Assembly: GCA_021795235.1 (NCBI GenBank) | Contig: JAJYPP010000014.1 | Span: 28,650 to 60,649, forward strand | Direction: 5' to 3' | DNA length: 32,000 nt | From: a bacterium | Lineage (GTDB): Bacteria; Chloroflexota; Dormibacteria; Aeolococcales; Bog-877 | In this document: in pieces, positions 1 to 32,000 of the stretch | How the letters are laid out: each line of letters starts with the position of its first letter | Position numbering within the stretch: position 1 is the first letter of the stretch | Translations under genes and position numbers: made by a program | Notes under the pieces: model-generated | Seen by the model: the letters and a program-made list of their open reading frames with translations, nothing else | What the model was told of the DNA's origin: nothing | The model's database searches: none

Positions 1-1299
1 GACCTGAGCCCAACCGGTGCACCCGGGCGGCGCCTGCAGCCGCTCCCGGTAGCGGGGATAGTCGAGCTCGAACCTGGCGGCAAAGAATGGACGCTCCGGC
101 CGGGGTCCCACCAGGCTCATCTCCCCCCGGACCACGTTCCAGAGCTGCGGCAGCTCGTCCAGGCTGAAGCGCCGAACCAGGCGCCCCACCGGGGTGGTGC
201 GGTCGTCGCCCTCCCTGGCCATGACGGGGCCGGTGTGGCGCTCCGCGTCCAGCACCATGGAGCGCAGCTTCCACACCTGAAACCGCCGGCCCCTCAGCCC
301 CAGCCGTTCCTGGGCGTAGAAGGGAGAGCCCTTGGAGGTGAGTGCGATGGCCAGGGCGCAGACGGCGACCACCGGGACCACCGGGATGGCCAGGATGATG
401 GTGAAGCAGATGTCGAAGCCCCGCTTCAACATCAGGTTGCGCCCCACCAGTCGATTGGGGCGGATCCCGATGAGGGGCATCCCCGCCACCTGTTCGGTGC
501 GGGCGGCAGAGGTCATGATCTCCAGGATGTCGGGCAGAACCTTCACCTCCGCACCCTGGTCCAGGCAGGCGTTGGCGAATTCCACCACCTGGCTGTGACC
601 GCTCTCCCCGAGCGCCAGCACCACCATGTCAGCGTGCTCGCGGGCAACGATCCGTCCCAGGCCCTGCTCGATGGCGAAGACGGCCAGGTCCGAGGACGGG
701 CCCTCCGCTTGGGGGCTGGCGGTGGCGACCTGCCCCACCAGGTGGTAGCCGTACTCCGGGAACATCCTGAGCCGGCGGATCAGCAGGTCGGCGACCTCCC
801 CGCTGCCCACCACCAAGACCCGGACCGCACCGAAACCAGACCGAAAGAGCGCTCCCTGGAGGCCGCGGATGGCGCCCCGCTCCACGATGTAGAGCATGAG
901 GGCGGCGATGGAGGCGTCGGCCAGGACCAGGCGGGAGTAGGGAAAGCCCCGGTAGAGACCCTCAAGGGCGACCGCCAGGGCCACGAAGAGGGCGACCGAC
1001 CCGGCGGAGCCCAGGATCTCATCCACGAAGGACTGCCCGCGCTGGACCCGGTAGCGGCCGGTGAATAGGAAGACCAGCAGCCACAGAGCGACCACGAACG
1101 GGATCGCCAGGGCATAGTTCTGGAAGCTGGGTATCGCGCCACCGGGAATCGGGACCCCGGAGAGGTGGAAGCGGTAGCCGTAGCCGATCAGGGCACCGAG
1201 CGCGACCGCCAGGGCATCGCCCACCACCCGGATCGCGATCAGCGGGCCCAGGCGCCGGTTGTGGGTCGCCGCATGCGAGACCTCGAGGGGCCGGATCAA
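1..1299 (-). CDS. polyprenyl glycosylphosphotransferase (bacterial sugar transferase, WbaP/EpsB-like); C-terminus off the left edge
   Basis: The minus frame is open to position 1 and is absent from the ORF track because there is no stop in the window. My translation reads ...[86 protein letters not shown]...PGCTGWAQV, the classic Bac_transf signature. Upstream is a Rossmann-like region and an N-terminal TM segment. The start is uncertain: TTG 1299, TTG 1317 or GTG 1332. Confidence 0.9.
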
Positions 1300-1309
1300 G
1301 GGGCCGGAA

Positions 1310-2773
1310 TCAGCCAAGGCCGCCCCCCCCACTCTCCGGCGCCAGCCGGCGGCGCAAGCTCTCACGCGCCATCGCCAGCTCCTGGTGGGTCACCCCACCG
1401 GTGAGCCACAGCGCGGCCAGGTAGCAGATGCCGGCCGCGGGAGCCACCCAGAAGACGTTCTCGGACGAGAGCACCCCCATGACCCCAACCATAAGCCCGC
1501 CGGAGACCAGGATGGGGGTGAGCGATCTTAGCCAAGGCAGCGAGCCGAGCTGGCGACGCACCAGCATGTAACCCGCCACCAGCAGGAACACCTCCGTGAT
1601 CACGGTAGCCCAACTACAGGCAAGATAGCCGGTCTGGCGAGGGAAGAGCGGAATCATGACCAGGTTGAGGGTCACGTTGACGGCGATGCTGAGCCCGGAG
1701 AGGATGATGCTGTCCTTCTGGCGGTCCATCGCCCCCAGGCCGAAGACGAAGGTGTTGTTCACGAACAGGAACACCAAAGCCAGGGCGAGGATGCTGACCG
1801 CCGACCCGGACTGCGAATATATGTGCAAGAACCCCACCAGGGCGGTGCCGCCGAAAGCCAGCGCCACCGCCAGCGGCATCGCTATCGCGCTCAGCAGGCG
1901 CAGGGTGACGGTGTAGGCGCCACGCATCGACCCCAGCTCCCCCAGGTGCAGCACCGATAGCGTTGGGAAAACCGCGTTCATGACCGTCTGGGGCAAGAAC
2001 GAGAGCCCTTCCAAGAACTTGTAACCAGCCTGGTAGTAGCCCACCTCGGTCGCGCCCCGCAGCGCCTCCAGGATCAGGACGTCGATCTTGAAGTAGATGG
2101 TGTTGAGGAAGAAGACCAGGGCGAACGGCAGGCCCATCCCGATCAGCCGGCGGACCAGCGGGTAGTCGATCGCGATCCGGGGGCGGAAGTAGCGACGCGA
2201 GATGATGACCACCGCGAACAGGCAGGTGAACAGGTAGGAGGCGGCGTAAGCCCAGAGGTAGGCCGGCAGCCCCAGGTGAGCGACCCAGGCCAGGGCCGTC
2301 CCCACCAGCAGGATCGCCCCCTCGGCGATGGTCTCGAATGCCTCGTAGCGCATCTCGCCGGTGGCGTAGAAGGTGCTGCGCAGGACGTTGGCCAGGGAGG
2401 TCGCCACCAGCAGCGCGAAGGCCGGCCACAGGAGCGGCAAGACCGAGGGATGGCTGGTCACAGAGGACATCAGAAACAGGCACAGCAGGCTGCCCAGGAG
2501 CAGCGGCACCTTGGCGCCCAGGACAGCCGCCAGGTAAGGCTCCAGCCGGTGGCGATCCCGACTGCCCTCGCGCAGGTAGACAATCTGCAAGCCACCGTCG
2601 CCCACGATGCTGGAGAGGTTGCTGAGGACCACCACCACCCCGAACTCCCCATAGCGGAACGGGCCCAGCGCGTGCTGCTGGATCAGGAAGGCGACGAACA
2701 CCAACAGCCGGGCCCCGGTCCGCGCCACGAACAGCATGGTCGTGTTGCGAACCGTGCGGTGGGCTAAGCTCAC
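1310..2773 (-). CDS. polysaccharide biosynthesis flippase (Wzx-like, MOP superfamily)
   Basis: 487-aa polytopic membrane protein with about 12-14 hydrophobic segments. Its N-terminus (RNTTMLFVARTGARLLVFVAFLIQQHALGPFRYGEFGVVVVL) is typical of Polysacc_synt flippases. It sits between the priming transferase and a Wzy-like gene. Confidence 0.7.
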   Translation of the reverse strand: MSLAHRTVRNTTMLFVARTGARLLVFVAFLIQQHALGPFRYGEFGVVVVLSNLSSIVGDGGLQIVYLREGSRDRHRLEPYLAAVLGAKVPLLLGSLLCLFLMSSVTSHPSVLPLLWPAFALLVATSLANVLRSTFYATGEMRYEAFETIAEGAILLVGTALAWVAHLGLPAYLWAYAASYLFTCLFAVVIISRRYFRPRIAIDYPLVRRLIGMGLPFALVFFLNTIYFKIDVLILEALRGATEVGYYQAGYKFLEGLSFLPQTVMNAVFPTLSVLHLGELGSMRGAYTVTLRLLSAIAMPLAVALAFGGTALVGFLHIYSQSGSAVSILALALVFLFVNNTFVFGLGAMDRQKDSIILSGLSIAVNVTLNLVMIPLFPRQTGYLACSWATVITEVFLLVAGYMLVRRQLGSLPWLRSLTPILVSGGLMVGVMGVLSSENVFWVAPAAGICYLAALWLTGGVTHQELAMARESLRRRLAPESGGGGLG

Positions 2774-2782
2774 GCCACTGGC

Positions 2783-4021
2783 TCAGGTTTTGCGAGGGGG
2801 GCGGCGCAACTGCAGTTGGCGGGTGGCTGGAACCACCGCGACCACCACCAGCGCCGCCAGCCCCCACCACTCCACCGAGAGGTCGTTCTTCCAGTACGGG
2901 CTGTCCACCAGACCGTGGGCCAGAATGCCGACCCAGGCCAGCAGCAGAGCGGCCGCCCAGGGATGCGACAGCGGGCCGGCCCTGACCACCGGGATGAGAT
3001 AGCGGGCCAGCTCAAAGAGGAATCCGATGAGGAAGACCAGCCCCATCACCCCCAGCTCCACCCAGAAATCCAGCTCCAACTGGTCCGGGTACACGTGGGT
3101 CTGGTGGATGACCTGGTGGAGCGCCACCCGGTATGGCCCCACCTCCTGTTGGTAGTTGGCGAGCCCACTGCCGGTGAACGGATGGGCCACCAGCAGGTCG
3201 ACCGTGGCGTGCCAGAGATGGACGCGGGTGACCACCGAGTTGGCCGGATTGTTCGGGTTGAGCTCGTTCGCCACCCGGTGGCGGATCGGGGGCAGCGCCA
3301 AGGCGGCGACGGCCGCGACCGCCAGCCCCACCAGCAGGATCCGGCGACGGGGGTGGATCACGGCCGCGACCAGAGCTATCAGAACCAGTGCGAACCAGGA
3401 CCCGCGGCTCAAGGTCAGGACGTCGCCCAGCCCGAGCAGGATGAGCATCGCCCAATGGACCCGGCGATGTCTCACCCCGCCGAAGAGCGCCAGGCCCAGC
3501 GCCAGGGCCACCAGCGGGTCCAGGAAGATCCCCCCGAAGTTGTTGTTGGTCCAGAGCCAGGTGGGCACCGGGGGGCTGGTGTTGATGTTGAAGGTGTGGG
3601 CTCGCAGCGATCCCGCCAGGGCCACGAACTGGGACACGGTCACCACCGTGCCGCTGACGTAGAGGCCGTAGGTGAGCCGCTCCCAGTCCCAGTTGGAGCG
3701 CAGCACGTTGATCACGACGAAGAAGTAGAGCACCGGCTCCACGATGTAGGCCTTGGCAATGCCCAGGGCATCCCGTTTGTCGGGGCTGACCGCCACCCCG
3801 ATCACCATCGCCACCAGCAGCACTCCGATCAGCACCGTGAAGGGGGTGTCCAGATGGGGCATCCTCCGCTGTTGCCAGCTCTCGAGGATGAAGGCAAGCA
3901 CGGTCAGGCCGAGCACCACCTCCAGCCCTGTGAAGGGCAGCTTGCCGAGCAAGGTGCCCCGCAGGACGTAGGCGGGAAGTGCCGCGGCGGTTACAAAGAC
4001 GCCTATACGACTCCACCGCAT
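2783..4021 (-). CDS. O-antigen ligase / polymerase-like (Wzy_C family) membrane protein
   Basis: 412-aa polytopic membrane protein. It carries the LTLSRGSWFALVLIALVAAV motif block characteristic of the O-antigen ligase/Wzy_C domain, followed by a loop and further TM helices. Confidence 0.7.
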   Translation of the reverse strand: MRWSRIGVFVTAAALPAYVLRGTLLGKLPFTGLEVVLGLTVLAFILESWQQRRMPHLDTPFTVLIGVLLVAMVIGVAVSPDKRDALGIAKAYIVEPVLYFFVVINVLRSNWDWERLTYGLYVSGTVVTVSQFVALAGSLRAHTFNINTSPPVPTWLWTNNNFGGIFLDPLVALALGLALFGGVRHRRVHWAMLILLGLGDVLTLSRGSWFALVLIALVAAVIHPRRRILLVGLAVAAVAALALPPIRHRVANELNPNNPANSVVTRVHLWHATVDLLVAHPFTGSGLANYQQEVGPYRVALHQVIHQTHVYPDQLELDFWVELGVMGLVFLIGFLFELARYLIPVVRAGPLSHPWAAALLLAWVGILAHGLVDSPYWKNDLSVEWWGLAALVVVAVVPATRQLQLRRPPRKT

Positions 4022-4073
4022 CGGCGGGATTATATGTTGACCGCCCCTCCGAGCCGGCTTTCAGCCTCCCTGC

Positions 4074-5087
4074 TCAGGCACCTGGGGAGGGCAGGAGACC
4101 GACCCGGCGGCGTACCTCCACCATGGTCCGGGCAGCCACTTCTCGCGCCTGCGCCGCCCCTTGAGCGAGGATGAGGTCCAGAGTGGCGGGATCTGAGGTC
4201 AGCTCTTGGAAACGCGCCTGGATGGGCTCGATGGCAGCGATCGCCCGGTCCGCCACCAGATCCTTCAACCGCCCGTACCCCGCCCCTTCGAACGTGGCCC
4301 TCAACTCCTCTTCGCCACAACCGGAGAGAGCTCGGTAGATCTCCAGAAGGTTGGCCACCCCGGGCGAGGGCGAGGCCAGTTCCACCACCGTGCCGGAGTC
4401 GGTCTTGGCCCGCCGGAACTTGGCCCGTATCCGGTCCGGGGGGTCCAGAAGCGCGATCACCCCCTGGTCTGACTCCTCGCTCTTGCTCATCTTGCGGTCG
4501 GGGTCGTCCAGGGACATGATCTTCGAGCCCGACCCCATGCTCCCAATCCTGACCTCCGGCACCTTGAAGGTCTCCCCCAGCAAGTGGTTGAAGCGGACCG
4601 CCAGGTTGCGGGTGAGTTCGAGATGCTGGCGCTGGTCCTCCCCGACCGGGACGAAGTCGGTCTGGTACAGGAGGATGTCAGCGGCCATCAGCACGGGATA
4701 GGTGAACAGCCCGCTCCCGATCCGCTCCGCCTCCGAGCGCCTGGACTTGTCCTTGTACTGGGTCATCCGCTCCAACCAGCCCATCGGGGTGAGGCAGCCC
4801 AGCACCCAGGCGAGCTCGGCGTGCTCGGGGACGTGCGACTGAACCAGGAGGGTGGACCTCTGCGGGTCTATCCCCGAGGCGATGTAGAGCGCGGCCAGCT
4901 CCCTGGTCTTGGCGGTCAGGGCCGCCGGGTCCCAGGGCATGGTGAGGGCGTGGAGGTCGACGACGCAGAAGTAGTTGTGGAACAGGTGCTGCTCCAGCAC
5001 CCACGGTCTCAGCGCTCCCAGGAGATTGCCGAGATGGAGGTCGCCGCTGGGCTGCATGCCGCTGAACACGACCGGGCGCTCCACCAT
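4074..5087 (-). CDS. trpS: tryptophan--tRNA ligase
   Basis: 337 aa. The N-terminus reads VFSGMQPSGDLHLGNLLGAL (class I HIGH-type motif). A KMSKS motif is present (DRKMSKSEE). Overall TrpRS-like sequence. Confidence 0.95.
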   Translation of the reverse strand: MVERPVVFSGMQPSGDLHLGNLLGALRPWVLEQHLFHNYFCVVDLHALTMPWDPAALTAKTRELAALYIASGIDPQRSTLLVQSHVPEHAELAWVLGCLTPMGWLERMTQYKDKSRRSEAERIGSGLFTYPVLMAADILLYQTDFVPVGEDQRQHLELTRNLAVRFNHLLGETFKVPEVRIGSMGSGSKIMSLDDPDRKMSKSEESDQGVIALLDPPDRIRAKFRRAKTDSGTVVELASPSPGVANLLEIYRALSGCGEEELRATFEGAGYGRLKDLVADRAIAAIEPIQARFQELTSDPATLDLILAQGAAQAREVAARTMVEVRRRVGLLPSPGA

Positions 5088-5118
5088 TCCCGGGATTGTA
5101 TCGGTCGTCGTAGCCGCC

Positions 5119-6759
5119 TCAGTGCTTCTCGGTCACCCGATACTCGAGGTGGGAGCCGAAGAGCAGGCGGGTCTGGGCCTCCAGGGCCGGGATCACGCTG
5201 AGGAGGAGAAAGACCACCGGGTAGGTGATGGTCTGGAGGTCGATCAGACGCCGCCGCCACCAGCCCCACTCCTTGGGACGGGGCTGCATCCGGTTGTCCA
5301 GGATGGCGACCGCCAGGATGTTGAGCAGGGTGACCTGCAGGATGAGGCTGGCCGCCGTCTCCAGGATCGCCCCGGCGTCGGAGAGGCCGTAGTCGTAGTT
5401 GAAGATGGATGGCAGCGACCCGGCGACCAGGATCAGGAGGGGGACTGTGGCCCAGCTGAGGTGGTTGAAGATCAGCATCTTGAAGCGCTGCAGACGGACC
5501 CCAACGGGAATCTCGGAGTGGTTGGGCATCCTGGCGGCCACGTAGGGGATGTCGGTCACCCCCCAGGCCCAGCGCTTGATCTGGTTGTACTGGCTGACTA
5601 GGGTGGTGCCGTAGTCGGCCGCCCGAGGTGCATCTCCGTACATCGGCATGAAGGCGCCTCGCACGTTCAGGCGCTCCCCGTAGGTGAAGAAGGCCTTCCA
5701 GAAGAAGCGGGAATCCTCCGGGATCACGTCGTCGTCCCAGAACCCCACCTCGGAGACCAGCTGCAGCGACATCGAGTAGGCCGAGAACATCACCAGCCGC
5801 TTGGGATGCTGGTGCAGGTAGAGCTGCCACTGGGTCGCCAGCGTGGCCATCGAGCGGACCGCGGCCGGGACCTTGAAGAGGTTGTTGAGGAAGATCGGGA
5901 CCGGCTGCCAGATCGAGGTGAGCCGATCCTCGGCCAGACAGTAGTGGTAGCTGATGTACGAGAAGTACTGGGGATGGACCCGATAGTCGGAGTCGAGATC
6001 GGTCACGATCACCTTGGTCGGGTCCAAGCCCAGAGCGTGCAGGCCGCGCTCCAGGACCGGGCCGGCGTAGGCCATGGCCGCCGACTTGCCCACCACTATC
6101 CCCGGCAGCAGGGGATCCTTGATGTGCCAGAAGGCGAGGAAGCGTTCACCGAACTCCTCCTGAAGGCGAGCAACGTTCCGGCAGCCGTCGAGGTCGGTCT
6201 CACGGGTGATGACGGCCACCACCTTGAGCCGCTCTGGGTAGTCGGCCTGGGCCAGCGCCGACACCGTGGACCGCAGGGTCTCGTACCGCTCCGTGTAGGT
6301 GGGGATCAGGACCGCGTGCACGAGCTCCCCCGGGCGGGGAGCATCAGCGGGCAACTGGGCCGAGGCCAGGATCGCCCCCCAGTCGGTCGCCTGCGACTCC
6401 TCCAGCTTGCGGATCCCGCCGAGCACGAAGCGGAAGGTGTAGACGAGCTTCACCAGCCAGTAGAGATCGATAATGACCGCGAACACCCCCAGGATCCAGA
6501 GGTACTGGAAGTTGGTGAAGGTGATCACGAAGCCGACCGCCAGGGGCACCAGCAGACACAGCCAGACCGTGGCGCCGGGCGCCATCTCCAGGGCCCGCTC
6601 CAGAATCCGCTGCCGCCGGGACTGGGGCCGAGCGACCCGTGAGAGTCGCTCCGGAGGGACGTATGTCGGCAGCACGCCGACTCTGGGCGGGGGCGCCGTG
6701 AGCGGCGAGTCAACCAAGGATGACGATGTCACTGCATCGGATCGTAGTGGCTGGGTCAC
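5119..6759 (-). CDS. membrane-bound family-2 glycosyltransferase, processive synthase type
   Basis: 546 aa with N- and C-terminal TM helices. GT2 core reads VLIPTYTERYETLRSTV...; DxD-like VTDLDSDY; EDSRFFW; Q-x-x-R-W motif as QIKRWAWG. This motif set is typical of cellulose/chitin/hyaluronan-synthase-like enzymes. Confidence 0.8.
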   Translation of the reverse strand: MTQPLRSDAVTSSSLVDSPLTAPPPRVGVLPTYVPPERLSRVARPQSRRQRILERALEMAPGATVWLCLLVPLAVGFVITFTNFQYLWILGVFAVIIDLYWLVKLVYTFRFVLGGIRKLEESQATDWGAILASAQLPADAPRPGELVHAVLIPTYTERYETLRSTVSALAQADYPERLKVVAVITRETDLDGCRNVARLQEEFGERFLAFWHIKDPLLPGIVVGKSAAMAYAGPVLERGLHALGLDPTKVIVTDLDSDYRVHPQYFSYISYHYCLAEDRLTSIWQPVPIFLNNLFKVPAAVRSMATLATQWQLYLHQHPKRLVMFSAYSMSLQLVSEVGFWDDDVIPEDSRFFWKAFFTYGERLNVRGAFMPMYGDAPRAADYGTTLVSQYNQIKRWAWGVTDIPYVAARMPNHSEIPVGVRLQRFKMLIFNHLSWATVPLLILVAGSLPSIFNYDYGLSDAGAILETAASLILQVTLLNILAVAILDNRMQPRPKEWGWWRRRLIDLQTITYPVVFLLLSVIPALEAQTRLLFGSHLEYRVTEKH

Positions 6760-6823
6760 CGCTTCGAGACGATTCCCTCACGGCGGGGACGATTCCCAGG
6801 TTCGAGGTGTATCTTGCAGCCCT

Positions 6824-7924
6824 GTGGATAACCGGGTCCTGCCGCACTTGCTGAGAACGCTGCGACGTGCGGTCGGCCATCCTGCGACCCGGATCGGGAT
6901 CACGGTGGCCGCCTTCGCCATCTTCCTCCACTCCGTGAACCTTGGCACCGCCATGGCGGAGTTCGGTCACCTCGGAGGCGGATGGGCCCTCCTGGCCATG
7001 GCCCTGGCCGGGCTCTCGGTGCTGGCCAGCGTCGTCGAGTGGGGAGCGCTGCTGCGGGGCGCCGGTCGCCGGGTCGGCTGGCACTACGTCGGATCCTGGT
7101 ACATGAAGGGCCTCTTCATCAATCAGATCTTCCCCGCAGGGGTCGGCAGCGATGCTGTACGCGCAGTCCAGGTGGGCCGGGTGGTCGGGCATGGCCCAGT
7201 GATCGCCTCCCTGGTCGGCAGCCGGATGGCAGGGACTCTGGGGATGGCGGTATGGGGCCTGAGCGGGGCGGTGGTGATCAGCACCGTGTTCCACACCACC
7301 GACGTGGTCGGCTTCGCCATCTTCGCGGGCGCCATGCTGCTGGCCTGGGGCCTGGCCCTGGTCGCCGAGCACCTATTCGCCAGGCTGCGGGGCGTGGATC
7401 CCAAGGGGCACACGTGGAGGACCCATCGCGTCACCGAGCATTTCGCCACCTTCCTGCGGTCGCTTGGCCGTTACCGGGGAGCGCCACTGGCGCTGGCGGT
7501 CTCCATCCTGGCCGGAGGCATCGGGTGGGGCCTGAACCTGCTGTCGATGGAGGCCTTCAGTCGCGCTCTGGGCTACAACATCTCCTGGGGCGTGTTCGCG
7601 GTCTCCCTGCCGGTGGCCCTCGTGGTCACCTTCATCCCGATCTCGGCCAACGGCATCGGCATTCGCGAGGGGGTACTGGTCTTCCTCCTGGCCCAGTTCC
7701 ATGTCCCGGTCCCGATCGCGGTGGCGATGGCGCTCTTCGTGGACTTTCAACTGCTGCCCTTCGCCGCGGTGGGCGGAGTGGTGCACCTGGCGGACACCAC
7801 TGTGAAGCATGCCTATCAGCGGATGTTCCGGGTCGGGACTTTGGAGGGACACCTGCGGGTGGCCCACGCGGTGCTGCACTGGCTGGTGGCGCCAGAGGTG
7901 CTCTGGGAGATCAGTCGGGGCTGA
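6824..7924 (+). CDS. flippase-like membrane protein (lysylphosphatidylglycerol-synthase TM-region / UPF0104 family)
   Basis: Polytopic protein with LLRGAGRRVGWHYVGSWYMKGLFINQIFPAGVGSDAVRAVQ, which is typical of this family. The track ORF starts at 6473, but that overlaps the divergent GT2 gene. The first plausible in-frame start after it is GTG 6824 (VDNRVLPH...). Confidence 0.65.
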   Translation: MDNRVLPHLLRTLRRAVGHPATRIGITVAAFAIFLHSVNLGTAMAEFGHLGGGWALLAMALAGLSVLASVVEWGALLRGAGRRVGWHYVGSWYMKGLFINQIFPAGVGSDAVRAVQVGRVVGHGPVIASLVGSRMAGTLGMAVWGLSGAVVISTVFHTTDVVGFAIFAGAMLLAWGLALVAEHLFARLRGVDPKGHTWRTHRVTEHFATFLRSLGRYRGAPLALAVSILAGGIGWGLNLLSMEAFSRALGYNISWGVFAVSLPVALVVTFIPISANGIGIREGVLVFLLAQFHVPVPIAVAMALFVDFQLLPFAAVGGVVHLADTTVKHAYQRMFRVGTLEGHLRVAHAVLHWLVAPEVLWEISRG

Positions 7925-8008
7925 TCGCAGCGGTCGGCTCGTGCCGGCCTGGCCCGGGCTCCTCCGAGAAGAGGCGCCATCGACGAGGCGGTCCCGAGAG
8001 GTGGTCCT

Positions 8009-9004
8009 TCAGGATCGAGAGCGGAGCTCCTCGATCCCCCGCTGAGCCAGGGTCAGGATCTGCCCGGCAGCAGTCGCCGCCAGGATCGCTCCCAGGACAA
8101 TGTCGAAGGCCAAGGTGGGGGCACCAGCCAGCACCAGCAAGGACGATCCGGCCAGAGCCACTCCGCTGGCGAAGGTGTTGACCTTGCCGAACCTGGTGGC
8201 GACCATCTCCGGCCGCCGGGGCAGCCACGGGTACAGGGCCAGAAACCCAATCGCCGGTATCGCGTACCGCACCAGCACCAGCAACCCCATCCACAAAGGC
8301 ACGAACCCCAGCAACAGGCACGCCACTGCGGACAGGGAGAAGAAGGCCGCGTCCATGATCGGGTCCAGGGCCCGACCCAGGACGGTCACCAAGCCCACGC
8401 GCCGAGCCACCCACCCATCGAGCACGTCCAGCAGGGCAATCGGCGAAGCGACGCACAGGAAGAGCGGACGGGCCTCGGTCTGAGGGGGCATGGTCGCGTA
8501 GAGCAGGATCGGGACCGCCATGTAGGCTCTGATCGAGGTCAGACCGTTGGGGAGGCCGAGGTGATCGAGGGGGGACCGATCCGGGTAGCTGCAGTTGAGA
8601 TCGAGTGCCACCAGCAGGAAGCCGGTGGTTATCACCCACCAGCAGGCTCCCAGGCCCAGGCCCAGAGCGGCCTGGCCTCCCAGCCACCCTGCCGAGAGCC
8701 CGGAGCCGGCCGACAGCACCAGACCCAGCAAGGCCCACCCAATCAGTGACCTCCGGAGCTGGGGTGACTCCGACCATCGTCTGGCCGAATCCCTGGCCAG
8801 AGCCTCCACCACCCGGGCGGGGCCACGAACCCCGCGCAGGGTCGCGACGGGATGTTCTGGCGCCGACGACTCCGGGTCGGGGCCGCTGGCTCTCCTCACT
8901 CTCTCAAGCTTATGCACTGCGACCGACCGAGGTTGGCTACCGGACCGTGATTGCCGTCGGTAGCAGCCGCGGGCCCGGGCAGATTCGGCAAGCGTCCCGG
9001 CCAA
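8009..9004 (-). CDS. CDP-alcohol phosphatidyltransferase family protein
   Basis: Signature D-G-x2-A-R-x8-G-x3-D-x3-D is present as LDVLDGWVARRVGLVTVLGRALDPIMD, with multiple TM helices. The start is uncertain: TTG at 9004, and the N-terminal ~80 aa are low complexity. Confidence 0.8.
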   Translation of the reverse strand: MAGTLAESARARGCYRRQSRSGSQPRSVAVHKLERVRRASGPDPESSAPEHPVATLRGVRGPARVVEALARDSARRWSESPQLRRSLIGWALLGLVLSAGSGLSAGWLGGQAALGLGLGACWWVITTGFLLVALDLNCSYPDRSPLDHLGLPNGLTSIRAYMAVPILLYATMPPQTEARPLFLCVASPIALLDVLDGWVARRVGLVTVLGRALDPIMDAAFFSLSAVACLLLGFVPLWMGLLVLVRYAIPAIGFLALYPWLPRRPEMVATRFGKVNTFASGVALAGSSLLVLAGAPTLAFDIVLGAILAATAAGQILTLAQRGIEELRSRS

Positions 9005-9065
9005 CCACCAGAGGACGAGGTCCCCGTGGCCCGACTGGGGCCGGTGGGGCTACGCTGCCCAAGCC

Positions 9066-9653
9066 ATGGGCCCGAGCTTCAACCGCCAGACCGCGCTGGT
9101 CGTGGTCGATGTCCAGAACGACTTCGCCGACCCTCGGGGCAATCTCTTCGTGCCCGGCGGCGAGCGCGTGGCGGAGCTGGTCCGGGACCTCATGCTGGAG
9201 GCGGCGGGGCAGGGGGCGTTGGTCGCCTGCAGCCAGGATTGGCATCCTCCCCAGACCCCCCACTTCCAGGACCAAGGCGGGGTCTGGCCCACGCACTGCG
9301 TCGAGAACACCTGGGGGGCCGAGCTCCACCCATACCTTCCGCGGGCGGCCATCGTCGTTCCCAAGGGGCAGGGCCAAGCGGACGGCTACTCCGCCTTTGG
9401 GGCCCGGAGCTTGGAGACCGGGAAAGTCATAGCCACTCCGCTCGCTGAGCTGCTCCTCCGCCGCCGAATCACCTCCGTGTACGTGGCCGGACTCGCCTTG
9501 GATGTCTGCGTAAGGGCCACGGTCCTGGACTCGGTCAACCTGGGCCTGGCGACCAGCTTGATCGCAGATGCTACCGCCGCGGTGAACCTCAAGCCGGGCG
9601 ACGGAGACAGGGCCATCGCGGAGATGCGCGCACGGGGTGCGACCGTCGTTTGA
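9066..9653 (+). CDS. pncA: nicotinamidase/pyrazinamidase (isochorismatase family)
   Basis: Motifs ALVVVDVQNDFADPRGNLFVPGG, WHPP...HCV, DGYSAF and VYVAGLALDVCV (catalytic Cys context). Confidence 0.85.
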   Translation: MGPSFNRQTALVVVDVQNDFADPRGNLFVPGGERVAELVRDLMLEAAGQGALVACSQDWHPPQTPHFQDQGGVWPTHCVENTWGAELHPYLPRAAIVVPKGQGQADGYSAFGARSLETGKVIATPLAELLLRRRITSVYVAGLALDVCVRATVLDSVNLGLATSLIADATAAVNLKPGDGDRAIAEMRARGATVV

Positions 9654-9820
9654 GCGCCGCGGTCACGCCCGTCCGGCCAGCTGGGACCGCCGCCCCTTCG
9701 CCGGTCCGCCATCCGGCCGCGATCACCGGGTGGCAAAGCGAGCGGGTGGGCCAGCCTCGGAGCCGCGCCGACCAATCAGTCGATCGCCTGGGACGGTCCA
9801 CGGCGGTCCCCAGCCACCGT

Positions 9821-10471
9821 TCAGCCGGTGGCGCCGATCAGGGCGCGAGCCGACTCCTGAGCCAGCTTGTGGAATGCCACCCCGCGACGCGGCTCCAGAA
9901 CCTTGTCGATCAGCCCGTACTGACGCGCCTCCTCGGCGGTCATGAAATAGTCGCGGTCGATGTCGCGCACCACCTCCTCGATCCGGCGGTCGGAGTGGTG
10001 CGCAATGATCTCGGCCATCCGGTGGGTGTTGGCCATGACCTCGCGGAGCTGGATCTCCATGTCGCGCGGGGCGCCCTTGGTTCCGGCGGAGCCCTGATGG
10101 ATCATGATCTTGGCGCTCGGCAGCGCCATTCGCTTGCCGGCCGCGCCCCCGCACAGCACCATCGCAGCCGCCGACATGCCCATGCCGATGCAGAGGGTCG
10201 CCACCTCGCAGGAGACGTGCTGCATGACGTCGTAGATCGCCATCCCGGCGTAGGCCAACCCACCTGGGGAGTTGATGTAGAGGAAGATGTCGCGATCGGG
10301 GTCCTGGCTCTCCAGGTAGAGGATCTCGGCGACCAACAGATTGGCGATCTGGTCGTCGACCTCCTGGCCCAGAAAGACGATCCGTTCCTTGAGCAGCAGC
10401 GAGTAGATGTCGAACGCGCGCTCCCCGCGCAGCGACTGGTCGAGAACTGTCGGGACCATGGTCATCTCCAC
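9821..10471 (-). CDS. clpP: ATP-dependent Clp protease proteolytic subunit
   Basis: Sequence reads ERAFDIYSLLLKERIVFLGQEVDDQIANLLVAEILYLESQDPDRDIFLYINSPGG. Catalytic residues: Ser in GMGMSAAAM, His in IMIHQGS, Asp in DIDRDYF. The start is GTG 10471 or ATG 10465, after a GGAGGAG. Confidence 0.95.
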   Translation of the reverse strand: MEMTMVPTVLDQSLRGERAFDIYSLLLKERIVFLGQEVDDQIANLLVAEILYLESQDPDRDIFLYINSPGGLAYAGMAIYDVMQHVSCEVATLCIGMGMSAAAMVLCGGAAGKRMALPSAKIMIHQGSAGTKGAPRDMEIQLREVMANTHRMAEIIAHHSDRRIEEVVRDIDRDYFMTAEEARQYGLIDKVLEPRRGVAFHKLAQESARALIGATG

Positions 10472-10592
10472 TCCTCCAGCAGGGCCGCTGGCCGGCCACG
10501 CCTATAGCGCATATGATATCTCACATCAGAGATGCCGAATGCCCGGGCCGCACCTCACACTCCGGCCGGTATCCTTGGCCAGAGTCGAAGCC

Positions 10593-10853
10593 ATGCCCCA
10601 GAGATTCCACAAGACGCTGTTCCCAGGCTTCGCCGAAGTCGCGGAGCGCCGCCAGTCCCTCGCTGGCGCCTTGGTCTCGCGCCGGTTGGAGCTTGGCCTC
10701 TCGCAGACTGAGGTGGCGGCGCGAATGGGGACCTCACAGTCCGCCGTCGCACGCTTGGAGGCAGGTTCTGCGGACACCCGCCTGTCCACCCTGGAGCGCT
10801 ACGCCATGGCGGTGCAGATGCGGCTCGATGTCCGCGCCGAGACAGATGGCTGA
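10593..10853 (+). CDS. XRE-family helix-turn-helix transcriptional regulator
   Basis: HTH_3-like sequence LVSRRLELGLSQTEVAARMGTSQSAVARLEAGSADTRLSTLERYA. The track ORF start (10407) overlaps clpP. ATG 10593 or ATG 10539 are the realistic starts. Confidence 0.7.
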   Translation: MPQRFHKTLFPGFAEVAERRQSLAGALVSRRLELGLSQTEVAARMGTSQSAVARLEAGSADTRLSTLERYAMAVQMRLDVRAETDG

Positions 10854-11367
10854 GGGGAGCGGTGATGCGGCGGCCTCGTCCCGAATCCTATTGACTGGCG
10901 ATCTGGACACTGACCTTGCCGGGCAGGTAGGCGTCCAGCTGATGGCGCACGATGCCTCCTCCGACGGCGGAGTGGACCTTGTCATCCGCAGCGAGCGGGG
11001 AACCATCCAGGCCGCCCTGGGCGTGATGGACCCCATCGATGCCATGGGCGTCCCCGTCACGGGAATCGGCCTCGGCCAGGTCGAGGGCCCTGCTCTGGGA
11101 GTGCTGGCGATATGCCATCGGCGACAAGCCGGACCCAGCTCGCGACTCCGTCTCGTCGCCCCCTCCCTGACCGCCAGCGGCACAGCGAAGGACCTGGCGG
11201 AACAGGTTCAGATGGGCGCCAGGGACCTCGAGAGATTCACCGCCAGGGTCGCCCGAGCCACCGGCCAACCGGCAGAGAAGATCGAGATCGACCTGCGGCA
11301 GGGCCGGTACTTCGACCCCGAGGAGGCGATCGCCTACCACCTCGTCGACCGGATCTGGGGCAAGTAG
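10846..11367 (+). CDS. ClpP-fold paralogue lacking the Ser-His-Asp triad (pseudo-protease)
   Basis: 173 aa, alignable by eye to the neighbouring ClpP (RILLTGDLDTDLAGQVGVQLM...DLVIRSERGTIQAALGVMDPIDAMGVPVTGIGLGQVEGPALGVLA...RLRLVAPS...IEIDLRQGRYFDPEEAIAYHLVDRI). Ser, His and Asp positions are replaced by V/E, V and G. ATG 10846 overlaps the XRE stop (ATGGCTGA). Confidence 0.7.
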   Translation: MAEGSGDAAASSRILLTGDLDTDLAGQVGVQLMAHDASSDGGVDLVIRSERGTIQAALGVMDPIDAMGVPVTGIGLGQVEGPALGVLAICHRRQAGPSSRLRLVAPSLTASGTAKDLAEQVQMGARDLERFTARVARATGQPAEKIEIDLRQGRYFDPEEAIAYHLVDRIWGK

Positions 11368-11654
11368 GGAAGTGGTGTGCGGCCCGCCCCGCGACCCTTA
11401 GGCATGCCCGCTCCCAGCTCGTGTGATCCAGCCACCACCGCCTTCACGGCCGTGGTCCGGAGGGTCCCTACGGACCGAAGCCCCTGCTATGTTTGGGAGT
11501 GCCACCATGGGAGTCACCCGGGATCTGTGCTTTCAAGGTGGGCCCACGAACCAAACCGCGACCGATGCAGGCACCGGGGAGGGCTGCACGCGGACGAGAC
11601 GATTCCCCGGAGAAGTGGCCGTCCATCCGGTGCTGTAGGTTCGCCCCGCATCGC

Positions 11655-11730
11655 GCCCTCGTAGCTCAGGGGATAGAGCAGCGGTTTCCTAAACCGCGTG
11701 TCGCAGGTTCAAGTCCTGCCGGGGGCACCA
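11655..11730 (+). tRNA. tRNA-Arg (anticodon CCT), 76 nt with encoded CCA
   Basis: Folded manually. Acceptor stem GCCCTCG/CGGGGGC with one G-U pair. D arm GCTC-AGGGGATA-GAGC. Anticodon stem GCGGT/ACCGC with loop TTCCTAA (CCT at 11688-11690). Variable loop GTGTC. T arm GCAGG-TTCAAGT-CCTGC. Discriminator A, then CCA. Confidence 0.9.
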
Positions 11731-11731
11731 G
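11682..11731. repeat. attL: 50-bp direct repeat covering the 3' part of tRNA-Arg
   Basis: cggtttcctaaaccgcgtgtcgcaggttcaagtcctgccgggggcaccag is repeated exactly at 29948-29997. Confidence 0.85.
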
Positions 11732-11797
11732 TTTTGAGATCAAAACTGAGGCAGCCGAGTGCCACAGCGTGCCTCCAGTACCCCTGATGTGACGCAC

Positions 11798-11821
11798 GAA
11801 AGGCGACCTAGGTCGCCTTTC
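11798..11821. repeat. perfect 24-nt palindrome between tRNA/attL and int
   Basis: GAAAGGCGACCTAGGTCGCCTTTC equals its own reverse complement. It ends 17 nt upstream of the int GTG. It could be a tRNA terminator-like hairpin or a recombination/regulatory site. Confidence 0.6.
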
Positions 11822-11838
11822 GTGGTACAGTAGCTGCA

Positions 11839-12945
11839 GTGGCCGAGAAGGCACGTCCCGGGCGGAAGAAGGGCGCCGGCTTCAAGCGGGCAGACGGCCT
11901 CTGGGTGGTCCGTTGGACTGGCACCGACGGGCGCCGGCACGCAGCCACCGGCCACTCGGCCGCTGAGGCGAGAAGGAAGGCCGAACACAAGCGTGGTGAG
12001 TGGCAGCCGGCCCAAGCCGGCACCCTCAAGGCGTTCGCCGATCGGTGGCTCGAGGAGAAGCGAGCGTCTCTGAAGCCACGGACTTGGCTCCGGTACGAGC
12101 AGCTGATCAGGGTCCACGTGATCCCGACCCTGGGTGGGAAGCAGCTTGCCAAGATTACCGAAGGCGACTTGGACTCCCTGTACGCGGGGTTCAGAGCGAG
12201 CGGGATGAACTCGACCACCCAAGCTCACGCGGCCACCGTCCTGGGGACGATGCTGGAGGCGGCCCGGCGAAGGAAGCTGATCCAGGAGAATCCGGTCCGG
12301 AACGTGCCGAAGCCGCGCATGGCCCATTCCGAGATGCACATCCTCTCGGAGCACGAGGCCCGGGCCCTCCTTGAGGCCGCGAAAGGCGACGGGCTCGAGG
12401 CCCTCTACGTGCTCGCCCTGACGACCGGCATGAGGCTGGGTGAACTGCTCGCCCTGAAGTGGAGCGACATCGACCTGGCCCGTGGTGTGGTCCACGTCCG
12501 CGGGGCGGTCACCGTCGGCTGGACGGGGAAGCTACAAGTGATGGCGCCGAAGACCCAGCGCAGCCGCAGGGACATCCCACTCGTCCCAATGGCGGTGGAA
12601 GCGGTCACAAGTCGTCGAGAGCGAGTCGGATCGGGACCGTCTGATCTCCTCTTCCCAGGGAGAGGCGGCTACATGTCGGGCAGCACCGTCTACGTCGCCT
12701 TCCGCCGGCTTCTGGAAGAGGCGGGCCTGCCTCGGGTCCGCTTCCACGACCTGAGACATACGGCGGCGACGCTGCTTCTGGCGCGTGGAGTGTCCGCGCA
12801 CGTCGTGGCCGGGCTGTTGGGGCACGCAAGCGTATCGACCACCCTCGGGGTGTACGGTCACGTGACGCGCGGCCTGGAGGCTCAGGCGGCTACCCAGATC
12901 CAGGAGATCTTCGCCACACCGTCTTCGTCGACACCCACCTCCTGA
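11839..12945 (+). CDS. int: tyrosine recombinase / phage-type integrase
   Basis: 368 aa with an N-terminal SAM-like domain. The C-terminal catalytic region reads ...LALTTGMRLGELLALKW...RFHDLRHTAATLLLARGVSAHVVAGLLGHASVSTTLGVYGHV (R..HxxR..Y). GTG start. Confidence 0.95.
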   Translation: MAEKARPGRKKGAGFKRADGLWVVRWTGTDGRRHAATGHSAAEARRKAEHKRGEWQPAQAGTLKAFADRWLEEKRASLKPRTWLRYEQLIRVHVIPTLGGKQLAKITEGDLDSLYAGFRASGMNSTTQAHAATVLGTMLEAARRRKLIQENPVRNVPKPRMAHSEMHILSEHEARALLEAAKGDGLEALYVLALTTGMRLGELLALKWSDIDLARGVVHVRGAVTVGWTGKLQVMAPKTQRSRRDIPLVPMAVEAVTSRRERVGSGPSDLLFPGRGGYMSGSTVYVAFRRLLEEAGLPRVRFHDLRHTAATLLLARGVSAHVVAGLLGHASVSTTLGVYGHVTRGLEAQAATQIQEIFATPSSSTPTS

Positions 12946-13102
12946 GACCGTCTTCCGGGAGCCGCATGATCGATCCGCACCAGACCACCGGCAGTTCGCC
13001 AGCGTCCACCATCCGGTAGATCGTGCGCTTCGAGAGGCCCAGCATGGCCGCGGCTTCCGGCACGGTTCGAAGCAACTTGGGTGGCGCCTCCATTGTCGAC
13101 AC
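12890..13102 (-). CDS. xis: excisionase / MerR-AlpA-type helix-turn-helix DNA-binding protein
   Basis: 70 aa, with LLRTVPEAAAMLGLSKRTIYRMVDAGELPVV typical of excisionase-family HTH. It abuts the rep stop and overlaps the int 3' end convergently (12890-12945). Confidence 0.75.
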   Translation of the reverse strand: MSTMEAPPKLLRTVPEAAAMLGLSKRTIYRMVDAGELPVVWCGSIMRLPEDGLRRWVSTKTVWRRSPGSG

Positions 13103-14218
13103 TCAGATGGACGGCTCTCGCTCGGTGACACGGCAGCGGCCGGCACCGGCGACCTCGACCCTCTGCCGGCGCTTGCGAGCCACGATGGCAGCAAAGTCCT
13201 CGCCCTTCCGCTCGAGATAGCTGGGAACGCCGGGCACCGTCCTGGCCAGGGCCGCTCCGACCCCAGGGGCCGCCCCCAGCGCAGCCAGGCTGGAGGCATA
13301 GCCCACCAGTCCCCGGATTATCCGCAGCTCGTCGGCCGACCGGACCATGTCCCGCACCAGTGGCGTGGTGGGCGAGCCTATCTCGGCCTGGCAGATCGCG
13401 GCCCACTCCCGAGCCTCCGGCCAGCGGGCCCGGTTCGAGTCGGAGGTCGGGATCCGCAGCGAGAGCCACTGGGTGCCGTAGTGCCAGAGCTCCTGGCGGC
13501 TGGCGAGCGCCTCGGCCGGAGTTGAGCACCCCAGAGATACCAGCGAGCGGCGCCGGAACTGAAATTCGACCCGCCACACGGGCTGGTCTTGGTCCCAGTC
13601 CACCCACAGTGCCTTGGGCCACTCGGAGCCGCGGACGCTGAGCTCCATGGTCTTGTCGTAGCAGCGGGCCATCAGGTCGCCGCCGCCGAAGACGAAGCCG
13701 CTGGCCCTGCGTCCGCGCAGGTGGGCCTGGTCGTAGATCGGCACGGAGTACGTTCGCCGCCGGACGGCCCGGCAGTGGAACTTCTCGAAGTCCTCCATTA
13801 CCGGCAACCAGCCCTGGGTGTCGCAGTAAAGGTCGAGACGGGATACCCCAAGCACCGGCTCATCACGCATCACGTTGGCGGCCAGCCACTCGGAGATCTC
13901 AGCCGCGGCCTGGTCCGCTCCTCTGGAGTGCAGATAGGCAGAGTGAGCCTGGATGAACACCGGCGGGAACGGGGCTGGCGCCCCAATCGCCACCTCGATG
14001 TTGGGAGAGCTGGCCCAGAACGGATAGCTCCTCCAACCGTGGGGGCGCAGGGCAACCGAGAGTGACTGCTCGCCCCAGGTGACCACCTGGAGCTCCTTGG
14101 TACGCTGAGACTCCTCCTTGAGTGCCTCGAGGAAGACCAGCAGCCCGTCCTGAAGCTCGCCACGGACGGAGCAGTGGAGGGTGTCGACCCCAGCGCTCAG
14201 AATCTTGAGATCTTCCAT
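13103..14218 (-). CDS. rolling-circle replication initiator (Rep_trans / RepSA-like)
   Basis: Blocks VSRLDLYCDTQGW, ARCYDKTMEL and VWRVEFQFRR match the Rep_trans replication initiation factor pattern. I place the start at ATG 14218 (MEDLKILSAGVDTLHC), which overlaps the tra stop (TAATG), rather than at the track start 14314. Confidence 0.8.
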   Translation of the reverse strand: MEDLKILSAGVDTLHCSVRGELQDGLLVFLEALKEESQRTKELQVVTWGEQSLSVALRPHGWRSYPFWASSPNIEVAIGAPAPFPPVFIQAHSAYLHSRGADQAAAEISEWLAANVMRDEPVLGVSRLDLYCDTQGWLPVMEDFEKFHCRAVRRRTYSVPIYDQAHLRGRRASGFVFGGGDLMARCYDKTMELSVRGSEWPKALWVDWDQDQPVWRVEFQFRRRSLVSLGCSTPAEALASRQELWHYGTQWLSLRIPTSDSNRARWPEAREWAAICQAEIGSPTTPLVRDMVRSADELRIIRGLVGYASSLAALGAAPGVGAALARTVPGVPSYLERKGEDFAAIVARKRRQRVEVAGAGRCRVTEREPSI

Positions 14219-15585
14219 TACGATGGATCCAAGAGTTCGTCTGAAGGGGGGCACGTATTTTCCCACCACTGTGTGACAGGGCCAGTGGTGGGTGGGACGC
14301 CCCCGGCACCCCACCTCGCCAGCAGCAGCTCCCGGCTCTCCTCGACCGAGCAGTCGACCGCCTGGAACTCCTCTGTGGTCTCATGGGCGAAGACCGCCCG
14401 GCCCGGGTGCGGCGGCAGCAGAGAGGCTTTGTCGCTGTCGAGCAGGATGAAGCTGTTCACGGCGGCTCTGACCCGGAAGGCGACGGTGCCGTCGAGGTTG
14501 GCCTTCAGCTGCCCCGGCACGGCCTCGGCATCCGGTCTCTGAGTGCAGCAGACGAGGTGGATGTCCACCGATCTCCCGAGCCTGGCGATCTCACAGAGCC
14601 GCCCGGTGGCCGCCTGTTGGGCGGCACGGGCGGCCCGGTCGTCGCCAAGGTCGCGGACCGTCAGTTCGGCCACCTCGTCCACCACGACCAGGATCCGGGG
14701 CCAGGTGGCTGGGGCAGCTGAGTCCCCCGCCTCCACCGAGCGCCTGACCGCGGATAGCCGCCGGTCCAGCTCATCCCGGACGCGACTCAGAGTCTCCGCA
14801 GCTGCCGCCACGGTGTCGGCGACCGGGTAGAGGGCATGCGGCAACAGGCCGAAATAGGCGAGCTCAACGCCTCCCTTGAGGTCGATGAGCGCCAGCCGCA
14901 GCCGCTCCGGAGGGTGGTCGCAGCAGAGGAAGGTCAGGGCCTGGCGCAGGAAGACGCTCTTGCCCTGCCCGGTCATGCCTCCCACCAGCAGATGAGGGCA
15001 TGAGTCCAGGTCGACCCAGAGAGCGCCACGCCGTCCTCGCCCCAGGCCCACCAGGCAGCGCCCATGGGGACGGGGCCCGGAGTAGAAGGTGCGGTAGGGG
15101 ACCTGGTCCGGGATCTGGTGCCGGAGCACCTCCATCACCAGCGAGCCCGGCTCCTCCCAGCAGCGCAGCGCACAGTCGCACCTCGCCTCGAGCGAGCTTT
15201 GCCGGACCAGGACGTCGGCCAGGGTCACCCCCGGAGGCATCCGCCAGCGCAGGGTGACGTTGCGACCGACCCACTGGCTGCCGAGACTGGCCCGGGGCAG
15301 GACGATCCTGCCCCGGGCATCGCGGCCCACCAGCCCGGACTCCGCCATGGCCCGCCGCAGCCTGGCCGCGACCGACCAGTGCCGGCGGTGCATGGTCAGG
15401 GCGAGGACGAAGACCGTGACCACCCCGGTCGCGACCCCCGTGATCCCCTCCGGCCAGCCCAGGGCTCCGGTCACATATGGGGTTACCAGGAAAGCCCAGA
15501 CCGCGGGCTGGCGCACAACCGAGAGCAGGATCCGAACCGGATCCCACCACTCCTTGCGCTCGGTCGTGTACCGGGCCCCCATCAC
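14218..15585 (-). CDS. FtsK/SpoIIIE-family DNA translocase (TraSA/TraB-like conjugal transfer protein)
   Basis: 455 aa with N-terminal TM helices. Walker A is LLVGGMTGQGKSVFL and Walker B is ILVVVDEVAEL. This is the single-ATPase dsDNA transfer protein typical of AICEs. Confidence 0.9.
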   Translation of the reverse strand: MMGARYTTERKEWWDPVRILLSVVRQPAVWAFLVTPYVTGALGWPEGITGVATGVVTVFVLALTMHRRHWSVAARLRRAMAESGLVGRDARGRIVLPRASLGSQWVGRNVTLRWRMPPGVTLADVLVRQSSLEARCDCALRCWEEPGSLVMEVLRHQIPDQVPYRTFYSGPRPHGRCLVGLGRGRRGALWVDLDSCPHLLVGGMTGQGKSVFLRQALTFLCCDHPPERLRLALIDLKGGVELAYFGLLPHALYPVADTVAAAAETLSRVRDELDRRLSAVRRSVEAGDSAAPATWPRILVVVDEVAELTVRDLGDDRAARAAQQAATGRLCEIARLGRSVDIHLVCCTQRPDAEAVPGQLKANLDGTVAFRVRAAVNSFILLDSDKASLLPPHPGRAVFAHETTEEFQAVDCSVEESRELLLARWGAGGVPPTTGPVTQWWENTCPPSDELLDPS

Positions 15586-15827
15586 TCGGCCACCTGAGCC
15601 GGCGCCGGGACGGGAGCCATGGTCCCAGACGATTGACTGGTGCCGGAGGCAAGCCCCGTGACCAGCCAGAGAATGAACAGAACGATGAGGAGGAGGCAGC
15701 CCAGGCGGGCCCCTCCCCTCCTCCAGTTGAGCAGGCTGCGCACGATGAGGAGCACGGCGAAGCCGGTGAAGAGGAGCAGGGCCGCCCCCACCACAAGGGT
15801 GAGGACGGCTCCGACCAGCCCGGTCAT
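15582..15827 (-). CDS. small membrane protein (2 TM helices), Spd-like position
   Basis: 81 aa with two hydrophobic helices. ATGA overlaps occur at both ends (with the ssb stop and the tra start), which argues for real translation. Confidence 0.5.
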   Translation of the reverse strand: MTGLVGAVLTLVVGAALLLFTGFAVLLIVRSLLNWRRGGARLGCLLLIVLFILWLVTGLASGTSQSSGTMAPVPAPAQVAE

Positions 15828-16186
15828 TTGCTCTTGGCTCGCGGCTCCTCAGCCTCCTGGGCCTTGGGAGCCGAGAGGTAGGTGATGGACTCCGCGACCA
15901 CCGTCAGTCGCAGCTGCCCACCCCTCTCCTTGCCGTCGGGGTTGTAGAAGGTACCCCGCAGCCGTCCGGTGACGGCCACCCTGGACCCCTTGCCGTTGAA
16001 GCGGACCAGGTTCTTCGCCTGGACTCCCCAGGTCTCGACCCTGATCCAGTCGGGAGCCTGGTCTTTGGTCCGCCGCCTCACCGCGCAGAGGAAGCTCGCC
16101 TTGGTCTGAGGACCGTTCGCGGCGGAGGGGAACTCCTCCAGCTTGACCTGAGATGCCACGACCCCGATGAGCTCGACATGGTTCAT
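15824..16186 (-). CDS. ssb: single-stranded DNA-binding protein
   Basis: MNHVELIGVVASQVKLE...DWIRVETWGVQAKNLVRFNGKGSRVAVTGRLRGTFYNPDGKERGGQLRLTVVAESITYL shows the OB-fold SSB pattern, with an acidic/charged tail. The start is taken at ATG 16186 (ATGA overlap with the upstream ORF), not the track start 16294. Confidence 0.85.
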   Translation of the reverse strand: MNHVELIGVVASQVKLEEFPSAANGPQTKASFLCAVRRRTKDQAPDWIRVETWGVQAKNLVRFNGKGSRVAVTGRLRGTFYNPDGKERGGQLRLTVVAESITYLSAPKAQEAEEPRAKSK

Positions 16187-16365
16187 GGCTGGTCCTCCAG
16201 CTCCGCGACCTGCTCGAGCTCCTGGTCCAGCCGGCGCTCTCGCTCCTCCTCCTCCATCAGCTCGGGGAGCACCGCCCAGATGGGGAAGTGGCATACCCGG
16301 CCCTGTCGCCTGACCCGGTCCCTCCGGTCTCTCTGCTGGTGTAGTCGTCGCCTGTGGTCAGCCAT
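16183..16365 (-). CDS. small hypothetical protein, first gene of the transfer/replication operon
   Basis: 60 aa (MADHRRRLHQQRDRRDRV...EEEERERRLDQELEQVAELEDQP). AGGAGG lies 7 nt upstream of ATG 16365. The stop overlaps the ssb start. No family recognised. Confidence 0.4.
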   Translation of the reverse strand: MADHRRRLHQQRDRRDRVRRQGRVCHFPIWAVLPELMEEEERERRLDQELEQVAELEDQP

Positions 16366-16403
16366 GTCGCACCTCCTGAACTCTGGCACTGCAACGCGCC
16401 ATG

Positions 16404-16442
16404 TGGTACGGACCATCCTAGCACGACCACAGGCCTTGTCAA
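16404..16442 (-). promoter_or_regulatory. putative promoter of the orf60-ssb-tra-rep-xis operon with an overlapping GntR-type operator
   Basis: On the minus strand: TTGACA (16442-16437), a 16-nt spacer, then TAGGAT (20-16415). The palindrome TGGTCCGTACCA (16415-16404; plus-strand tggtacggacca) starts at the last base of the -10 element. Confidence 0.45.
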
Positions 16443-16556
16443 GGGGGTGCGCGAAATCTCGGCTCGAGGAGATCGGGGGCGGTCCTACCGGCCACTCGCG
16501 GCAGCGGCGCCGGGCGGCCAGAGGGCTCTGTCGCCGGCCTCAGCAGAGGGTTCGGG

Positions 16557-17342
16557 CTAGATGTGGAGCGGGATCCTGGGGAACACCAGCGTGGTCTGGT
16601 CCGCCGGCAGGTGGGTCTCGATCACCGCCACCACCAGATCGTCCTGCTTCATCACCCGGTAGAGCTGGAGCACCGGCACCCCATCCGGGATGGAGAGGAC
16701 CTGCTTGATGTTGGGTGTCGGCATGGCGGCCTCCACCACGTCCTCCCCCTCCGCGGCCGGCACCCCCTTGATGGCGAGCACATCGGGGAGCCAGTAGCCG
16801 TCGAGGTCCTCCTCGGACAGCCCCATCTCCTTCTCCACTCTTGGGTGAAGCCAAACCCGGCAGAGAGACGGAGCTCCCTGGGAGTCGAGGCCCGTCGCCT
16901 CCTGCACCAGGACCTCGGTCCCGCCCTCAACCTGGAGCAGCTCCGAGATCCAGGGAGTCGTCGTCATCCGCCGCTCCAGACTCTCCAGGATCGCCGAGAG
17001 ACGGAAGGACCGAGTCGGGGCCCCGTCCTTGGACTCCTGCCTACGCGGAGCGGGGCGCACCATGCCCACCCGGGTCGCGTCCACCCGGTGCCGGTCCGCC
17101 TTGGGATCCCGCACGAAGCTTCCCGCCCCGTGCTCGGCGACCACCATCCCCTCCTGCTTCAGGACCCCGATGGCGCTCCGGACCGTCGTCCTGGTCACCT
17201 GGTAGCGGGCCATGAGCTTGCGTTCGGACGGGAACGCCACCCCGGCGGGCAGCCTCCCATCCTCGATGTCCTTGCGCAGGACATCGGCCAGCTGCTGGTA
17301 CAGCGGCACCGGGCTCTCACGGTCAAGGGTCGGTCTCACCAC
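16557..17342 (-). CDS. GntR-family (HutC-type, KorSA-like) transcriptional repressor
   Basis: PLYQQLADVLRKDIEDGRLPAGVAFPSERKLMARYQVTRTTVRSAIGVLKQEGMVVAEHGAGSFV is a GntR winged HTH. The C-terminal ~170 aa are UTRA-like. GTG start. Confidence 0.85.
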   Translation of the reverse strand: MVRPTLDRESPVPLYQQLADVLRKDIEDGRLPAGVAFPSERKLMARYQVTRTTVRSAIGVLKQEGMVVAEHGAGSFVRDPKADRHRVDATRVGMVRPAPRRQESKDGAPTRSFRLSAILESLERRMTTTPWISELLQVEGGTEVLVQEATGLDSQGAPSLCRVWLHPRVEKEMGLSEEDLDGYWLPDVLAIKGVPAAEGEDVVEAAMPTPNIKQVLSIPDGVPVLQLYRVMKQDDLVVAVIETHLPADQTTLVFPRIPLHI

Positions 17343-17348
17343 TGCTAC

Positions 17349-17369
17349 AGTCTACCTGGTGCGGACCAG
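17349..17369 (-). promoter_or_regulatory. putative autoregulatory operator plus -10 element of the GntR gene (leaderless-type arrangement)
   Basis: Palindrome ctggtgcggaccag lies at 17356-17369 (core TGGT-N4-ACCA at 17357-17368). It is directly upstream of TAGACT (minus strand, 17354-17349), which ends 6 nt before the GTG start. Confidence 0.4.
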
Positions 17370-17545
17370 AATTGCTACCGTCCGGATACGGGGAGAAATC
17401 AGTGCGGAATCCCGACAAAGACCGTACGCCTCCAGATTCAACTTTCACTCCGCCGAGCCCATCATCGTCATGGGCAAGCTCCACCTCAGGGTCTCTGTCC
17501 CTCTCCGGGTTCGCTCATGGCCCACTCAAACAGCAGTACCGCCGG

Positions 17546-17595
17546 AGAACTCTCGTGCGGAGTTTGGACAGCAGTTCCCCTGCCGACCCAGTCAT
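17546..17595 (-). pseudogene. remnant of the first ~16 codons of a second TrkA_N-RyR gene copy
   Basis: ATG 17595 gives MTGSAGELLSKLRTRV, compared with MTRSAGELLSKLRTRV at 24263. Homology stops at 17546 and the frame terminates after 26 codons. Confidence 0.6.
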
Positions 17596-17657
17596 CCCTG
17601 TGCCCCCTTCTGCCAGTTGGCACCAGCGCAGTGTCTCGACCAGTGCGGCTGAGTTCG

Positions 17658-20600
17658 CTAGCCATTCCTCTTAGCCACCACCGTAGCCAGGGCGTCCTGC
17701 ACACCGCCAATGAGAGGATGGCCCGGGGGCAGCGCCTGACTGTATATCTCCAGCGCCTCACGGAACAGCCCCTCCGCCTCGTCGAGGCGCCCCTGTCGCG
17801 CGGCCGAAATGGCCAGGTTGCAGAGCGAGGCGGCATTGTCCGGATGGCCAGGGGGCAGCGACTGGCGGCGCATCGCCTGCGCCTCCCGTTGCAGCCCCTC
17901 CGCTTCCTCGTAGCGACCGTGGGCCCTGACCACAACGGCCAGGCTGCTGAGTGAGGTCGCGATGTCCGGATGTCCCGGGGGCAGCGCCTGGCGGCGTATC
18001 TCCAGCGCCTCACGAAGCAGCCCCTCCGCTTCCTCGTAGCGCCCCTGGGCCCTGACCACAATCGCCAGGTTGCTGAGCGAGGCGGCGATGTCCGGATGGG
18101 CCGCCGGCAGCGCATTGCGGACCATCACCAACGCCTCCCGGTACAGCCCCTCCGCTTCCTCGTAGCGCCCCTGGGCAAAGACCGCCTGTGCCAGGTTGTT
18201 GAGCGAGGCGGCGATGGCCGGATGGCTCGGAGGCAGCGCCTGACGGTATGTCTCCAGCGCCTCACGAAGCAGTCCCTCCGCTTCCTCGTAGCGACCCTGG
18301 ACCCTGACCACAATCGCCAGGCTGTTGAGCGAGTTCGCGATGTCCGGATGGCCCGGGGGCAGCGCCTGACGGAGTATCTCCAGCGCCTCCCGGTGCAGCC
18401 CCTCCGCTTCCTCGTAGCGCCCCTGGGCCCTGACCACAACGGCCAAGTTGTTGAGCGAGTTCGCGATGGCCGGATGGCCCTGAGGCAGCGCCAGGCGGCT
18501 TATCTCCAGCGACTCCCGGTGCAGCCCCTCCGCTTCCTCGTAGCGCCCCTGGGCAAAGACCGCCTGTGCCAGGTTGCTGAGCGAGGCGGCGATGTCTGGA
18601 TGGCCCGGGGGCAGCGCCTGGCGAAGTATCTCCAGCGCCTCCCGGTTCAGCCCCTCCGCTTCATCGTGGCGCCCCTGGGCCTGGACCACGCCGGCCAAGT
18701 TGTTGAGCGAGACGGCGATGGCCGGATGCGCCGCCGGCAGCGCCTGGCGGCTTATCTCCAGCGCCTCCCGGTGCAGCCCCTCCGCTTCCTCGTTGCGGCC
18801 CTGGGCAAAGACCGCCTTTGCCAGGTTGTTGAGTGAGTTCGCGATGGCCGGATGGCCCGCCGGCAGGGCCTCGCGGCGAATCTCCAGCGCCTCCCGGTTC
18901 AGCCCCTCCGCTTCCTGGTAGCGCCCCTGGGCCCGGACCACAGTGGCCAGGTTGCTGACCGAGGTGGCGATGTCTGGATGGCCCGGGGGCCGCGCCTTGC
19001 GGAATATCTCCAGCGCCTCCCGGTGCAGCCCCTCCGCTTCCTCGTAGCGCCCCTGGACAAAGACCACACCAGCCAGGTTGTCGAGCGAGGCGCCGTTGAC
19101 CGGATGGCCCGGGGGCAGCGCCTCGCGGCGTATCTCCAGCGCCTCCCGGTGCAGCCCCTTCGCTTCGTCGTAGCGCCCCTGGGCAGAGACCGCCTGTGCC
19201 AGGTTGTTGAGCGAGACGGCGATGGCCGGATGGCCCGGTGGCAGAGCCTGGCGGCCTATCTCCAGCGCCTCCCGGTGCAACCCCTCCGCTTCGCCGTAGC
19301 GCCCCTGGGCCTGGACCACATTGGCCAGGTCGTTGAGCGAGGTGGCGATGGCCGGATGGCCCGCAGGCAGATGGAAGCGGGCCCACACCAGGTTCGCCTC
19401 CGCCCAGGCGCCAGCGAGGGGAAGGAAGCTCATCTGACGCAACAAGCTGCTGACAGCGCTGACGCCTCCGAGCGATCCCCAGTCCACATCGGCTGCGCCC
19501 CACTGGCTCGCTAGCCGCTGGAGGTCCTCTGACACCTCTGCCCGGCCGGCGCCCAGCACCCCCAGCGCCAGCGTCAGGACCCCGGGGTCGCTCGTGGCCA
19601 GCGCCGCGACATGAGCTGGGGCGGCCAGATCAGCCAGAATCCCCTGATGGTCCTCAAGTCGGGCCCGCTGATAGACGCGCTCAGTCAGACTGCGGTCATC
19701 TTCCCCGTCGAAGTAGTCGATGAGGCGGCGTCGCGTGCGTGCTTCCTGGCCTGCCGGGAGGGCGCCGGCGCCAAGGGCAGCGTGCATCAGCGCCTGCATC
19801 CCTGCGTTGCGCAACAGGTACGGCGCCATCCATGTGAGAAGAGGCCGGAGCACGGGGTCCGCCACCCGGGGCCGGTGACTCGCGGGATCGATGGGGTCCG
19901 TCTCGTGGGCCATCAACTCGGCCAGCTCGCGATCCTCAAGCCCCCGGTAGCTGGCCGCCAGAAGGCCAGCCAGCTCTTGGGCCGGATGGCTGTGGTCGGC
20001 GTTGGGAAAGTCAGCGGCAAAGTCCTCGTCCAACTCTCGCAGCAGCGCTTCGAACAGGCGCGCCGGAGTCGGCCGCTGGAGCCGCTCGCGAAGCCTGAGC
20101 GGCAGGTCTTGATGGGTGGCGTGCACCCGCAGGTCCTCCAGCACCAGACGCAGGTACAGCGGGTTCGCGCATGCGGGATTGCCTGTCAGCTCCCCGACCA
20201 GCTCCTTCGGCAGGGCGTGGCGGTAGCTCTTGGTCACCTCCACGATGATCCGCTCCCTTTCCTTCGCCGTGGGTTGGCGGAGCTCCAGCGTCTCGAACAG
20301 CACCAAGCGGCTGCCTCGCTCGTCGGCCAGAGTCGCCACCAGTTGCACCCCCGGGGGCCAGACCAGCGCTCCCAGACGATCGAGGGCACCCGGGGGATCA
20401 ATGAGTTGATCCACCCCGTCGAGCATCAGCACAATCCCCGTGCTCAGCTTGGCCGTGGCCGCGGTGAGCTCGGACGCGAACCACTCCCACGGGTCTGTCG
20501 AGCCCGGGGGTTCTGTCTCCGTCCCCAGGTGCTCGAGCACCCGCACCCGCCAGCTCTCCAGACCGCGCTCCCCATCGGCGCCCACGAAGTGGGTGATGAC

Positions 20601-21488
20601 CGTGGCCCCGAGCTCGTCGCGTGCGCGGCCCGCAACGTGGGCGAGGAGGCTGCTCTTGCCGAGCCCAGAGGCCCCCGTGACCAGGATCGGACCCGGGGCC
20701 TCACCCGCCAGGTGAGCACGCAGCCGGCCAAGCAGCCCGTCCTCAAAGTCCACCAGCGGCAGGTAGCCCTCGAGGCGCACTGCCGCGAAGTGGTCGTGAG
20801 CAGCGTCCCGACGCTGGCGGAGATCCGGCACCTCACTTTGAGGGAACCGCAGATCGATCGCCTTCTCCAGCTCCACCCCCAGCCGATCGCCAAGCTCCGG
20901 CAACGACCGGTACCCGTCCAGGATCACCCGGCCGCTATCGCGCAGCTCCTGCTTCAAGGCTTGGAGCTTGACCGAGGGGCCATCGCGGAACTCGCCCTCA
21001 TCAGCGGCGCGGGCCTGCTGCAACTCCTCGGTCAGCGCCGGGTCGCGCAGGAAGAAGTAAGCGTGCTCGCGCATTTGGGGCGCCTCCAGCACCCCGAAGC
21101 GCATTTCCAGCTCGGTGACGCTCTCCCCCTGGTCAAGCGCCCTAGCGATACGCTCCCCGTAGGCCGAGTCGTGCCGCCTCTCCCAGTAGGCCGCGACGTC
21201 CTCTCGCCTCGGCACCCAGCCATACCGCTCCCCCAGGATGCCCACAAAGAAGGGCGGATGCTCCCGGCAGCGCTCAATCTCCTCCAAGCACACCTCGACG
21301 GTCCGCCCGTTCTTGGCGTCCTCTTCCTCGATCCCCCACCTCAGGTCGATCTCCACGAAGGCCACGCCGCGCTCTCGACAGTGCGCCCTCAGCGCCGGGA
21401 AGACATGGGTCAACAGCCAGCTGCGCTCGTCCTCCATGTCGCGAAACGTCGACGACACAAACACCCGCACCTCGCGCTCCGTACTCAT
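17658..21488 (-). CDS. STAND/NLR-like ATPase, copy 1: DUF4062-like N-domain, P-loop NTPase (NACHT/NB-ARC-like) and 13 x 42-aa TPR
   Basis: Same length (1276 aa) as copy 2, and residues 1-583 are identical to it. The start is placed at MSTEREVRVF (ATG 21488, ATGA overlap with the upstream ORF) rather than the track start 21647. Walker A is GASGLGKS and Walker B is IVLMLDGVD. The TPR units resemble GHPDIAxSLNNLAxVVxAQGRYEEAEGLxREALEIxRQALPP. Confidence 0.85.
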   Translation of the reverse strand: MSTEREVRVFVSSTFRDMEDERSWLLTHVFPALRAHCRERGVAFVEIDLRWGIEEEDAKNGRTVEVCLEEIERCREHPPFFVGILGERYGWVPRREDVAAYWERRHDSAYGERIARALDQGESVTELEMRFGVLEAPQMREHAYFFLRDPALTEELQQARAADEGEFRDGPSVKLQALKQELRDSGRVILDGYRSLPELGDRLGVELEKAIDLRFPQSEVPDLRQRRDAAHDHFAAVRLEGYLPLVDFEDGLLGRLRAHLAGEAPGPILVTGASGLGKSSLLAHVAGRARDELGATVITHFVGADGERGLESWRVRVLEHLGTETEPPGSTDPWEWFASELTAATAKLSTGIVLMLDGVDQLIDPPGALDRLGALVWPPGVQLVATLADERGSRLVLFETLELRQPTAKERERIIVEVTKSYRHALPKELVGELTGNPACANPLYLRLVLEDLRVHATHQDLPLRLRERLQRPTPARLFEALLRELDEDFAADFPNADHSHPAQELAGLLAASYRGLEDRELAELMAHETDPIDPASHRPRVADPVLRPLLTWMAPYLLRNAGMQALMHAALGAGALPAGQEARTRRRLIDYFDGEDDRSLTERVYQRARLEDHQGILADLAAPAHVAALATSDPGVLTLALGVLGAGRAEVSEDLQRLASQWGAADVDWGSLGGVSAVSSLLRQMSFLPLAGAWAEANLVWARFHLPAGHPAIATSLNDLANVVQAQGRYGEAEGLHREALEIGRQALPPGHPAIAVSLNNLAQAVSAQGRYDEAKGLHREALEIRREALPPGHPVNGASLDNLAGVVFVQGRYEEAEGLHREALEIFRKARPPGHPDIATSVSNLATVVRAQGRYQEAEGLNREALEIRREALPAGHPAIANSLNNLAKAVFAQGRNEEAEGLHREALEISRQALPAAHPAIAVSLNNLAGVVQAQGRHDEAEGLNREALEILRQALPPGHPDIAASLSNLAQAVFAQGRYEEAEGLHRESLEISRLALPQGHPAIANSLNNLAVVVRAQGRYEEAEGLHREALEILRQALPPGHPDIANSLNSLAIVVRVQGRYEEAEGLLREALETYRQALPPSHPAIAASLNNLAQAVFAQGRYEEAEGLYREALVMVRNALPAAHPDIAASLSNLAIVVRAQGRYEEAEGLLREALEIRRQALPPGHPDIATSLSSLAVVVRAHGRYEEAEGLQREAQAMRRQSLPPGHPDNAASLCNLAISAARQGRLDEAEGLFREALEIYSQALPPGHPLIGGVQDALATVVAKRNG
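17661..19364. repeat. 126-bp tandem coding repeat array (13 TPR units plus a C-terminal cap) of NLR copy 1
   Basis: A 42-codon periodicity is visible in the protein. All frames on both strands stay open across the array. Confidence 0.9.
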
Positions 21489-21859
21489 GGTTCCTCCACC
21501 ACCCGATAGGTCTTGCTGAAGACGCCGCTTCCGACGACCCCGACATCGCCGGGGGCGTACTGAACCAGCCAGTCCCCCGCCTGTCCGACTAGCACCCCAC
21601 CGGACGGCAATTCGACGCTGATCGGCGCCTGCTCCGCCGAGATGCACACAGCCCAGATCGTTTCAGCGCGCGCGACGTACCGCCCGTCATCTCCCCAGTT
21701 CGTGCCGACAACCGGCCGATATCGCGCCGCGAAGACTGCCCGCTCGACCGGCCAGTGCTCCCCTTCCACCCCGGTCAGGATCGCGTCCCCCGCAACGTAG
21801 GGGAACCAGCCCCTCCCGGGTGGCCACGGTCCCTGCTGCCCTGGCGAAGGTGGCCTCCA
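21485..21859 (-). pseudogene. PGDYG-like small gene, copy 1: 5'-truncated and frameshifted
   Basis: Matches 28153-28526. It has a 4-G run (21800-21803) where copy 2 has 3 G (28468-28470). This splits ...EATFARAAGTVATREGLVP and YVAGDAILTGVEGEHWPVER... into different frames. Homology, and hence the N-terminus and promoter, ends at 21859. Confidence 0.65.
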
Positions 21860-21879
21860 GAGAACTGGACATGAGGGGG

Positions 21880-22418
21880 TCAAGCGGCGCGTTCCGAATG
21901 GTGCACCGCCACCTGATAGGTGACGGGGAGATCGGTCCCCGGGTAGGCGGGGTGGAGCTGGATGAGGTCAGCGCAGGGGCCGCGTAGAGCTCCGCGGTGC
22001 AGGGGGAGTCGGGCGGATCGAGGCTTAGGGTCATCCCCTCAGCAGTGGTGCGGATCTCGCCCGACAGCTCGGCGAAGGACCGCGGCATCTGGCGGACGTC
22101 GTCAGCACTCTGGTAGTGCGGCGCCAGCCGCTCCAGCAGCCACTCCGCGGCGATGTAGGCGGTGAGCTTGACCCGGTCCAGGATCGCCTTCTGCTGCAGC
22201 TTCGTCACGTCGTGATGGCCCACGGTCTCGAGGGGAACGTGACTGGGCAGGCGATGGCACTGCTCAAGTAGCCGGGCCAACTCCGTCTCCAGTTCCCGGA
22301 TCTTCTTCACCCCACTCCCGTGGGCGGACTTGAGGCCGCGAGCGCTGTGGGAGGAGTCCCGGCGCTCATCCAAGCGCGCCTGTCCCAGCTCCGCCCATCG
22401 GCTCACTTCGCTATCCAA
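21880..22418 (-). pseudogene. C-terminal remnant of a transposase-like gene (frameshifted)
   Basis: ...KLTAYIAAEWLLERLAPHYQSADDVRQMPRSFAELSGEIRTTAEGMTLSLDPPDSP continues in another frame as RGALRGPCADLIQLHPAYPGTDLPVTYQVAVHHSERAA-stop (TGA at 21882-21880). This resembles, from memory only, the C-terminus of a protein family usually annotated as transposase in high-GC Gram-positives. No N-terminal or DDE part is present. Confidence 0.45.
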
Positions 22419-22457
22419 TGGTCCGGCCTCGGCACCACCCGTACCTTGCTCGTTCCC

Positions 22458-24263
22458 TCACCTCAAGATCTGGCCGGGAGCATCGGGCACATGACAGACG
22501 TACCCAGCCCTACTCAACTGGTGCGGCCACGCCCTCACAATGTCCCGATTCTTTTCCTTTCCAAGCTCACTCAGAGCGCTCCATTCCACCAAGTCCGGAT
22601 GAAGACGTGCGGCTTCATCGCGGACCTCTCCAAAGCGCCACCCTTGGCGCTTCTTCTGCACAGTCCACCGCTCATGTTCCACCCGCGCCAGTTGCTCAAC
22701 GAACTCCGGCCACATGTCAGCGCCAATACTACTGTCCCCTGGTCGCACCCGAGCCACGCGATAACCAGCGCCCGCAAGCGAGCTGAATATCGAGTAGGCT
22801 TGCTCGCGGTTCGTCTCCTTCAGCCCTAGGTCCAACTCCTCCCACGGTTTGTGACTGGGCTTCTCGGGATCCAGCCTCCCCAACCTCCGTGCCTCATCAT
22901 CCAGAAAGTCCCCGTGAACCTGAATAGCAAGGCGCTCGAACAACGTTCCGCCCATCACATGTGCATACTCACATGCTCGTGCCTCAGCATCGACAAGAAC
23001 TACGCCGAACGTCTGGAGGGCCTGCCCCTGATCGGCGCTCCCGGATGTGCACACCACCTTGAGCCCCTTGAATTCGCGTTGCTCCGCAAGTGCCAGCGCC
23101 ATCGAAAGACCGGCGTCTCCCGTCATGTCGCACGCGACAATGCCGTCCGGCGCATCGGCATCCGAGCCAACCGCCCACTTGACGCGCGCATCGACTTCGG
23201 TGTCCGGGACGTCCGCCGCGCATGGCATGACCGTCACCAGCTCCGGATCGAGGTCGCGCTTCACCTTCTCAGCGAAGTCCGCGGCACCCATGCCGCCTAC
23301 GCGCAGGTCCAGGTGGGATGGTCCGCCAACGCTTGAGGTGGTCGTCGCCATCCATCGTCCCAGATCGCGCACGACTTGAGTCGCAAGCGGACCGGTTCCA
23401 ATGAGAGCGACTTTATATCTTGTAATCTTTGCGAGCCCCTCCGTGACTGTTTGCACTACCTGTTGTGCAGCAACTTCACCTGGTGAAAAGGCGTCCACGT
23501 GCACGGCGGCCGAGTCCTTCTGTCGACTCCGTGCATACACGGCCCGCAGGCGGTCGCAAGCCTCAGGGTCGGGCATCCTCGCGATGACGACCCGCGGAGT
23601 CCGACGTACGCCCCCGGTCTGGGGAACGGCTGCATGAAGCGCCGAAACGATAGCCAAGTTGGTCGCGGCAGTGCCAGTCAGGCAGAACAGCTTCGCGGCC
23701 TGCCCGATCCCCGCCTGCTTCAGCACCAATGGATCTCGGGCGTCCGACAAGATGACCGGAATGCCAAGTGTGCGAGCTGCCGTCACTCCCGCTGCGAAAG
23801 GATTCATCTCGACAGCCACAACAGCGGTATGGGGCGGCGCGGTCTGAACAAGCCGGATACCAACACTCCCCAGCCCACAGACCACAATGTGCCCCCGGTA
23901 CGTCGCGATGCGGGCGCGGTCATACGTTCGTCGGAAGGCAATAGTGAGCAGTCCAATTACGGTTGTGCCCGTGACGACCACCGCCACCAGTCGGGCCAAC
24001 TGAAGTTCCCACGACAATGCTCCAGGCGGCTTCTGGTAGTCGAAGACAAACAGGGATACCGCGTCATACACAGCCGAGGGGACACTCACTCCTTGTGCCC
24101 AGTACCCAAATGAACCCAGGGTGAAAGCAGACCCGGCCGATAAAAGGAGTGCGAACGGCCACCACGGCTGTGCGGCAGTTGACGCGCGGCGTCTGAGGTA
24201 CCTCACGTGGGGCAGAACTCTCGTGCGGAGTTTGGACAGCAGTTCACCCGCCGACCTAGTCAT
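22458..24263 (-). CDS. 2TM membrane protein with a TrkA_N/RCK NAD-binding domain, a second Rossmann-like domain and C-terminal RyR repeats
   Basis: 601 aa. TM1 is WWPFALLLSAGSAFTLGSFGYW. A pore-helix-like segment SAVYDAVSLFVFDY has no TVGYG filter. TM2 is LARLVAVVVTGTTVIGLLTIAF. Glycine loop is HIVVCGLGSVGIRLV, with a second one at KVALIGTGPLATQVV. RyR-type repeats are ...KPWEELDLGLKETNREQAYSIFSSLAGAGY and EHERWTVQKKRQGWRFGEVRDEAARLHPDLVEWSALSELGKEKNRDIV. Confidence 0.8.
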   Translation of the reverse strand: MTRSAGELLSKLRTRVLPHVRYLRRRASTAAQPWWPFALLLSAGSAFTLGSFGYWAQGVSVPSAVYDAVSLFVFDYQKPPGALSWELQLARLVAVVVTGTTVIGLLTIAFRRTYDRARIATYRGHIVVCGLGSVGIRLVQTAPPHTAVVAVEMNPFAAGVTAARTLGIPVILSDARDPLVLKQAGIGQAAKLFCLTGTAATNLAIVSALHAAVPQTGGVRRTPRVVIARMPDPEACDRLRAVYARSRQKDSAAVHVDAFSPGEVAAQQVVQTVTEGLAKITRYKVALIGTGPLATQVVRDLGRWMATTTSSVGGPSHLDLRVGGMGAADFAEKVKRDLDPELVTVMPCAADVPDTEVDARVKWAVGSDADAPDGIVACDMTGDAGLSMALALAEQREFKGLKVVCTSGSADQGQALQTFGVVLVDAEARACEYAHVMGGTLFERLAIQVHGDFLDDEARRLGRLDPEKPSHKPWEELDLGLKETNREQAYSIFSSLAGAGYRVARVRPGDSSIGADMWPEFVEQLARVEHERWTVQKKRQGWRFGEVRDEAARLHPDLVEWSALSELGKEKNRDIVRAWPHQLSRAGYVCHVPDAPGQILR

Positions 24264-24325
24264 CCCTGTGCCCCCCTCTGCCAGGTGGCACCAGCACAGT
24301 GTCTCGACCAGTGTGTCCCAGTTCG

Positions 24326-27300
24326 CTAGCCATTCCTCTTAGCCACCACCATAGCCAGGTAGTCCTGCGCGCTGGCGATGAGAGGATGGCCCGGGGGCAG
24401 CGCCTGACGGTATATCGCCAACGCTTCCCGGTACAGCCCCTCCGCTTCGTCGTAGCGCCCCTGATCCGAGACCACACTGGCCAGGTTGCTGACCGACATC
24501 GCGATGAGAGGATGGCCCGGGGGCAGCGCCTGGCGGCGCATGTCCAGCGCCTCCCGGTATAGCCCCTCCGCTTCGTCGTATCGCCCCTGAGCCGAGACCA
24601 CAATCGCCAGGTTGCTGACCGACGTGGCAATGTCCGGATGGCCCGGGGGCAGCGCCTGGCGGCTTATCTCCAGCGCCTCCCGAAGCAGCCCCTCCGCTTC
24701 GTCGTAGCGCCCTTGGGCAAGCACCGAATCTGCCAGGTTGTTGAGCGAGGCGGCGATGGCCCGATGGCCCGGGGGCAGCGCCTCGCGGCGCATCTCCAGC
24801 GCCTCCCGGTGTAGCCCCTCCGCCTCGTCGTTGCGCCCCTGGGCAAAGACCGCCTCTGCCAGGTTGTTGAGCGAGTTCGCGATGTCCGGATGGCCCGGGG
24901 GCAGCGCCTGGCGGCGCATGTCCAGCGCCTCCCGGTACAGCCCCTCCACTTCGCCGTAGCGCCCCTGGGCCTGGACCACATTGGCCAGGTTGCTGACCGA
25001 GGTGGCGATGTCCGGATGGCCCGGGGGCAGCGCCTGGCGGCGCATCTCCAGCGCATCCATGAGCAGCCCCTCCGCTTCCTCGTAGCGACCCTGGGCAAAG
25101 ACCGCCTGTGCCAGGTTGTTGAGCGAGACGGCAATGTCCGGATGGCCCGCCGGCAGCGCCTGGCGGCGTACAGCCAGCGCCTCCCGTTGCAGCCCCTCCG
25201 CTTCCTCGTAGCGACCCTGATCCGAGAACACACCGCCCAGGTTGCTGAGCGAGACGGCAATGTCCGGATGGCCCGCCGGCAGAGCCTGGCGATATATCTC
25301 CAGCGCCTCCTTGTACAGCCCCTCCGCTTCGTCGTAGCGCCCCTGATGCGAGAACACACCGCCCAGGTTGCTGACCGACTTCGCAATGTCCGGATGGCCC
25401 GGGGGCAGCGCCTTGCGGAATATCTCCAGCGCCTCCCGTTGCAGCCCCTCCGCTTCCTCGTAGCGACCCTGGGCAAAGACCGCCTGTGCCAGGTTGTTGA
25501 GCGAGTTCGCGATGTCCGGATGTCCCGGGGGCAGCGCCTGACGGCGCATCTCCAGCGCATCCATGAGCAGCCCCTCCGCTTCGCCGTAGCGCCCCTGGGC
25601 GAAGACCACAGTGGCCAGGTTGCTGACCGAGGCGGCAATGTCCGGATGGCCCAGGTGCAGAGCCTGGCGATATATCTCCAGCGCCTCCCGGCGCAGCCCC
25701 TCCGCTTCGCCGTAGCGACCCTGATCCGAGACCACACCGGCCAGGTTGCTGACCGAGGCGGCGATGGCCGGATGGCCCGCCGGCAGCGCCTGGCGGAGCA
25801 TCTCCAGCGCCTCCTTGTACAGCCTCTCCGCCTCCTCGTAGCGACCCTGGGCCCTGACCACATTGGCCAGGTTGCTGAGCGAGGTGGCGATGTCCGGATG
25901 GCCCGCCGGCAGCGCCTGGCGGCGTACAGCCAGCGCCTCCCGTTGCAGCCCCTCCGCTTCCTCGTAGCGACCCTGGGCAAAGACCGCCTGTGCCAGGTTG
26001 TTGAGCGAGTTCGCGATGTCCGGATGTCCCGGGGGCAGGTGGAAGCGGGCCCATGCCAGGTTCGCCTCCGCCCAGGCACCGGCGAGGGGAAGGAAGCTCA
26101 TCCCATACAACAAGCTGCTGACAGCGCTGACGCCGCCGAGCGATCCCCAGTCCACATCGGCTTCGCCCCAGTGGCTTGCAAGCTGCTGGAGGTCCTCTGA
26201 CACCTCTGCCCGGCCGGCGCCCAGCACCCCCAGCGCCTGCGTCAGGACCCCGGGGTCGCTCGTGGCCAGCGCGGCGACATGAGCTGGGGCGGCCAGATCA
26301 GCCACAATCCCCTGGTGGTCCTCAAGTCGGGCCCGCTGATAGAGGCGCTCAGTCAGGCCACGGTCATCTTCCCCGTCGAAGTAGTCGATGAGGTGGCGTC
26401 GCGTGGGTGCTTCCTGGCCTGCCGGGAGGGCGCCGGCGCCAAGGGCAGCGTGCATCAGCGCCTGCATCCCTGCGTTGCGCAACAGGTACGGCGCCATCCA
26501 TGTGAGAAGAGGCCGGAGCACGGGGTCCGCCACCCGGGGCCGGTGACTCGCGGGATCGATGGGGTCCGTCTCGTGGGCCATCAACTCGGCCAGCTCGCGA
26601 TCCTCAAGCCCCCGGTAGCTGGCCGCCAGAAGGCCAGCCAGCTCTTGGGCCGGATGGCTGTGGTCGGCGTTGGGAAAGTCAGCGGCAAAGTCCTCGTCCA
26701 ACTCTCGCAGCAGCGCTTCGAACAGGCGCGCCGGAGTCGGCCGCTGGAGCCGCTCGCGAAGCCTGAGCGGCAGGTCTTGATGGGTGGCGTGCACCCGCAG
26801 GTCCTCCAGCACCAGACGCAGGTACAGCGGGTTCGCGCATGCGGGATTGCCTGTCAGCTCCCCGACCAGCTCCTTCGGCAGGGCGTGGCGGTAGCTCTTG
26901 GTCACCTCCACGATGATCCGCTCCCTTTCCTTCGCCGTGGGTTGGCGGAGCTCCAGCGTCTCGAACAGCACCAAGCGGCTGCCTCGCTCGTCGGCCAGAG
27001 TCGCCACCAGTTGCACCCCCGGGGGCCAGACCAGCGCTCCCAGACGATCGAGGGCACCCGGGGGATCAATGAGTTGATCCACCCCGTCGAGCATCAGCAC
27101 AATCCCCGTGCTCAGCTTGGCCGTGGCCGCGGTGAGCTCGGACGCGAACCACTCCCACGGGTCTGTCGAGCCCGGGGGTTCTGTCTCCGTCCCCAGGTGC
27201 TCGAGCACCCGCACCCGCCAGCTCTCCAGACCGCGCTCCCCATCGGCGCCCACGAAGTGGGTGATGACCGTGGCCCCGAGCTCGTCGCGTGCGCGGCCCG

Positions 27301-28156
27301 CAACGTGGGCGAGGAGGCTGCTCTTGCCGAGCCCAGAGGCCCCCGTGACCAGGATCGGACCCGGGGCCTCACCCGCCAGGTGAGCACGCAGCCGGCCAAG
27401 CAGCCCGTCCTCAAAGTCCACCAGCGGCAGGTAGCCCTCGAGGCGCACTGCCGCGAAGTGGTCGTGAGCAGCGTCCCGACGCTGGCGGAGATCCGGCACC
27501 TCACTTTGAGGGAACCGCAGATCGATCGCCTTCTCCAGCTCCACCCCCAGCCGATCGCCAAGCTCCGGCAACGACCGGTACCCGTCCAGGATCACCCGGC
27601 CGCTATCGCGCAGCTCCTGCTTCAAGGCTTGGAGCTTGACCGAGGGGCCATCGCGGAACTCGCCCTCATCAGCGGCGCGGGCCTGCTGCAACTCCTCGGT
27701 CAGCGCCGGGTCGCGCAGGAAGAAGTAAGCGTGCTCGCGCATTTGGGGCGCCTCCAGCACCCCGAAGCGCATTTCCAGCTCGGTGACGCTCTCCCCCTGG
27801 TCAAGCGCCCTAGCGATACGCTCCCCGTAGGCCGAGTCGTGCCGCCTCTCCCAGTAGGCCGCGACGTCCTCTCGCCTCGGCACCCAGCCATACCGCTCCC
27901 CCAGGATGCCCACAAAGAAGGGCGGATGCTCCCGGCAGCGCTCAATCTCCTCCAAGCACACCTCGACGGTCCGCCCGTTCTTGGCGTCCTCTTCCTCGAT
28001 CCCCCACCTCAGGTCGATCTCCACGAAGGCCACGCCGCGCTCTCGACAGTGCGCCCTCAGCGCCGGGAAGACATGGGTCAACAGCCAGCTGCGCTCGTCC
28101 TCCATGTCGCGAAACGTCGACGACACAAACACCCGCACCTCGCGCTCCGTACTCAT
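24326..28156 (-). CDS. STAND/NLR-like ATPase, copy 2: DUF4062-like N-domain, P-loop NTPase (NACHT/NB-ARC-like) and 13 x 42-aa TPR
   Basis: 1276 aa. N-terminus reads VRVFVSSTFRDMEDERSWLLTHVFPALR...FFVGILGERYGWVP (DUF4062-like). Walker A GASGLGKS is encoded at 27320-27343. Walker B is IVLMLDGVD. A helical linker follows, then the TPR array from about aa 709. The ATG overlaps the stop of the upstream small gene. Confidence 0.9.
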   Translation of the reverse strand: MSTEREVRVFVSSTFRDMEDERSWLLTHVFPALRAHCRERGVAFVEIDLRWGIEEEDAKNGRTVEVCLEEIERCREHPPFFVGILGERYGWVPRREDVAAYWERRHDSAYGERIARALDQGESVTELEMRFGVLEAPQMREHAYFFLRDPALTEELQQARAADEGEFRDGPSVKLQALKQELRDSGRVILDGYRSLPELGDRLGVELEKAIDLRFPQSEVPDLRQRRDAAHDHFAAVRLEGYLPLVDFEDGLLGRLRAHLAGEAPGPILVTGASGLGKSSLLAHVAGRARDELGATVITHFVGADGERGLESWRVRVLEHLGTETEPPGSTDPWEWFASELTAATAKLSTGIVLMLDGVDQLIDPPGALDRLGALVWPPGVQLVATLADERGSRLVLFETLELRQPTAKERERIIVEVTKSYRHALPKELVGELTGNPACANPLYLRLVLEDLRVHATHQDLPLRLRERLQRPTPARLFEALLRELDEDFAADFPNADHSHPAQELAGLLAASYRGLEDRELAELMAHETDPIDPASHRPRVADPVLRPLLTWMAPYLLRNAGMQALMHAALGAGALPAGQEAPTRRHLIDYFDGEDDRGLTERLYQRARLEDHQGIVADLAAPAHVAALATSDPGVLTQALGVLGAGRAEVSEDLQQLASHWGEADVDWGSLGGVSAVSSLLYGMSFLPLAGAWAEANLAWARFHLPPGHPDIANSLNNLAQAVFAQGRYEEAEGLQREALAVRRQALPAGHPDIATSLSNLANVVRAQGRYEEAERLYKEALEMLRQALPAGHPAIAASVSNLAGVVSDQGRYGEAEGLRREALEIYRQALHLGHPDIAASVSNLATVVFAQGRYGEAEGLLMDALEMRRQALPPGHPDIANSLNNLAQAVFAQGRYEEAEGLQREALEIFRKALPPGHPDIAKSVSNLGGVFSHQGRYDEAEGLYKEALEIYRQALPAGHPDIAVSLSNLGGVFSDQGRYEEAEGLQREALAVRRQALPAGHPDIAVSLNNLAQAVFAQGRYEEAEGLLMDALEMRRQALPPGHPDIATSVSNLANVVQAQGRYGEVEGLYREALDMRRQALPPGHPDIANSLNNLAEAVFAQGRNDEAEGLHREALEMRREALPPGHRAIAASLNNLADSVLAQGRYDEAEGLLREALEISRQALPPGHPDIATSVSNLAIVVSAQGRYDEAEGLYREALDMRRQALPPGHPLIAMSVSNLASVVSDQGRYDEAEGLYREALAIYRQALPPGHPLIASAQDYLAMVVAKRNG
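24329..26032. repeat. 126-bp tandem coding repeat array (13 TPR units plus a cap) of NLR copy 2
   Basis: 42-aa periodicity. Internal duplicated blocks are present: EAEGLLMDALEMRRQALPPGHPDIA occurs twice and EAEGLQREALAVRRQALPAGHPDIA occurs twice. Confidence 0.9.
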
Positions 28157-28602
28157 GGTTCCTCCACCACCCGATAGGTCTTGCTGAAGACGCCGCTTCC
28201 GACGACCCCGACATCGCCGGGGGCGTACTGAACCAGCCAGTCCCCCGCCTGTCCGACTAGCACCCCACCGGACGGCAATTCGACGCTGATCGGCGCCTGC
28301 TCCGCCGAGATGCGCACAGCCCAGATCGTTTCAGCGCGCGCGACGTACCGGCCGTCATCTCCCCAGTTCGTGCCGACAACCGGCTGATATCGCGCCCCAA
28401 AGGCTGCCCGCTCGACGGGCCAGTGCTCCCCCTCCACCCCGGTCAGGATCGCGTCCCCCGCGACGTAGGGAACCAGCCCCTCCCGGGTGGCCACGGTCCC
28501 TGCTGCCCTGGCGAAGGTGGCCTCCACCGGCAGACCCCGCTTGCGCACACGCACGGCCCCCGGCTGCTGCGCTAGGTCCGACCCGGGATCAAAGCTGTTC
28601 AC
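28153..28602 (-). CDS. small PGDYG-like protein (intact copy), first gene of the NLR cassette
   Basis: ...RKRGLPVEATFARAAGTVATREGLVPYVAGDAILTGVEGEHWPVERAAFGARYQPV...LVGQAGDWLVQYAPGDVGVVGSGVFSKTYRVV matches my recollection of the PGDYG family (Pfam PF14083) of bacteria and phages. The GTG 28602 start is uncertain and internal GTGs are possible. The stop overlaps the NLR ATG. Confidence 0.6.
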   Translation of the reverse strand: MNSFDPGSDLAQQPGAVRVRKRGLPVEATFARAAGTVATREGLVPYVAGDAILTGVEGEHWPVERAAFGARYQPVVGTNWGDDGRYVARAETIWAVRISAEQAPISVELPSGGVLVGQAGDWLVQYAPGDVGVVGSGVFSKTYRVVEEP

Positions 28603-28623
28603 GGCTGTTCACGGCTGTTCACG
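28594..28623. repeat. three perfect tandem copies of a 10-bp unit (gctgttcacg) at the 5' end of the cassette
   Basis: Copies at 28594-28603, 28604-28613 and 28614-28623. On the coding strand the unit reads CGTGAACAGC x3. The last copy supplies the GTG used as the ORF start. Confidence 0.9.
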
Positions 28624-29292
28624 CCCCCTGCCGGAGTTGGACCCACTTCAGCAGGCCCATGTGTGTCCCTGATCTGGCCTCTCCCGTCCAACCCTGCACT
28701 CGCGCCGATGGCTGGCAAACTCATGACGACGAATCGCGGAGCGGAGCCGTCCGCAGCGCCCAGGGACACATCCAGTAGCCCCGGCGACAGATGATAGGCG
28801 GTCAGGACGGCGTGCGCCCCCAGGCCACTGCCAGCTGTGACGCCGCAGAAGATCTCCGATTGACACAACCAAGGCCCTGGATCTCATTGGCGGCGACTGC
28901 CCACCACAAGGCTGGACCGCCTTGTCACCGGACTTCTGGAGCCGCACTTGGACCGTGTATCTCTTGCCAGAGACAACGGCCGTCAGATAAGGGGGCGGAA
29001 GGTGGGCCAGGCTGGTGCTGGTTGCCAACCCCTTGAAGTAGCAACTGTCGAAGGCGGGCGCCGGAGCGGACGCGGGGAAGGTGACCAGCATCGTGCTCGA
29101 CCGCCACGATGGTCGTCCTCGCACTTGGGACGTCGAGATGCCGGACCCACCAAATGCGGCGGCATCGACTTCGTGGCAGCCCCTCGCGAGGCCATGGGCC
29201 GATCCTCATCTGCAGAAGGCGGGTGTGCATTGTCATCATGGACTTACACTCTCTGCCTTCCTCAGGGTCTCGATCGGTTGGGGAGATTGACA

Positions 29293-29781
29293 TTGACCAC
29301 GGCTCACACCACAGCCCAGCGCCTGGCCAGTTCAGTCGACACGCCACCAGAGAAGCTGGCGAAGCTCGCCGAGAGTCGGGATGCTGAGGTCAGGCGACGG
29401 GTGGCGCACCGGCCAACCTGCCCGCCCCAGACGGTCGGCCTTCTGGTGGGAGACGTCGACCCTTGGGTACGCTGTGCAGCAGGCGGCAATCCCTCGATCT
29501 CAGCCGACCTACTCGCGCGCCTGGCCGATGATGTCGACGATCGCGTCCGCGGAGCCGTGGCCGGGAACCCTGTCGTGCCCGACACGCTGCTGCGCCGGAT
29601 GGCGACTGATTCGTCCGCCTGGGTGCGAGCAAACGTGGTGATGAATCCCGCTTGCCCGACGGAACTCCGAGAGGCGCTGGCCGACAGCCCTGACTCCGAA
29701 CTCGTTCGACTGGCTGCCTCAGGGACGATGCAGAGTATGGAGCGCTCCCAACGGCGATCCAGGAGCGACCTCGTCGGCTAG
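29293..29781 (+). CDS. HEAT/leucine-rich-repeat-variant (LRV)-like repeat protein
   Basis: Repeats of about 24 aa: LAKLAESRDAEVRRRVAHRPTCP / LLVGDVDPWVRCAAGGNPSIS / LARLADDVDDRVRGAVAGNPVVP / LRRMATDSSAWVRANVVMNPACP / LADSPDSELVRLAAS. The start is uncertain: TTG 29293 or 29287 after GGGAGA. The track start 28948 is not credible. Confidence 0.45.
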   Translation: MTTAHTTAQRLASSVDTPPEKLAKLAESRDAEVRRRVAHRPTCPPQTVGLLVGDVDPWVRCAAGGNPSISADLLARLADDVDDRVRGAVAGNPVVPDTLLRRMATDSSAWVRANVVMNPACPTELREALADSPDSELVRLAASGTMQSMERSQRRSRSDLVG

Positions 29782-29947
29782 AACGGCTGGAGCGTTCACG
29801 CCGCAGGCACTCTTGAGGCGCCGAGGAGCGCCTCCGCCATGCTCACGCTCAGCCCAAGCGCGGGCTCGGGTAGAGGTGGAGGCCCCTGGAGTCTGCACCA
29901 ATGGCGACTGAAAGGCGACTTCGCCCCGGTTCCTCGATCGCCACGCT

Positions 29948-29997
29948 CGGTTTCCTAAACCGCGTGTCGCAGGTTCAAGTCCTGCCGGGGGCACCAG
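29948..29997. repeat. attR: displaced 3' part of tRNA-Arg (50-bp direct repeat)
   Basis: Exact copy of 11682-11731. No 5' tRNA half lies upstream, so this is not a functional tRNA. Confidence 0.85.
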
Positions 29998-30421
29998 CTC
30001 TTGGATCTCAACTCACGCGCTCGCCAGACCTCAGCATACCGTTGCCGCCGAGTGAACTGTGGTAAGCGCACTCCTGCGGCACCCCTTCTCGGGGTTCCCT
30101 TACGGGTCTTGGCCTCATCGGGTGCCGCCCGAGCCGTTGGCTCTGGTCTCACGCTCCCTCCCACGGCGCCGGATGATCCAGCGTCCTGGCCGTCGCTGCT
30201 CCCGCTGGCGGGCGGGGCCGCGGCGTCAACTACACCGCTTGGGCTGGCTATGTCCGGCCAGTCACGGAGGTCTTGGGCAGTGGCTACCCATCCTTGAAGC
30301 TCATCAGGACCAACCAGAGCACATCATACGAGCAACTGTTCCCTACCCCCTGCCGGTAATTCCCGCAACTCCACGGGGTCAGGGTCAGGTGCTTTGCGGC
30401 CCCTCATCCGCTTCACCGGTT

Positions 30422-30458
30422 TTGAACGAAGTCCTGCCTTGAGGTATGCTGGCATACC
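30422..30458 (+). promoter_or_regulatory. putative promoter and palindromic operator of the first vapBC pair (leaderless-type)
   Basis: TTGAAC (30422-30427), a 17-nt spacer, then TATGCT (30445-30450). The inverted repeat GGTATGC-TG-GCATACC (30443-30458) overlaps the -10 element and ends at the ATG (30459). Confidence 0.45.
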
Positions 30459-30683
30459 ATGAAACGGACTACGGTGAAGCTGCCCGAGACCCTTGACGCA
30501 ATCCTCCGCCACGAAGCCGAACTCAGAGGAGTCCCCATCGCCGTAGTGACGCGCCAAGCTTTGGAGGCGTACTTCAAGGCCGCTACACCCCGACAGCTCC
30601 TGGCAGCCGGGACAGGTCACAGCGGGGCCAGTGACGTCGCCGAACGGATTGAGGAGATCCTGAGCTCGGAGATCGCCCGATAG
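30459..30683 (+). CDS. ribbon-helix-helix (CopG/VapB-type) antitoxin
   Basis: MKRTTVKLPETLDAILRHEAELRGVPIAVVTRQALEAY shows the RHH pattern. It lies immediately upstream of a PIN gene. Confidence 0.75.
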   Translation: MKRTTVKLPETLDAILRHEAELRGVPIAVVTRQALEAYFKAATPRQLLAAGTGHSGASDVAERIEEILSSEIAR

Positions 30684-30706
30684 CCGTCCTCGTCGATGCG
30701 GGCCCC

Positions 30707-31093
30707 TTGTACGCTTACGTCGATGCGGACGACCGTCACCACCTGTCCTGCCGCCAACTCCTGGAGACCCATCCAGGGCCGCTGATAGTCCCCGAACTGG
30801 TGGTCACCGAGGTCGCGTACCTGATCGCGACCCGGTTGGGTACCGACCCTGAGGTTCGCTTCCTCGGCGACCTCGCCAGCGGAGCCTTCTCGGTCGAACC
30901 GGTGCACCCCGCCGACTGGCTGAGGATCGCCGAACTCGTATCCGGGTACCGGACCCTGCCGCTCGGCACGGTGGACGCATCCGTCATCGTGGCCGCGGAA
31001 CGCCTTGGGATCACCAACATCGCCACCCTCGACCGCCGCCACTTCGGCGTCCTTCGGCCCAAACACACTCCAGCCTTCAGCATCCTGCCCTGA
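30707..31093 (+). CDS. PIN-domain toxin (VapC family)
   Basis: ...PLIVPELVVTEVAYLI...LPLGTVDASVIVAAERLGITNIATLDRRHF. The frame is open from 30653 and encodes AVLVDAGPLYAYVDADD upstream of and through the first canonical start (TTG 30707), so the true start is unresolved. Confidence 0.75.
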   Translation: MYAYVDADDRHHLSCRQLLETHPGPLIVPELVVTEVAYLIATRLGTDPEVRFLGDLASGAFSVEPVHPADWLRIAELVSGYRTLPLGTVDASVIVAAERLGITNIATLDRRHFGVLRPKHTPAFSILP

Positions 31094-31376
31094 CCGTCCG
31101 CGGCAATATGTGCCTGCGAAGGTTGTCCTGGCCTCCGGTGCGCCGCACGATCAGGCCCGCACACCGTCACGGTCATGGCGCCAAGGCCCGGACTTCCGAC
31201 GCCCTACGGAATGATGTCCTTGCCGGCGATCACCAGGGCGGGAGTCCGCCCCGGGAGACCAGTAGGTGCCATGGTGGAGCCCAACCCTTGGTGGTTGATC
31301 TCACGAGTGCGCACTGCAGTAGCCCATTTCGGTGGCGGCGTCTACCAAGAGGCAGCCTGGAGGGTAGACTGGCCTG

Positions 31377-31583
31377 GTGCACAAGACAGCTCTACGCATC
31401 GACGAGGATCTCCTGGCCCAGGCTCGCGCTGTCCTCGGCACGAAAACGGCCACCGAGACCATCCACACGGCTTTGGCCGAGGTGGTGGACAGGCAGGGCC
31501 GGGCCCGGCTCTTCGAGCGGCTGCGCAGCCTAGAGGGCATCGACCTCGCAGACTATGCGGTCATGCGCGAGGCGTGGCGCTAG
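31377..31583 (+). CDS. type II antitoxin (VapB, DUF2191/Arc-like)
   Basis: MHKTALRIDEDLLAQARAVLGTKTATETIHTALAEVV is typical of VapB-family antitoxins. GTG start. It ends 3 nt before the next PIN gene. Confidence 0.75.
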   Translation: MHKTALRIDEDLLAQARAVLGTKTATETIHTALAEVVDRQGRARLFERLRSLEGIDLADYAVMREAWR

Positions 31584-31586
31584 GGC

Positions 31587-32000
31587 ATGGCCCGCTACCT
31601 GGCGGACAAATCGGCTCTTGCCCGGGTTCACTTGGCACCAGTGGCCAGTCGGTTGGAGTCGCTGTTCCTCGCCGGTGAGGTTGCTACCTGCGGCATCGTT
31701 GACTTGGAGCTGCTCTTCAGTGCCAGAAGCACCGTCGACTACCTGGCCATCCTCGCTGACCGGCGCAGCCTGCCGCGCGCCGAGGTCGGCGAGGCGGGGA
31801 TAGAACGGGCCGTCGTGGTCCAAACCGCTCTGGCCCGCAAGGGCCAACATCGCAGCCTGTCGATCCCTGACCTTCTAATTGCGGCCGCCGCAGAAGCCGC
31901 AGGGCTCACAGTCCTCCACTATGACTCCGATTTCGACCTGGTGGCCGAGGTCACAGGGCAGCCGACCGAGTGGGTCGTGCCCAAGGGCAGCTGTCCCTAG
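31587..32000 (+). CDS. PIN-domain toxin (VapC family)
   Basis: MARYLADKSALARV...CGIVDLELLFSARS...SIPDLLIAAAAEAAGLTVLHYDSDFDLV shows the VapC pattern. The stop is at the window end. Confidence 0.85.
   Translation: MARYLADKSALARVHLAPVASRLESLFLAGEVATCGIVDLELLFSARSTVDYLAILADRRSLPRAEVGEAGIERAVVVQTALARKGQHRSLSIPDLLIAAAAEAAGLTVLHYDSDFDLVAEVTGQPTEWVVPKGSCP

Follow-up and report, generated by a model that had tools for sequence, protein, structure and literature searches.

Mosaic duplication of a DUF4062-STAND-TPR gene in an integrative element of a Dormibacteria genome

The 32,000-nt stretch of DNA analyzed here (the window) carries two copies of an NLR-like gene, and we confirmed that the two copies are a real duplication. 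The explanation that best fits the locus as a whole, and which we consider somewhat probable, is that a piece of an operon was copied by template switching, that gene conversion and diversification of the TPR arrays followed, and that two sensors resulted. The locus is a clear bacterial example of known processes and not a new kind of system; the duplication is ordinary genome evolution.

Pairwise blastn aligned the two repeats, R1 and R2, as one HSP (92.06% identity, 4319 columns, E = 0) and returned the same boundaries as the preliminary description of this DNA. The features in and around the repeats are as follows.

16557 to 17342, minus strand: GntR/UTRA regulator, the left flank of R1 (Pfam GntR 65.2 bits, UTRA 34.3 bits)
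17546 to 17595, minus strand: 5′ stub of the RyR gene, MTGSAGELLSKLRTRV(L) followed by 9 unrelated codons and a stop, 26 codons in total
17546 to 21859, minus strand: repeat R1 (blastn HSP), the putative derived copy, cut short at both ends, with its edges inside RyR codon 16/17 and PGDYG codon 26
17658 to 21488, minus strand: NLR1, DUF4062(NIR)-STAND NTPase-TPR (13 units of 42 aa), 1276 aa, intact (Pfam DUF4062 and TPR_10; Walker A and B)
21485 to 21859, minus strand: PGDYG1 remnant, without native codons 1 to 25 and with a +1 frameshift (an added G) at ~21803
21880 to 22451, minus strand: Transposase_29 relic, the last ~165 to 200 codons, with a frameshift near 22005 and the native stop at ~21881
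22458 to 24263, minus strand: TrkA_N-RyR gene, 601 aa, with a hydrophobic N-terminal region, TrkA_N/RCK (126-242), and an RyR R12-type repeat (520-588)
24214 to 28526, minus strand: repeat R2, the putative parental copy in its native context, where the RyR gene at the left edge and the PGDYG gene at the right edge both continue to full length
24326 to 28156, minus strand: NLR2, 1276 aa, with the architecture of NLR1
28153 to 28602, minus strand: PGDYG2, complete, 149 aa (Pfam PGDYG 66.2 bits), its stop overlapping the NLR2 start (ATGA)

The exact 6668-bp offset that had been reported between the repeats holds for 98.7% of their length: the register is ungapped from 17546 to 21802, but one extra G in R1 at ~21803 moves the last 56 bp (56/56 identical) to an offset of 6667. 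The equal lengths of the NLR genes were borne out, both ORFs having 1276 codons (21488 to 17658 and 28156 to 24326). So was the unique 2.35-kb spacer (21860 to 24213) with its TrkA_N-RyR gene and transposase relic, on which Pfam, phmmer, and tblastn agree. The left end of each repeat does contain the start of the RyR gene (47/50 nt of the stub are identical to 24214 to 24263), and only the copy that begins with MTRSAGELLSKLRTRV(L) at 24263 continues, into the 601-aa gene.

Three features go beyond the preliminary description: the mosaic identity of the repeats, the position of the right repeat edge inside PGDYG, and the frameshift in the R1 copy of that gene. Homologues of PGDYG (n = 52) are 126 to 175 aa long, mostly 141 to 152, and cover 70 to 100% of the 149 aa, usually 91 to 100%. 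The full length is thus kept in homologues, and the right repeat edge cuts inside the gene, at codon 26. In PGDYG1 the first ~43 native residues, corresponding to ~4 beta-strands of the first barrel, are gone (alignment; AF2 model with a pLDDT of 91.6). A fold search with PGDYG found no relative in the PDB. Since only R2 sits between complete genes (the 149-codon PGDYG gene and the full RyR gene), R2 is probably the parent, and R1 a copy that was cut short at each end.

Both edges of R1 carry the same short motif.

17545 to 17551: junction J0, GAGAACT, one base from the flank and the 6 nt with which R1 begins
21860 to 21866: junction J1, GAGAACT, the 7 nt that open the spacer on its R1 side

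The window holds only three copies of GAGAACT, at 10442, 17545, and 21860, and R2 starts with AGAACT at 24214. The starting state would have been a minus-strand operon, PGDYG followed by the DUF4062(NIR)-STAND-TPR NLR-like gene, the TM/TrkA_N/RyR gene, and then a dead transposase, all cargo of an integrative element. What was copied would be 4.3 kb of this operon, between PGDYG codon 26 and RyR codon 16/17, and the insertion would have taken place 2.35 kb downstream, ~21 nt beyond the stop of the transposase. A single replication template switch, primed on the hexamer AGAACT, would be the likeliest route, leaving GAGAACT on each side of the insert. The copy, R1, would have retained an intact NLR gene while its PGDYG and RyR neighbors were reduced to stubs.

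The preliminary description had instead proposed an ancestral three-gene unit, PGDYG-NLR-RyR, with later deletion of the RyR gene next to the GntR gene. Spelled out, a 6.67-kb unit (21860 to 28526: relic end, RyR, NLR, and PGDYG from codon 26) would have been duplicated in tandem, and the left RyR gene and relic would then have been lost between two AGAACT hexamers. This model yields exactly the same final sequence as copy-insertion, with the hexamers at 21861 and 24214 as the deletion microhomology and J1 as the tandem junction, and RyR is a plausible member of the duplicated unit because NLR-RyR adjacency is kept elsewhere. PGDYG genes and RyR genes each recur beside DUF4062 genes in other loci, which lends comparative support to a linked PGDYG-NLR-RyR cassette; the repeat edges, at PGDYG codon 26 and RyR codon 16/17, do not match a three-gene unit. 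The deletion is not supported as stated, since it requires an endpoint within 1 nt of the duplication junction and is less parsimonious. Two events would be needed, precisely one whole spacer copy would have to go even though the spacer has a further AGAACT at 22996, and our genome and metagenome scans returned no intermediate. With one copy-insertion, a single target site accounts for both junctions, which makes this route the more parsimonious; we regard tandem duplication plus deletion as possible but unlikely, and one-step microhomology copy-insertion as the better fit. The same scans revealed no single-copy state, and the 31-mers of the predicted junction and repeat edge had 0 matches in metagenomes. 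With no single-copy genome found, the direction and number of events rest on parsimony.

The transposase relic aligns with seven PF21804 proteins over their last 165 to 200 residues, as far as the stop, at 41 to 63% identity. The assignment comes from phmmer, from Pfam PF21804 on the full-length matches, and from tblastn in two frames. A 243-codon ORF (22418 to 21687) is not a gene; it arises because the frame of the relic stays open into R1. We had considered the spacer ORF as an orphan gene (GC3 of 0.84, open frame), and Pfam, NCBIfam, PHROGs, PADLOC, and tblastn against plasmids gave no identification; the exhaustive phmmer search, with 122 matches, shows it to be the transposase relic. Residues 1 to ~550 of the transposase (its first ~560 codons) have no match anywhere in the window, so that a complete DDE catalytic region is lacking. 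The idea that the cassette split an insertion sequence was rejected because this 5′ part is absent from the window. We also set aside the tail of P0202, a 74%-identical relic, as proof of a former continuity between 17544 and 21860; P0202 has a frameshift of its own and so is uninformative. No homologue crosses the junction, since the spacer contains the entire native end of the transposase, stop included.

Identity between the repeats is a mosaic of three kinds of sequence.

17726 to 19363, minus strand: NLR1 TPR array, 13 units of 126 nt (TRF, 13.1 copies at 81%; unit matrix)
19739 to 21645, minus strand: perfect block, 1907 bp, identical to 26407 to 28313, covering NLR codons 1 to 583 and the last ~53 PGDYG codons; a putative gene-conversion tract
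24394 to 26031, minus strand: NLR2 TPR array, 13 units of 126 nt

The 1907-bp block has 0 mismatches, including at ~449 synonymous sites, versus 54/712 (7.6%) in the other non-array repeat DNA, which is thus 92.4% identical; in the NLR linker dS is 0.13. With a background divergence of 7.6%, the probability of a perfect run of 1907 bp is ~1e-65. Residues 1 to 583 of NLR1 are identical to those of NLR2, and the TPR array accounts for 153 of the 170 amino acid differences between the proteins. The mosaic pattern indicates that recent gene conversion and reshuffling of repeat units probably took place, with variation concentrated at a few codons. Some time after the copy was made, a 1.9-kb conversion tract would have made the NADase and NTPase halves identical again. 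The 100% identity of the block could be slightly overstated by bubble popping or by polishing of paralogues during assembly.

The contrast between flanks that are 6 to 11% diverged and a center at 0% would also be expected if R1 were a diverged allele of the cassette, captured from another strain or element, in which only the central 1.9 kb was homogenized later. Diverged PGDYG alleles do circulate and recombine: P0130, a full-length PGDYG on other metagenome contigs, has the R1-type V67, A69, and R73 plus seven private changes, and P0131 is the reciprocal combination. These mixtures of R1- and R2-type changes mean that R1 may have been copied from, or recombined with, another allele. However, the donor start is a hexamer common to the target in the same molecule, as in an intramolecular switch, and age plus conversion gives the same pattern without a second donor. 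Capture of a foreign allele is therefore very unlikely in our judgment, and an intramolecular copy remains the reading that we prefer.

One NLR locus might have been duplicated or misjoined, or two strain alleles stitched into one contig, by the assembler. Short reads cannot bridge the perfect 1.9-kb block, and short-read assemblies of the locus do fragment and misjoin: contig L002 joins NLR1 to NLR2 in a chimera with 8 units fewer, and PGDYG appears as several alleles on contigs of 845 to 1283 bp. J0 and the path from the NLR1 array to the GntR gene were seen only in the window's own contig; elsewhere, only the NLR1 linker and first TPR unit recur, in L002. Against an artifact, each copy has its own unique, ORF-preserving 1638-nt array and unique flanks. 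Another ENA contig, from a separate assembly (L001), matches the window from 26547 to 21505 at 100%, and so contains J1 and the full path from the R2 array through the spacer to R1; each of its ends lies exactly k = 141 nt within the perfect block, as for a true repeat. A further ENA contig encodes PGDYG1 with its junction-derived N terminus (P0129). Nor would the stitching of alleles create the microhomology signature at the R1 edges or the frameshift. Thus, an artifact is highly improbable.

In the TPR arrays, units are on average 82% identical at the nucleotide level and 72% identical (range, 55 to 90%) at the amino acid level. Nucleotide identity is 82% in and out of register: 0.821 between cognate units of the two genes, 0.817 between noncognate units, and 0.821 within a gene. 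Between noncognate units of the same gene, exact tracts reach 103 nt, compared to a maximum of 58 after columns were shuffled and of 29 for cognate units; in NLR2, units 1, 5, 7, and 8 have common exact tracts of 65 to 103 nt. Because cognate units are no more alike than noncognate units and the exact tracts exceed the shuffled maximum, units appear to have been exchanged, or shuffled. Both 13-unit arrays would have diversified in this way at the time that the conversion tract kept the other halves alike, by exchange among units and by amino acid change at a few surface positions, until the units of the two genes no longer corresponded one to one.

Entropy within the unit peaks at positions 8, 15, 18, 30, and 37. 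Cognate units differ at 52/65 residues of the five most variable positions versus 40/364 residues of the 28 conserved positions. The dN/dS ratio is 2.5 at the variable codons and 0.21 at the rest, where the codon classes were chosen post hoc from the same data. The number of units is the same in both genes, 13 and 13, with no polymorphism between the copies (the 5-unit variant in L002 is a chimera). This equality counts against shuffling, of which a change in repeat number is the usual by-product.

Variation at a few codons, spread over all three codon positions, might also arise by targeted hypermutation of the kind produced by a diversity-generating retroelement, instead of by recombination and selection. 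Yet there is no reverse transcriptase among the window ORFs scanned, the changes are not adenine specific (the non-consensus fractions are 0.18 for A, 0.13 for C, 0.14 for T, and 0.08 for G), and the long exact tracts in noncognate units point to conversion. On these three grounds a mechanism of this type is effectively refuted, and we rejected it.

Both NLR proteins match DUF4062 (PF13271) at residues 8 to 95 with 52.5 bits (Pfam cutoff, 24.7) and TPR_10 with 476 to 503 bits in 13 stretches (476 bits in NLR1). Between these lie Walker A (GASGLGKS, 272-279, with G275 to S279) and Walker B (IVLMLDGVD, 352-360) motifs; the Pfam AAA_16 and NACHT matches are below threshold. Four glutamates, E87 (in GERYGW), E21, E70, and E128, are invariant in 9 to 12 homologues. 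Assigned by position rather than by alignment to E108 of PsAvs2 or E97 of KpSwz, E87 is the candidate catalytic Glu. An AF2 model of residues 1 to 322 (pLDDT of 81) has a beta-alpha-beta core. A Foldseek search of the PDB with this multidomain 322-residue query returned nothing at E < 0.01, nucleoside 2-deoxyribosyltransferase (NDT) matches only at E ~0.2, and no TIR-like fold. PADLOC likewise had no Avs model for the genes, only a generic TPR match (1e-25) and weak mad8 and PDC-S39 matches. The proteins are at most 49% identical to any relative found, and a scan for promoters and terminators gave nothing above expectation.

Experiments have established DUF4062/NIR as an NADase effector of the TIR-like type, also for an Avs2 protein with the DUF4062-STAND-TPR architecture (bioRxiv 10.64898/2026.09.04.749371; 10.64898/2026.05.01.722283). 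The function of this NADase STAND family was worked out only in 2026, and that part is known biology. The genes here are like PsAvs2 of Pseudomonas chlororaphis (10.64898/2026.09.04.749371), Swarozyc (10.64898/2026.05.01.722283), and Evangelion (10.64898/2026.06.25.731849) in their N-terminal DUF4062 with an invariant Glu, central P-loop STAND NTPase, C-terminal TPRs, and carriage on a mobile element. Unlike those systems, they have arrays of near-identical 42-aa units, an operon with PGDYG and TrkA_N-RyR, and two paralogues. The same logic of phage protein binding, oligomerization, and NAD+ depletion is expected here by analogy. Thus, as in characterized DUF4062 proteins, a ligand on the TPR array would lead to NTP-dependent oligomerization and NAD+ hydrolysis, and the infection would be aborted. 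The outcome of the duplication would be two sensors that recognize with different surfaces but signal and act through a common module. The pair is a natural swap experiment: the NADase and NTPase halves are identical and the sensor arrays unrelated, which means that any difference in specificity could be attributed solely to the TPR array.

Fungal NLRs with highly conserved repeats include the Podospora nwd/HET-e/HET-d family and NB-ARC-TPR genes, defined by an 85% amino acid criterion (Dyrka et al. 2014, PMC4986451), and bacterial NLRs with TPR or WD units that are 80 to 90% identical have been noted (Dyrka et al. 2020, bioRxiv 10.1101/2020.01.06.895854). The locus resembles the fungal genes in its few variable positions, apparent exchange of units within and between paralogues, and conserved effector/NOD beside a fast-changing sensor. 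Its units are near-identical in nucleotide terms, 82% being within the figure of ~80 to 85%, whereas their amino acid identity of 72% is below the 85% criterion, and their number is not polymorphic. The locus is also bacterial and on a mobile element, and the adjacent perfect tract, putatively made by conversion, serves as an internal clock. The perfect tract, the 7.6%-diverged flanks, and the scrambled arrays together are direct bacterial evidence for a repeat-reshuffling regime that was described from fungal genes and had been no more than a suggestion in bacteria until now.

The TrkA_N-RyR protein matches RyR (PF02026) with 57.2 bits (cutoff, 27.4) and TrkA_N with 51.8 bits in Pfam, its RyR domain matches animal RyR repeats at E ~1e-22, and its hydropathy peaks at 87 to 112. 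GC3 is 0.67 in this gene versus 0.83 in the NLR genes. A genome scan with the protein found no relatives, and its sole full-length relative among 5.8 billion proteins is 27% identical. Three homologues all keep H530, W533, and H555 of the RyR domain. For phage RyDEP, and for other proteins with an RyR (R12) domain, cADPR/ADPR is a ligand or a substrate for cleavage (PMC13232231), and H75, W78, and H100 of RyDEP are spaced like these three residues, a match by residue spacing and not to the RyDEP sequence. Where RyDEP has the catalytic D117, the protein here has Asn and its homologues at loci L028 and L029 have Asp. Unlike RyDEP, the protein is host encoded and fused to a hydrophobic N-terminal region and TrkA_N/RCK.

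Genes with RyR domains lie beside DUF4062-STAND genes in 9/80 loci from at least six phyla; those of the TrkA_N-RyR type are 49 nt (L028) and 552 nt (L029) away on the same strand. PGDYG overlaps the DUF4062 gene in L087 and L014 and is translationally coupled to DUF4062-STAND genes in three loci. This recurrence in other phyla hints at a multigene cassette. In the searchable DUF4062 literature, the PsAvs2, Swarozyc, and Evangelion papers (10.64898/2026.09.04.749371, 10.64898/2026.05.01.722283, 10.64898/2026.06.25.731849) mention neither PGDYG nor TrkA_N-RyR partners. The neighborhood, together with the binding of ADPR-type nucleotides by RyR domains, is a testable lead for a multigene version of DUF4062-STAND systems. 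A bolder idea, which we offer as speculation and think unlikely, is a single signaling defense system made up of PGDYG, the NIR-NLR, and the TrkA_N(RCK)-RyR protein in the membrane. RyR would read the NADase product (ADPR or a derivative) and gate or activate the membrane protein, and PGDYG, a two-barrel fold otherwise common in phages, would tune or bait the sensor. The duplication would then have supplied the single RyR partner with input from another sensor, one whose TPR surface is new. If true, this would account for a copy that could do without PGDYG and RyR, and it would make the host-side RyR domain a receptor of the ADPR type, the mirror of the phage RyDEP enzymes.

The whole duplicated region is cargo of an 18.3-kb element (~11682 to 29997) at a tRNA gene.

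11655 to 11730, plus strand: tRNA-Arg (CCT) (ARAGORN), whose 3′ 50 nt (11682 to 11731) are attL
11839 to 12945, plus strand: tyrosine integrase (Pfam Phage_integrase 104.5 bits, Phage_int_SAM_3)
14218 to 15585, minus strand: FtsK/SpoIIIE-type DNA translocase, the candidate transfer gene (Pfam FtsK_SpoIIIE 90 bits)
15824 to 16294, minus strand: SSB (Pfam 43.5 bits)
29948 to 29997, plus strand: attR, a 50/50 copy of the tRNA-Arg 3′ end (blastn-short)

The integrase is 108 nt from tRNA-Arg, and the FtsK-like protein is at most 30% identical to plasmid proteins. Sister MAGs have integrases of at least 90% identity at this chromosomal site, and their contigs break off right after the integrase and do not cover the cargo. 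Actinomycete ICEs of the pSAM2 type integrate at tRNA 3′ ends with att repeats, have a tyrosine integrase, a single FtsK/SpoIIIE-type translocase, and a GntR-type regulator, and are small. All of these traits are common to the element here, a candidate ICE. It differs from the pSAM2 type in that no replication gene was identifiable (ORF403 had no family match) and in that ~60% of its length is the duplicated NLR region.

A single blastn alignment paired positions 17546-21859 (R1) with 24214-28526 (R2), the limits given in the preliminary description, at 92.06% identity over 4,319 columns, and the duplication reported there is real. In the 6,668-bp register, identity stayed at background (~25 to 35%) up to 17545, jumped at 17546, and collapsed after ~21800. 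That offset had been called exact, and it does hold without a gap to 21802, but beyond this point R1 contains one additional G, and the final 56 bp match perfectly at an offset of 6,667 bp. All of the region's genes are on the minus strand, in the order PGDYG2, NLR2, the TrkA_N + RyR gene, the spacer remnant, the PGDYG1 remnant, NLR1, a RyR stub, and GntR. The main genes are as follows.

Genes of the repeat region
28602->28153, minus strand: PGDYG2, 149 aa, Pfam PGDYG at 66 bits
28156->24326, minus strand: NLR2, 1,276 codons
24263->22458, minus strand: gene for a TrkA_N + RyR protein, 601 aa
21488->17658, minus strand: NLR1, 1,276 codons

The two large open reading frames (ORFs) are thus equal in length, as had been noted, and because both are open over 1,276 codons, both NLR genes are maintained. 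Each encodes a DUF4062 domain (52.5 bits versus a cutoff of 24.7) and a P-loop NTPase (Walker A, GASGLGKS; Walker B, IVLMLDGVD); residues 709-1254 are made up of 13 TPR_10 units of 42 residues each. The PGDYG2 stop codon overlaps the NLR2 start in an ATGA, and the RyR gene follows NLR2 after 62 nt. The GC3 value of the RyR gene (22458-24263) is 0.67 versus 0.83 for the NLR genes, and the PGDYG, NLR, GntR, and FtsK genes span 0.81 to 0.90; this low value suggests that the RyR gene differs in origin from its operon partners or arrived later. On the operon's native promoter side, the 10-bp sequence TCA(A/C)(A/G)GCTGT is present three times in tandem at 28589-28623, over the annotated PGDYG2 start codon (28602-28600) and ~20 nt further upstream; these copies could be a candidate operator or iteron.

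The first 16 to 17 codons of the RyR gene are present at the left end of both repeats, and the gene continues only from 24263, just as described. The preliminary description took this to mean a three-gene repeat unit from which one RyR gene was later deleted. We instead regard R1 as a secondary copy that was truncated at both ends and probably arose in a single step. The right edge of R2 (28526) falls in PGDYG codon 26 and its left edge in RyR codon 16/17; because only R2 runs into complete genes on both sides, it would be the parental locus. PGDYG homologues are mostly 141 to 152 aa long and usually cover 91 to 100% of the 149-aa PGDYG2, so the full-length ORF is evidently the native gene. 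Neither PGDYG codons 1 to 25 nor the region upstream of them is present in R1, whose extra G causes a frameshift near codon 43. In the predicted PGDYG model (pLDDT, 91.6), which has two small beta-barrels, the residues lost in R1 make up ~4 strands of the first barrel.

The sequence GAGAACT occurs three times in the 32 kb (10442, 17545, and 21860), and the latter two occurrences exactly bracket R1; AGAACT at 24214 is the start of R2. This arrangement implies that the sequence before duplication read ...17544|21860..., and the ancestral single-copy state is predicted to contain the junction string ...ACCGCCGGAGAACTGGACATGAGG... In a one-step copy-insertion, a nascent strand would have left the target after GAGAACT, reannealed on AGAACT at 24214, copied to 28526, and returned 7 nt upstream of its exit point. 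The same product would be obtained by the route implied in the preliminary description, a tandem duplication of 21860-28526 followed by a deletion in the left copy between AGAACT at 21861 and at 24214. That route requires two events, however, and the deletion must stop no more than 1 nt from the earlier junction, taking out exactly one copy of the spacer. Because of the additional event and the coincident endpoint, we consider copy-insertion the more probable route.

The transposase relic noted in the spacer (21860-24213) was borne out by phmmer and tblastn homology to Transposase_29. A 243-codon ORF in the spacer (22418->21687) has strong coding composition and gave no match in four profile libraries or plasmids. 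With an exhaustive phmmer search, 122 relatives were recovered; those of full length (700 to 820 aa) belong to Pfam Transposase_29 and have helix-turn-helix (HTH) domains plus a weak DDE domain. By tblastn the relic lies in two frames, from 22394 to ~22005 in one and from 22005 to 21883 in another, and the latter segment is 54 to 63% identical to the last 41 residues of the intact proteins, up to their stop. Judged by this homology, the relic is a genuine transposase remnant; its 5' part was found nowhere in the window by tblastn. The 243-codon ORF was rejected as a gene, being an artifact of the relic's frameshift and of read-through into R1, by chance in the old PGDYG frame. The right junction of R1 (21859/60) is ~21 nt past the native transposase stop, close to the expected end of the insertion sequence.

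Identity between the repeats is a mosaic.

Identity of R1 to R2 by segment (R1 coordinates)
17546-17657: downstream stub and intergenic sequence, 91%
17726-19363: TPR arrays, 82.2%
19364-19740: linker, 92.8%
19739-21645: perfect block, 1,907 bp, 0 mismatches
21646-21802: right part, 94%

When the arrays and the perfect block are set aside, the repeats differ at 54 of 712 positions (7.6%), a rate at which a run of 1,907 matches has a P of ~1e-65. None of the ~449 synonymous sites in the block is changed (a few single-nucleotide polymorphisms could be hidden by bubble-popping or polishing), and dS in the linker is 0.13; selection therefore cannot account for the block. The simplest reading of this pattern is a recent gene conversion tract over NLR codons 1 to 583 and the last ~53 PGDYG codons. 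This tract and the fully reshuffled sensor arrays are the more interesting features of the region.

Mean identity was 82.1% for cognate TPR units (those with the same index in NLR1 and NLR2), 81.7% for noncognate units, and 82.1% for units within one gene. For 12 of the 13 NLR1 units the best NLR2 partner was at a different index, and the arrays were 80 to 86% identical when slid past each other by any number of units. The positional orthology of the units has thus been erased; the caps flanking the arrays still align at ~90%. Noncognate units of the same gene have exact in-phase tracts of 103, 69, 65, 65, and 55 nt in common, compared to a mean of 44 nt and a maximum of 58 nt in column-shuffled controls and at most 29 nt in cognate units. 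The long tracts indicate that units are still undergoing conversion, mostly with others of the same gene.

Variability within the unit peaks at positions 8, 15, 18, 30, and 37, with smaller peaks at 1, 5, 11, and 24; the spacing of 8-11-15-18 and 30-37 would fit single faces of the two TPR helices. Cognate units differed at 52/65 sites at the five top positions versus 40/364 at the 28 conserved positions, and dN/dS was 2.5 at variable codons versus 0.21 elsewhere, with the codon classes picked from the same data. A diversity-generating retroelement was rejected: the variable sites are not biased toward adenine, and the window ORFs that were scanned included no reverse transcriptase. In fungal NLRs, high internal repeat conservation, reshuffling of units, and positive selection on the concave TPR face are established (PMC4986451); in bacterial NLRs, internally conserved repeats have been noted but not analyzed (bioRxiv 10.1101/2020.01.06.895854).

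For comparison we took 80 loci from species-representative genomes that contain DUF4062-STAND relatives. Tandem arrays with a period of 120 to 144 nt were present in ~35 of the 80, some more self-similar than the window's (15 units at 90% in L007, 13 at 85% in L018; L069 has three arrays). In 11 loci, two or more DUF4062-STAND genes lie within 15 kb; of these, only L069 had nucleotide-level similarity along whole paralogues (82 to 86%). In none of the 80 was a perfect N-terminal block seen beside a scrambled array. L069 (Treponema primitia ZAS-10, 1-11763) has three tandem DUF4062-STAND-TPR paralogues, each with a 126-nt array of 7 to 15 units, and is another good system for array turnover.

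DUF4062, renamed NIR, is a TIR-like NADase with a catalytic Glu (2026 preprints; 10.64898/2026.09.04.749371 and 10.64898/2026.05.01.722283). According to the 2026 preprints, it is the effector of the DUF4062-STAND-TPR Avs2, which depletes NAD+ upon sensing phage terminase, and also of the Swarozyc, Vulcan, Vesta, and Evangelion systems. The window NLRs share the three-part architecture of Avs2 and carry DUF4062 motifs that are conserved, among them GERYGW with its invariant E87, but their nearest relatives are only 43 to 49% identical, and a PADLOC scan gave no Avs match for the window proteins. On these sequence grounds we file them as new DUF4062-STAND-repeat members, not as Avs2. A fold search with the multi-domain N-terminal model gave no PDB hit at E < 0.01, with nucleoside 2-deoxyribosyltransferase hits only at E of ~0.2. 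By homology, ligand binding to the TPR array is predicted to lead to NTP-dependent oligomerization and then to NAD+ hydrolysis.

The gene neighborhood is the part most worth following up. Nine of the 80 loci, from several phyla, have RyR-domain genes next to DUF4062-STAND genes, a proximity not mentioned in the 2026 DUF4062 papers. The RyR loci are L028:1167-2876, L029:10942-12747, L048:10062-12503, L044, L046, L047, L061, L065, L078, L003 (a TrkA_N/RyR gene 6 kb away), and L089:1483-4236. The neighbors have at least three architectures: TM+TrkA_N+RyR, AAA/nSTAND+RyR, and TIR-NACHT-RyR, the last a fusion in L048. The window's TrkA_N + RyR layout recurs on the NLR strand in L028 (Draconibacterium, 49 nt from the NLR gene) and L029 (Phycisphaerales, 552 nt), and five loci encode sugar-kinase-like/AAA proteins with RyR repeats at their C-terminal end. 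RyR-domain proteins of phages were shown to bind cADPR/ADPR or to cleave it via H75, W78, H100, and D117 (PMC13232231, May 2026 preprint). The window protein has H530, W533, and H555 at equal spacing but Asn at the position expected for D117; in L028 and L029 the residue is Asp. A host RyR protein adjoining a predicted ADPR-producing NADase might plausibly be a receptor or partner, although we think this rather unlikely.

PGDYG genes overlap the start of a DUF4062 gene in L087 (2728-3165) and the end of one in L014 (10156-10581), and in L017 (12528-12974) one lies 1.9 kb away. In other contexts (the P0157 locus, L088, L089, and L090 among them), PGDYG precedes or overlaps a patatin gene or is near a 917-aa RyR protein. 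It is usually preceded by a gene for a large protein (438 to 701 aa) without a Pfam match; the window has no such gene. The predicted fold has no relative in the PDB; the model matches uncharacterized phage proteins (TM, 0.81; E = 1e-8), and the fold is common in phages.

The window's proteins are on a 61-kb NCBI contig. L001 (k141_170657, 5,043 bp), from a separate ENA assembly of possibly the same sample, equals window 26547->21505 at 100% and covers the right junction of R1 and the whole NLR2 array. Both of its ends are exactly 141 nt inside the perfect block, as expected of a k = 141 de Bruijn assembler at a true repeat. Another ENA contig encodes PGDYG1 with its junction-derived N terminus (P0129). 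The left junction of R1 (17545/6) is supported by the window's own contig only.

L002, a contig of a metagenome-assembled genome (GCA_027345705.1, DAHWGB010000146.1, 1-4035), is 100% NLR1-type for ~590 nt (linker and unit 1) and then, from inside a TPR unit, 100% NLR2-type from unit ~9 onward into RyR, which makes it 1,008 bp (8 units) shorter than the window. This dataset has both NLR paralogues. The chimera is most likely a short-read graph-path error; alternatively, it would be a true recombinant or a circular product. Two PGDYG alleles on ENA contigs of 845 to 891 bp (P0130 and P0131) mix R1-type and R2-type substitutions; all four combinations of two informative blocks exist, and P0130 has seven private changes in addition. 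Such mixed alleles imply that several cassette alleles circulate and recombine.

The region lies in an integrative element.

Features of the element's ends and surroundings
9821-10471 (minus strand) and 10513-11367 (plus strand): divergent ClpP-family genes, directly before tRNA-Arg
11655-11730: tRNA-Arg(CCT), the last 50 nt of which recur perfectly at 29948-29997
30707-31093 and 31587-32000: PIN-domain genes, just outside attR

Between the att repeats are genes for a tyrosine integrase, an FtsK/SpoIIIE translocase, SSB, and GntR, a 403-aa ORF without assignment, the duplicated region, and an LRV-repeat gene. The element spans 18.3 kb, of which the 10.98-kb duplicated region is 60%; from its gene content, 67% GC, and GC3 of 0.8 to 0.9, we infer that it is of actinomycete type. 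L005 (GCA_027402205.1) and L006 (GCA_027313505.1), sister metagenome-assembled genomes, have an integrase from the ≥90%-identity cluster of the window's, with Wzy_C, TrpRS, glycosyltransferase, LPG synthase, and isochorismatase neighbors (and ClpP in L005 only). Both contigs end inside the first genes of the element or just past them, so the cargo region appears generally hard to assemble. Outside the window's element are ClpP, polysaccharide, and TrpRS genes on the left and the PIN-domain genes on the right. The protein encoded at 10513-11367 (284 aa) has an N-terminal extension of ~120 aa, and the PIN-domain genes are probably toxin-antitoxin modules flanking the integration site.

Follow-up and report, generated by a model that had tools for sequence, protein, structure and literature searches.

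Plant NBS-LRR R-gene clusters are composed of tandem paralogues, which have experienced gene conversion, unequal crossing-over and diversifying selection on the solvent-exposed residues of their repeats. Fungal NLRs, namely the nwd/het-e family in Podospora and the NB-ARC-TPR genes, have been studied in this respect (Paoletti 2007; Chevanne 2010; Dyrka 2014, PMC4986451), and their repeat families include internally conserved TPR, ANK or WD repeats (PMC4986451). Bacterial NLRs with highly conserved TPR or WD repeats (80-90% identical units) were described by Dyrka et al. (2020, bioRxiv 10.1101/2020.01.06.895854), who proposed rapid diversification, untested there. Bacterial defence proteins with an N-terminal NIR (DUF4062) domain comprise NIR-Avs2, Vulcan, Vesta, Swarozyc and Evangelion (2026 preprints); the NADase activity and defence role of NIR (bioRxiv 10.64898/2026.09.04.749371; bioRxiv 10.64898/2026.05.01.722283) and the catalytic role of its glutamate (bioRxiv 10.64898/2026.09.04.749371) have been reported.

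We here describe two tandem NLR genes, NLR-A and NLR-B, in a window that is the whole 32,000-nt stretch analysed (contig JAJYPP010000014.1 of a Dormibacteria assembly, GCA_021795235.1). The pair belongs to a kind already known and is a new example from bacteria: the mode of evolution is familiar from fungal and plant receptors, and is found here in a bacterium and on a mobile element. The best explanation, to which we assign a probability of roughly three in four, is an old duplication with recent gene conversion of the signalling chassis and separately reshuffled and diversified TPR sensors, all on a mobile element. The features are as follows, with positions in the window.

11682..11731, plus strand: attL, 50 nt, 3' end of tRNA-Arg(CCT) (tRNA at 11655-11730)
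11839-12945: tyrosine integrase, downstream of attL
17546..21860, minus strand: copy A of the entire duplicated unit, about 4.3 kb (limits from identity profile and boundary scan)
17658..21488, minus strand: NLR-A gene, 1276 aa; DUF4062/NIR domain at residues 8-165, P-loop NTPase, linker at 584-705, TPR_10 units at 706-1276 (Pfam, translation, motifs)
17661-17735, minus strand: partial 14th unit of TPR array A
17736..19373, minus strand: TPR array A, 13 in-frame 126-nt units, residues 706-1251
19374..19738, minus strand: linker A (residues 584-705), 3' flank of the identical block; counterpart in B at 26042-26406
19739..21645, minus strand: identical block, copy A; the last 52 sense codons and stop of the PGDYG-A relic, then NLR-A codons 1-583 (NIR domain, NTPase, helical module)
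21111..21113, minus strand: Glu126 codon of NLR-A, within the SVTELEM motif; equivalent NLR-B codon at 27779-27781
21485..21860, minus strand: PGDYG-A relic, truncated and frameshifted
22458..24263, minus strand: TrkA_N-RyR gene, 601 aa, between the two NLR copies (Pfam, PDB RyR repeats, hydropathy)
24214..28527, minus strand: copy B of the entire duplicated unit (limits from identity profile and boundary scan)
24326..28156, minus strand: NLR-B gene, 1276 aa, architecture as NLR-A (Pfam, translation)
24404..26041, minus strand: TPR array B, 13 in-frame 126-nt units
26407..28313, minus strand: identical block, copy B; exact run with copy A, no synonymous differences
28153..28602, minus strand: PGDYG-B gene (PF14083), 149 aa, GTG start, intact (Pfam)
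29948..29997, plus strand: attR, 50 nt, exact direct repeat of attL

As attL and attR are exact direct repeats, they delimit an element of ~18.3 kb with both NLR genes inside. The NLR locus is thus cargo of an integrative element at tRNA-Arg, which adds to the picture drawn in the first-pass annotation. A further addition concerns the N-domain, which is assigned from its sequence to the DUF4062/NIR class of TIR-like NADase domains. The Pfam DUF4062 model matched at 52.5 bits (cut-off 24.7), together with 13 TPR_10 units, and the solved NIR domain of TEP1 (11gz_A) aligned to the N-domain with an E of 4.8e-23. E1008 of TEP1 falls in the column of Glu126, which is invariant in our alignment (A1) and is the predicted catalytic glutamate. 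The NTPase, with a Walker A motif of GASGLGKS at residues 272-279 of NLR-A, scored below the Pfam cut-offs for NACHT and AAA_16. The TPR_10 region comprises 13 full units of 42 aa and one partial unit (13.6 units), of the kinesin-light-chain type. The N-terminal DUF4062 domain and the glutamate are shared with the NIR defence proteins, but none of the tested members has this TPR_10 array, the tandem pairing or the host. No specific model of PADLOC 2023, those of Avs included, matched the NLR pair, and the closest homologues found were only 43-45% identical. By analogy with the tested NIR proteins, the pair may act against phages via NAD+ depletion.

In an ungapped comparison at an offset of 6668, the two blocks formed one exact run of 1907 nt with zero differences, whereas the second-longest identical run at this offset was 53 nt. 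The borders are sharp. The first-pass annotation had noted both this identity and that of NLR residues 1-583, and our nucleotide and protein comparisons confirmed them exactly. It had also listed the changes in the upstream flank, all of which are present (A at 21646 versus G at 28314, more substitutions and a 1-nt indel near 21800). The substitutions it placed in the linker just past the block are likewise real (12 of the 122 residues at 584-705 differ), except that the R-to-H change is at residue 588 and residue 587 is identical. Divergence is not evenly spread: 35 differences in 582 nt (6.0%) were found in the flanks on both sides, arrays excluded, and at this rate ~115 differences are predicted for the block (Poisson P(0) = 1.6e-50). 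With 35 differences placed at random, the probability of leaving a 1907-nt gap is bounded by 3e-21. Not one of the ~449 synonymous sites of the block differs between the copies, while the adjacent linkers share 93-95% of nucleotides with a dS of 0.11 and an omega of 0.47.

Could the block be intrinsically invariant? In a related strain (contigs L084 and L085), the comparison covered 235 nt of the block, and 16 of these positions differ from both copies in the window. Thus, the identity reflects intragenomic gene conversion rather than constraint, in agreement with the earlier proposal that conversion homogenised the signalling module. If the whole 4.3-kb unit had instead been duplicated very recently and the sequence outside the block had then diverged fast, no conversion would be needed, and the arrays are clearly fast-evolving. 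However, the 6% divergence of the flanks includes synonymous and non-coding sites, so that selection on protein sequence cannot have produced it. Furthermore, of the 10 flank sites that distinguish A from B, 6 have the A-type allele in the related strain, which makes these differences older polymorphisms and not recent mutations. We regard a very recent duplication as highly improbable.

The block may also be an artefact: near-identical copies could have been collapsed into a single consensus that was then placed at both positions, or polishing could have evened them out. In short-read assemblies from the same population, contigs end at the block, full-length NLR proteins are on record in no public assembly, and this locus is able to yield chimeric joins, as in contig L002. 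The short-read contigs confirm the outer 140 nt at each border, the identity of the interior resting on the window's own assembly. On the other hand, the borders are sharp at the same offset in both copies, and an independent short-read contig (L001) is 100% identical to the window across 5043 nt, the whole of array B included, and ends exactly 140 nt (k-1) into each of the two blocks. Even a collapse needs near-identical copies, and the contrast with the 6% flanks stays. An artefact is thus unlikely.

Under the gene-conversion scenario, an older duplication of the 4.3-kb unit would have been followed by ~6% divergence, and a recent non-reciprocal homologous recombination, presumably of the RecA type, would have copied the 1907 bp from one paralogue to the other. 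Conversion would have extended from the 3' end of the PGDYG gene through the NADase and the NTPase to the helical module, erasing all differences in the chassis. Such a perfectly converted chassis is no described feature of the fungal cases. The plant clusters share with this pair the tandem paralogues, the exchange of sequence between copies and the selection on repeat residues. Nevertheless, plant R genes bear LRRs instead of TPRs, and exchange in plants often occurs in the repeat region itself, whereas the repeat arrays are here the part not homogenised between the copies.

Tandem Repeats Finder recovered array A with a period of 126, 13.1 copies and 81% matches. Between NLR-A and NLR-B, 153 of the 546 residues in the 13 full units and 5 of the 25 in the tail differ. 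The arrays are scrambled, not diverged positional counterparts. Repeats at the same position in A and B were no more alike than other pairs (89.2% versus 89.2% at scaffold codons), and diagonal, off-diagonal and within-array identities were equal (permutation p = 0.53). Array B contains exact internal exchange tracts of 109 nt (B01/B05) and 86 nt (B01/B07), exceeding the 66 nt reached at most in 300 null permutations; between A and B, the longest shared tract is 46 nt, as expected under the null. The arrays have lost their positional correspondence through reshuffling. We propose that they escaped homogenisation and that recombination among the 126-nt units removed the A/B correspondence, the detectable recent tracts being within array B. 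In L009, too, tandem paralogues combine a conserved N-terminal part with diverged TPRs (~90% versus 55-65% amino-acid identity).

An independent set of codons was defined by hypervariability in the arrays of P0008, P0117 and P0009, three distant homologues. By pairwise Nei-Gojobori estimation on these recombining repeats, dN/dS at this set was 2.39 (bootstrap interval 2.05-2.75; estimates 2.0-2.4), this being dN at the chosen codons relative to array-wide dS, and random 7-column sets reached the value with P = 0.0005. The array-wide dN/dS is 0.70, below 1, and the packing residues are conserved; the changes are not confined to them. In an AlphaFold2 model (pLDDT 93), helix A spans unit positions 7-22, and the hypervariable positions 11, 14, 18, 21 and 22 correspond in the Pfam TPR_1 register to canonical TPR positions 2, 5, 9, 12 and 13, which form the concave binding face (PMC1261162). 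Two hypervariable positions in helix B, 33 and 40, are not canonical concave positions. The best structural matches were the cargo-binding TPR domains of KLC1/2. These data support selection for amino-acid replacement at a small number of codons of the concave, predicted ligand-binding face.

The same differences could be neutral if recombination had shuffled surface residues that are free of constraint and no adaptive diversification had taken place. The array-wide dN/dS of 0.70 and the general lack of constraint at the hypervariable positions, the least constrained in TPRs (PMC1261162), would suit this explanation, and pairwise methods can mislead on recombining repeats. Against it, even the bootstrap lower bound at the independent codons is twice the array-wide dS, the units are less alike in amino acids (71% identity) than in nucleotides (82%), and hypervariability falls on the same positions in separate lineages. 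Neutrality is therefore rather doubtful. Targeted hypermutation by a diversity-generating retroelement is scarcely credible: such elements are described as diversifying putative antigen sensors in multicellular bacteria (PMC10907252), but adenine is not enriched at the differences (A accounts for 20-22% of the mismatched bases in either copy), the ORFs scanned included no reverse transcriptase, and the variation extends over 26 units rather than a template/variable pair.

The first-pass annotation, which had offered either conversion of the signalling module or diversifying selection on the sensor, is supported, the two processes each having independent support. The outcome would be two receptors with a common output module and different predicted specificities, arrays A and B presumably binding different ligands. 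Fungal NLRs resemble this pair in the tripartite architecture, the 42-aa TPR_10 units similar at the DNA level and reshuffled within, possibly between, paralogues, the positive selection at a few concave positions, and the kinesin-light-chain TPR as a structural relative (PMC4986451). Unlike them, the present pair is bacterial, on a mobile element and equipped with an NIR NADase as effector; its recent exchange is within array B, not between arrays, and the 71% amino-acid identity of its units is below the 85% unit identity that defines the fungal class (PMC4986451). Relative to the bacterial NLRs of Dyrka et al. (2020), the same regime is demonstrated here in one genome by a paralogue pair.

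A Bell/amyloid partner is absent here; the upstream gene overlapping by 4 bp (ATGA, the stop codon of PGDYG-B and the start codon of NLR-B) has no motif in common with the NLR N-terminus. This small gene, left unnamed before, is assigned to the PGDYG proteins by Pfam; the homologues of PGDYG-B are 143-152 aa and cover 91-100% of it. The duplicated unit contains the 3' five-sixths of the PGDYG gene, the NLR gene and ~110 nt past the NLR stop codon. Because the duplication boundary falls inside the gene, PGDYG-A is without its first 25 codons, and a 1-nt insertion near 21800 puts its conserved N-terminal part out of frame. The A copy is a relic.

The gene between the NLR copies starts 62 nt past the NLR-B stop codon. 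Its product carries hydrophobic segments at the N-terminus, a TrkA_N Rossmann domain and, at the C-terminus, an R12-type RyR domain matching PDB RyR repeats at an E of ~1e-22. Phage RyDEP proteins belong to the RyR domain family; they hold ADPR and either bind or cleave 2'/3'cADPR (PMC13232231). Thoeris couples a TIR signal generator to an effector binding an ADPR-derived signal; here, a TIR-like, predicted NAD+-consuming domain adjoins the RyR-domain gene, and the Thoeris-like generator would be embedded in an NLR. Unlike the Thoeris TIR, the NIR domains tested so far yield plain ADPR and NAD+ depletion with no signal made, and the main text of a systematic Thoeris survey makes no mention of an RyR or TrkA effector. 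The membrane TrkA_N-RyR family recurs beside NIR and TIR sensors elsewhere.

Two paralogous receptor genes, NLR-A and NLR-B, lie on the minus strand of the window, each within a duplicated unit of ~4.3 kb, and the two units are separated by 2.35 kb with a gene for a TrkA_N-RyR protein. The upstream boundary of the duplication is located inside a small gene of the PGDYG family, and the ATG of each NLR gene overlaps the stop codon of this small upstream gene (ATGA).

17546-21860, duplicated unit A, ~4.3 kb
24214-28527, duplicated unit B, ~4.3 kb
17658-21488, minus strand, NLR-A, ORF of 1276 aa
24326-28156, minus strand, NLR-B, ORF of 1276 aa

By Pfam, both proteins have the tripartite order of NLRs, namely an N-terminal effector, a central P-loop NTPase and C-terminal superstructure-forming repeats.

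Residues 8-95, DUF4062 (PF13271), both copies, 52.5 bits against a Pfam cut-off of 24.7
Residues 253-393, P-loop NTPase region, weak Pfam matches to AAA_16 and AAA_22, and to NACHT in NLR-A
Residues 272-279, Walker A, GASGLGKS, intact
Residues ~353-360, Walker B, LMLDGVDQ, intact
Residues 706-1276, 13 TPR_10 repeats in each NLR (Pfam)

G275, G277, K278 and D357 were invariant among the 12 homologues compared. No curated model reached its cut-off for the NTPase (NACHT, 18.3 bits against 26.7; AAA_16, 26.0 against 32.6; AAA_22 also below), and a precomputed match to PF05729 is present in several homologues. As both NACHT and AAA_16 stayed below their cut-offs, the clade of the NTPase is uncertain and "NLR-like" is a description of the architecture alone. 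The first 160 residues of the NLR aligned with the solved NIR/DUF4062 domain of human TEP1 (11gz_A; E = 4.8e-23). In this alignment, Glu126 of the motif SVTELEM falls on the Glu of SVTEMEV in TEP1, which is E1008 if the chain of 11gz_A begins at residue 896 as in the published construct, and E126 was invariant in our homologue alignment. We regard E126 as the conserved catalytic glutamate of a predicted NIR NADase. Three preprints of 2026 (including bioRxiv 10.64898/2026.09.04.749371 and 10.64898/2026.05.01.722283) renamed DUF4062 as NIR, a TIR-like NADase converting NAD+ into ADPR and nicotinamide, and described its effector role in NLR-like anti-phage proteins, Avs among them; the receptors in the window thus belong to a class of which the effector was characterised only in 2026. 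The relatives in the databases share the NIR-STAND-TPR layout at an identity of at most 43-45%. With the PADLOC 2023 models, no Avs profile was matched and only the generic PDLC01169 "TPR" was found, and no gene of the locus matched a specific defence model. Given this low identity and the generic TPR match, we assign NLR-A and NLR-B to no named Avs family and regard them as NLR-like by architecture and NIR-type by effector. The exact proteins of NLR-A, NLR-B, the GntR regulator of the same element and PGDYG-B (the intact copy of the small upstream gene) were not on record in the look-ups.

In an ungapped self-comparison of the window, the longest exact run at the offset of 6668 was 1907 nt in length (19739-21645 against 26407-28313), the second-longest identical run at this offset being 53 nt. 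The block noticed in the first-pass annotation was thus correct to the base. Identity in 100-nt windows was 92-98% directly on either side of the block and 76-86% over the TPR arrays, and similarity fell to the background level beyond ~17546 and ~21860. The flanking substitutions and the 1-nt indel claimed by that annotation were found, as were its substitutions in the linker (residues 584-705), except that the change of R to H falls at residue 588 rather than 587. The homologous flanks outside the arrays differed at 35 of 582 nt (6.0%). At this rate, ~115 differences would be expected in the block (Poisson P(0) = 1.6e-50), and the probability of a gap of 1907 nt among 35 randomly placed differences is bounded by 3e-21. 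Codons 1-583 showed no difference over ~449 synonymous sites (dS 0), and the adjoining linker had a dS of 0.11 and an omega of 0.47. The tract of identity therefore lies between two stretches of homologous sequence that have diverged, silent sites included, as expected of gene conversion.

Three other origins of the identity were weighed against gene conversion. Purifying selection was rejected, because the silent sites are identical inside the block but not next to it (dS 0 over 449 silent sites) and because the block is diverged in a related strain. The latter is represented by two short ENA contigs from a related population (L084/L085), which span the PGDYG gene and reach 235 nt into the block; of these 235 bases, 16 differ from both copies in the window (6.8%; the sample corresponds to the 5' 12% of the block). 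A very recent duplication of the whole unit followed by rapid decay outside the block would also yield two identical tracts. However, copies A and B differ at 10 sites of the 214-nt flank, and at 6 of them these contigs have the allele of copy A; the differences in the flank are thus old shared polymorphisms, not fresh mutations, which argues against such a duplication. Finally, the assembly could have collapsed the two copies into one consensus that conceals a few differences in the block. Full-length NLR proteins are indeed missing from public assemblies. A short-read MEGAHIT contig (L001) is 100% identical to the window over 5043 nt (26547-21505), including the entire array B, and its two ends lie exactly 140 nt (k-1) within the respective blocks, which is what an exact repeat in the assembly graph would produce; L001 thus confirms the borders of the block and not its interior, of which it covers only the outer 140 nt on each side. 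We consider a collapsed consensus very improbable, and even with one the contrast between block and flanks would remain.

The contigs of the related strain were further compared with the window over 28079-28968. Upstream of the duplicated unit, they are almost identical to copy B (one mismatch in 441 nt), and the divergence inside the unit rises to 12/214 and then 16/235. This mosaic divergence suggests recombination between strains or between the copies at this locus. Copy-A alleles occur at the B locus of this strain, and its NLR start codon is GTG.

The C-terminal arrays present a different picture. Tandem Repeats Finder detected a period of 126 nt (42 aa), with 13.1 and 13.2 copies and 81-82% matches, and each gene contains 13 full in-frame units plus a partial one in a register common to both.

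17736-19373, minus strand, array A, 13 full units
24404-26041, minus strand, array B, 13 full units

Unit k of array A matched unit k of array B at 103.3 of 126 nt, compared with 102.4 for non-corresponding units of the two arrays and 103.0 for pairs within an array. At the 28 scaffold codons, identity was 89.2% for units at the same position and likewise 89.2% for the other pairs (permutation p = 0.53). The arrays are therefore not diverged counterparts of each other, and positional orthology has been lost. Exact tracts of 109 nt (units B01/B05) and 86 nt (B01/B07) were found within array B, both exceeding the longest within-array run of 66 nt obtained when codon columns were permuted among units 300 times, while the longest tract common to arrays A and B (46 nt) was not above the null. 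Thus, detectable recent exchange is confined to array B and none was detected between the arrays, although the chassis next door was copied wholesale. Lost orthology and exchange tracts together amount to the reshuffling of units that characterises the "internally conserved repeats" of fungal NLRs. The fungal definition further includes units at least 85% identical in amino acids over at least 100 aa, and the units here fall below it with a mean pairwise amino-acid identity of 71% (range 55-90%), being closer as DNA (82%) than as protein. Silent diversity is highly uneven among the codon columns of the two arrays (pS 0 to 0.64; 17736-19373 and 24404-26041), which looks like a few old silent polymorphisms shuffled among units. 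A diversity-generating retroelement was rejected as the source of the variation, as the mismatches are not biased towards adenine and no reverse transcriptase was detected among the ORFs scanned.

One contig, L002 (NCBI GCA_027345705.1, DAHWGB010000146.1), joins 19879-19288 of the window to 24991-21505. At the join, a 42-nt stretch common to both sides connects the linker of NLR-A and unit A01 with unit B09, which creates a hybrid array 8 units shorter. As the contig is 100% identical to the window on both sides of the join, it may be an assembly chimera, or else a real product of unequal recombination in the population.

Variation among the units is concentrated at few positions. Entropy in the window arrays peaked at unit positions 11, 14, 18, 21 (and 22), 33 and 40, and positions 6, 12, 16, 24, 25, 28 and 32 were invariant. 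To avoid circularity, an independent hypervariable set (positions 8, 11, 12, 18, 22, 33 and 40) was derived from P0008, P0117 and P0009, three distant homologues whose arrays consist of mutually similar units and whose entropy profiles correlated with that of the window (Spearman 0.52-0.59). At this set, dN was 2.39 times the array-wide dS (bootstrap 2.05-2.75), with 2.52 within array A, 2.33 within array B and 2.35 between A and B; these values, as well as the array-wide omega of 0.70, are pairwise estimates on recombining sequences and not a site model. Random sets of seven columns had a median of 0.76 and reached 2.39 with P = 0.0005. In an AlphaFold2 model of residues 685-1049 (pLDDT 93), helix A comprises unit positions 7-22 and helix B positions 26-42. 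With position 1 of the Pfam TPR_1 profile on unit position 10, hypervariable positions 11, 14, 18, 21 and 22 correspond to canonical TPR positions 2, 5, 9, 12 and 13, which are variable, ligand-contacting and concave (Magliery and Regan, PMC1261162); positions 33 and 40 are on helix B. The best Foldseek matches of the model were the cargo-binding TPR domains of kinesin light chain, the template on which Dyrka et al. mapped the positively selected TPR sites of fungal NLRs to the concave face (PMC4986451). The pairwise dN/dS of 2.39 points to positive selection on the predicted concave face of the window receptors as well.

Gene conversion of the signalling module and diversification of the sensor, offered as alternative readings in the first-pass annotation, are both supported with these refinements. 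In the most parsimonious history, an older duplication would have come first, leaving copies that are now ~6% diverged; shuffling of units and selection would continue in the arrays; and 1.9 kb would recently have been converted between the paralogues. Through RecA-dependent recombination, the segment between two perfect 1.9-kb direct repeats is expected to be readily deleted or amplified, which renders such loci prone to copy-number change. From this expected instability, the receptor pair is either recent in its present form or kept by selection.

It has been proposed in the work on fungal NLRs that bacterial NLR-like proteins with repeats similar at the DNA level diversify by reshuffling of units and selection on the binding face (Dyrka et al., 2020; bioRxiv 10.1101/2020.01.06.895854). 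This mode was previously unshown in bacteria and is seen here within one genome with an internal control, as the same two genes are homogenised in the output module and fully scrambled in the sensor. The same kind of evolution is known in fungal and plant receptor families, to which the window adds a new and clean case from a bacterium, located on a mobile element and of unusually sharp internal contrast. A natural receptor pair that differs only from residue 584 on is suited to mapping the TPR positions for specificity in NIR-type NADase proteins.

The pattern recurs elsewhere. An alignment-seeded scan with one genome per species returned 78 loci with relatives, whereas the same kind of contig scan seeded with a single protein gave no match. 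Neighbouring paralogues were found in several loci (L009, L065, L082 and Zhongshania L005/L017). In the L009 pair, identity is ~90% up to residue 700-750 and 55-65% over the TPRs, a milder form of the same mosaic; of this recurrent pattern, the window is the most extreme instance. In L009 (2839-14736, a gammaproteobacterial MAG), a YbjN-peptidase M41 gene lies between the two tandem NIR-NLR paralogues, and the locus of the closest homologue (L003) has a ClpB-like AAA protein, YbjN and, within 6 kb, a TrkA_N-RyR gene; these neighbours may be additional accessory genes of the receptor family.

The small genes upstream of the two receptors differ in their state.

21485-21883, PGDYG-A, relic region, first 25 codons removed by the duplication boundary
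28153-28602, PGDYG-B, intact, 149 aa

Homologues of 143-152 aa span the whole of PGDYG-B. In PGDYG-A, a 1-nt insertion near 21800 throws the conserved N-terminal part into another frame, that of a dubious ORF of 243 aa (21687-22418). The AlphaFold2 model of the PGDYG protein (pLDDT 92) is all-beta with two similar halves; it matched no fold in the PDB (E above 0.3), and its only matches were uncharacterised phage proteins at a TM of 0.67-0.82. Our literature search found no paper mentioning this family. PGDYG homologues are located near an NLR also in L006, L015 and L020. Amyloid or Bell-type signalling from the upstream gene to the NLR was rejected, as the NLR begins directly with NIR and has no motif in common with the C-terminus of PGDYG.

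The gene between the two copies encodes a protein with hydrophobic N-terminal segments.

22458-24263, minus strand, TrkA_N-RyR gene (hydrophobic N-terminal segments, TrkA_N Rossmann domain, C-terminal RyR R12-type domain)

Of the 80 NIR-NLR loci compared, 14 contained homologues of the RyR family (e.g., L037, L058, L071, L046, L076, L066 and L072), and in 7 loci of unrelated phyla they lay within ~1.1 kb of the NLR as measured between stop-to-stop ORFs. In the reverse scan, seeded with an alignment of four RyR-family sequences, DUF4062 was present in only 3 of the 80 metagenome loci (L086-L165). The commonest Pfam family in the ORFs flanking the RyR gene was TIR_2, with 8 members among the 85 flanking ORFs drawn from 57 of the 80 metagenome loci; in the scanned examples it was directly downstream, in fusion with a sensor domain of the WD40, TPR or periplasmic-binding type. 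According to a 2026 preprint (PMC13232231), 2'/3'cADPR is bound or cleaved by phage proteins with a RyR domain, the pocket of which holds ADPR. From this binding and the adjacency of RyR and TIR genes, it is a reasonable hypothesis that the membrane RyR protein is partnered with TIR-like NAD+-consuming sensors; the alternative is co-residence in defence islands. An effector of the RyR/TrkA membrane type is absent from the main text of the systematic Thoeris survey. RyR-domain membrane proteins beside TIR/NIR sensors in many phyla could add an effector class to NAD-based immunity. A more specific reading, which we hold to be unlikely, is that both receptors and the membrane TrkA_N-RyR protein form one system of the Thoeris kind, in which NIR would make ADPR or a related nucleotide and RyR would bind it to gate a channel-like effector or buffer the nucleotide. 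The identity of the two generators would then be kept by the need to fit a shared partner, and a TM-TrkA_N-RyR protein with a TIR/NIR sensor would be an undescribed widespread module and a prokaryotic precedent for nucleotide gating via RyR repeat domains.

The whole receptor locus is situated in an 18.3-kb integrative, possibly conjugative, element of actinomycete type, of which it occupies more than half.

11655-11730, tRNA-Arg(CCT), integration site
29948-29997, att repeat, exact copy of the 50-nt 3' end of the tRNA

The tRNA is followed by genes for a tyrosine integrase, an FtsK/SpoIIIE protein, an SSB and a GntR regulator, so that adjacency of integrase and tRNA, direct att repeats and an FtsK/SpoIIIE-type transfer protein are all present; no replication protein was identified in the element. 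Based on the exact att repeats and the set of integrase and tRNA, we regard the NLR pair, the PGDYG genes and the RyR gene as cargo of the element, and mobile elements accordingly carry expandable sensor repertoires. The G+C content is 67%. At the far end of the element there is an ORF with LRV/HEAT repeats (28948-29781), and an ORF with a PIN domain (30707-31093) lies just outside it.

Follow-up and report, generated by a model that had tools for sequence, protein, structure and literature searches.

The three genes and their relation to known systems

The locus raises the question of whether three closely spaced genes on the minus strand of a bacterial DNA stretch of 32,000 nucleotides (hereafter the window) form an undescribed defence or conflict system, as a preliminary description had proposed. 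The three ORFs, for a PGDYG protein, an NLR (NLR-A) and a membrane protein, were all found where that description had placed them:

28153-28602, minus: PGDYG gene, 149 aa, ORF located in the window
28207-28221, minus: PGDxG motif within the PGDYG protein
24326-28156, minus: NLR-A gene, 1276 aa, with NIR/DUF4062, STAND P-loop NTPase, helical linker and 13 TPR_10 units of 42 aa
22458-24263, minus: 2TM-TrkA_N-RyR membrane protein gene, 601 aa

The PGDYG stop shares bases with the NLR-A start codon (ATGA at 28153-28156), and 62 nt separate the NLR-A stop from the ATG of the 601-aa gene. The domain calls PGDYG, DUF4062, TPR_10, TrkA_N and RyR all scored above the Pfam gathering cut-off. When the three window proteins were compared with the PADLOC system models, no system-level match was obtained, so that the cassette matches no named or candidate system; apart from an unspecific TPR model, PADLOC-DB 2.0 returned just mad8 with a marginal score (E = 0.002), no system-specific HMM of the named STAND systems, including Avs1-5, matched a window protein, and those homologous parts of the cassette that were tested in other loci gave domain-level matches at most. 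Gene neighbourhoods in very different genomes (GC 43-69%) keep partial or full synteny. As far as domain HMMs, PADLOC and synteny can tell, nothing spoke against the earlier interpretation, which is thereby supported, and the linkage of the genes appears to be new and conserved. The claim of novelty has to be narrowed to this linkage, which seems new, whereas the NLR architecture on its own has already been described since 2026. With moderate confidence we read the three genes as one Thoeris-like system for abortive infection or conflict, which an actinomycete ICE carries as cargo.

NLR-A carries a NIR domain, a probable STAND NTPase and a TPR array

The features of NLR-A are as follows:

27557-28135, minus: NIR (DUF4062) domain, predicted TIR-like NADase, aa 8-200
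27773-27775, minus: codon of the candidate catalytic E128, in an S-V-T-E-L-E-M motif
26087-27409, minus: probable STAND NTPase (NOD) module, aa 250-690, from sequence motifs
27320-27343, minus: Walker A GASGLGKS, aa 272-279, with K278
27077-27097, minus: Walker B LMLDGVD, aa 354-360
24329-26038, minus: TPR_10 array, 13 units of 42 aa and a terminal partial unit

The layout is tripartite, with a DUF4062 effector domain, a P-loop NOD and 13 C-terminal TPR_10 units, and nearly all homologues (n = 158 at E ≤ 1e-20) have DUF4062, most of them with NACHT and/or TPR. DUF4062 (PF13271) scored 52.5 bits over aa 8-95 of NLR-A against a cut-off of 24.7. The stretch GILGERYGWVP had been read as the signature of this domain; the DUF4062 call holds, but the Glu of this stretch (E87) can be E, Q or G in homologues, and it is E128, together with S123 and T125, that is kept in 15 of the 16 aligned NIR domains (each residue). 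Conservation thus nominates E128, not E87, as the candidate catalytic Glu, and by motif description rather than by alignment it would be equivalent to E97/E108 of the characterised enzymes. Both Walker motifs reported earlier were located in NLR-A. The P-loop module gave sub-threshold AAA_16, AAA_22 and NACHT scores in the window protein (18.2 bits for NACHT in the second NLR copy, NLR-B, against a cut-off of 26.7, and 26 for AAA_16 against 32.6), and the NACHT cut-off is passed by the NLR homologues of loci L009 (37.1 bits) and L055 (33.8 bits), which match the window NOD strongly by phmmer. TPR_10 was found in 13 stretches with 502.7 bits (cut-off 27.5) and with a 126-nt periodicity in the DNA; by per-position entropy, variation between the units is confined to five hypervariable positions (10, 17, 20, 32 and 39). 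The array is presumed to be the ligand sensor.

DUF4062, or NIR, serves Avs2 and further NLR-like defence proteins as a TIR-like NADase (Le Mouellic et al., 2026; 10.64898/2026.09.04.749371). It converts NAD+ to ADPR and nicotinamide and requires a single Glu (Swarozyc, PsAvs2, Vulcan, Vesta, TEP1). In the characterised NIR systems bulk NAD+ depletion acts alone, a second effector is not needed, and the enzymes are not known to release a signalling nucleotide; the tested systems are all anti-phage. The conserved operon partner of Vesta, VstB, is dispensable for defence, and known defence genes lie near about 20% of NIR genes. RyR, TrkA and PGDYG find no mention in three papers on DUF4062/NIR. 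NLR-A is like PsAvs2 in having an N-terminal NIR with a conserved Glu, a putative STAND NTPase, a C-terminal repeat sensor and a defence or mobile context. In contrast to PsAvs2, which depletes NAD+ as a single protein, it is translationally coupled to PGDYG and has the gene of an RyR/RCK membrane protein after it, combines a NACHT-like NOD with a 13-unit TPR_10 (NPHP3-like) array with hypervariable positions, and is not matched by the PADLOC Avs models.

The membrane protein as a putative nucleotide-gated effector

The 601-aa protein has the following features:

23934-24164, minus: membrane region, with TM1 (aa 34-55), a pore-helix-like or re-entrant segment (aa 63-74) and TM2 (aa 87-110)
23538-23888, minus: TrkA_N/RCK Rossmann domain (PF02254), pLDDT 70-80
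23859-23876, minus: GLGSVG dinucleotide-binding signature, aa 130-135
23808-23822, minus: VVAVE, TrkA_N motif with the acidic E152 at the end of beta-2
22479-22946, minus: RyR (Repeat12-like) domain, aa 440-595

Two TM helices had been described, of which TM2 alone is strongly hydrophobic when a 19-residue Kyte-Doolittle mean above 1.5 is taken as the criterion; TM1 is less so, and the region, with predicted helices at residues 35-57, 61-75 and 84-121, was modelled at low confidence (pLDDT < 50). The reported absence of a K+ selectivity filter was confirmed, since neither an Ion_trans_2 (PF07885) match in Pfam nor a T-V-G-Y-G motif between the hydrophobic segments was found. TrkA_N scored 51.8 bits (cut-off 23.8). 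The protein shares with RCK-gated 2TM K+ channels (Kch, MthK, TrkA-associated) the order of TM1, pore-helix-like segment, TM2 and then TrkA_N/RCK with GxGxxG, but differs from them in being without the TVGYG filter and Ion_trans_2 and in having an extra middle region and a C-terminal RyR domain.

RyR (PF02026) scored 57.2 bits (cut-off 27.4), and the domain matches the R12 region of RyR1-3 with E about 1e-21. Two RyR repeats had been proposed; only one is Pfam-significant (aa 520-588), and the stretch ahead of it (aa ~440-505) looks like a degenerate half-repeat. Phage RyR domains bind 2'cADPR, 3'cADPR and cADPR, as measured (PMC13232231; 10.64898/2026.06.04.730250), Kd values being reported for gcADPR and cADPR and not for linear ADPR. 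The crystal structure of RyDEP holds its product ADPR, with H75/W78/H100/D117 as ligand contacts (PMC13232231), and the contacts of RyR Tad are H129/W132/K147/H154/K170/D171 (10.64898/2026.06.04.730250). With RyR Tad gp68 as the mapping reference, the latter correspond to H530, W533, R548, H555, K571 and N572 of the 601-aa protein; RyDEP residues were placed on it via RyR Tad and identical residue spacing. H530, W533, H555 and K571 are identical, R548 is conservative and D171 becomes N572, i.e., five of the six contacts are identical or conservatively replaced and the sixth, the catalytic Asp of RyDEP, is Asn. Judged by these residues, the ADPR/gcADPR pocket is conserved. The RyDEP-type His-Asp catalytic dyad is absent from the 601-aa protein, and because Asn replaces the catalytic Asp, the domain is suggested to be a binder and not a hydrolase. 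The ligand sensor is likelier to be the RyR domain instead of, or besides, TrkA_N. The PF02026 Repeat12-like domain and the His-x-x-Trp, His and Lys contacts are held in common with RyDEP (PMC13232231) and RyR Tad (10.64898/2026.06.04.730250); those two come from phages, are small, soluble and dimeric, and act by destroying or sequestering host signals, whereas the window protein is a host- or ICE-encoded membrane protein of 601 aa with an RCK domain, NADase linkage and Asn at the catalytic Asp position. The parallel to eukaryotic ADPR/cADPR-regulated channels (TRPM2, RyR) is an analogy only. The family comprises 2,419 representatives of 50%-identity clusters at E ≤ 1e-30, and among the 147 top-ranked representatives that were scanned the TM-TrkA_N module was present in 147 and RyR in 146. 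We propose that the 601-aa protein is a nucleotide-gated pore or channel effector.

The PGDYG protein (PF14083; 66.2 bits, cut-off 27) is modelled by AF2 as an all-beta fold with an internal two-fold repeat (pLDDT 93.3), and the model had no significant match among PDB folds. We found 53 homologues; PGDYG genes mostly occupy contexts other than NLR/TrkA_N-RyR. Because a natural PGDYG-2TM-TrkA_N-RyR fusion exists, the protein probably associates physically with the membrane effector, and we propose it as a cytoplasmic accessory subunit, which might serve gating, assembly or autoinhibition.

A proposed signalling route

In the reading that we favour, the hypervariable 13-unit TPR array would bind an invader protein, a role suggested by the architecture and by characterised Avs/NLR proteins, and the STAND NTPase would assemble. 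Clustering would switch on the N-terminal NIR domain, for which the enzymology comes from other NIR proteins and the window supplies the domain and E128, and NAD+ would be cleaved to ADPR or possibly to a cyclic ADPR isomer. The 601-aa protein would read this product with its C-terminal RyR domain, and its TrkA_N/RCK NAD-type Rossmann domain may additionally sense a fall in NAD(H); the ligand would open the filter-less 2TM pore and depolarise the membrane, and growth would stop or the cell would die before the invader spreads. The earlier suggestion that a nucleotide product of the DUF4062 domain might gate the membrane protein is supported, by analogy, through biochemical precedent in other NIR and RyR proteins. 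The proposed logic is like that of Thoeris, where an enzyme of the TIR superfamily makes an ADPR-derived signal from NAD+ and a separate effector, membrane-embedded in some types, receives it through a ligand-binding domain. It differs in that the producer is a NIR-NLR and not ThsB, the receiver is RyR (with TrkA_N) and not SLOG/Macro, and PGDYG is extra; none of the three window proteins matched ThsA (SIR2-SLOG or TM-Macro) or ThsB in PADLOC, and the resemblance is one of logic only. Relatives of the 601-aa protein have TIR_2 proteins as immediate neighbours, one of which also matches ThsB_TIR.

An alternative, which we regard as unlikely, is that the NLR is a self-sufficient Avs-like NAD+ depleter and that the RyR membrane protein, together with PGDYG, serves to protect or regulate instead of killing; it would sequester or remove a leaked ADPR-type product, or buffer ion or redox homeostasis, and so prevent autoimmunity, with MisB, VstB or phage RyR sponges as analogues. 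Every characterised NIR protein does deplete NAD+ and arrest growth without a partner effector, but hydrolysis of NAD+ in bulk is too large for stoichiometric sequestration to buffer. The RyR-domain proteins known so far, sponges and a glycosidase, turn signalling off; a soluble sponge, however, could do without RCK domain and 2TM segment, the residue that RyDEP needs for catalysis is lost here through the Asp-to-Asn change, and related loci fuse RyR to typical toxic effector modules, namely RelA_SpoT and SLOG (as in ThsA). The dispensability of VstB for defence, despite its conservation in the Vesta operon, and the persistence of NLR-B without partners of its own would also accord with a safeguard.

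A second sensor copy on a mobile element

Further features of the window concern this second copy and the ends of the element:

17658-21488, minus: NLR-B, paralogous sensor, 1276 aa from the homologous ATG, by self-alignment
21485-21859, minus: PGDYG-B remnant, by nucleotide alignment
17546-17657, minus: spacer and membrane-effector 5' remnant, by alignment to 24214-24325
11682-11731, plus: attL, left end, 3' part of tRNA-Arg(CCT), by ARAGORN
29948-29997, plus: attR, right end, perfect 50-bp copy of the tRNA-Arg 3' end, by blastn

The first 583 aa of NLR-B are identical to those of NLR-A, and the TPR arrays are 73% identical. PGDYG-B is likely a pseudogene because its first ~25 codons are missing and it has a +1 nt insertion near 21803; its 5' part has become, in frame, part of a 243-aa ORF (21687-22418) that is also present in contigs of two other assemblies (L001 and L002). 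On the 3' side of NLR-B about 17 codons of the effector remain, with an ATG at 17595. Each paralogue descends from a unit in which the NLR stood between PGDYG and the 5' end of the effector gene. Of the duplication claimed earlier, the second NLR copy is real, but the duplicated unit is without a second intact effector. NLR-B is a second allele of the sensor, no longer accompanied by an effector or a PGDYG gene of its own, and presumably signals through the one effector that is intact.

A 50-bp perfect direct repeat bounds an element of ~18.3 kb integrated at tRNA-Arg, and between the repeats lie a tyrosine integrase, an FtsK/SpoIIIE protein, an SSB, a GntR regulator and both NLR copies, all of which confirms the carriage on a mobile element that had been described. 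The tRNA-site att repeats, tyrosine integrase, FtsK/SpoIIIE-type translocase and GntR-type regulator are those of an AICE; a Rep-like ORF (13103-14314) had no Pfam match. Because the element is AICE-type, the host, with a GC content of 67%, is suggested to be an actinomycete.

This setting bears on a reading that we consider quite improbable, in which the same chain answers a different trigger and serves element-element or kin conflict (AICE or plasmid exclusion, mycelial allorecognition) or developmental cell death. The very regular TPR_10 arrays with their hypervariable positions, joined to identical NOD modules, resemble NLRs of fungal allorecognition and the STAND systems that diversify in multicellular bacteria. 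They would suit such a role, as would the high-GC, possibly actinomycete host and the fact that the cassette fills about two-thirds of the 18.3-kb AICE, but the tested NIR systems are without exception anti-phage, and homologous cassettes occur also in unicellular lineages and in archaea.

The NLR/RyR partnership recurs in other loci

The loci were annotated with simple ORF calling and home-built HMMs, and a sample of them was validated with Pfam. An independent full triad, in a gene order different from that of the window, is present in L132, where the identity to the window proteins is 39% for the NLR, 42% for PGDYG and about 24-35% for the membrane protein, and where a caspase-Sel1 gene adjoins. 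PGDYG is followed by the NLR in L095, L113 and L172, with an overlapping junction in L172, and the two are convergent in L117 and L119. In L111 a TrkA_N-RyR gene is followed by PGDYG with a stop/start overlap, and in L116 one ORF is a fusion of PGDYG and 2TM-TrkA_N-RyR. NIR-NLR genes are linked to a TrkA_N-RyR gene in L016, L033, L052 and L171; TIR or TIR-SIR2 genes adjoin members of the 601-aa family in L004, L072, L041, L027 and L008. Within ≤10 kb, a NIR or TIR gene was found at 10 of 12 TM-TrkA_N-RyR loci and 27 of 51 other RyR loci versus none of 8 TM-TrkA_N-only controls (Fisher p = 0.0004 and 0.002), with about 0.05 NIR-positive loci expected by chance; at the other 2 and 24 RyR loci, respectively, an NADase neighbour was not visible within this distance. 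The close homologue in L003 has no NLR alongside on a contig of just 3.4 kb.

Other putative effectors follow the same logic as the 601-aa protein. Genes for RelA_SpoT-SLOG(LSDAT_prok)-RyR proteins, some with NUDIX, sit immediately beside NIR-NLR genes: in L009, L055 and L067 the two are 4-45 nt apart, and in L016 they overlap. Suspected SLOG/SLATT-like membrane proteins, each with a sub-threshold Pfam match, pair with PGDYG and NLR. SLATT_1 (PF18181) and LSDAT_prok (PF18171) we take to be nucleotide-sensor 2TM effector classes of SLOG/SMODS-SLATT conflict systems. The likeness to these lies in the fusion of a nucleotide sensor with a small membrane effector; the differences are that the Pfam SLATT/SLOG matches in the sister-locus partners are weak and that the window protein has neither domain.

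It is very improbable that the three genes share a defence or cargo island as unrelated neighbours, their repeated co-occurrence being no more than the usual crowding of defence genes on mobile elements: about 20% of NIR genes have known defence genes nearby anyway, the L132 triad has its caspase-Sel1 neighbour, and many RyR and PGDYG loci are without the other partners, but against this stand the translational coupling (the ATGA overlap in the window and the overlapping junctions in L111 and L172), the natural PGDYG-TrkA_N-RyR fusion, a linkage that survives gene-order permutation at 24-42% identity, a co-occurrence specific to RyR-containing relatives (0/8 in RyR-less ones) and the traces of the same two flanking genes at both paralogous units in the window. 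That distant bacteria and archaea share the NLR/RyR partnership suggests an as yet undescribed route of immune signalling.

Gene content of the cassette

The preliminary description had placed three tightly linked genes on the minus strand of the window, and an ORF check recovered them at the same positions:

22458-24263, minus strand: membrane protein, 601 aa; Pfam TrkA_N and RyR
24326-28156, minus strand: NLR, 1276 aa (NLR-A); Pfam DUF4062 and 13 TPR_10 units
28153-28602, minus strand: PGDYG protein, 149 aa; Pfam PGDYG

The stop codon of the PGDYG gene overlaps the start of the NLR gene (ATGA), and a spacer of 62 nt lies between the NLR stop and the gene for the 601-aa protein. The domain calls made from the sequence (PGDYG, DUF4062, TPR_10, TrkA_N and RyR) all passed their curated Pfam cut-offs, and the Walker A (GASGLGKS, K278) and Walker B (LMLDGVD) motifs of the NLR were seen as described. 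The P-loop module of the NLR scored below the Pfam thresholds for NACHT and AAA_16, and its clear homologues pass NACHT. The NLR also scored 303 bits against the cut-off of 300 for the NCBIfam family FxSxx_TPR, but this match spans the TPR region only and was not counted as evidence of family membership.

The NLR carries a NIR domain with a candidate catalytic glutamate

Three 2026 preprints (Le Mouellic et al., 2026, bioRxiv 10.64898/2026.09.04.749371 among them) have established that DUF4062, renamed NIR, is a TIR-like NADase whose products from NAD+ are ADPR and nicotinamide and whose activity requires a single Glu, and these DUF4062 preprints report anti-phage abortive infection by Swarozyc, Evangelion, Vulcan, Vesta and the NIR-STAND-TPR protein PsAvs2. 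Given that NIR is already established as a NADase in NIR-STAND-TPR proteins, the window NLR is a new member of a described kind; it has 158 homologues at E<=1e-20, the closest of which is 47% identical. E87 (in GILGERYG) was considered as the catalytic Glu and rejected, since it varies between E, Q and G in an alignment of 16 NIR domains. E128 in S-V-T-E-L-E-M, conserved in 15 of the 16, was taken instead as the candidate catalytic Glu, and its sequence setting fits the "acidic-SYT region" in which the catalytic Glu of Evangelion has been described.

The membrane protein belongs to a large family and has a conserved RyR pocket

A word-indexed homology search with the 601-aa protein returned only 6 relatives. 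The near-orphan status that this implied was refuted, as a sensitivity artefact, by an exhaustive profile search, which gave 2,419 representatives of 50%-identity clusters at E<=1e-30 and 16,395 matches at E<=0.001; a word-indexed search of divergent multi-domain proteins can falsely suggest an orphan. When 147 of the 150 listed top profile matches were scanned, the TM-TrkA_N module was found in all 147 and the RyR domain in 146. The 2TM-TrkA_N-RyR proteins are a large, uncharacterised family. In the window protein, a short helix lies between two hydrophobic segments, with no K+ filter between them, the Rossmann domain has GLGSVG and E152, and the C-terminal RyR domain aligns with the Repeat12 region of animal RyR1-3. 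An AF2 model built from three sequences had a mean pLDDT of 55.7, with the TrkA_N and RyR domains alone reliable, and because of this low confidence it was kept out of the fold search. The effector had no matches in the plasmid collection.

Phage RyR-domain proteins act on NAD-derived signals according to two independent 2026 preprints, which describe RyDEP, with key residues H75, W78, H100 and D117 (PMC13232231), and RyR Tad, gp68 of phage vB_PatP_CB1, which binds 1''-3' gcADPR with a Kd of 43 nM as well as 1''-2' gcADPR and cADPR, and whose contacts are H129/W132, K147/H154 and K170/D171 (10.64898/2026.06.04.730250). A tblastn search of the phage collection with the RyR domain did not recover DyoEdafos gp78 (RyDEP), and RyR Tad gp68, aligned with the window protein, served in place of RyDEP as the reference for mapping the pocket. 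In this alignment the six contacts fall on H530, W533, R548, H555, K571 and N572, and the RyR ligand pocket is conserved in the window protein. The sole non-conservative change, Asp to Asn, occurs at the position of the general acid of RyDEP, which argues for a binder or sensor and not a hydrolase.

NIR and TIR genes recur beside RyR-domain genes

Using the 2TM-TrkA_N-RyR family alignment, 80 loci were retrieved from species-representative genomes and annotated with our own ORF calls and HMMs, with Pfam spot-checks.

Loci in which NIR or TIR is encoded no more than 10 kb to either side
2TM-TrkA_N-RyR loci: 10/12
Loci of other RyR-domain proteins: 27/51
TM-TrkA_N relatives without RyR (controls): 0/8

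The results showed that both RyR groups differed from the RyR-less controls (Fisher p = 0.0004 for 2TM-TrkA_N-RyR and 0.002 for other RyR proteins); chance would give about 0.05 NIR-positive loci, as estimated from the presence of NIR in 8.7% of genomes. All ten TIR calls sampled were confirmed by Pfam. Individual loci include one with the order TrkA_N-RyR, TIR-SIR2, nSTAND1-WD40 (L004), one with a co-oriented TIR gene 40 nt upstream (L072), and three in which TrkA_N-RyR occurs together with a NIR-NLR (L016, L033, L052).

A second effector type near NIR-NLRs is RelA_SpoT-LSDAT_prok(SLOG)-RyR, in some cases with an N-terminal NUDIX domain. In PVC bacteria and other lineages its genes stand directly beside genes for NIR- or TIR-STAND proteins: they overlap the neighbouring NIR-NACHT-TPR/WD40 gene in L016, lie 4-45 nt from it in L009, L055 and L067, and at 262 nt (L051) and 496 nt (L059) in two further loci, and in L032 the neighbour, 21 nt away, is a TIR-NB-ARC-TPR gene. 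Proteins of this large family are about 850-1030 aa long; RelA_SpoT is followed by TPR-like helices and LSDAT_prok (SLOG 'in TRPM'), and RyR stands at the C-terminus. They resemble toxic effectors of the alarmone-synthetase type that carry two sensor domains of the (c)ADPR type. The third RyR-effector architecture, found in these neighbourhoods too, comprises proteins of about 910-1060 aa in which an AAA ATPase (GPPGSGKS) occupies the centre and RyR the C-terminal end.

RelA_SpoT-SLOG-RyR and AAA-RyR proteins, by locus
L009, 1233-3782: RelA_SpoT-SLOG-RyR
L055, 3448-6021: RelA_SpoT-SLOG-RyR
L016, 6044-9133, minus strand: RelA_SpoT-SLOG-RyR
L007, 5763-8708: RelA_SpoT-SLOG-RyR, SLOG part assigned by sequence reading and the RyR HMM, not Pfam
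L051, 7862-10381: RelA_SpoT-SLOG-RyR, assigned in the same way
L067, 7796-10417: RelA_SpoT-SLOG-RyR, assigned in the same way
L009, 7718-10459: AAA-RyR
L027, 7691-10879: AAA-RyR

Linkage of the PGDYG and NLR genes

From the PGDYG side, 86 loci were examined, of which 60 reach 1.5 kb or more beyond the gene on one side. One of these contigs, L132, holds the full triad in the order NIR-NACHT-10xTPR_10, TrkA_N-RyR, PGDYG, in the same orientation with short gaps, at identities to the window of 39% for the NLR, 42% for PGDYG and about 24-35% (local) for the effector. A Peptidase_C14 (caspase)-Sel1 gene (862-2265) lies directly upstream of this triad, consistent with a defence-island setting. Elsewhere PGDYG is followed by the NLR (L113, L095), PGDYG and NLR are convergent (L117, L119), or TrkA_N-RyR precedes PGDYG with overlapping stop and start (L111). 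In L116 a single 800-aa ORF joins PGDYG, through a linker of about 10 residues, to TM1, helix, TM2, the Rossmann domain and RyR; no fused PGDYG, NIR or TIR occurred among the 147 scanned 2TM-TrkA_N-RyR representatives, so this fusion is rare.

On the NLR side, the genes of L172 overlap at their junctions and run in the order 701-aa membrane protein (weak SLOG/SLATT matches), PGDYG, NLR; in L171 a TrkA_N/RyR gene lies 5.8 kb downstream, and in L173 (Grimontella sp. AG753) a gene for a 582-aa multi-TM protein lies 24 nt upstream of the NLR. The latter contig has two convergent DUF4062 NLRs of 945 and 1235 aa (4229-12552), and the 90%-identity cluster of its enterobacterial NLR contains 137 member sequences; this NLR could be a tractable model.

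PGDYG stands most often behind a translationally coupled family of about 440 aa, which gave no significant Pfam match and only recurrent weak matches to SLATT_1/DUF4231. SLATT/SLOG identity of the other PGDYG and NLR partners was not accepted, since the Pfam matches recur but are each below threshold; it is kept as a lead. In other loci the gene before PGDYG encodes a LexA-like Peptidase_S24 protein, and a single locus has a patatin phospholipase gene after PGDYG; the loci that show these various contexts are L085, L086, L102, L113, L119, L125, L126, L130 and the P0015 locus. Given these other contexts, PGDYG is not specific to the cassette system and may serve small membrane effectors more generally as an accessory. 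Its model (pLDDT 93) is all-beta with an internal repeat; a Foldseek search of the PDB found no significant match (best E = 0.3, TM no higher than 0.25), and its function cannot be read from the fold. The phage collection gave one partial match to PGDYG, which was as uninformative as the empty plasmid search with the effector.

A mobile element carries the cassette and a second NLR copy

Carriage of the cassette on a mobile element, as first proposed, was borne out by a perfect 50-bp repeat of the tRNA-Arg(CCT) 3' end that brackets an AICE-type element of about 18.3 kb, most of whose cargo is the cassette and the second NLR copy:

11655-11731: tRNA-Arg(CCT), which holds attL
11682-11731 and 29948-29997: attL and attR, perfect direct 50-bp copies of the tRNA 3' end
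11839-12945: tyrosine integrase, AICE backbone
14218-15585: FtsK/SpoIIIE translocase, AICE backbone
15824-16294: SSB, AICE backbone
16557-17342: GntR/UTRA regulator, AICE backbone
17658-21488: NLR-B, second NLR paralogue

A Rep-like ORF (13103-14314) had no Pfam match. Between the cassette and attR, on the strand opposite to the cassette, lies a gene for a 277-aa LRV/HEAT-repeat protein (28948-29781, plus strand). Just beyond attR there is a Pfam-confirmed PIN-domain (VapC-like) toxin gene (30707-31093, plus strand), followed by an ORF (31587-32000, plus strand) that resembles a PIN/VapC-like gene by eye only. Antisense ORFs of 632 aa each run opposite both NLR genes (19611-21509 and 26279-28177, plus strand) and were taken to be high-GC reading-frame artefacts, not genes.

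In a self-alignment of the window, 24214-28526 aligns with 17546-21859. The proposed duplication held in that the NLR is present twice, but copy B is degraded on both sides and only copy A is intact. PGDYG-B lacks its first ~25 codons and is frameshifted by a 1-nt insertion near 21803, and the NLR-B stop is followed by the spacer and then by no more than a 5' stub of the membrane gene, ~17 codons long (ATG at 17595). Given these remnants at both flanks, both paralogues descend from units of PGDYG, NLR and membrane gene, and NLR-B is an orphan sensor allele. A chimeric ORF of 243 aa (21687-22418) joins about 190 codons of unrelated sequence, which had no Pfam or NCBIfam match, to the PGDYG-B fragment, and it is also found in contigs of two other assemblies (L001, L002). 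A simple tandem duplication was discarded as an account of copy B, since copy A is followed by an intact effector and copy B by a remnant, with unrelated sequence separating them.

The first 583 residues of NLR-A and NLR-B are 100% identical and their TPR arrays 73% identical. Sensor diversification had also been anticipated, and TPR variation is confined to positions 10, 17, 20, 32 and 39 of the 42-aa unit, each with more than 2 bits, and the rest of the scaffold is nearly invariant (24329-26038 and 17661-19370). The pattern holds both between and within the two NLRs and suggests repeat shuffling or diversifying selection on what may be the sensor surface.

Proposed mechanism and alternatives

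The best-supported reading of the cassette, from domain identity, residue conservation and gene linkage, is a Thoeris-like chain; the NADase chemistry of NIR and the nucleotide binding of RyR come from the literature on other proteins, and we infer the steps that join them here. An invader would be sensed by the TPR array, the STAND module would oligomerise and NIR would cleave NAD+. The ADPR-type product would then gate the RyR/RCK membrane effector, of which PGDYG would be the cytoplasmic subunit, and the RCK Rossmann domain might additionally read the fall in NAD(H). The membrane would fail and infection would be aborted.

The main rival is that the NLR kills through NAD+ depletion alone, its partners regulating or buffering. 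A weaker explanation is that the genes are coincidental island neighbours. The linked loci range from 43% to 69% GC, and linkage that outlasts such divergence and the permutation of gene order, together with the natural fusion, indicates functional coupling. A conflict role other than against phage is likewise weaker.

Beyond the Thoeris-like chain of the cassette itself, we tentatively propose a wider reading, to which we give less than even odds. RyR (Repeat12) might be a native receiver for ADP-ribose-derived signals made by TIR or NIR in prokaryotic immune effectors, with the cassette one member of a widespread and undescribed NLR-to-nucleotide-to-RyR-effector pathway and PGDYG a new effector subunit. 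NIR domains in NLRs would then be signal generators, not merely NAD+ drains, and (c)ADPR regulation of eukaryotic RyR/TRPM2 might descend from or mirror such wiring. This reading would cover membrane pores, RelA/SpoT-type toxins and AAA proteins as effectors.

Novelty and significance

The cassette had been put forward as undescribed, and PADLOC gave no system-level match for any of the three window proteins; it has no model for TrkA_N-RyR proteins, the PGDYG fusion or the SLATT-like partners, and RelA_SpoT-SLOG-RyR proteins gave domain-level partial matches only. The 2026 RyR-domain and DUF4062 preprints make no mention of a connection of NIR with RyR, TrkA or PGDYG. In a full-text literature search "PGDYG" appeared in no paper and "RyR domain" combined with "SLOG" in none, and the literature retrieved on bacterial or phage RyR domains, or on RyR with Thoeris, contained no host-side RyR effector. 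We regard the cassette as a case of NLR/TIR-superfamily NADase immunity in which the receiver domain, the membrane effector and the accessory protein are all new.

The most interesting outcome is the NIR/TIR-RyR neighbourhood rule, which could be used for mining more systems, such as those with RelA_SpoT-SLOG-RyR and AAA-RyR effectors. To our knowledge, the biochemistry of the RyR domain is known from phage anti-defence proteins only, and its regulatory role in animal channels is poorly understood. If the proposed chain is true, NLR-type NADases could act via a diffusible product and a dedicated membrane executioner, merging the Avs/NLR and Thoeris paradigms, and the RyR domain would be given a part in host-side immunity, that of a nucleotide receptor. 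The chain would also provide a testable function for two uncharacterised families, PGDYG (PF14083) and the 2TM-TrkA_N-RyR family (>2,400 50%-identity clusters), and the long-standing problem of (c)ADPR action on ryanodine receptors could be studied in a tractable bacterial system.

What the first reader, a model, noticed from the sequence alone, without database searches (positions are those of the whole stretch)
24329..26032. TPR arrays behave as recombining 126-bp cassettes with a few hypervariable positions per unit
Aligning the 13 units of each protein by eye (GHPxIAxSLxNLAxxVxAQGRYxEAEGLxREALEIxRQALPP) shows a nearly invariant scaffold. Variability is concentrated at about five positions: unit positions 4, 7, 14-17, 29 and 35-37.

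Copy 2 contains repeated multi-unit junction blocks. EAEGLLMDALEMRRQALPPGHPDIA occurs twice and EAEGLQREALAVRRQALPAGHPDIA occurs twice. This indicates unequal crossing-over or gene conversion between units.

The unit number (13) is conserved between the paralogues. Such highly similar internal repeats with hypervariable sites are reported for fungal NLR repeat domains and suggest a programmable binding surface.
Basis: seen in the sequence. Interest (0 to 1): 0.6.

Follow-up and report, generated by a model that had tools for sequence, protein, structure and literature searches.

The report
Shuffling TPR sensor arrays, bacterial NLR twins
Two neighbouring bacterial immune-receptor-like genes each end in 13 similar 42-residue helical repeats that have exchanged short DNA patches and vary mainly at residues predicted to line the binding groove; this pattern is already known from fungal and some bacterial receptors, so it is a clear new example and not a new kind of thing.

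Summary
Each of two minus-strand paralogues (24326-28156 and 17658-21488) has a DUF4062/NIR domain, a STAND P-loop NTPase, and 13 x 126-bp kinesin-light-chain-type TPR units plus a half-unit cap.

The units are about 82% identical within arrays, between arrays and in register, so positional orthology is gone. In-register dS is 0.26. It is 0.13 in the flanking linker and 0 over the 1,907-bp identical N-terminal block.

Recombination between units is supported by a PHI test (p<=0.0002), by exact tracts of 100 and 86 nt, and by unit B01 being a perfect B05|B07 mosaic. Breakpoints lie inside units, and recent exchange is within arrays.

Variation peaks at positions 14, 29, 36, 7 and 17. At the positions that contact cargo in KLC1, dN/dS is 2.3, against 0.45 elsewhere. 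The same positions vary in independent homologues.

No donor cassettes and no DGR signature were found.

The pattern is described for fungal NLRs and noted for bacterial ones. This scan has reported it in at least 18 other genomes.

The parts
24392..26029 (-). TPR array of copy B: 13 units of 126 bp / 42 aa (B01 = 25904-26029 ... B13 = 24392-24517)
   Evidence: Pfam TPR_10 502.7 bits and TPR_12 393.2 bits; AF2 model with pLDDT 94
24329..24391 (-). C-terminal half-unit cap of copy B (GHPLIASAQDYLAMVVAKRNG); the stop codon is 24326-24328
17724..19361 (-). TPR array of copy A: 13 units of 126 bp (A01 = 19236-19361 ... A13 = 17724-17849)
17661..17723 (-). C-terminal half-unit cap of copy A; the stop codon is 17658-17660
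24326..28156 (-). Gene B (1276 aa): DUF4062/NIR domain (aa 8-95 plus the S123-x-T-E126-x-E128 motif), P-loop NTPase (G275-x-G-K278-S; D357), helical linker, TPR array
17658..21488 (-). Gene A (1276 aa from ATG 21488; the open frame runs on to GTG 21647): same architecture as gene B
26407..28313 (-). 1,907-bp block 100% identical to 19739-21645. It covers 157 nt upstream plus codons 1-583 and serves as the internal control showing dS = 0.
26030..26406 (-). Linker, codons 584-709 (copy A: 19362-19738). It is 92.9% identical between the copies (dS 0.133) and gives the background divergence of the paralogues.
25930..26029 (-). Exact 100-nt tract shared by B01 and B05 (= 25426-25525)
25890..25975 (-). 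Exact 86-nt tract running from B01 into B02, identical to the B07-into-B08 tract (= 25134-25219). Together with the 100-nt tract it makes B01 a B05|B07 mosaic.
28156..28602 (-). PGDYG-family small gene whose stop overlaps the start of gene B. It is a likely partner gene.
   Evidence: a PGDYG gene also lies beside homologue P0014 in L003
22458..24263 (-). TrkA_N + RyR-domain protein encoded between the two copies

Best explanation
The two arrays are the ligand-sensor arms of two tandem NLR-like (STAND) proteins. Each protein has an N-terminal DUF4062/NIR domain, which is a TIR-like NADase in characterised relatives.

Each array folds into a kinesin-light-chain-type superhelical TPR solenoid. 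Helix A is unit positions 3-18 and helix B is positions 22-39. The conserved Asn11 ladder and the hydrophobic scaffold are kept. Positions 7, 10, 14, 17 and 18, which lie on one face of helix A, and position 36 are hypervariable. These are the positions that contact cargo peptides in KLC1.

At the DNA level the 26 units form a pool of related but distinct sequences. Short in-register gene-conversion patches of about 45-100 nt move between units, mostly within one array, and re-assort the variable modules. Amino-acid changes at the groove positions are favoured by selection. As a result, the two paralogues carry an identical effector and switch module but quite different sensor surfaces.

Shown here: the anatomy, the mosaic structure, the loss of positional orthology, the dN/dS contrast and the fold. 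Inferred: that the groove binds a protein of an invader such as a phage, that binding drives NTP-dependent oligomerisation and NAD+ depletion, and that the two copies recognise different ligands.
For: Architecture: DUF4062 scores 52.5 bits against a cut-off of 24.7. There are weak AAA_16/NACHT hits with an intact Walker A and B. TPR_10 and TPR_12 score very strongly.

Effector function in relatives: DUF4062 is an NADase effector in Avs-type and other defence systems (bioRxiv 10.64898/2026.09.04.749371 and 10.64898/2026.05.01.722283).

Fold: the AF2 model has pLDDT 94 and pTM 0.88. The closest solved sequences are KLC1/2 and the Podospora 42-residue TPR 4Y6C. The best target-normalised Foldseek TM-score is 0.78, to KLC1-JIP1 (6fuz).

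No positional orthology: unit identity is 0.822 within A, 0.821 within B, 0.817 between arrays and 0.822 in register. dS is 0 in the N-terminal block, 0.133 in the linker, 0.257 in the arrays in register and 0.135 in the cap.

Recombination: PHI p<=0.0002. Exact tracts of 100 and 86 nt compare with a shuffled maximum of 71. B01 matches B05 at 17 of 17 informative sites and B07 at 8 of 8, with no private changes (p=9e-7). B08 is a B04-like unit carrying a B05-like patch. The six longest tracts are all within one array (permutation p=0.006).

Selection: dN/dS is 2.29 at the KLC1-contact positions against 0.45 elsewhere, and dS is equal in the two classes. In-register identity is 28/91 at the groove positions against 324/364 at scaffold positions.

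Replication: the entropy profiles of arrays A and B correlate (rho 0.62). They also correlate with 7 of 8 independent internally conserved homologues. In L003 and L004, dN at the same positions is 6-7 times that of the remaining positions.
Against: The genome is a MAG: 174 contigs, 92% complete, 7% contaminated.

The groove assignment therefore rests on alignment to KLC1 and on helical periodicity. Helix-B variable sites show no single-face pattern (p=0.72), and position 29, the second most variable, is unplaced.

Mean exact identity between units is only about 20-23 nt. That is near the lower limit for RecA-type recombination (my own knowledge), so current exchange may be rare.

The pooled Nei-Gojobori dN/dS ignores phylogeny and recombination.

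In the two independent homologues, dN/dS at the groove set is only 0.74-0.98. That could reflect relaxed constraint and need not mean positive selection.

PADLOC has no Avs or other defence model matching the NTPase. No function has been tested.
Confidence: 0.72

Rival explanations
1. Assembly artefact. The repeat arrays, or the tandem R-U-R arrangement, were mis-joined by a metagenome assembler. On this view the mosaics and the scrambled order are chimeras of strains or of repeat copies.
For: The source is a MAG with 174 contigs and 7% contamination. A 1,907-bp exact repeat sits within one contig, which is hard for short-read assemblers to resolve. No independent contig carries either protein. 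Reads could not be consulted.
Against: All 26 units are distinct. Only seven pairs share exact tracts of 50 nt or more, so few places could confuse a k>=55 graph.

A shared exact tract with four different flanks exists in the k-mer content whichever path is correct, so the mosaic signal survives path errors.

Mis-joining cannot create the position-specific dN/dS contrast. It also cannot create the equal about 82% identity of all unit pairs.

Both genes are intact in-frame ORFs with exactly 13 units.
Confidence: 0.1
2. No recombination and no positive selection. An ancestral array of nearly identical units was duplicated, and all units then diverged independently by point mutation in a star-like fashion. 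Variation accumulated where the fold tolerates it, at exposed positions, and shared variants are convergent.
For: A star-like unit tree with no strongly supported branch, together with equal within, between and in-register identities, is what this model predicts. dN/dS at the groove positions in the independent homologues is at or below 1.
Against: Site incompatibility rises with distance (0.39 at 10 nt or less, 0.64 beyond 25 nt) and PHI gives p<=0.0002.

Perfect two-parent mosaics with no private differences, and exact tracts of 100 and 86 nt, are not expected in units that otherwise differ by 18%.

In-register dS is twice that of the adjacent linker and cap, which independent point mutation does not explain.

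dN/dS is 2.3 at positions that were chosen from external data.
Confidence: 0.1
3. The genes are not immune receptors. On this view they are STAND-type regulators or scaffolds, like MalT/AfsR or kinesin-light-chain adaptors, whose TPR solenoid binds endogenous partners. Variation between units would simply reflect different contacts along one long partner.
For: No PADLOC defence model matches the NTPase. TPR solenoids are general protein-binding scaffolds. No trigger is known.
Against: The N-terminal DUF4062 domain keeps the family's conserved motifs, and in tested relatives it is a defence NADase.

The genes are absent from 40 related genomes.

They lie downstream of a tRNA-Arg gene and near integrase and FtsK-type transfer genes, consistent with mobile-element cargo. 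The far boundary of that element was not verified here.

Duplication with an identical effector and diversified sensors is typical of receptor families.
Confidence: 0.06
4. Programmed diversification by a dedicated machine. The candidates are a diversity-generating retroelement, or silent donor cassettes of the pilS/vlsE type that feed the expressed arrays.
For: Reverse-transcriptase genes exist on the same contig, at C71:118-2168.
Against: The RT genes lie more than 44 kb from the arrays.

A search with the unit consensus finds all 26 units in the two genes and no template repeat or silent cassette anywhere else in the genome.

Departures from the consensus occur at all four bases (A 0.18, C 0.13, G 0.08, T 0.14 per site), so they are not adenine-specific.
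Confidence: 0.02

Closest known systems
Fungal NLRs with highly internally conserved (HIC) TPR, ANK or WD repeats, e.g. [quoted passage not shown] 2014, PMC4986451; Ament-Velasquez & Saupe 2026, PMC13449251)
   Same: Both have the tripartite effector / NOD / repeat architecture and 42-residue KLC-type TPR units. Both have a nearly invariant scaffold with a few hypervariable positions that map to the binding face. Exchange of repeat segments occurs within genes, and paralogues differ mainly in the repeats.
   Different: This is a bacterial host, and the genes lie near integrase and transfer genes. The effector is DUF4062/NIR and the NTPase is only weakly NACHT/AAA_16-like. Internal identity is lower: 72% pairwise in amino acids and Psim 0.80, below the 85% used by Dyrka et al. 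Unit number is equal in the two copies, and repeat-number polymorphism could not be tested. Recent exchange between the two genes' arrays is not seen.
Bacterial NLR-like proteins with internally conserved TPR or WD repeats (noted in Dyrka et al. [quoted passage not shown]
   Same: It is the same class of observation. [quoted passage not shown]
   Different: Those reports are surveys. Here the tandem paralogues supply an internal clock (dS 0 / 0.13 / 0.26) that shows the scrambling directly. The lineage is probably Candidatus Dormibacterota (TrpS best hit 69%), not Actinobacteria or Cyanobacteria.
Kinesin light chain TPR domain (KLC1/KLC2; PDB 6FUZ, 3ZFW, 3NF1) and the Podospora 42-residue TPR 4Y6C/4Y6W
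   Same: They share the 42-residue unit, the LNNLA asparagine ladder and the superhelical fold. The phmmer E-value is 6e-47 and sequence identity is 35-39%. The cargo-contact positions (7, 10, 11, 14, 15, 17, 18, 22, 36) coincide with the variable positions here.
   Different: KLC has six divergent repeats fixed for cargo motifs. Here there are 13.5 much more uniform repeats fused to a STAND NTPase.
DUF4062/NIR-STAND-TPR defence proteins such as PsAvs2 of Pseudomonas chlororaphis (bioRxiv 10.64898/2026.09.04.749371)
   Same: They share the domain order: an N-terminal DUF4062 NADase-type effector, a STAND NTPase and C-terminal TPR sensor repeats.
   Different: PADLOC Avs models do not match this protein. 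The closest database homologues are only 43-45% identical over the N-terminal 700 aa. Most family members do not have internally conserved repeats; only about 8 of 120 do.

Membership tests
HIC-repeat NLRs (fungal-type definition) | Tripartite NLR architecture: N-terminal effector, central NOD/STAND NTPase, C-terminal superstructure-forming repeats | tested here: met
   DUF4062 scores 52.5 bits (cut-off 24.7). AAA_16 (26 bits) and NACHT (18 bits) fall below their cut-offs, but Walker A GxGK278S and Walker B D357 are conserved. TPR_10 scores 503 bits.
HIC-repeat NLRs (fungal-type definition) | Internal repeat identity of 85% or more over 100 aa or more (Dyrka et al. 2014) | tested here: not met
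   Mean pairwise amino-acid identity of units is 0.716. The best 210-aa window at offset 42 is 0.74-0.75.
HIC-repeat NLRs (fungal-type definition) | Psim of 0.70 or more (Ament-Velasquez & Saupe 2026, T-REKS criterion) | tested here: met
   Psim is 0.81 for array A and 0.80 for array B. It was computed by hand from the unit alignment, not with T-REKS.
HIC-repeat NLRs (fungal-type definition) | A few hypervariable positions under diversifying selection on the binding face | tested here: inconclusive
   dN/dS is 2.29 at the KLC1-contact positions against 0.45 elsewhere. The overlap with contact positions has p=0.003 and helix-A variation is on one face (p=0.012). However, no recombination-aware site test was run and no coordinates were available. 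Position 29 is unplaced.
HIC-repeat NLRs (fungal-type definition) | Repeat shuffling or exchange within and between family members | tested here: met
   Exchange within arrays is shown by PHI p<=0.0002, the mosaics in B01 and B08, and exact tracts of 100 and 86 nt. Between arrays, units are interleaved on the tree, but the longest exact tract is only 42 nt.
HIC-repeat NLRs (fungal-type definition) | Repeat-number polymorphism between individuals or strains | not testable with these tools
   There is no close relative in 40 related genomes or among 5.8 billion proteins. The two paralogues both have 13 units.
KLC-type 42-residue TPR (Pfam TPR_10/TPR_12) | Match to the family profiles above cut-off, and a helix-turn-helix solenoid fold | tested here: met
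   There are 13 TPR_10 matches per protein. The AF2 model has 27 helices in the array plus an N-terminal capping helix (28 in all) and pLDDT 94. KLC1/2 are the top sequence hits and give the best target-normalised TM-score, 0.78.
DUF4062 / NIR TIR-like NADase effectors | Pfam DUF4062 match and conservation of the family's acidic S-x-T-E motif with the candidate catalytic glutamate | tested here: met
   PF13271 scores 52.5 bits. F10, E87-R-Y-G-W and S123-V-T-E126-L-E128 are 91-99% conserved among 76 homologues. Which glutamate is catalytic, and whether there is NADase activity, was not tested.
Avs (antiviral STAND) families in PADLOC | Match of the NTPase/sensor to an Avs profile | tested here: not met
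   PADLOC-DB v2.0 returns only a generic TPR model and two matches with E-values of 0.002-0.004.
Diversity-generating retroelement targets | A nearby RT, a template repeat, and adenine-specific variation | tested here: not met
   The RT genes are more than 44 kb away. There is no extra copy of the unit in the genome. Variation occurs at all four bases.

The most novel reading that the evidence does not exclude
The 26 units may be kept at an intermediate identity of about 82% as a standing library. Short patch conversion would then re-assort two sub-modules: the helix-A groove module (codons 13-18) and a helix-B module (codons 29-36). The helix-B module is also hypervariable in independent lineages and would mark a second ligand-contact ridge not described for TPR sensors. 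Meanwhile, inter-paralogue conversion keeps the effector and switch module identical. On a mobile element, this partitioned concerted evolution could change receptor specificity fast enough to matter within populations.
Probability: 0.1. Interest if true: 0.55.

Novelty: new member of a known kind. Interest (0 to 1): 0.3.

Why it matters
For bacterial NLR-like receptors the literature so far only notes that internally conserved repeats exist. This pair carries its own control. The same two genes show dS of 0 in the effector/NTPase module, 0.13 in the linker and 0.26 in the arrays. Scrambling of the sensor repeats can therefore be read directly from one locus.

The pair also links this mode of evolution to the newly characterised DUF4062/NIR NADase effector class. 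And it gives two natural receptors with identical signalling parts and different sensors, which is a convenient pair for array-swap experiments on specificity.

It does not reveal a new mechanism.

Tried and rejected
- **Coordinates.** The AF2 model's coordinates are not exposed in the Python box. Burial and concavity could not be computed, so I used alignment to KLC1 contact residues and helical periodicity instead.
- **Relatives.** No match was found in 40 related genomes. The nearest homologues are 43-45% identical. No orthologous arrays exist to compare.
- **Donor cassettes.** A genome-wide search with the unit consensus found only the 26 units.
- **DGR.** Rejected.
- **Avs membership.** PADLOC gave no hit.
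- **Higher-order periodicity and neighbour effects.** Identity does not depend on the lag between units: 0.818 for adjacent units against 0.822 for non-adjacent.
- **Partner-gene check.** The 636-aa neighbour of homologue P0014 was tested as a relative of the TrkA_N-RyR gene here and showed no similarity.
- **Unit tree.** It carries little resolution, with 0 of 23 branches well supported. This is expected under recombination, so I did not base any donor or order inference on it.
Full report
**What is there.** The window has two large minus-strand ORFs, 24326-28156 (copy B, 1276 aa) and 17658-21647 (copy A; by homology it starts at ATG 21488 and is also 1276 aa). Pfam gives the same architecture for both:
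- DUF4062 at aa 8-95 (52.5 bits against a cut-off of 24.7);
- a P-loop NTPase with weak AAA_16, AAA_22 and NACHT matches;
- very strong TPR_10 and TPR_12 matches, 13 per protein.

Tandem Repeats Finder reports 126-bp arrays of 13.1-13.2 copies at 17716-19370 and 24373-26038. Cutting the proteins in the register G1-H2-P3 gives 13 units of 42 aa plus a 21-aa half-unit cap in each copy. All 26 units are distinct at both the DNA and the protein level.

**The paralogues provide an internal clock.** The duplication covers 17546-21859 and 24214-28526.
- A 1,907-bp block is 100% identical between the copies (B 26407-28313 = A 19739-21645). It covers 157 nt upstream plus codons 1-583, with 0 differences at about 449 synonymous sites.
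- Divergence starts at codon 584. The linker (codons 584-709) has dS 0.133, the C-terminal cap has dS 0.135, and the 3' flank is 91% identical.
- The TPR arrays compared in register have dS 0.257 and dN 0.185.

The arrays are thus twice as diverged at silent sites as their immediate flanks. Their in-register dS equals the dS between any two units (0.248).

Mean unit identity is 0.822 within A, 0.821 within B, 0.817 between arrays and 0.822 for same-numbered units. Positional orthology has been erased. The maximum-likelihood unit tree is star-like: 0 of 23 inner branches are well supported. A and B units are interleaved, and the only A-B sister pair (A05/B10) is not positional.

**Evidence for exchange between units.**
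- The longest in-register exact tracts are 100 nt (B01 = B05) and 86 nt (B01:55 to B02:14 = B07:55 to B08:14). Further tracts of 65, 65, 55, 52 and 50 nt follow.
- Shuffling codon columns among the units gave a mean longest tract of 47 nt and a maximum of 71 in 300 trials.
- A PHI-type test on 55 informative sites is significant: observed 0.51-0.66 against 0.76 expected, p<=0.0002. The fraction of incompatible site pairs rises from 0.39 at 10 nt or less to 0.64 beyond 25 nt.
- B01 matches B05 at all 17 informative sites up to nt 54 and matches B07 at all 8 sites from nt 101, with no private change. Fisher p is 9e-7 at the best breakpoint. This passes Bonferroni correction for the 15,542 triplets but is not corrected for the choice of breakpoint.
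- B08 is a B04-like unit carrying a B05/B01-like patch at about nt 25-69.

Breakpoints therefore lie inside units. The exchanged pieces are patches of roughly 45-100 nt and not whole 126-bp cassettes.

The six longest tracts are all within one array, and the longest A-B tract is 42 nt (permutation p=0.006). Recent exchange is therefore intra-array. Identity does not depend on the distance between units. Both arrays have 13 units, so unequal crossing-over is not demonstrated. In-register gene conversion is the simpler reading.

**Where the variation sits.** Entropy is highest at positions 14 (3.0 bits), 29, 36, 7 and 17 (all above 2.2). Next come 23, 35, 10, 18, 38, 4, 42, 15 and 34. The remaining 28 positions are nearly invariant. 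Codon choice in the scaffold is fixed even where it is unusual for a 68% G+C genome: His2 is CAT in 26 of 26 units.

The AF2 model of the copy-B domain is confident (pLDDT 94, pTM 0.88). It places helix A at unit positions 3-18 and helix B at positions 22-39. The nearest solved sequences are the kinesin light chains (E=6e-47), and the Podospora 42-residue TPR 4Y6C is also hit. The best target-normalised structural match is KLC1 bound to the JIP1 peptide (6fuz, TM 0.78).

I used the phmmer alignment and the contact list in PMC6214655. All 13 named residue types match after a +20 numbering offset. The KLC1 cargo contacts then fall on unit positions 7, 10, 11, 14, 15, 17, 18, 22 and 36. Seven of these nine are among the 14 variable positions (hypergeometric p=0.003; Mann-Whitney p=0.0002). 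The other two, Asn11 and Tyr22, are conserved, as they are in KLC. Variation on helix A lies on one helical face (entropy moment 0.45 against 0.21 expected, p=0.012). Variation on helix B shows no single face (p=0.72).

The concave-face claim is thus supported by homology and not measured. Position 29 remains unplaced.

**Selection.** Pooled Nei-Gojobori estimates give dN/dS of 0.23 for the 28 scaffold codons and 2.25 for the 14 variable codons, but that grouping is circular. With positions fixed in advance from the KLC1 contacts, dN/dS is 2.29 (dS 0.240) against 0.45 (dS 0.249) for the rest. With positions fixed from the unrelated homologue P0014, it is 1.89 against 0.58. In register, the two arrays agree at 28 of 91 groove-type residues and at 324 of 364 scaffold residues. 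The twins therefore present different surfaces on the same frame.

**Replication in other lineages.** Among 120 DUF4062-NTPase-TPR homologues, the closest are only 43-45% identical over the N-terminal 700 aa. About eight of them have internally conserved 42-aa repeats, with offset-42 identity of 0.69-0.89. Their variable positions are again 4, 7, 8, 14, 17, 18, 29, 34 and 36. Their entropy profiles correlate with those here in 7 of 8 cases. At the DNA level, in L003 (15 units, 88% identical) and L004 (11 units, 76.5% identical), dN at positions 7, 10, 14, 17, 18 and 36 is 0.385 and 0.70. At all other positions it is 0.053 and 0.12. Their dN/dS at the groove set is 0.98 and 0.74, so relaxed constraint cannot be excluded there.

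**Alternatives tested.**
- *Silent donor cassettes:* a genome-wide search with the unit consensus finds only the 26 units.
- *Diversity-generating retroelement:* reverse transcriptases exist on the contig but lie more than 44 kb away. There is no template repeat. Departures from the consensus occur at all four bases.
- *Assembly artefact:* this cannot be excluded. However, only seven unit pairs share 50 nt or more. A shared exact tract flanked by four different sequences is a property of the k-mer content whichever path is right. Mis-joining also cannot create the codon-position pattern.
- *Star-like divergence without recombination:* this fits the equal identities. It does not fit the PHI result, the mosaics or the doubled in-register dS.

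**Function (inferred).** DUF4062 has recently been shown to be a TIR-like NADase effector (NIR). The evidence comes from an Avs2-type STAND-TPR protein, from other defence systems and from human TEP1. Both copies here keep the family's conserved motifs F10, E87-R-Y-G-W and S123-x-T-E126-x-E128, and also keep Walker A and B.

The genes are absent from 40 related genomes. They lie downstream of tRNA-Arg(CCT), with a tyrosine integrase and an FtsK-type transfer gene nearby. This suggests cargo of an integrative element, although I did not verify the element's far boundary. A PGDYG-family gene overlaps the start of copy B, and a PGDYG gene also neighbours homologue P0014.

The most likely working model is the standard NLR one. 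A foreign protein binds in the TPR groove, the NTPase oligomerises, and the NADase is switched on. The two copies would cover different ligands. PADLOC has no matching Avs model, and nothing here tests activity.

**Comparison with what is known.** This is the regime described for fungal NLRs: internally conserved WD, ANK or TPR repeats, repeat exchange, and positive selection at positions that map to the concave face when modelled on KLC2 (Dyrka et al. 2014, PMC4986451). Its existence in bacterial NLRs has been noted (bioRxiv 10.1101/2020.01.06.895854) and surveyed across all domains of life (PMC13449251). By the Psim >= 0.70 criterion the arrays qualify (0.80-0.81). By the 85% criterion they do not, at 72% pairwise.

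Earlier follow-ups in this scan reported the same phenomenon in at least 18 other genomes, mostly cyanobacteria. One earlier report on this window described the identical 1.9-kb block, which I re-measured independently.

What this case adds:
- the three-level internal clock;
- the DUF4062/NIR effector;
- a probable Candidatus Dormibacterota host (TrpS best hit 69%, which is weak evidence).

**Verdict.** It is a new member of a known kind, of modest interest.

Noticed in passing
window 28156-28602 (-); L003 7273-7722 (+): A PGDYG-family small gene (Pfam 66 bits) overlaps the start codon of NLR copy B by 4 nt. A PGDYG gene (73 bits) also lies two genes downstream of the unrelated internally conserved homologue P0014. 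This may be a recurring partner of DUF4062-STAND-TPR proteins.
   Followed up: partly
window 22458-24263 (-): A 601-aa protein with TrkA_N (51.8 bits) and a C-terminal RyR domain (57 bits) is encoded between the two NLR copies. It shows no similarity to the 636-aa neighbour of P0014, and PADLOC gives no hit.
   Followed up: partly
G000 contig C71:118-750 and 1539-2168 (outside the window, about 27 kb upstream of its start): Two adjacent reverse-transcriptase ORFs (RVT_1, 134-135 bits) sit at the contig end. They are too far from the TPR arrays to be linked to them, and their type (group II intron, retron or defence RT) was not determined.
   Followed up: no
window 11655-11730, 11839-12945, 14218-15585: A tRNA-Arg(CCT) gene is followed by a tyrosine integrase and an FtsK/SpoIIIE-type gene. 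This is consistent with the NLR pair being cargo of an integrative, AICE-like element.
   Followed up: partly
window 24392-26029 and 17724-19361, unit codons 2, 14 and 35: Codon use inside the repeats is odd for a 68% G+C genome. His2 is CAT in 26 of 26 units. Ile35 is ATA in 14 of its 15 Ile codons (15 of the 26 units have Ile at position 35). Hypervariable codon 14 mostly ends in T while its first two bases vary. This suggests descent from one founder unit, perhaps of foreign origin.
   Followed up: no
unit position 29 (and 36) in the window arrays, L003 and L004: Position 29 on helix B is the second most variable site here. It is also variable in independent homologues, yet it is not among the KLC1 groove contacts. 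Its structural location is unexplained.
   Followed up: partly
L004 10085-12916 and 15664-15813: The internally conserved homologue P0114 sits beside two further NLR-like genes that carry TIR_2 effectors. This looks like a cluster of STAND receptors in a JGI metagenome contig.
   Followed up: no
window 28948-29781 (+): An LRV/HEAT-repeat protein (LRV 55.9 bits) is encoded just beyond the head of the NLR cassette.
   Followed up: no
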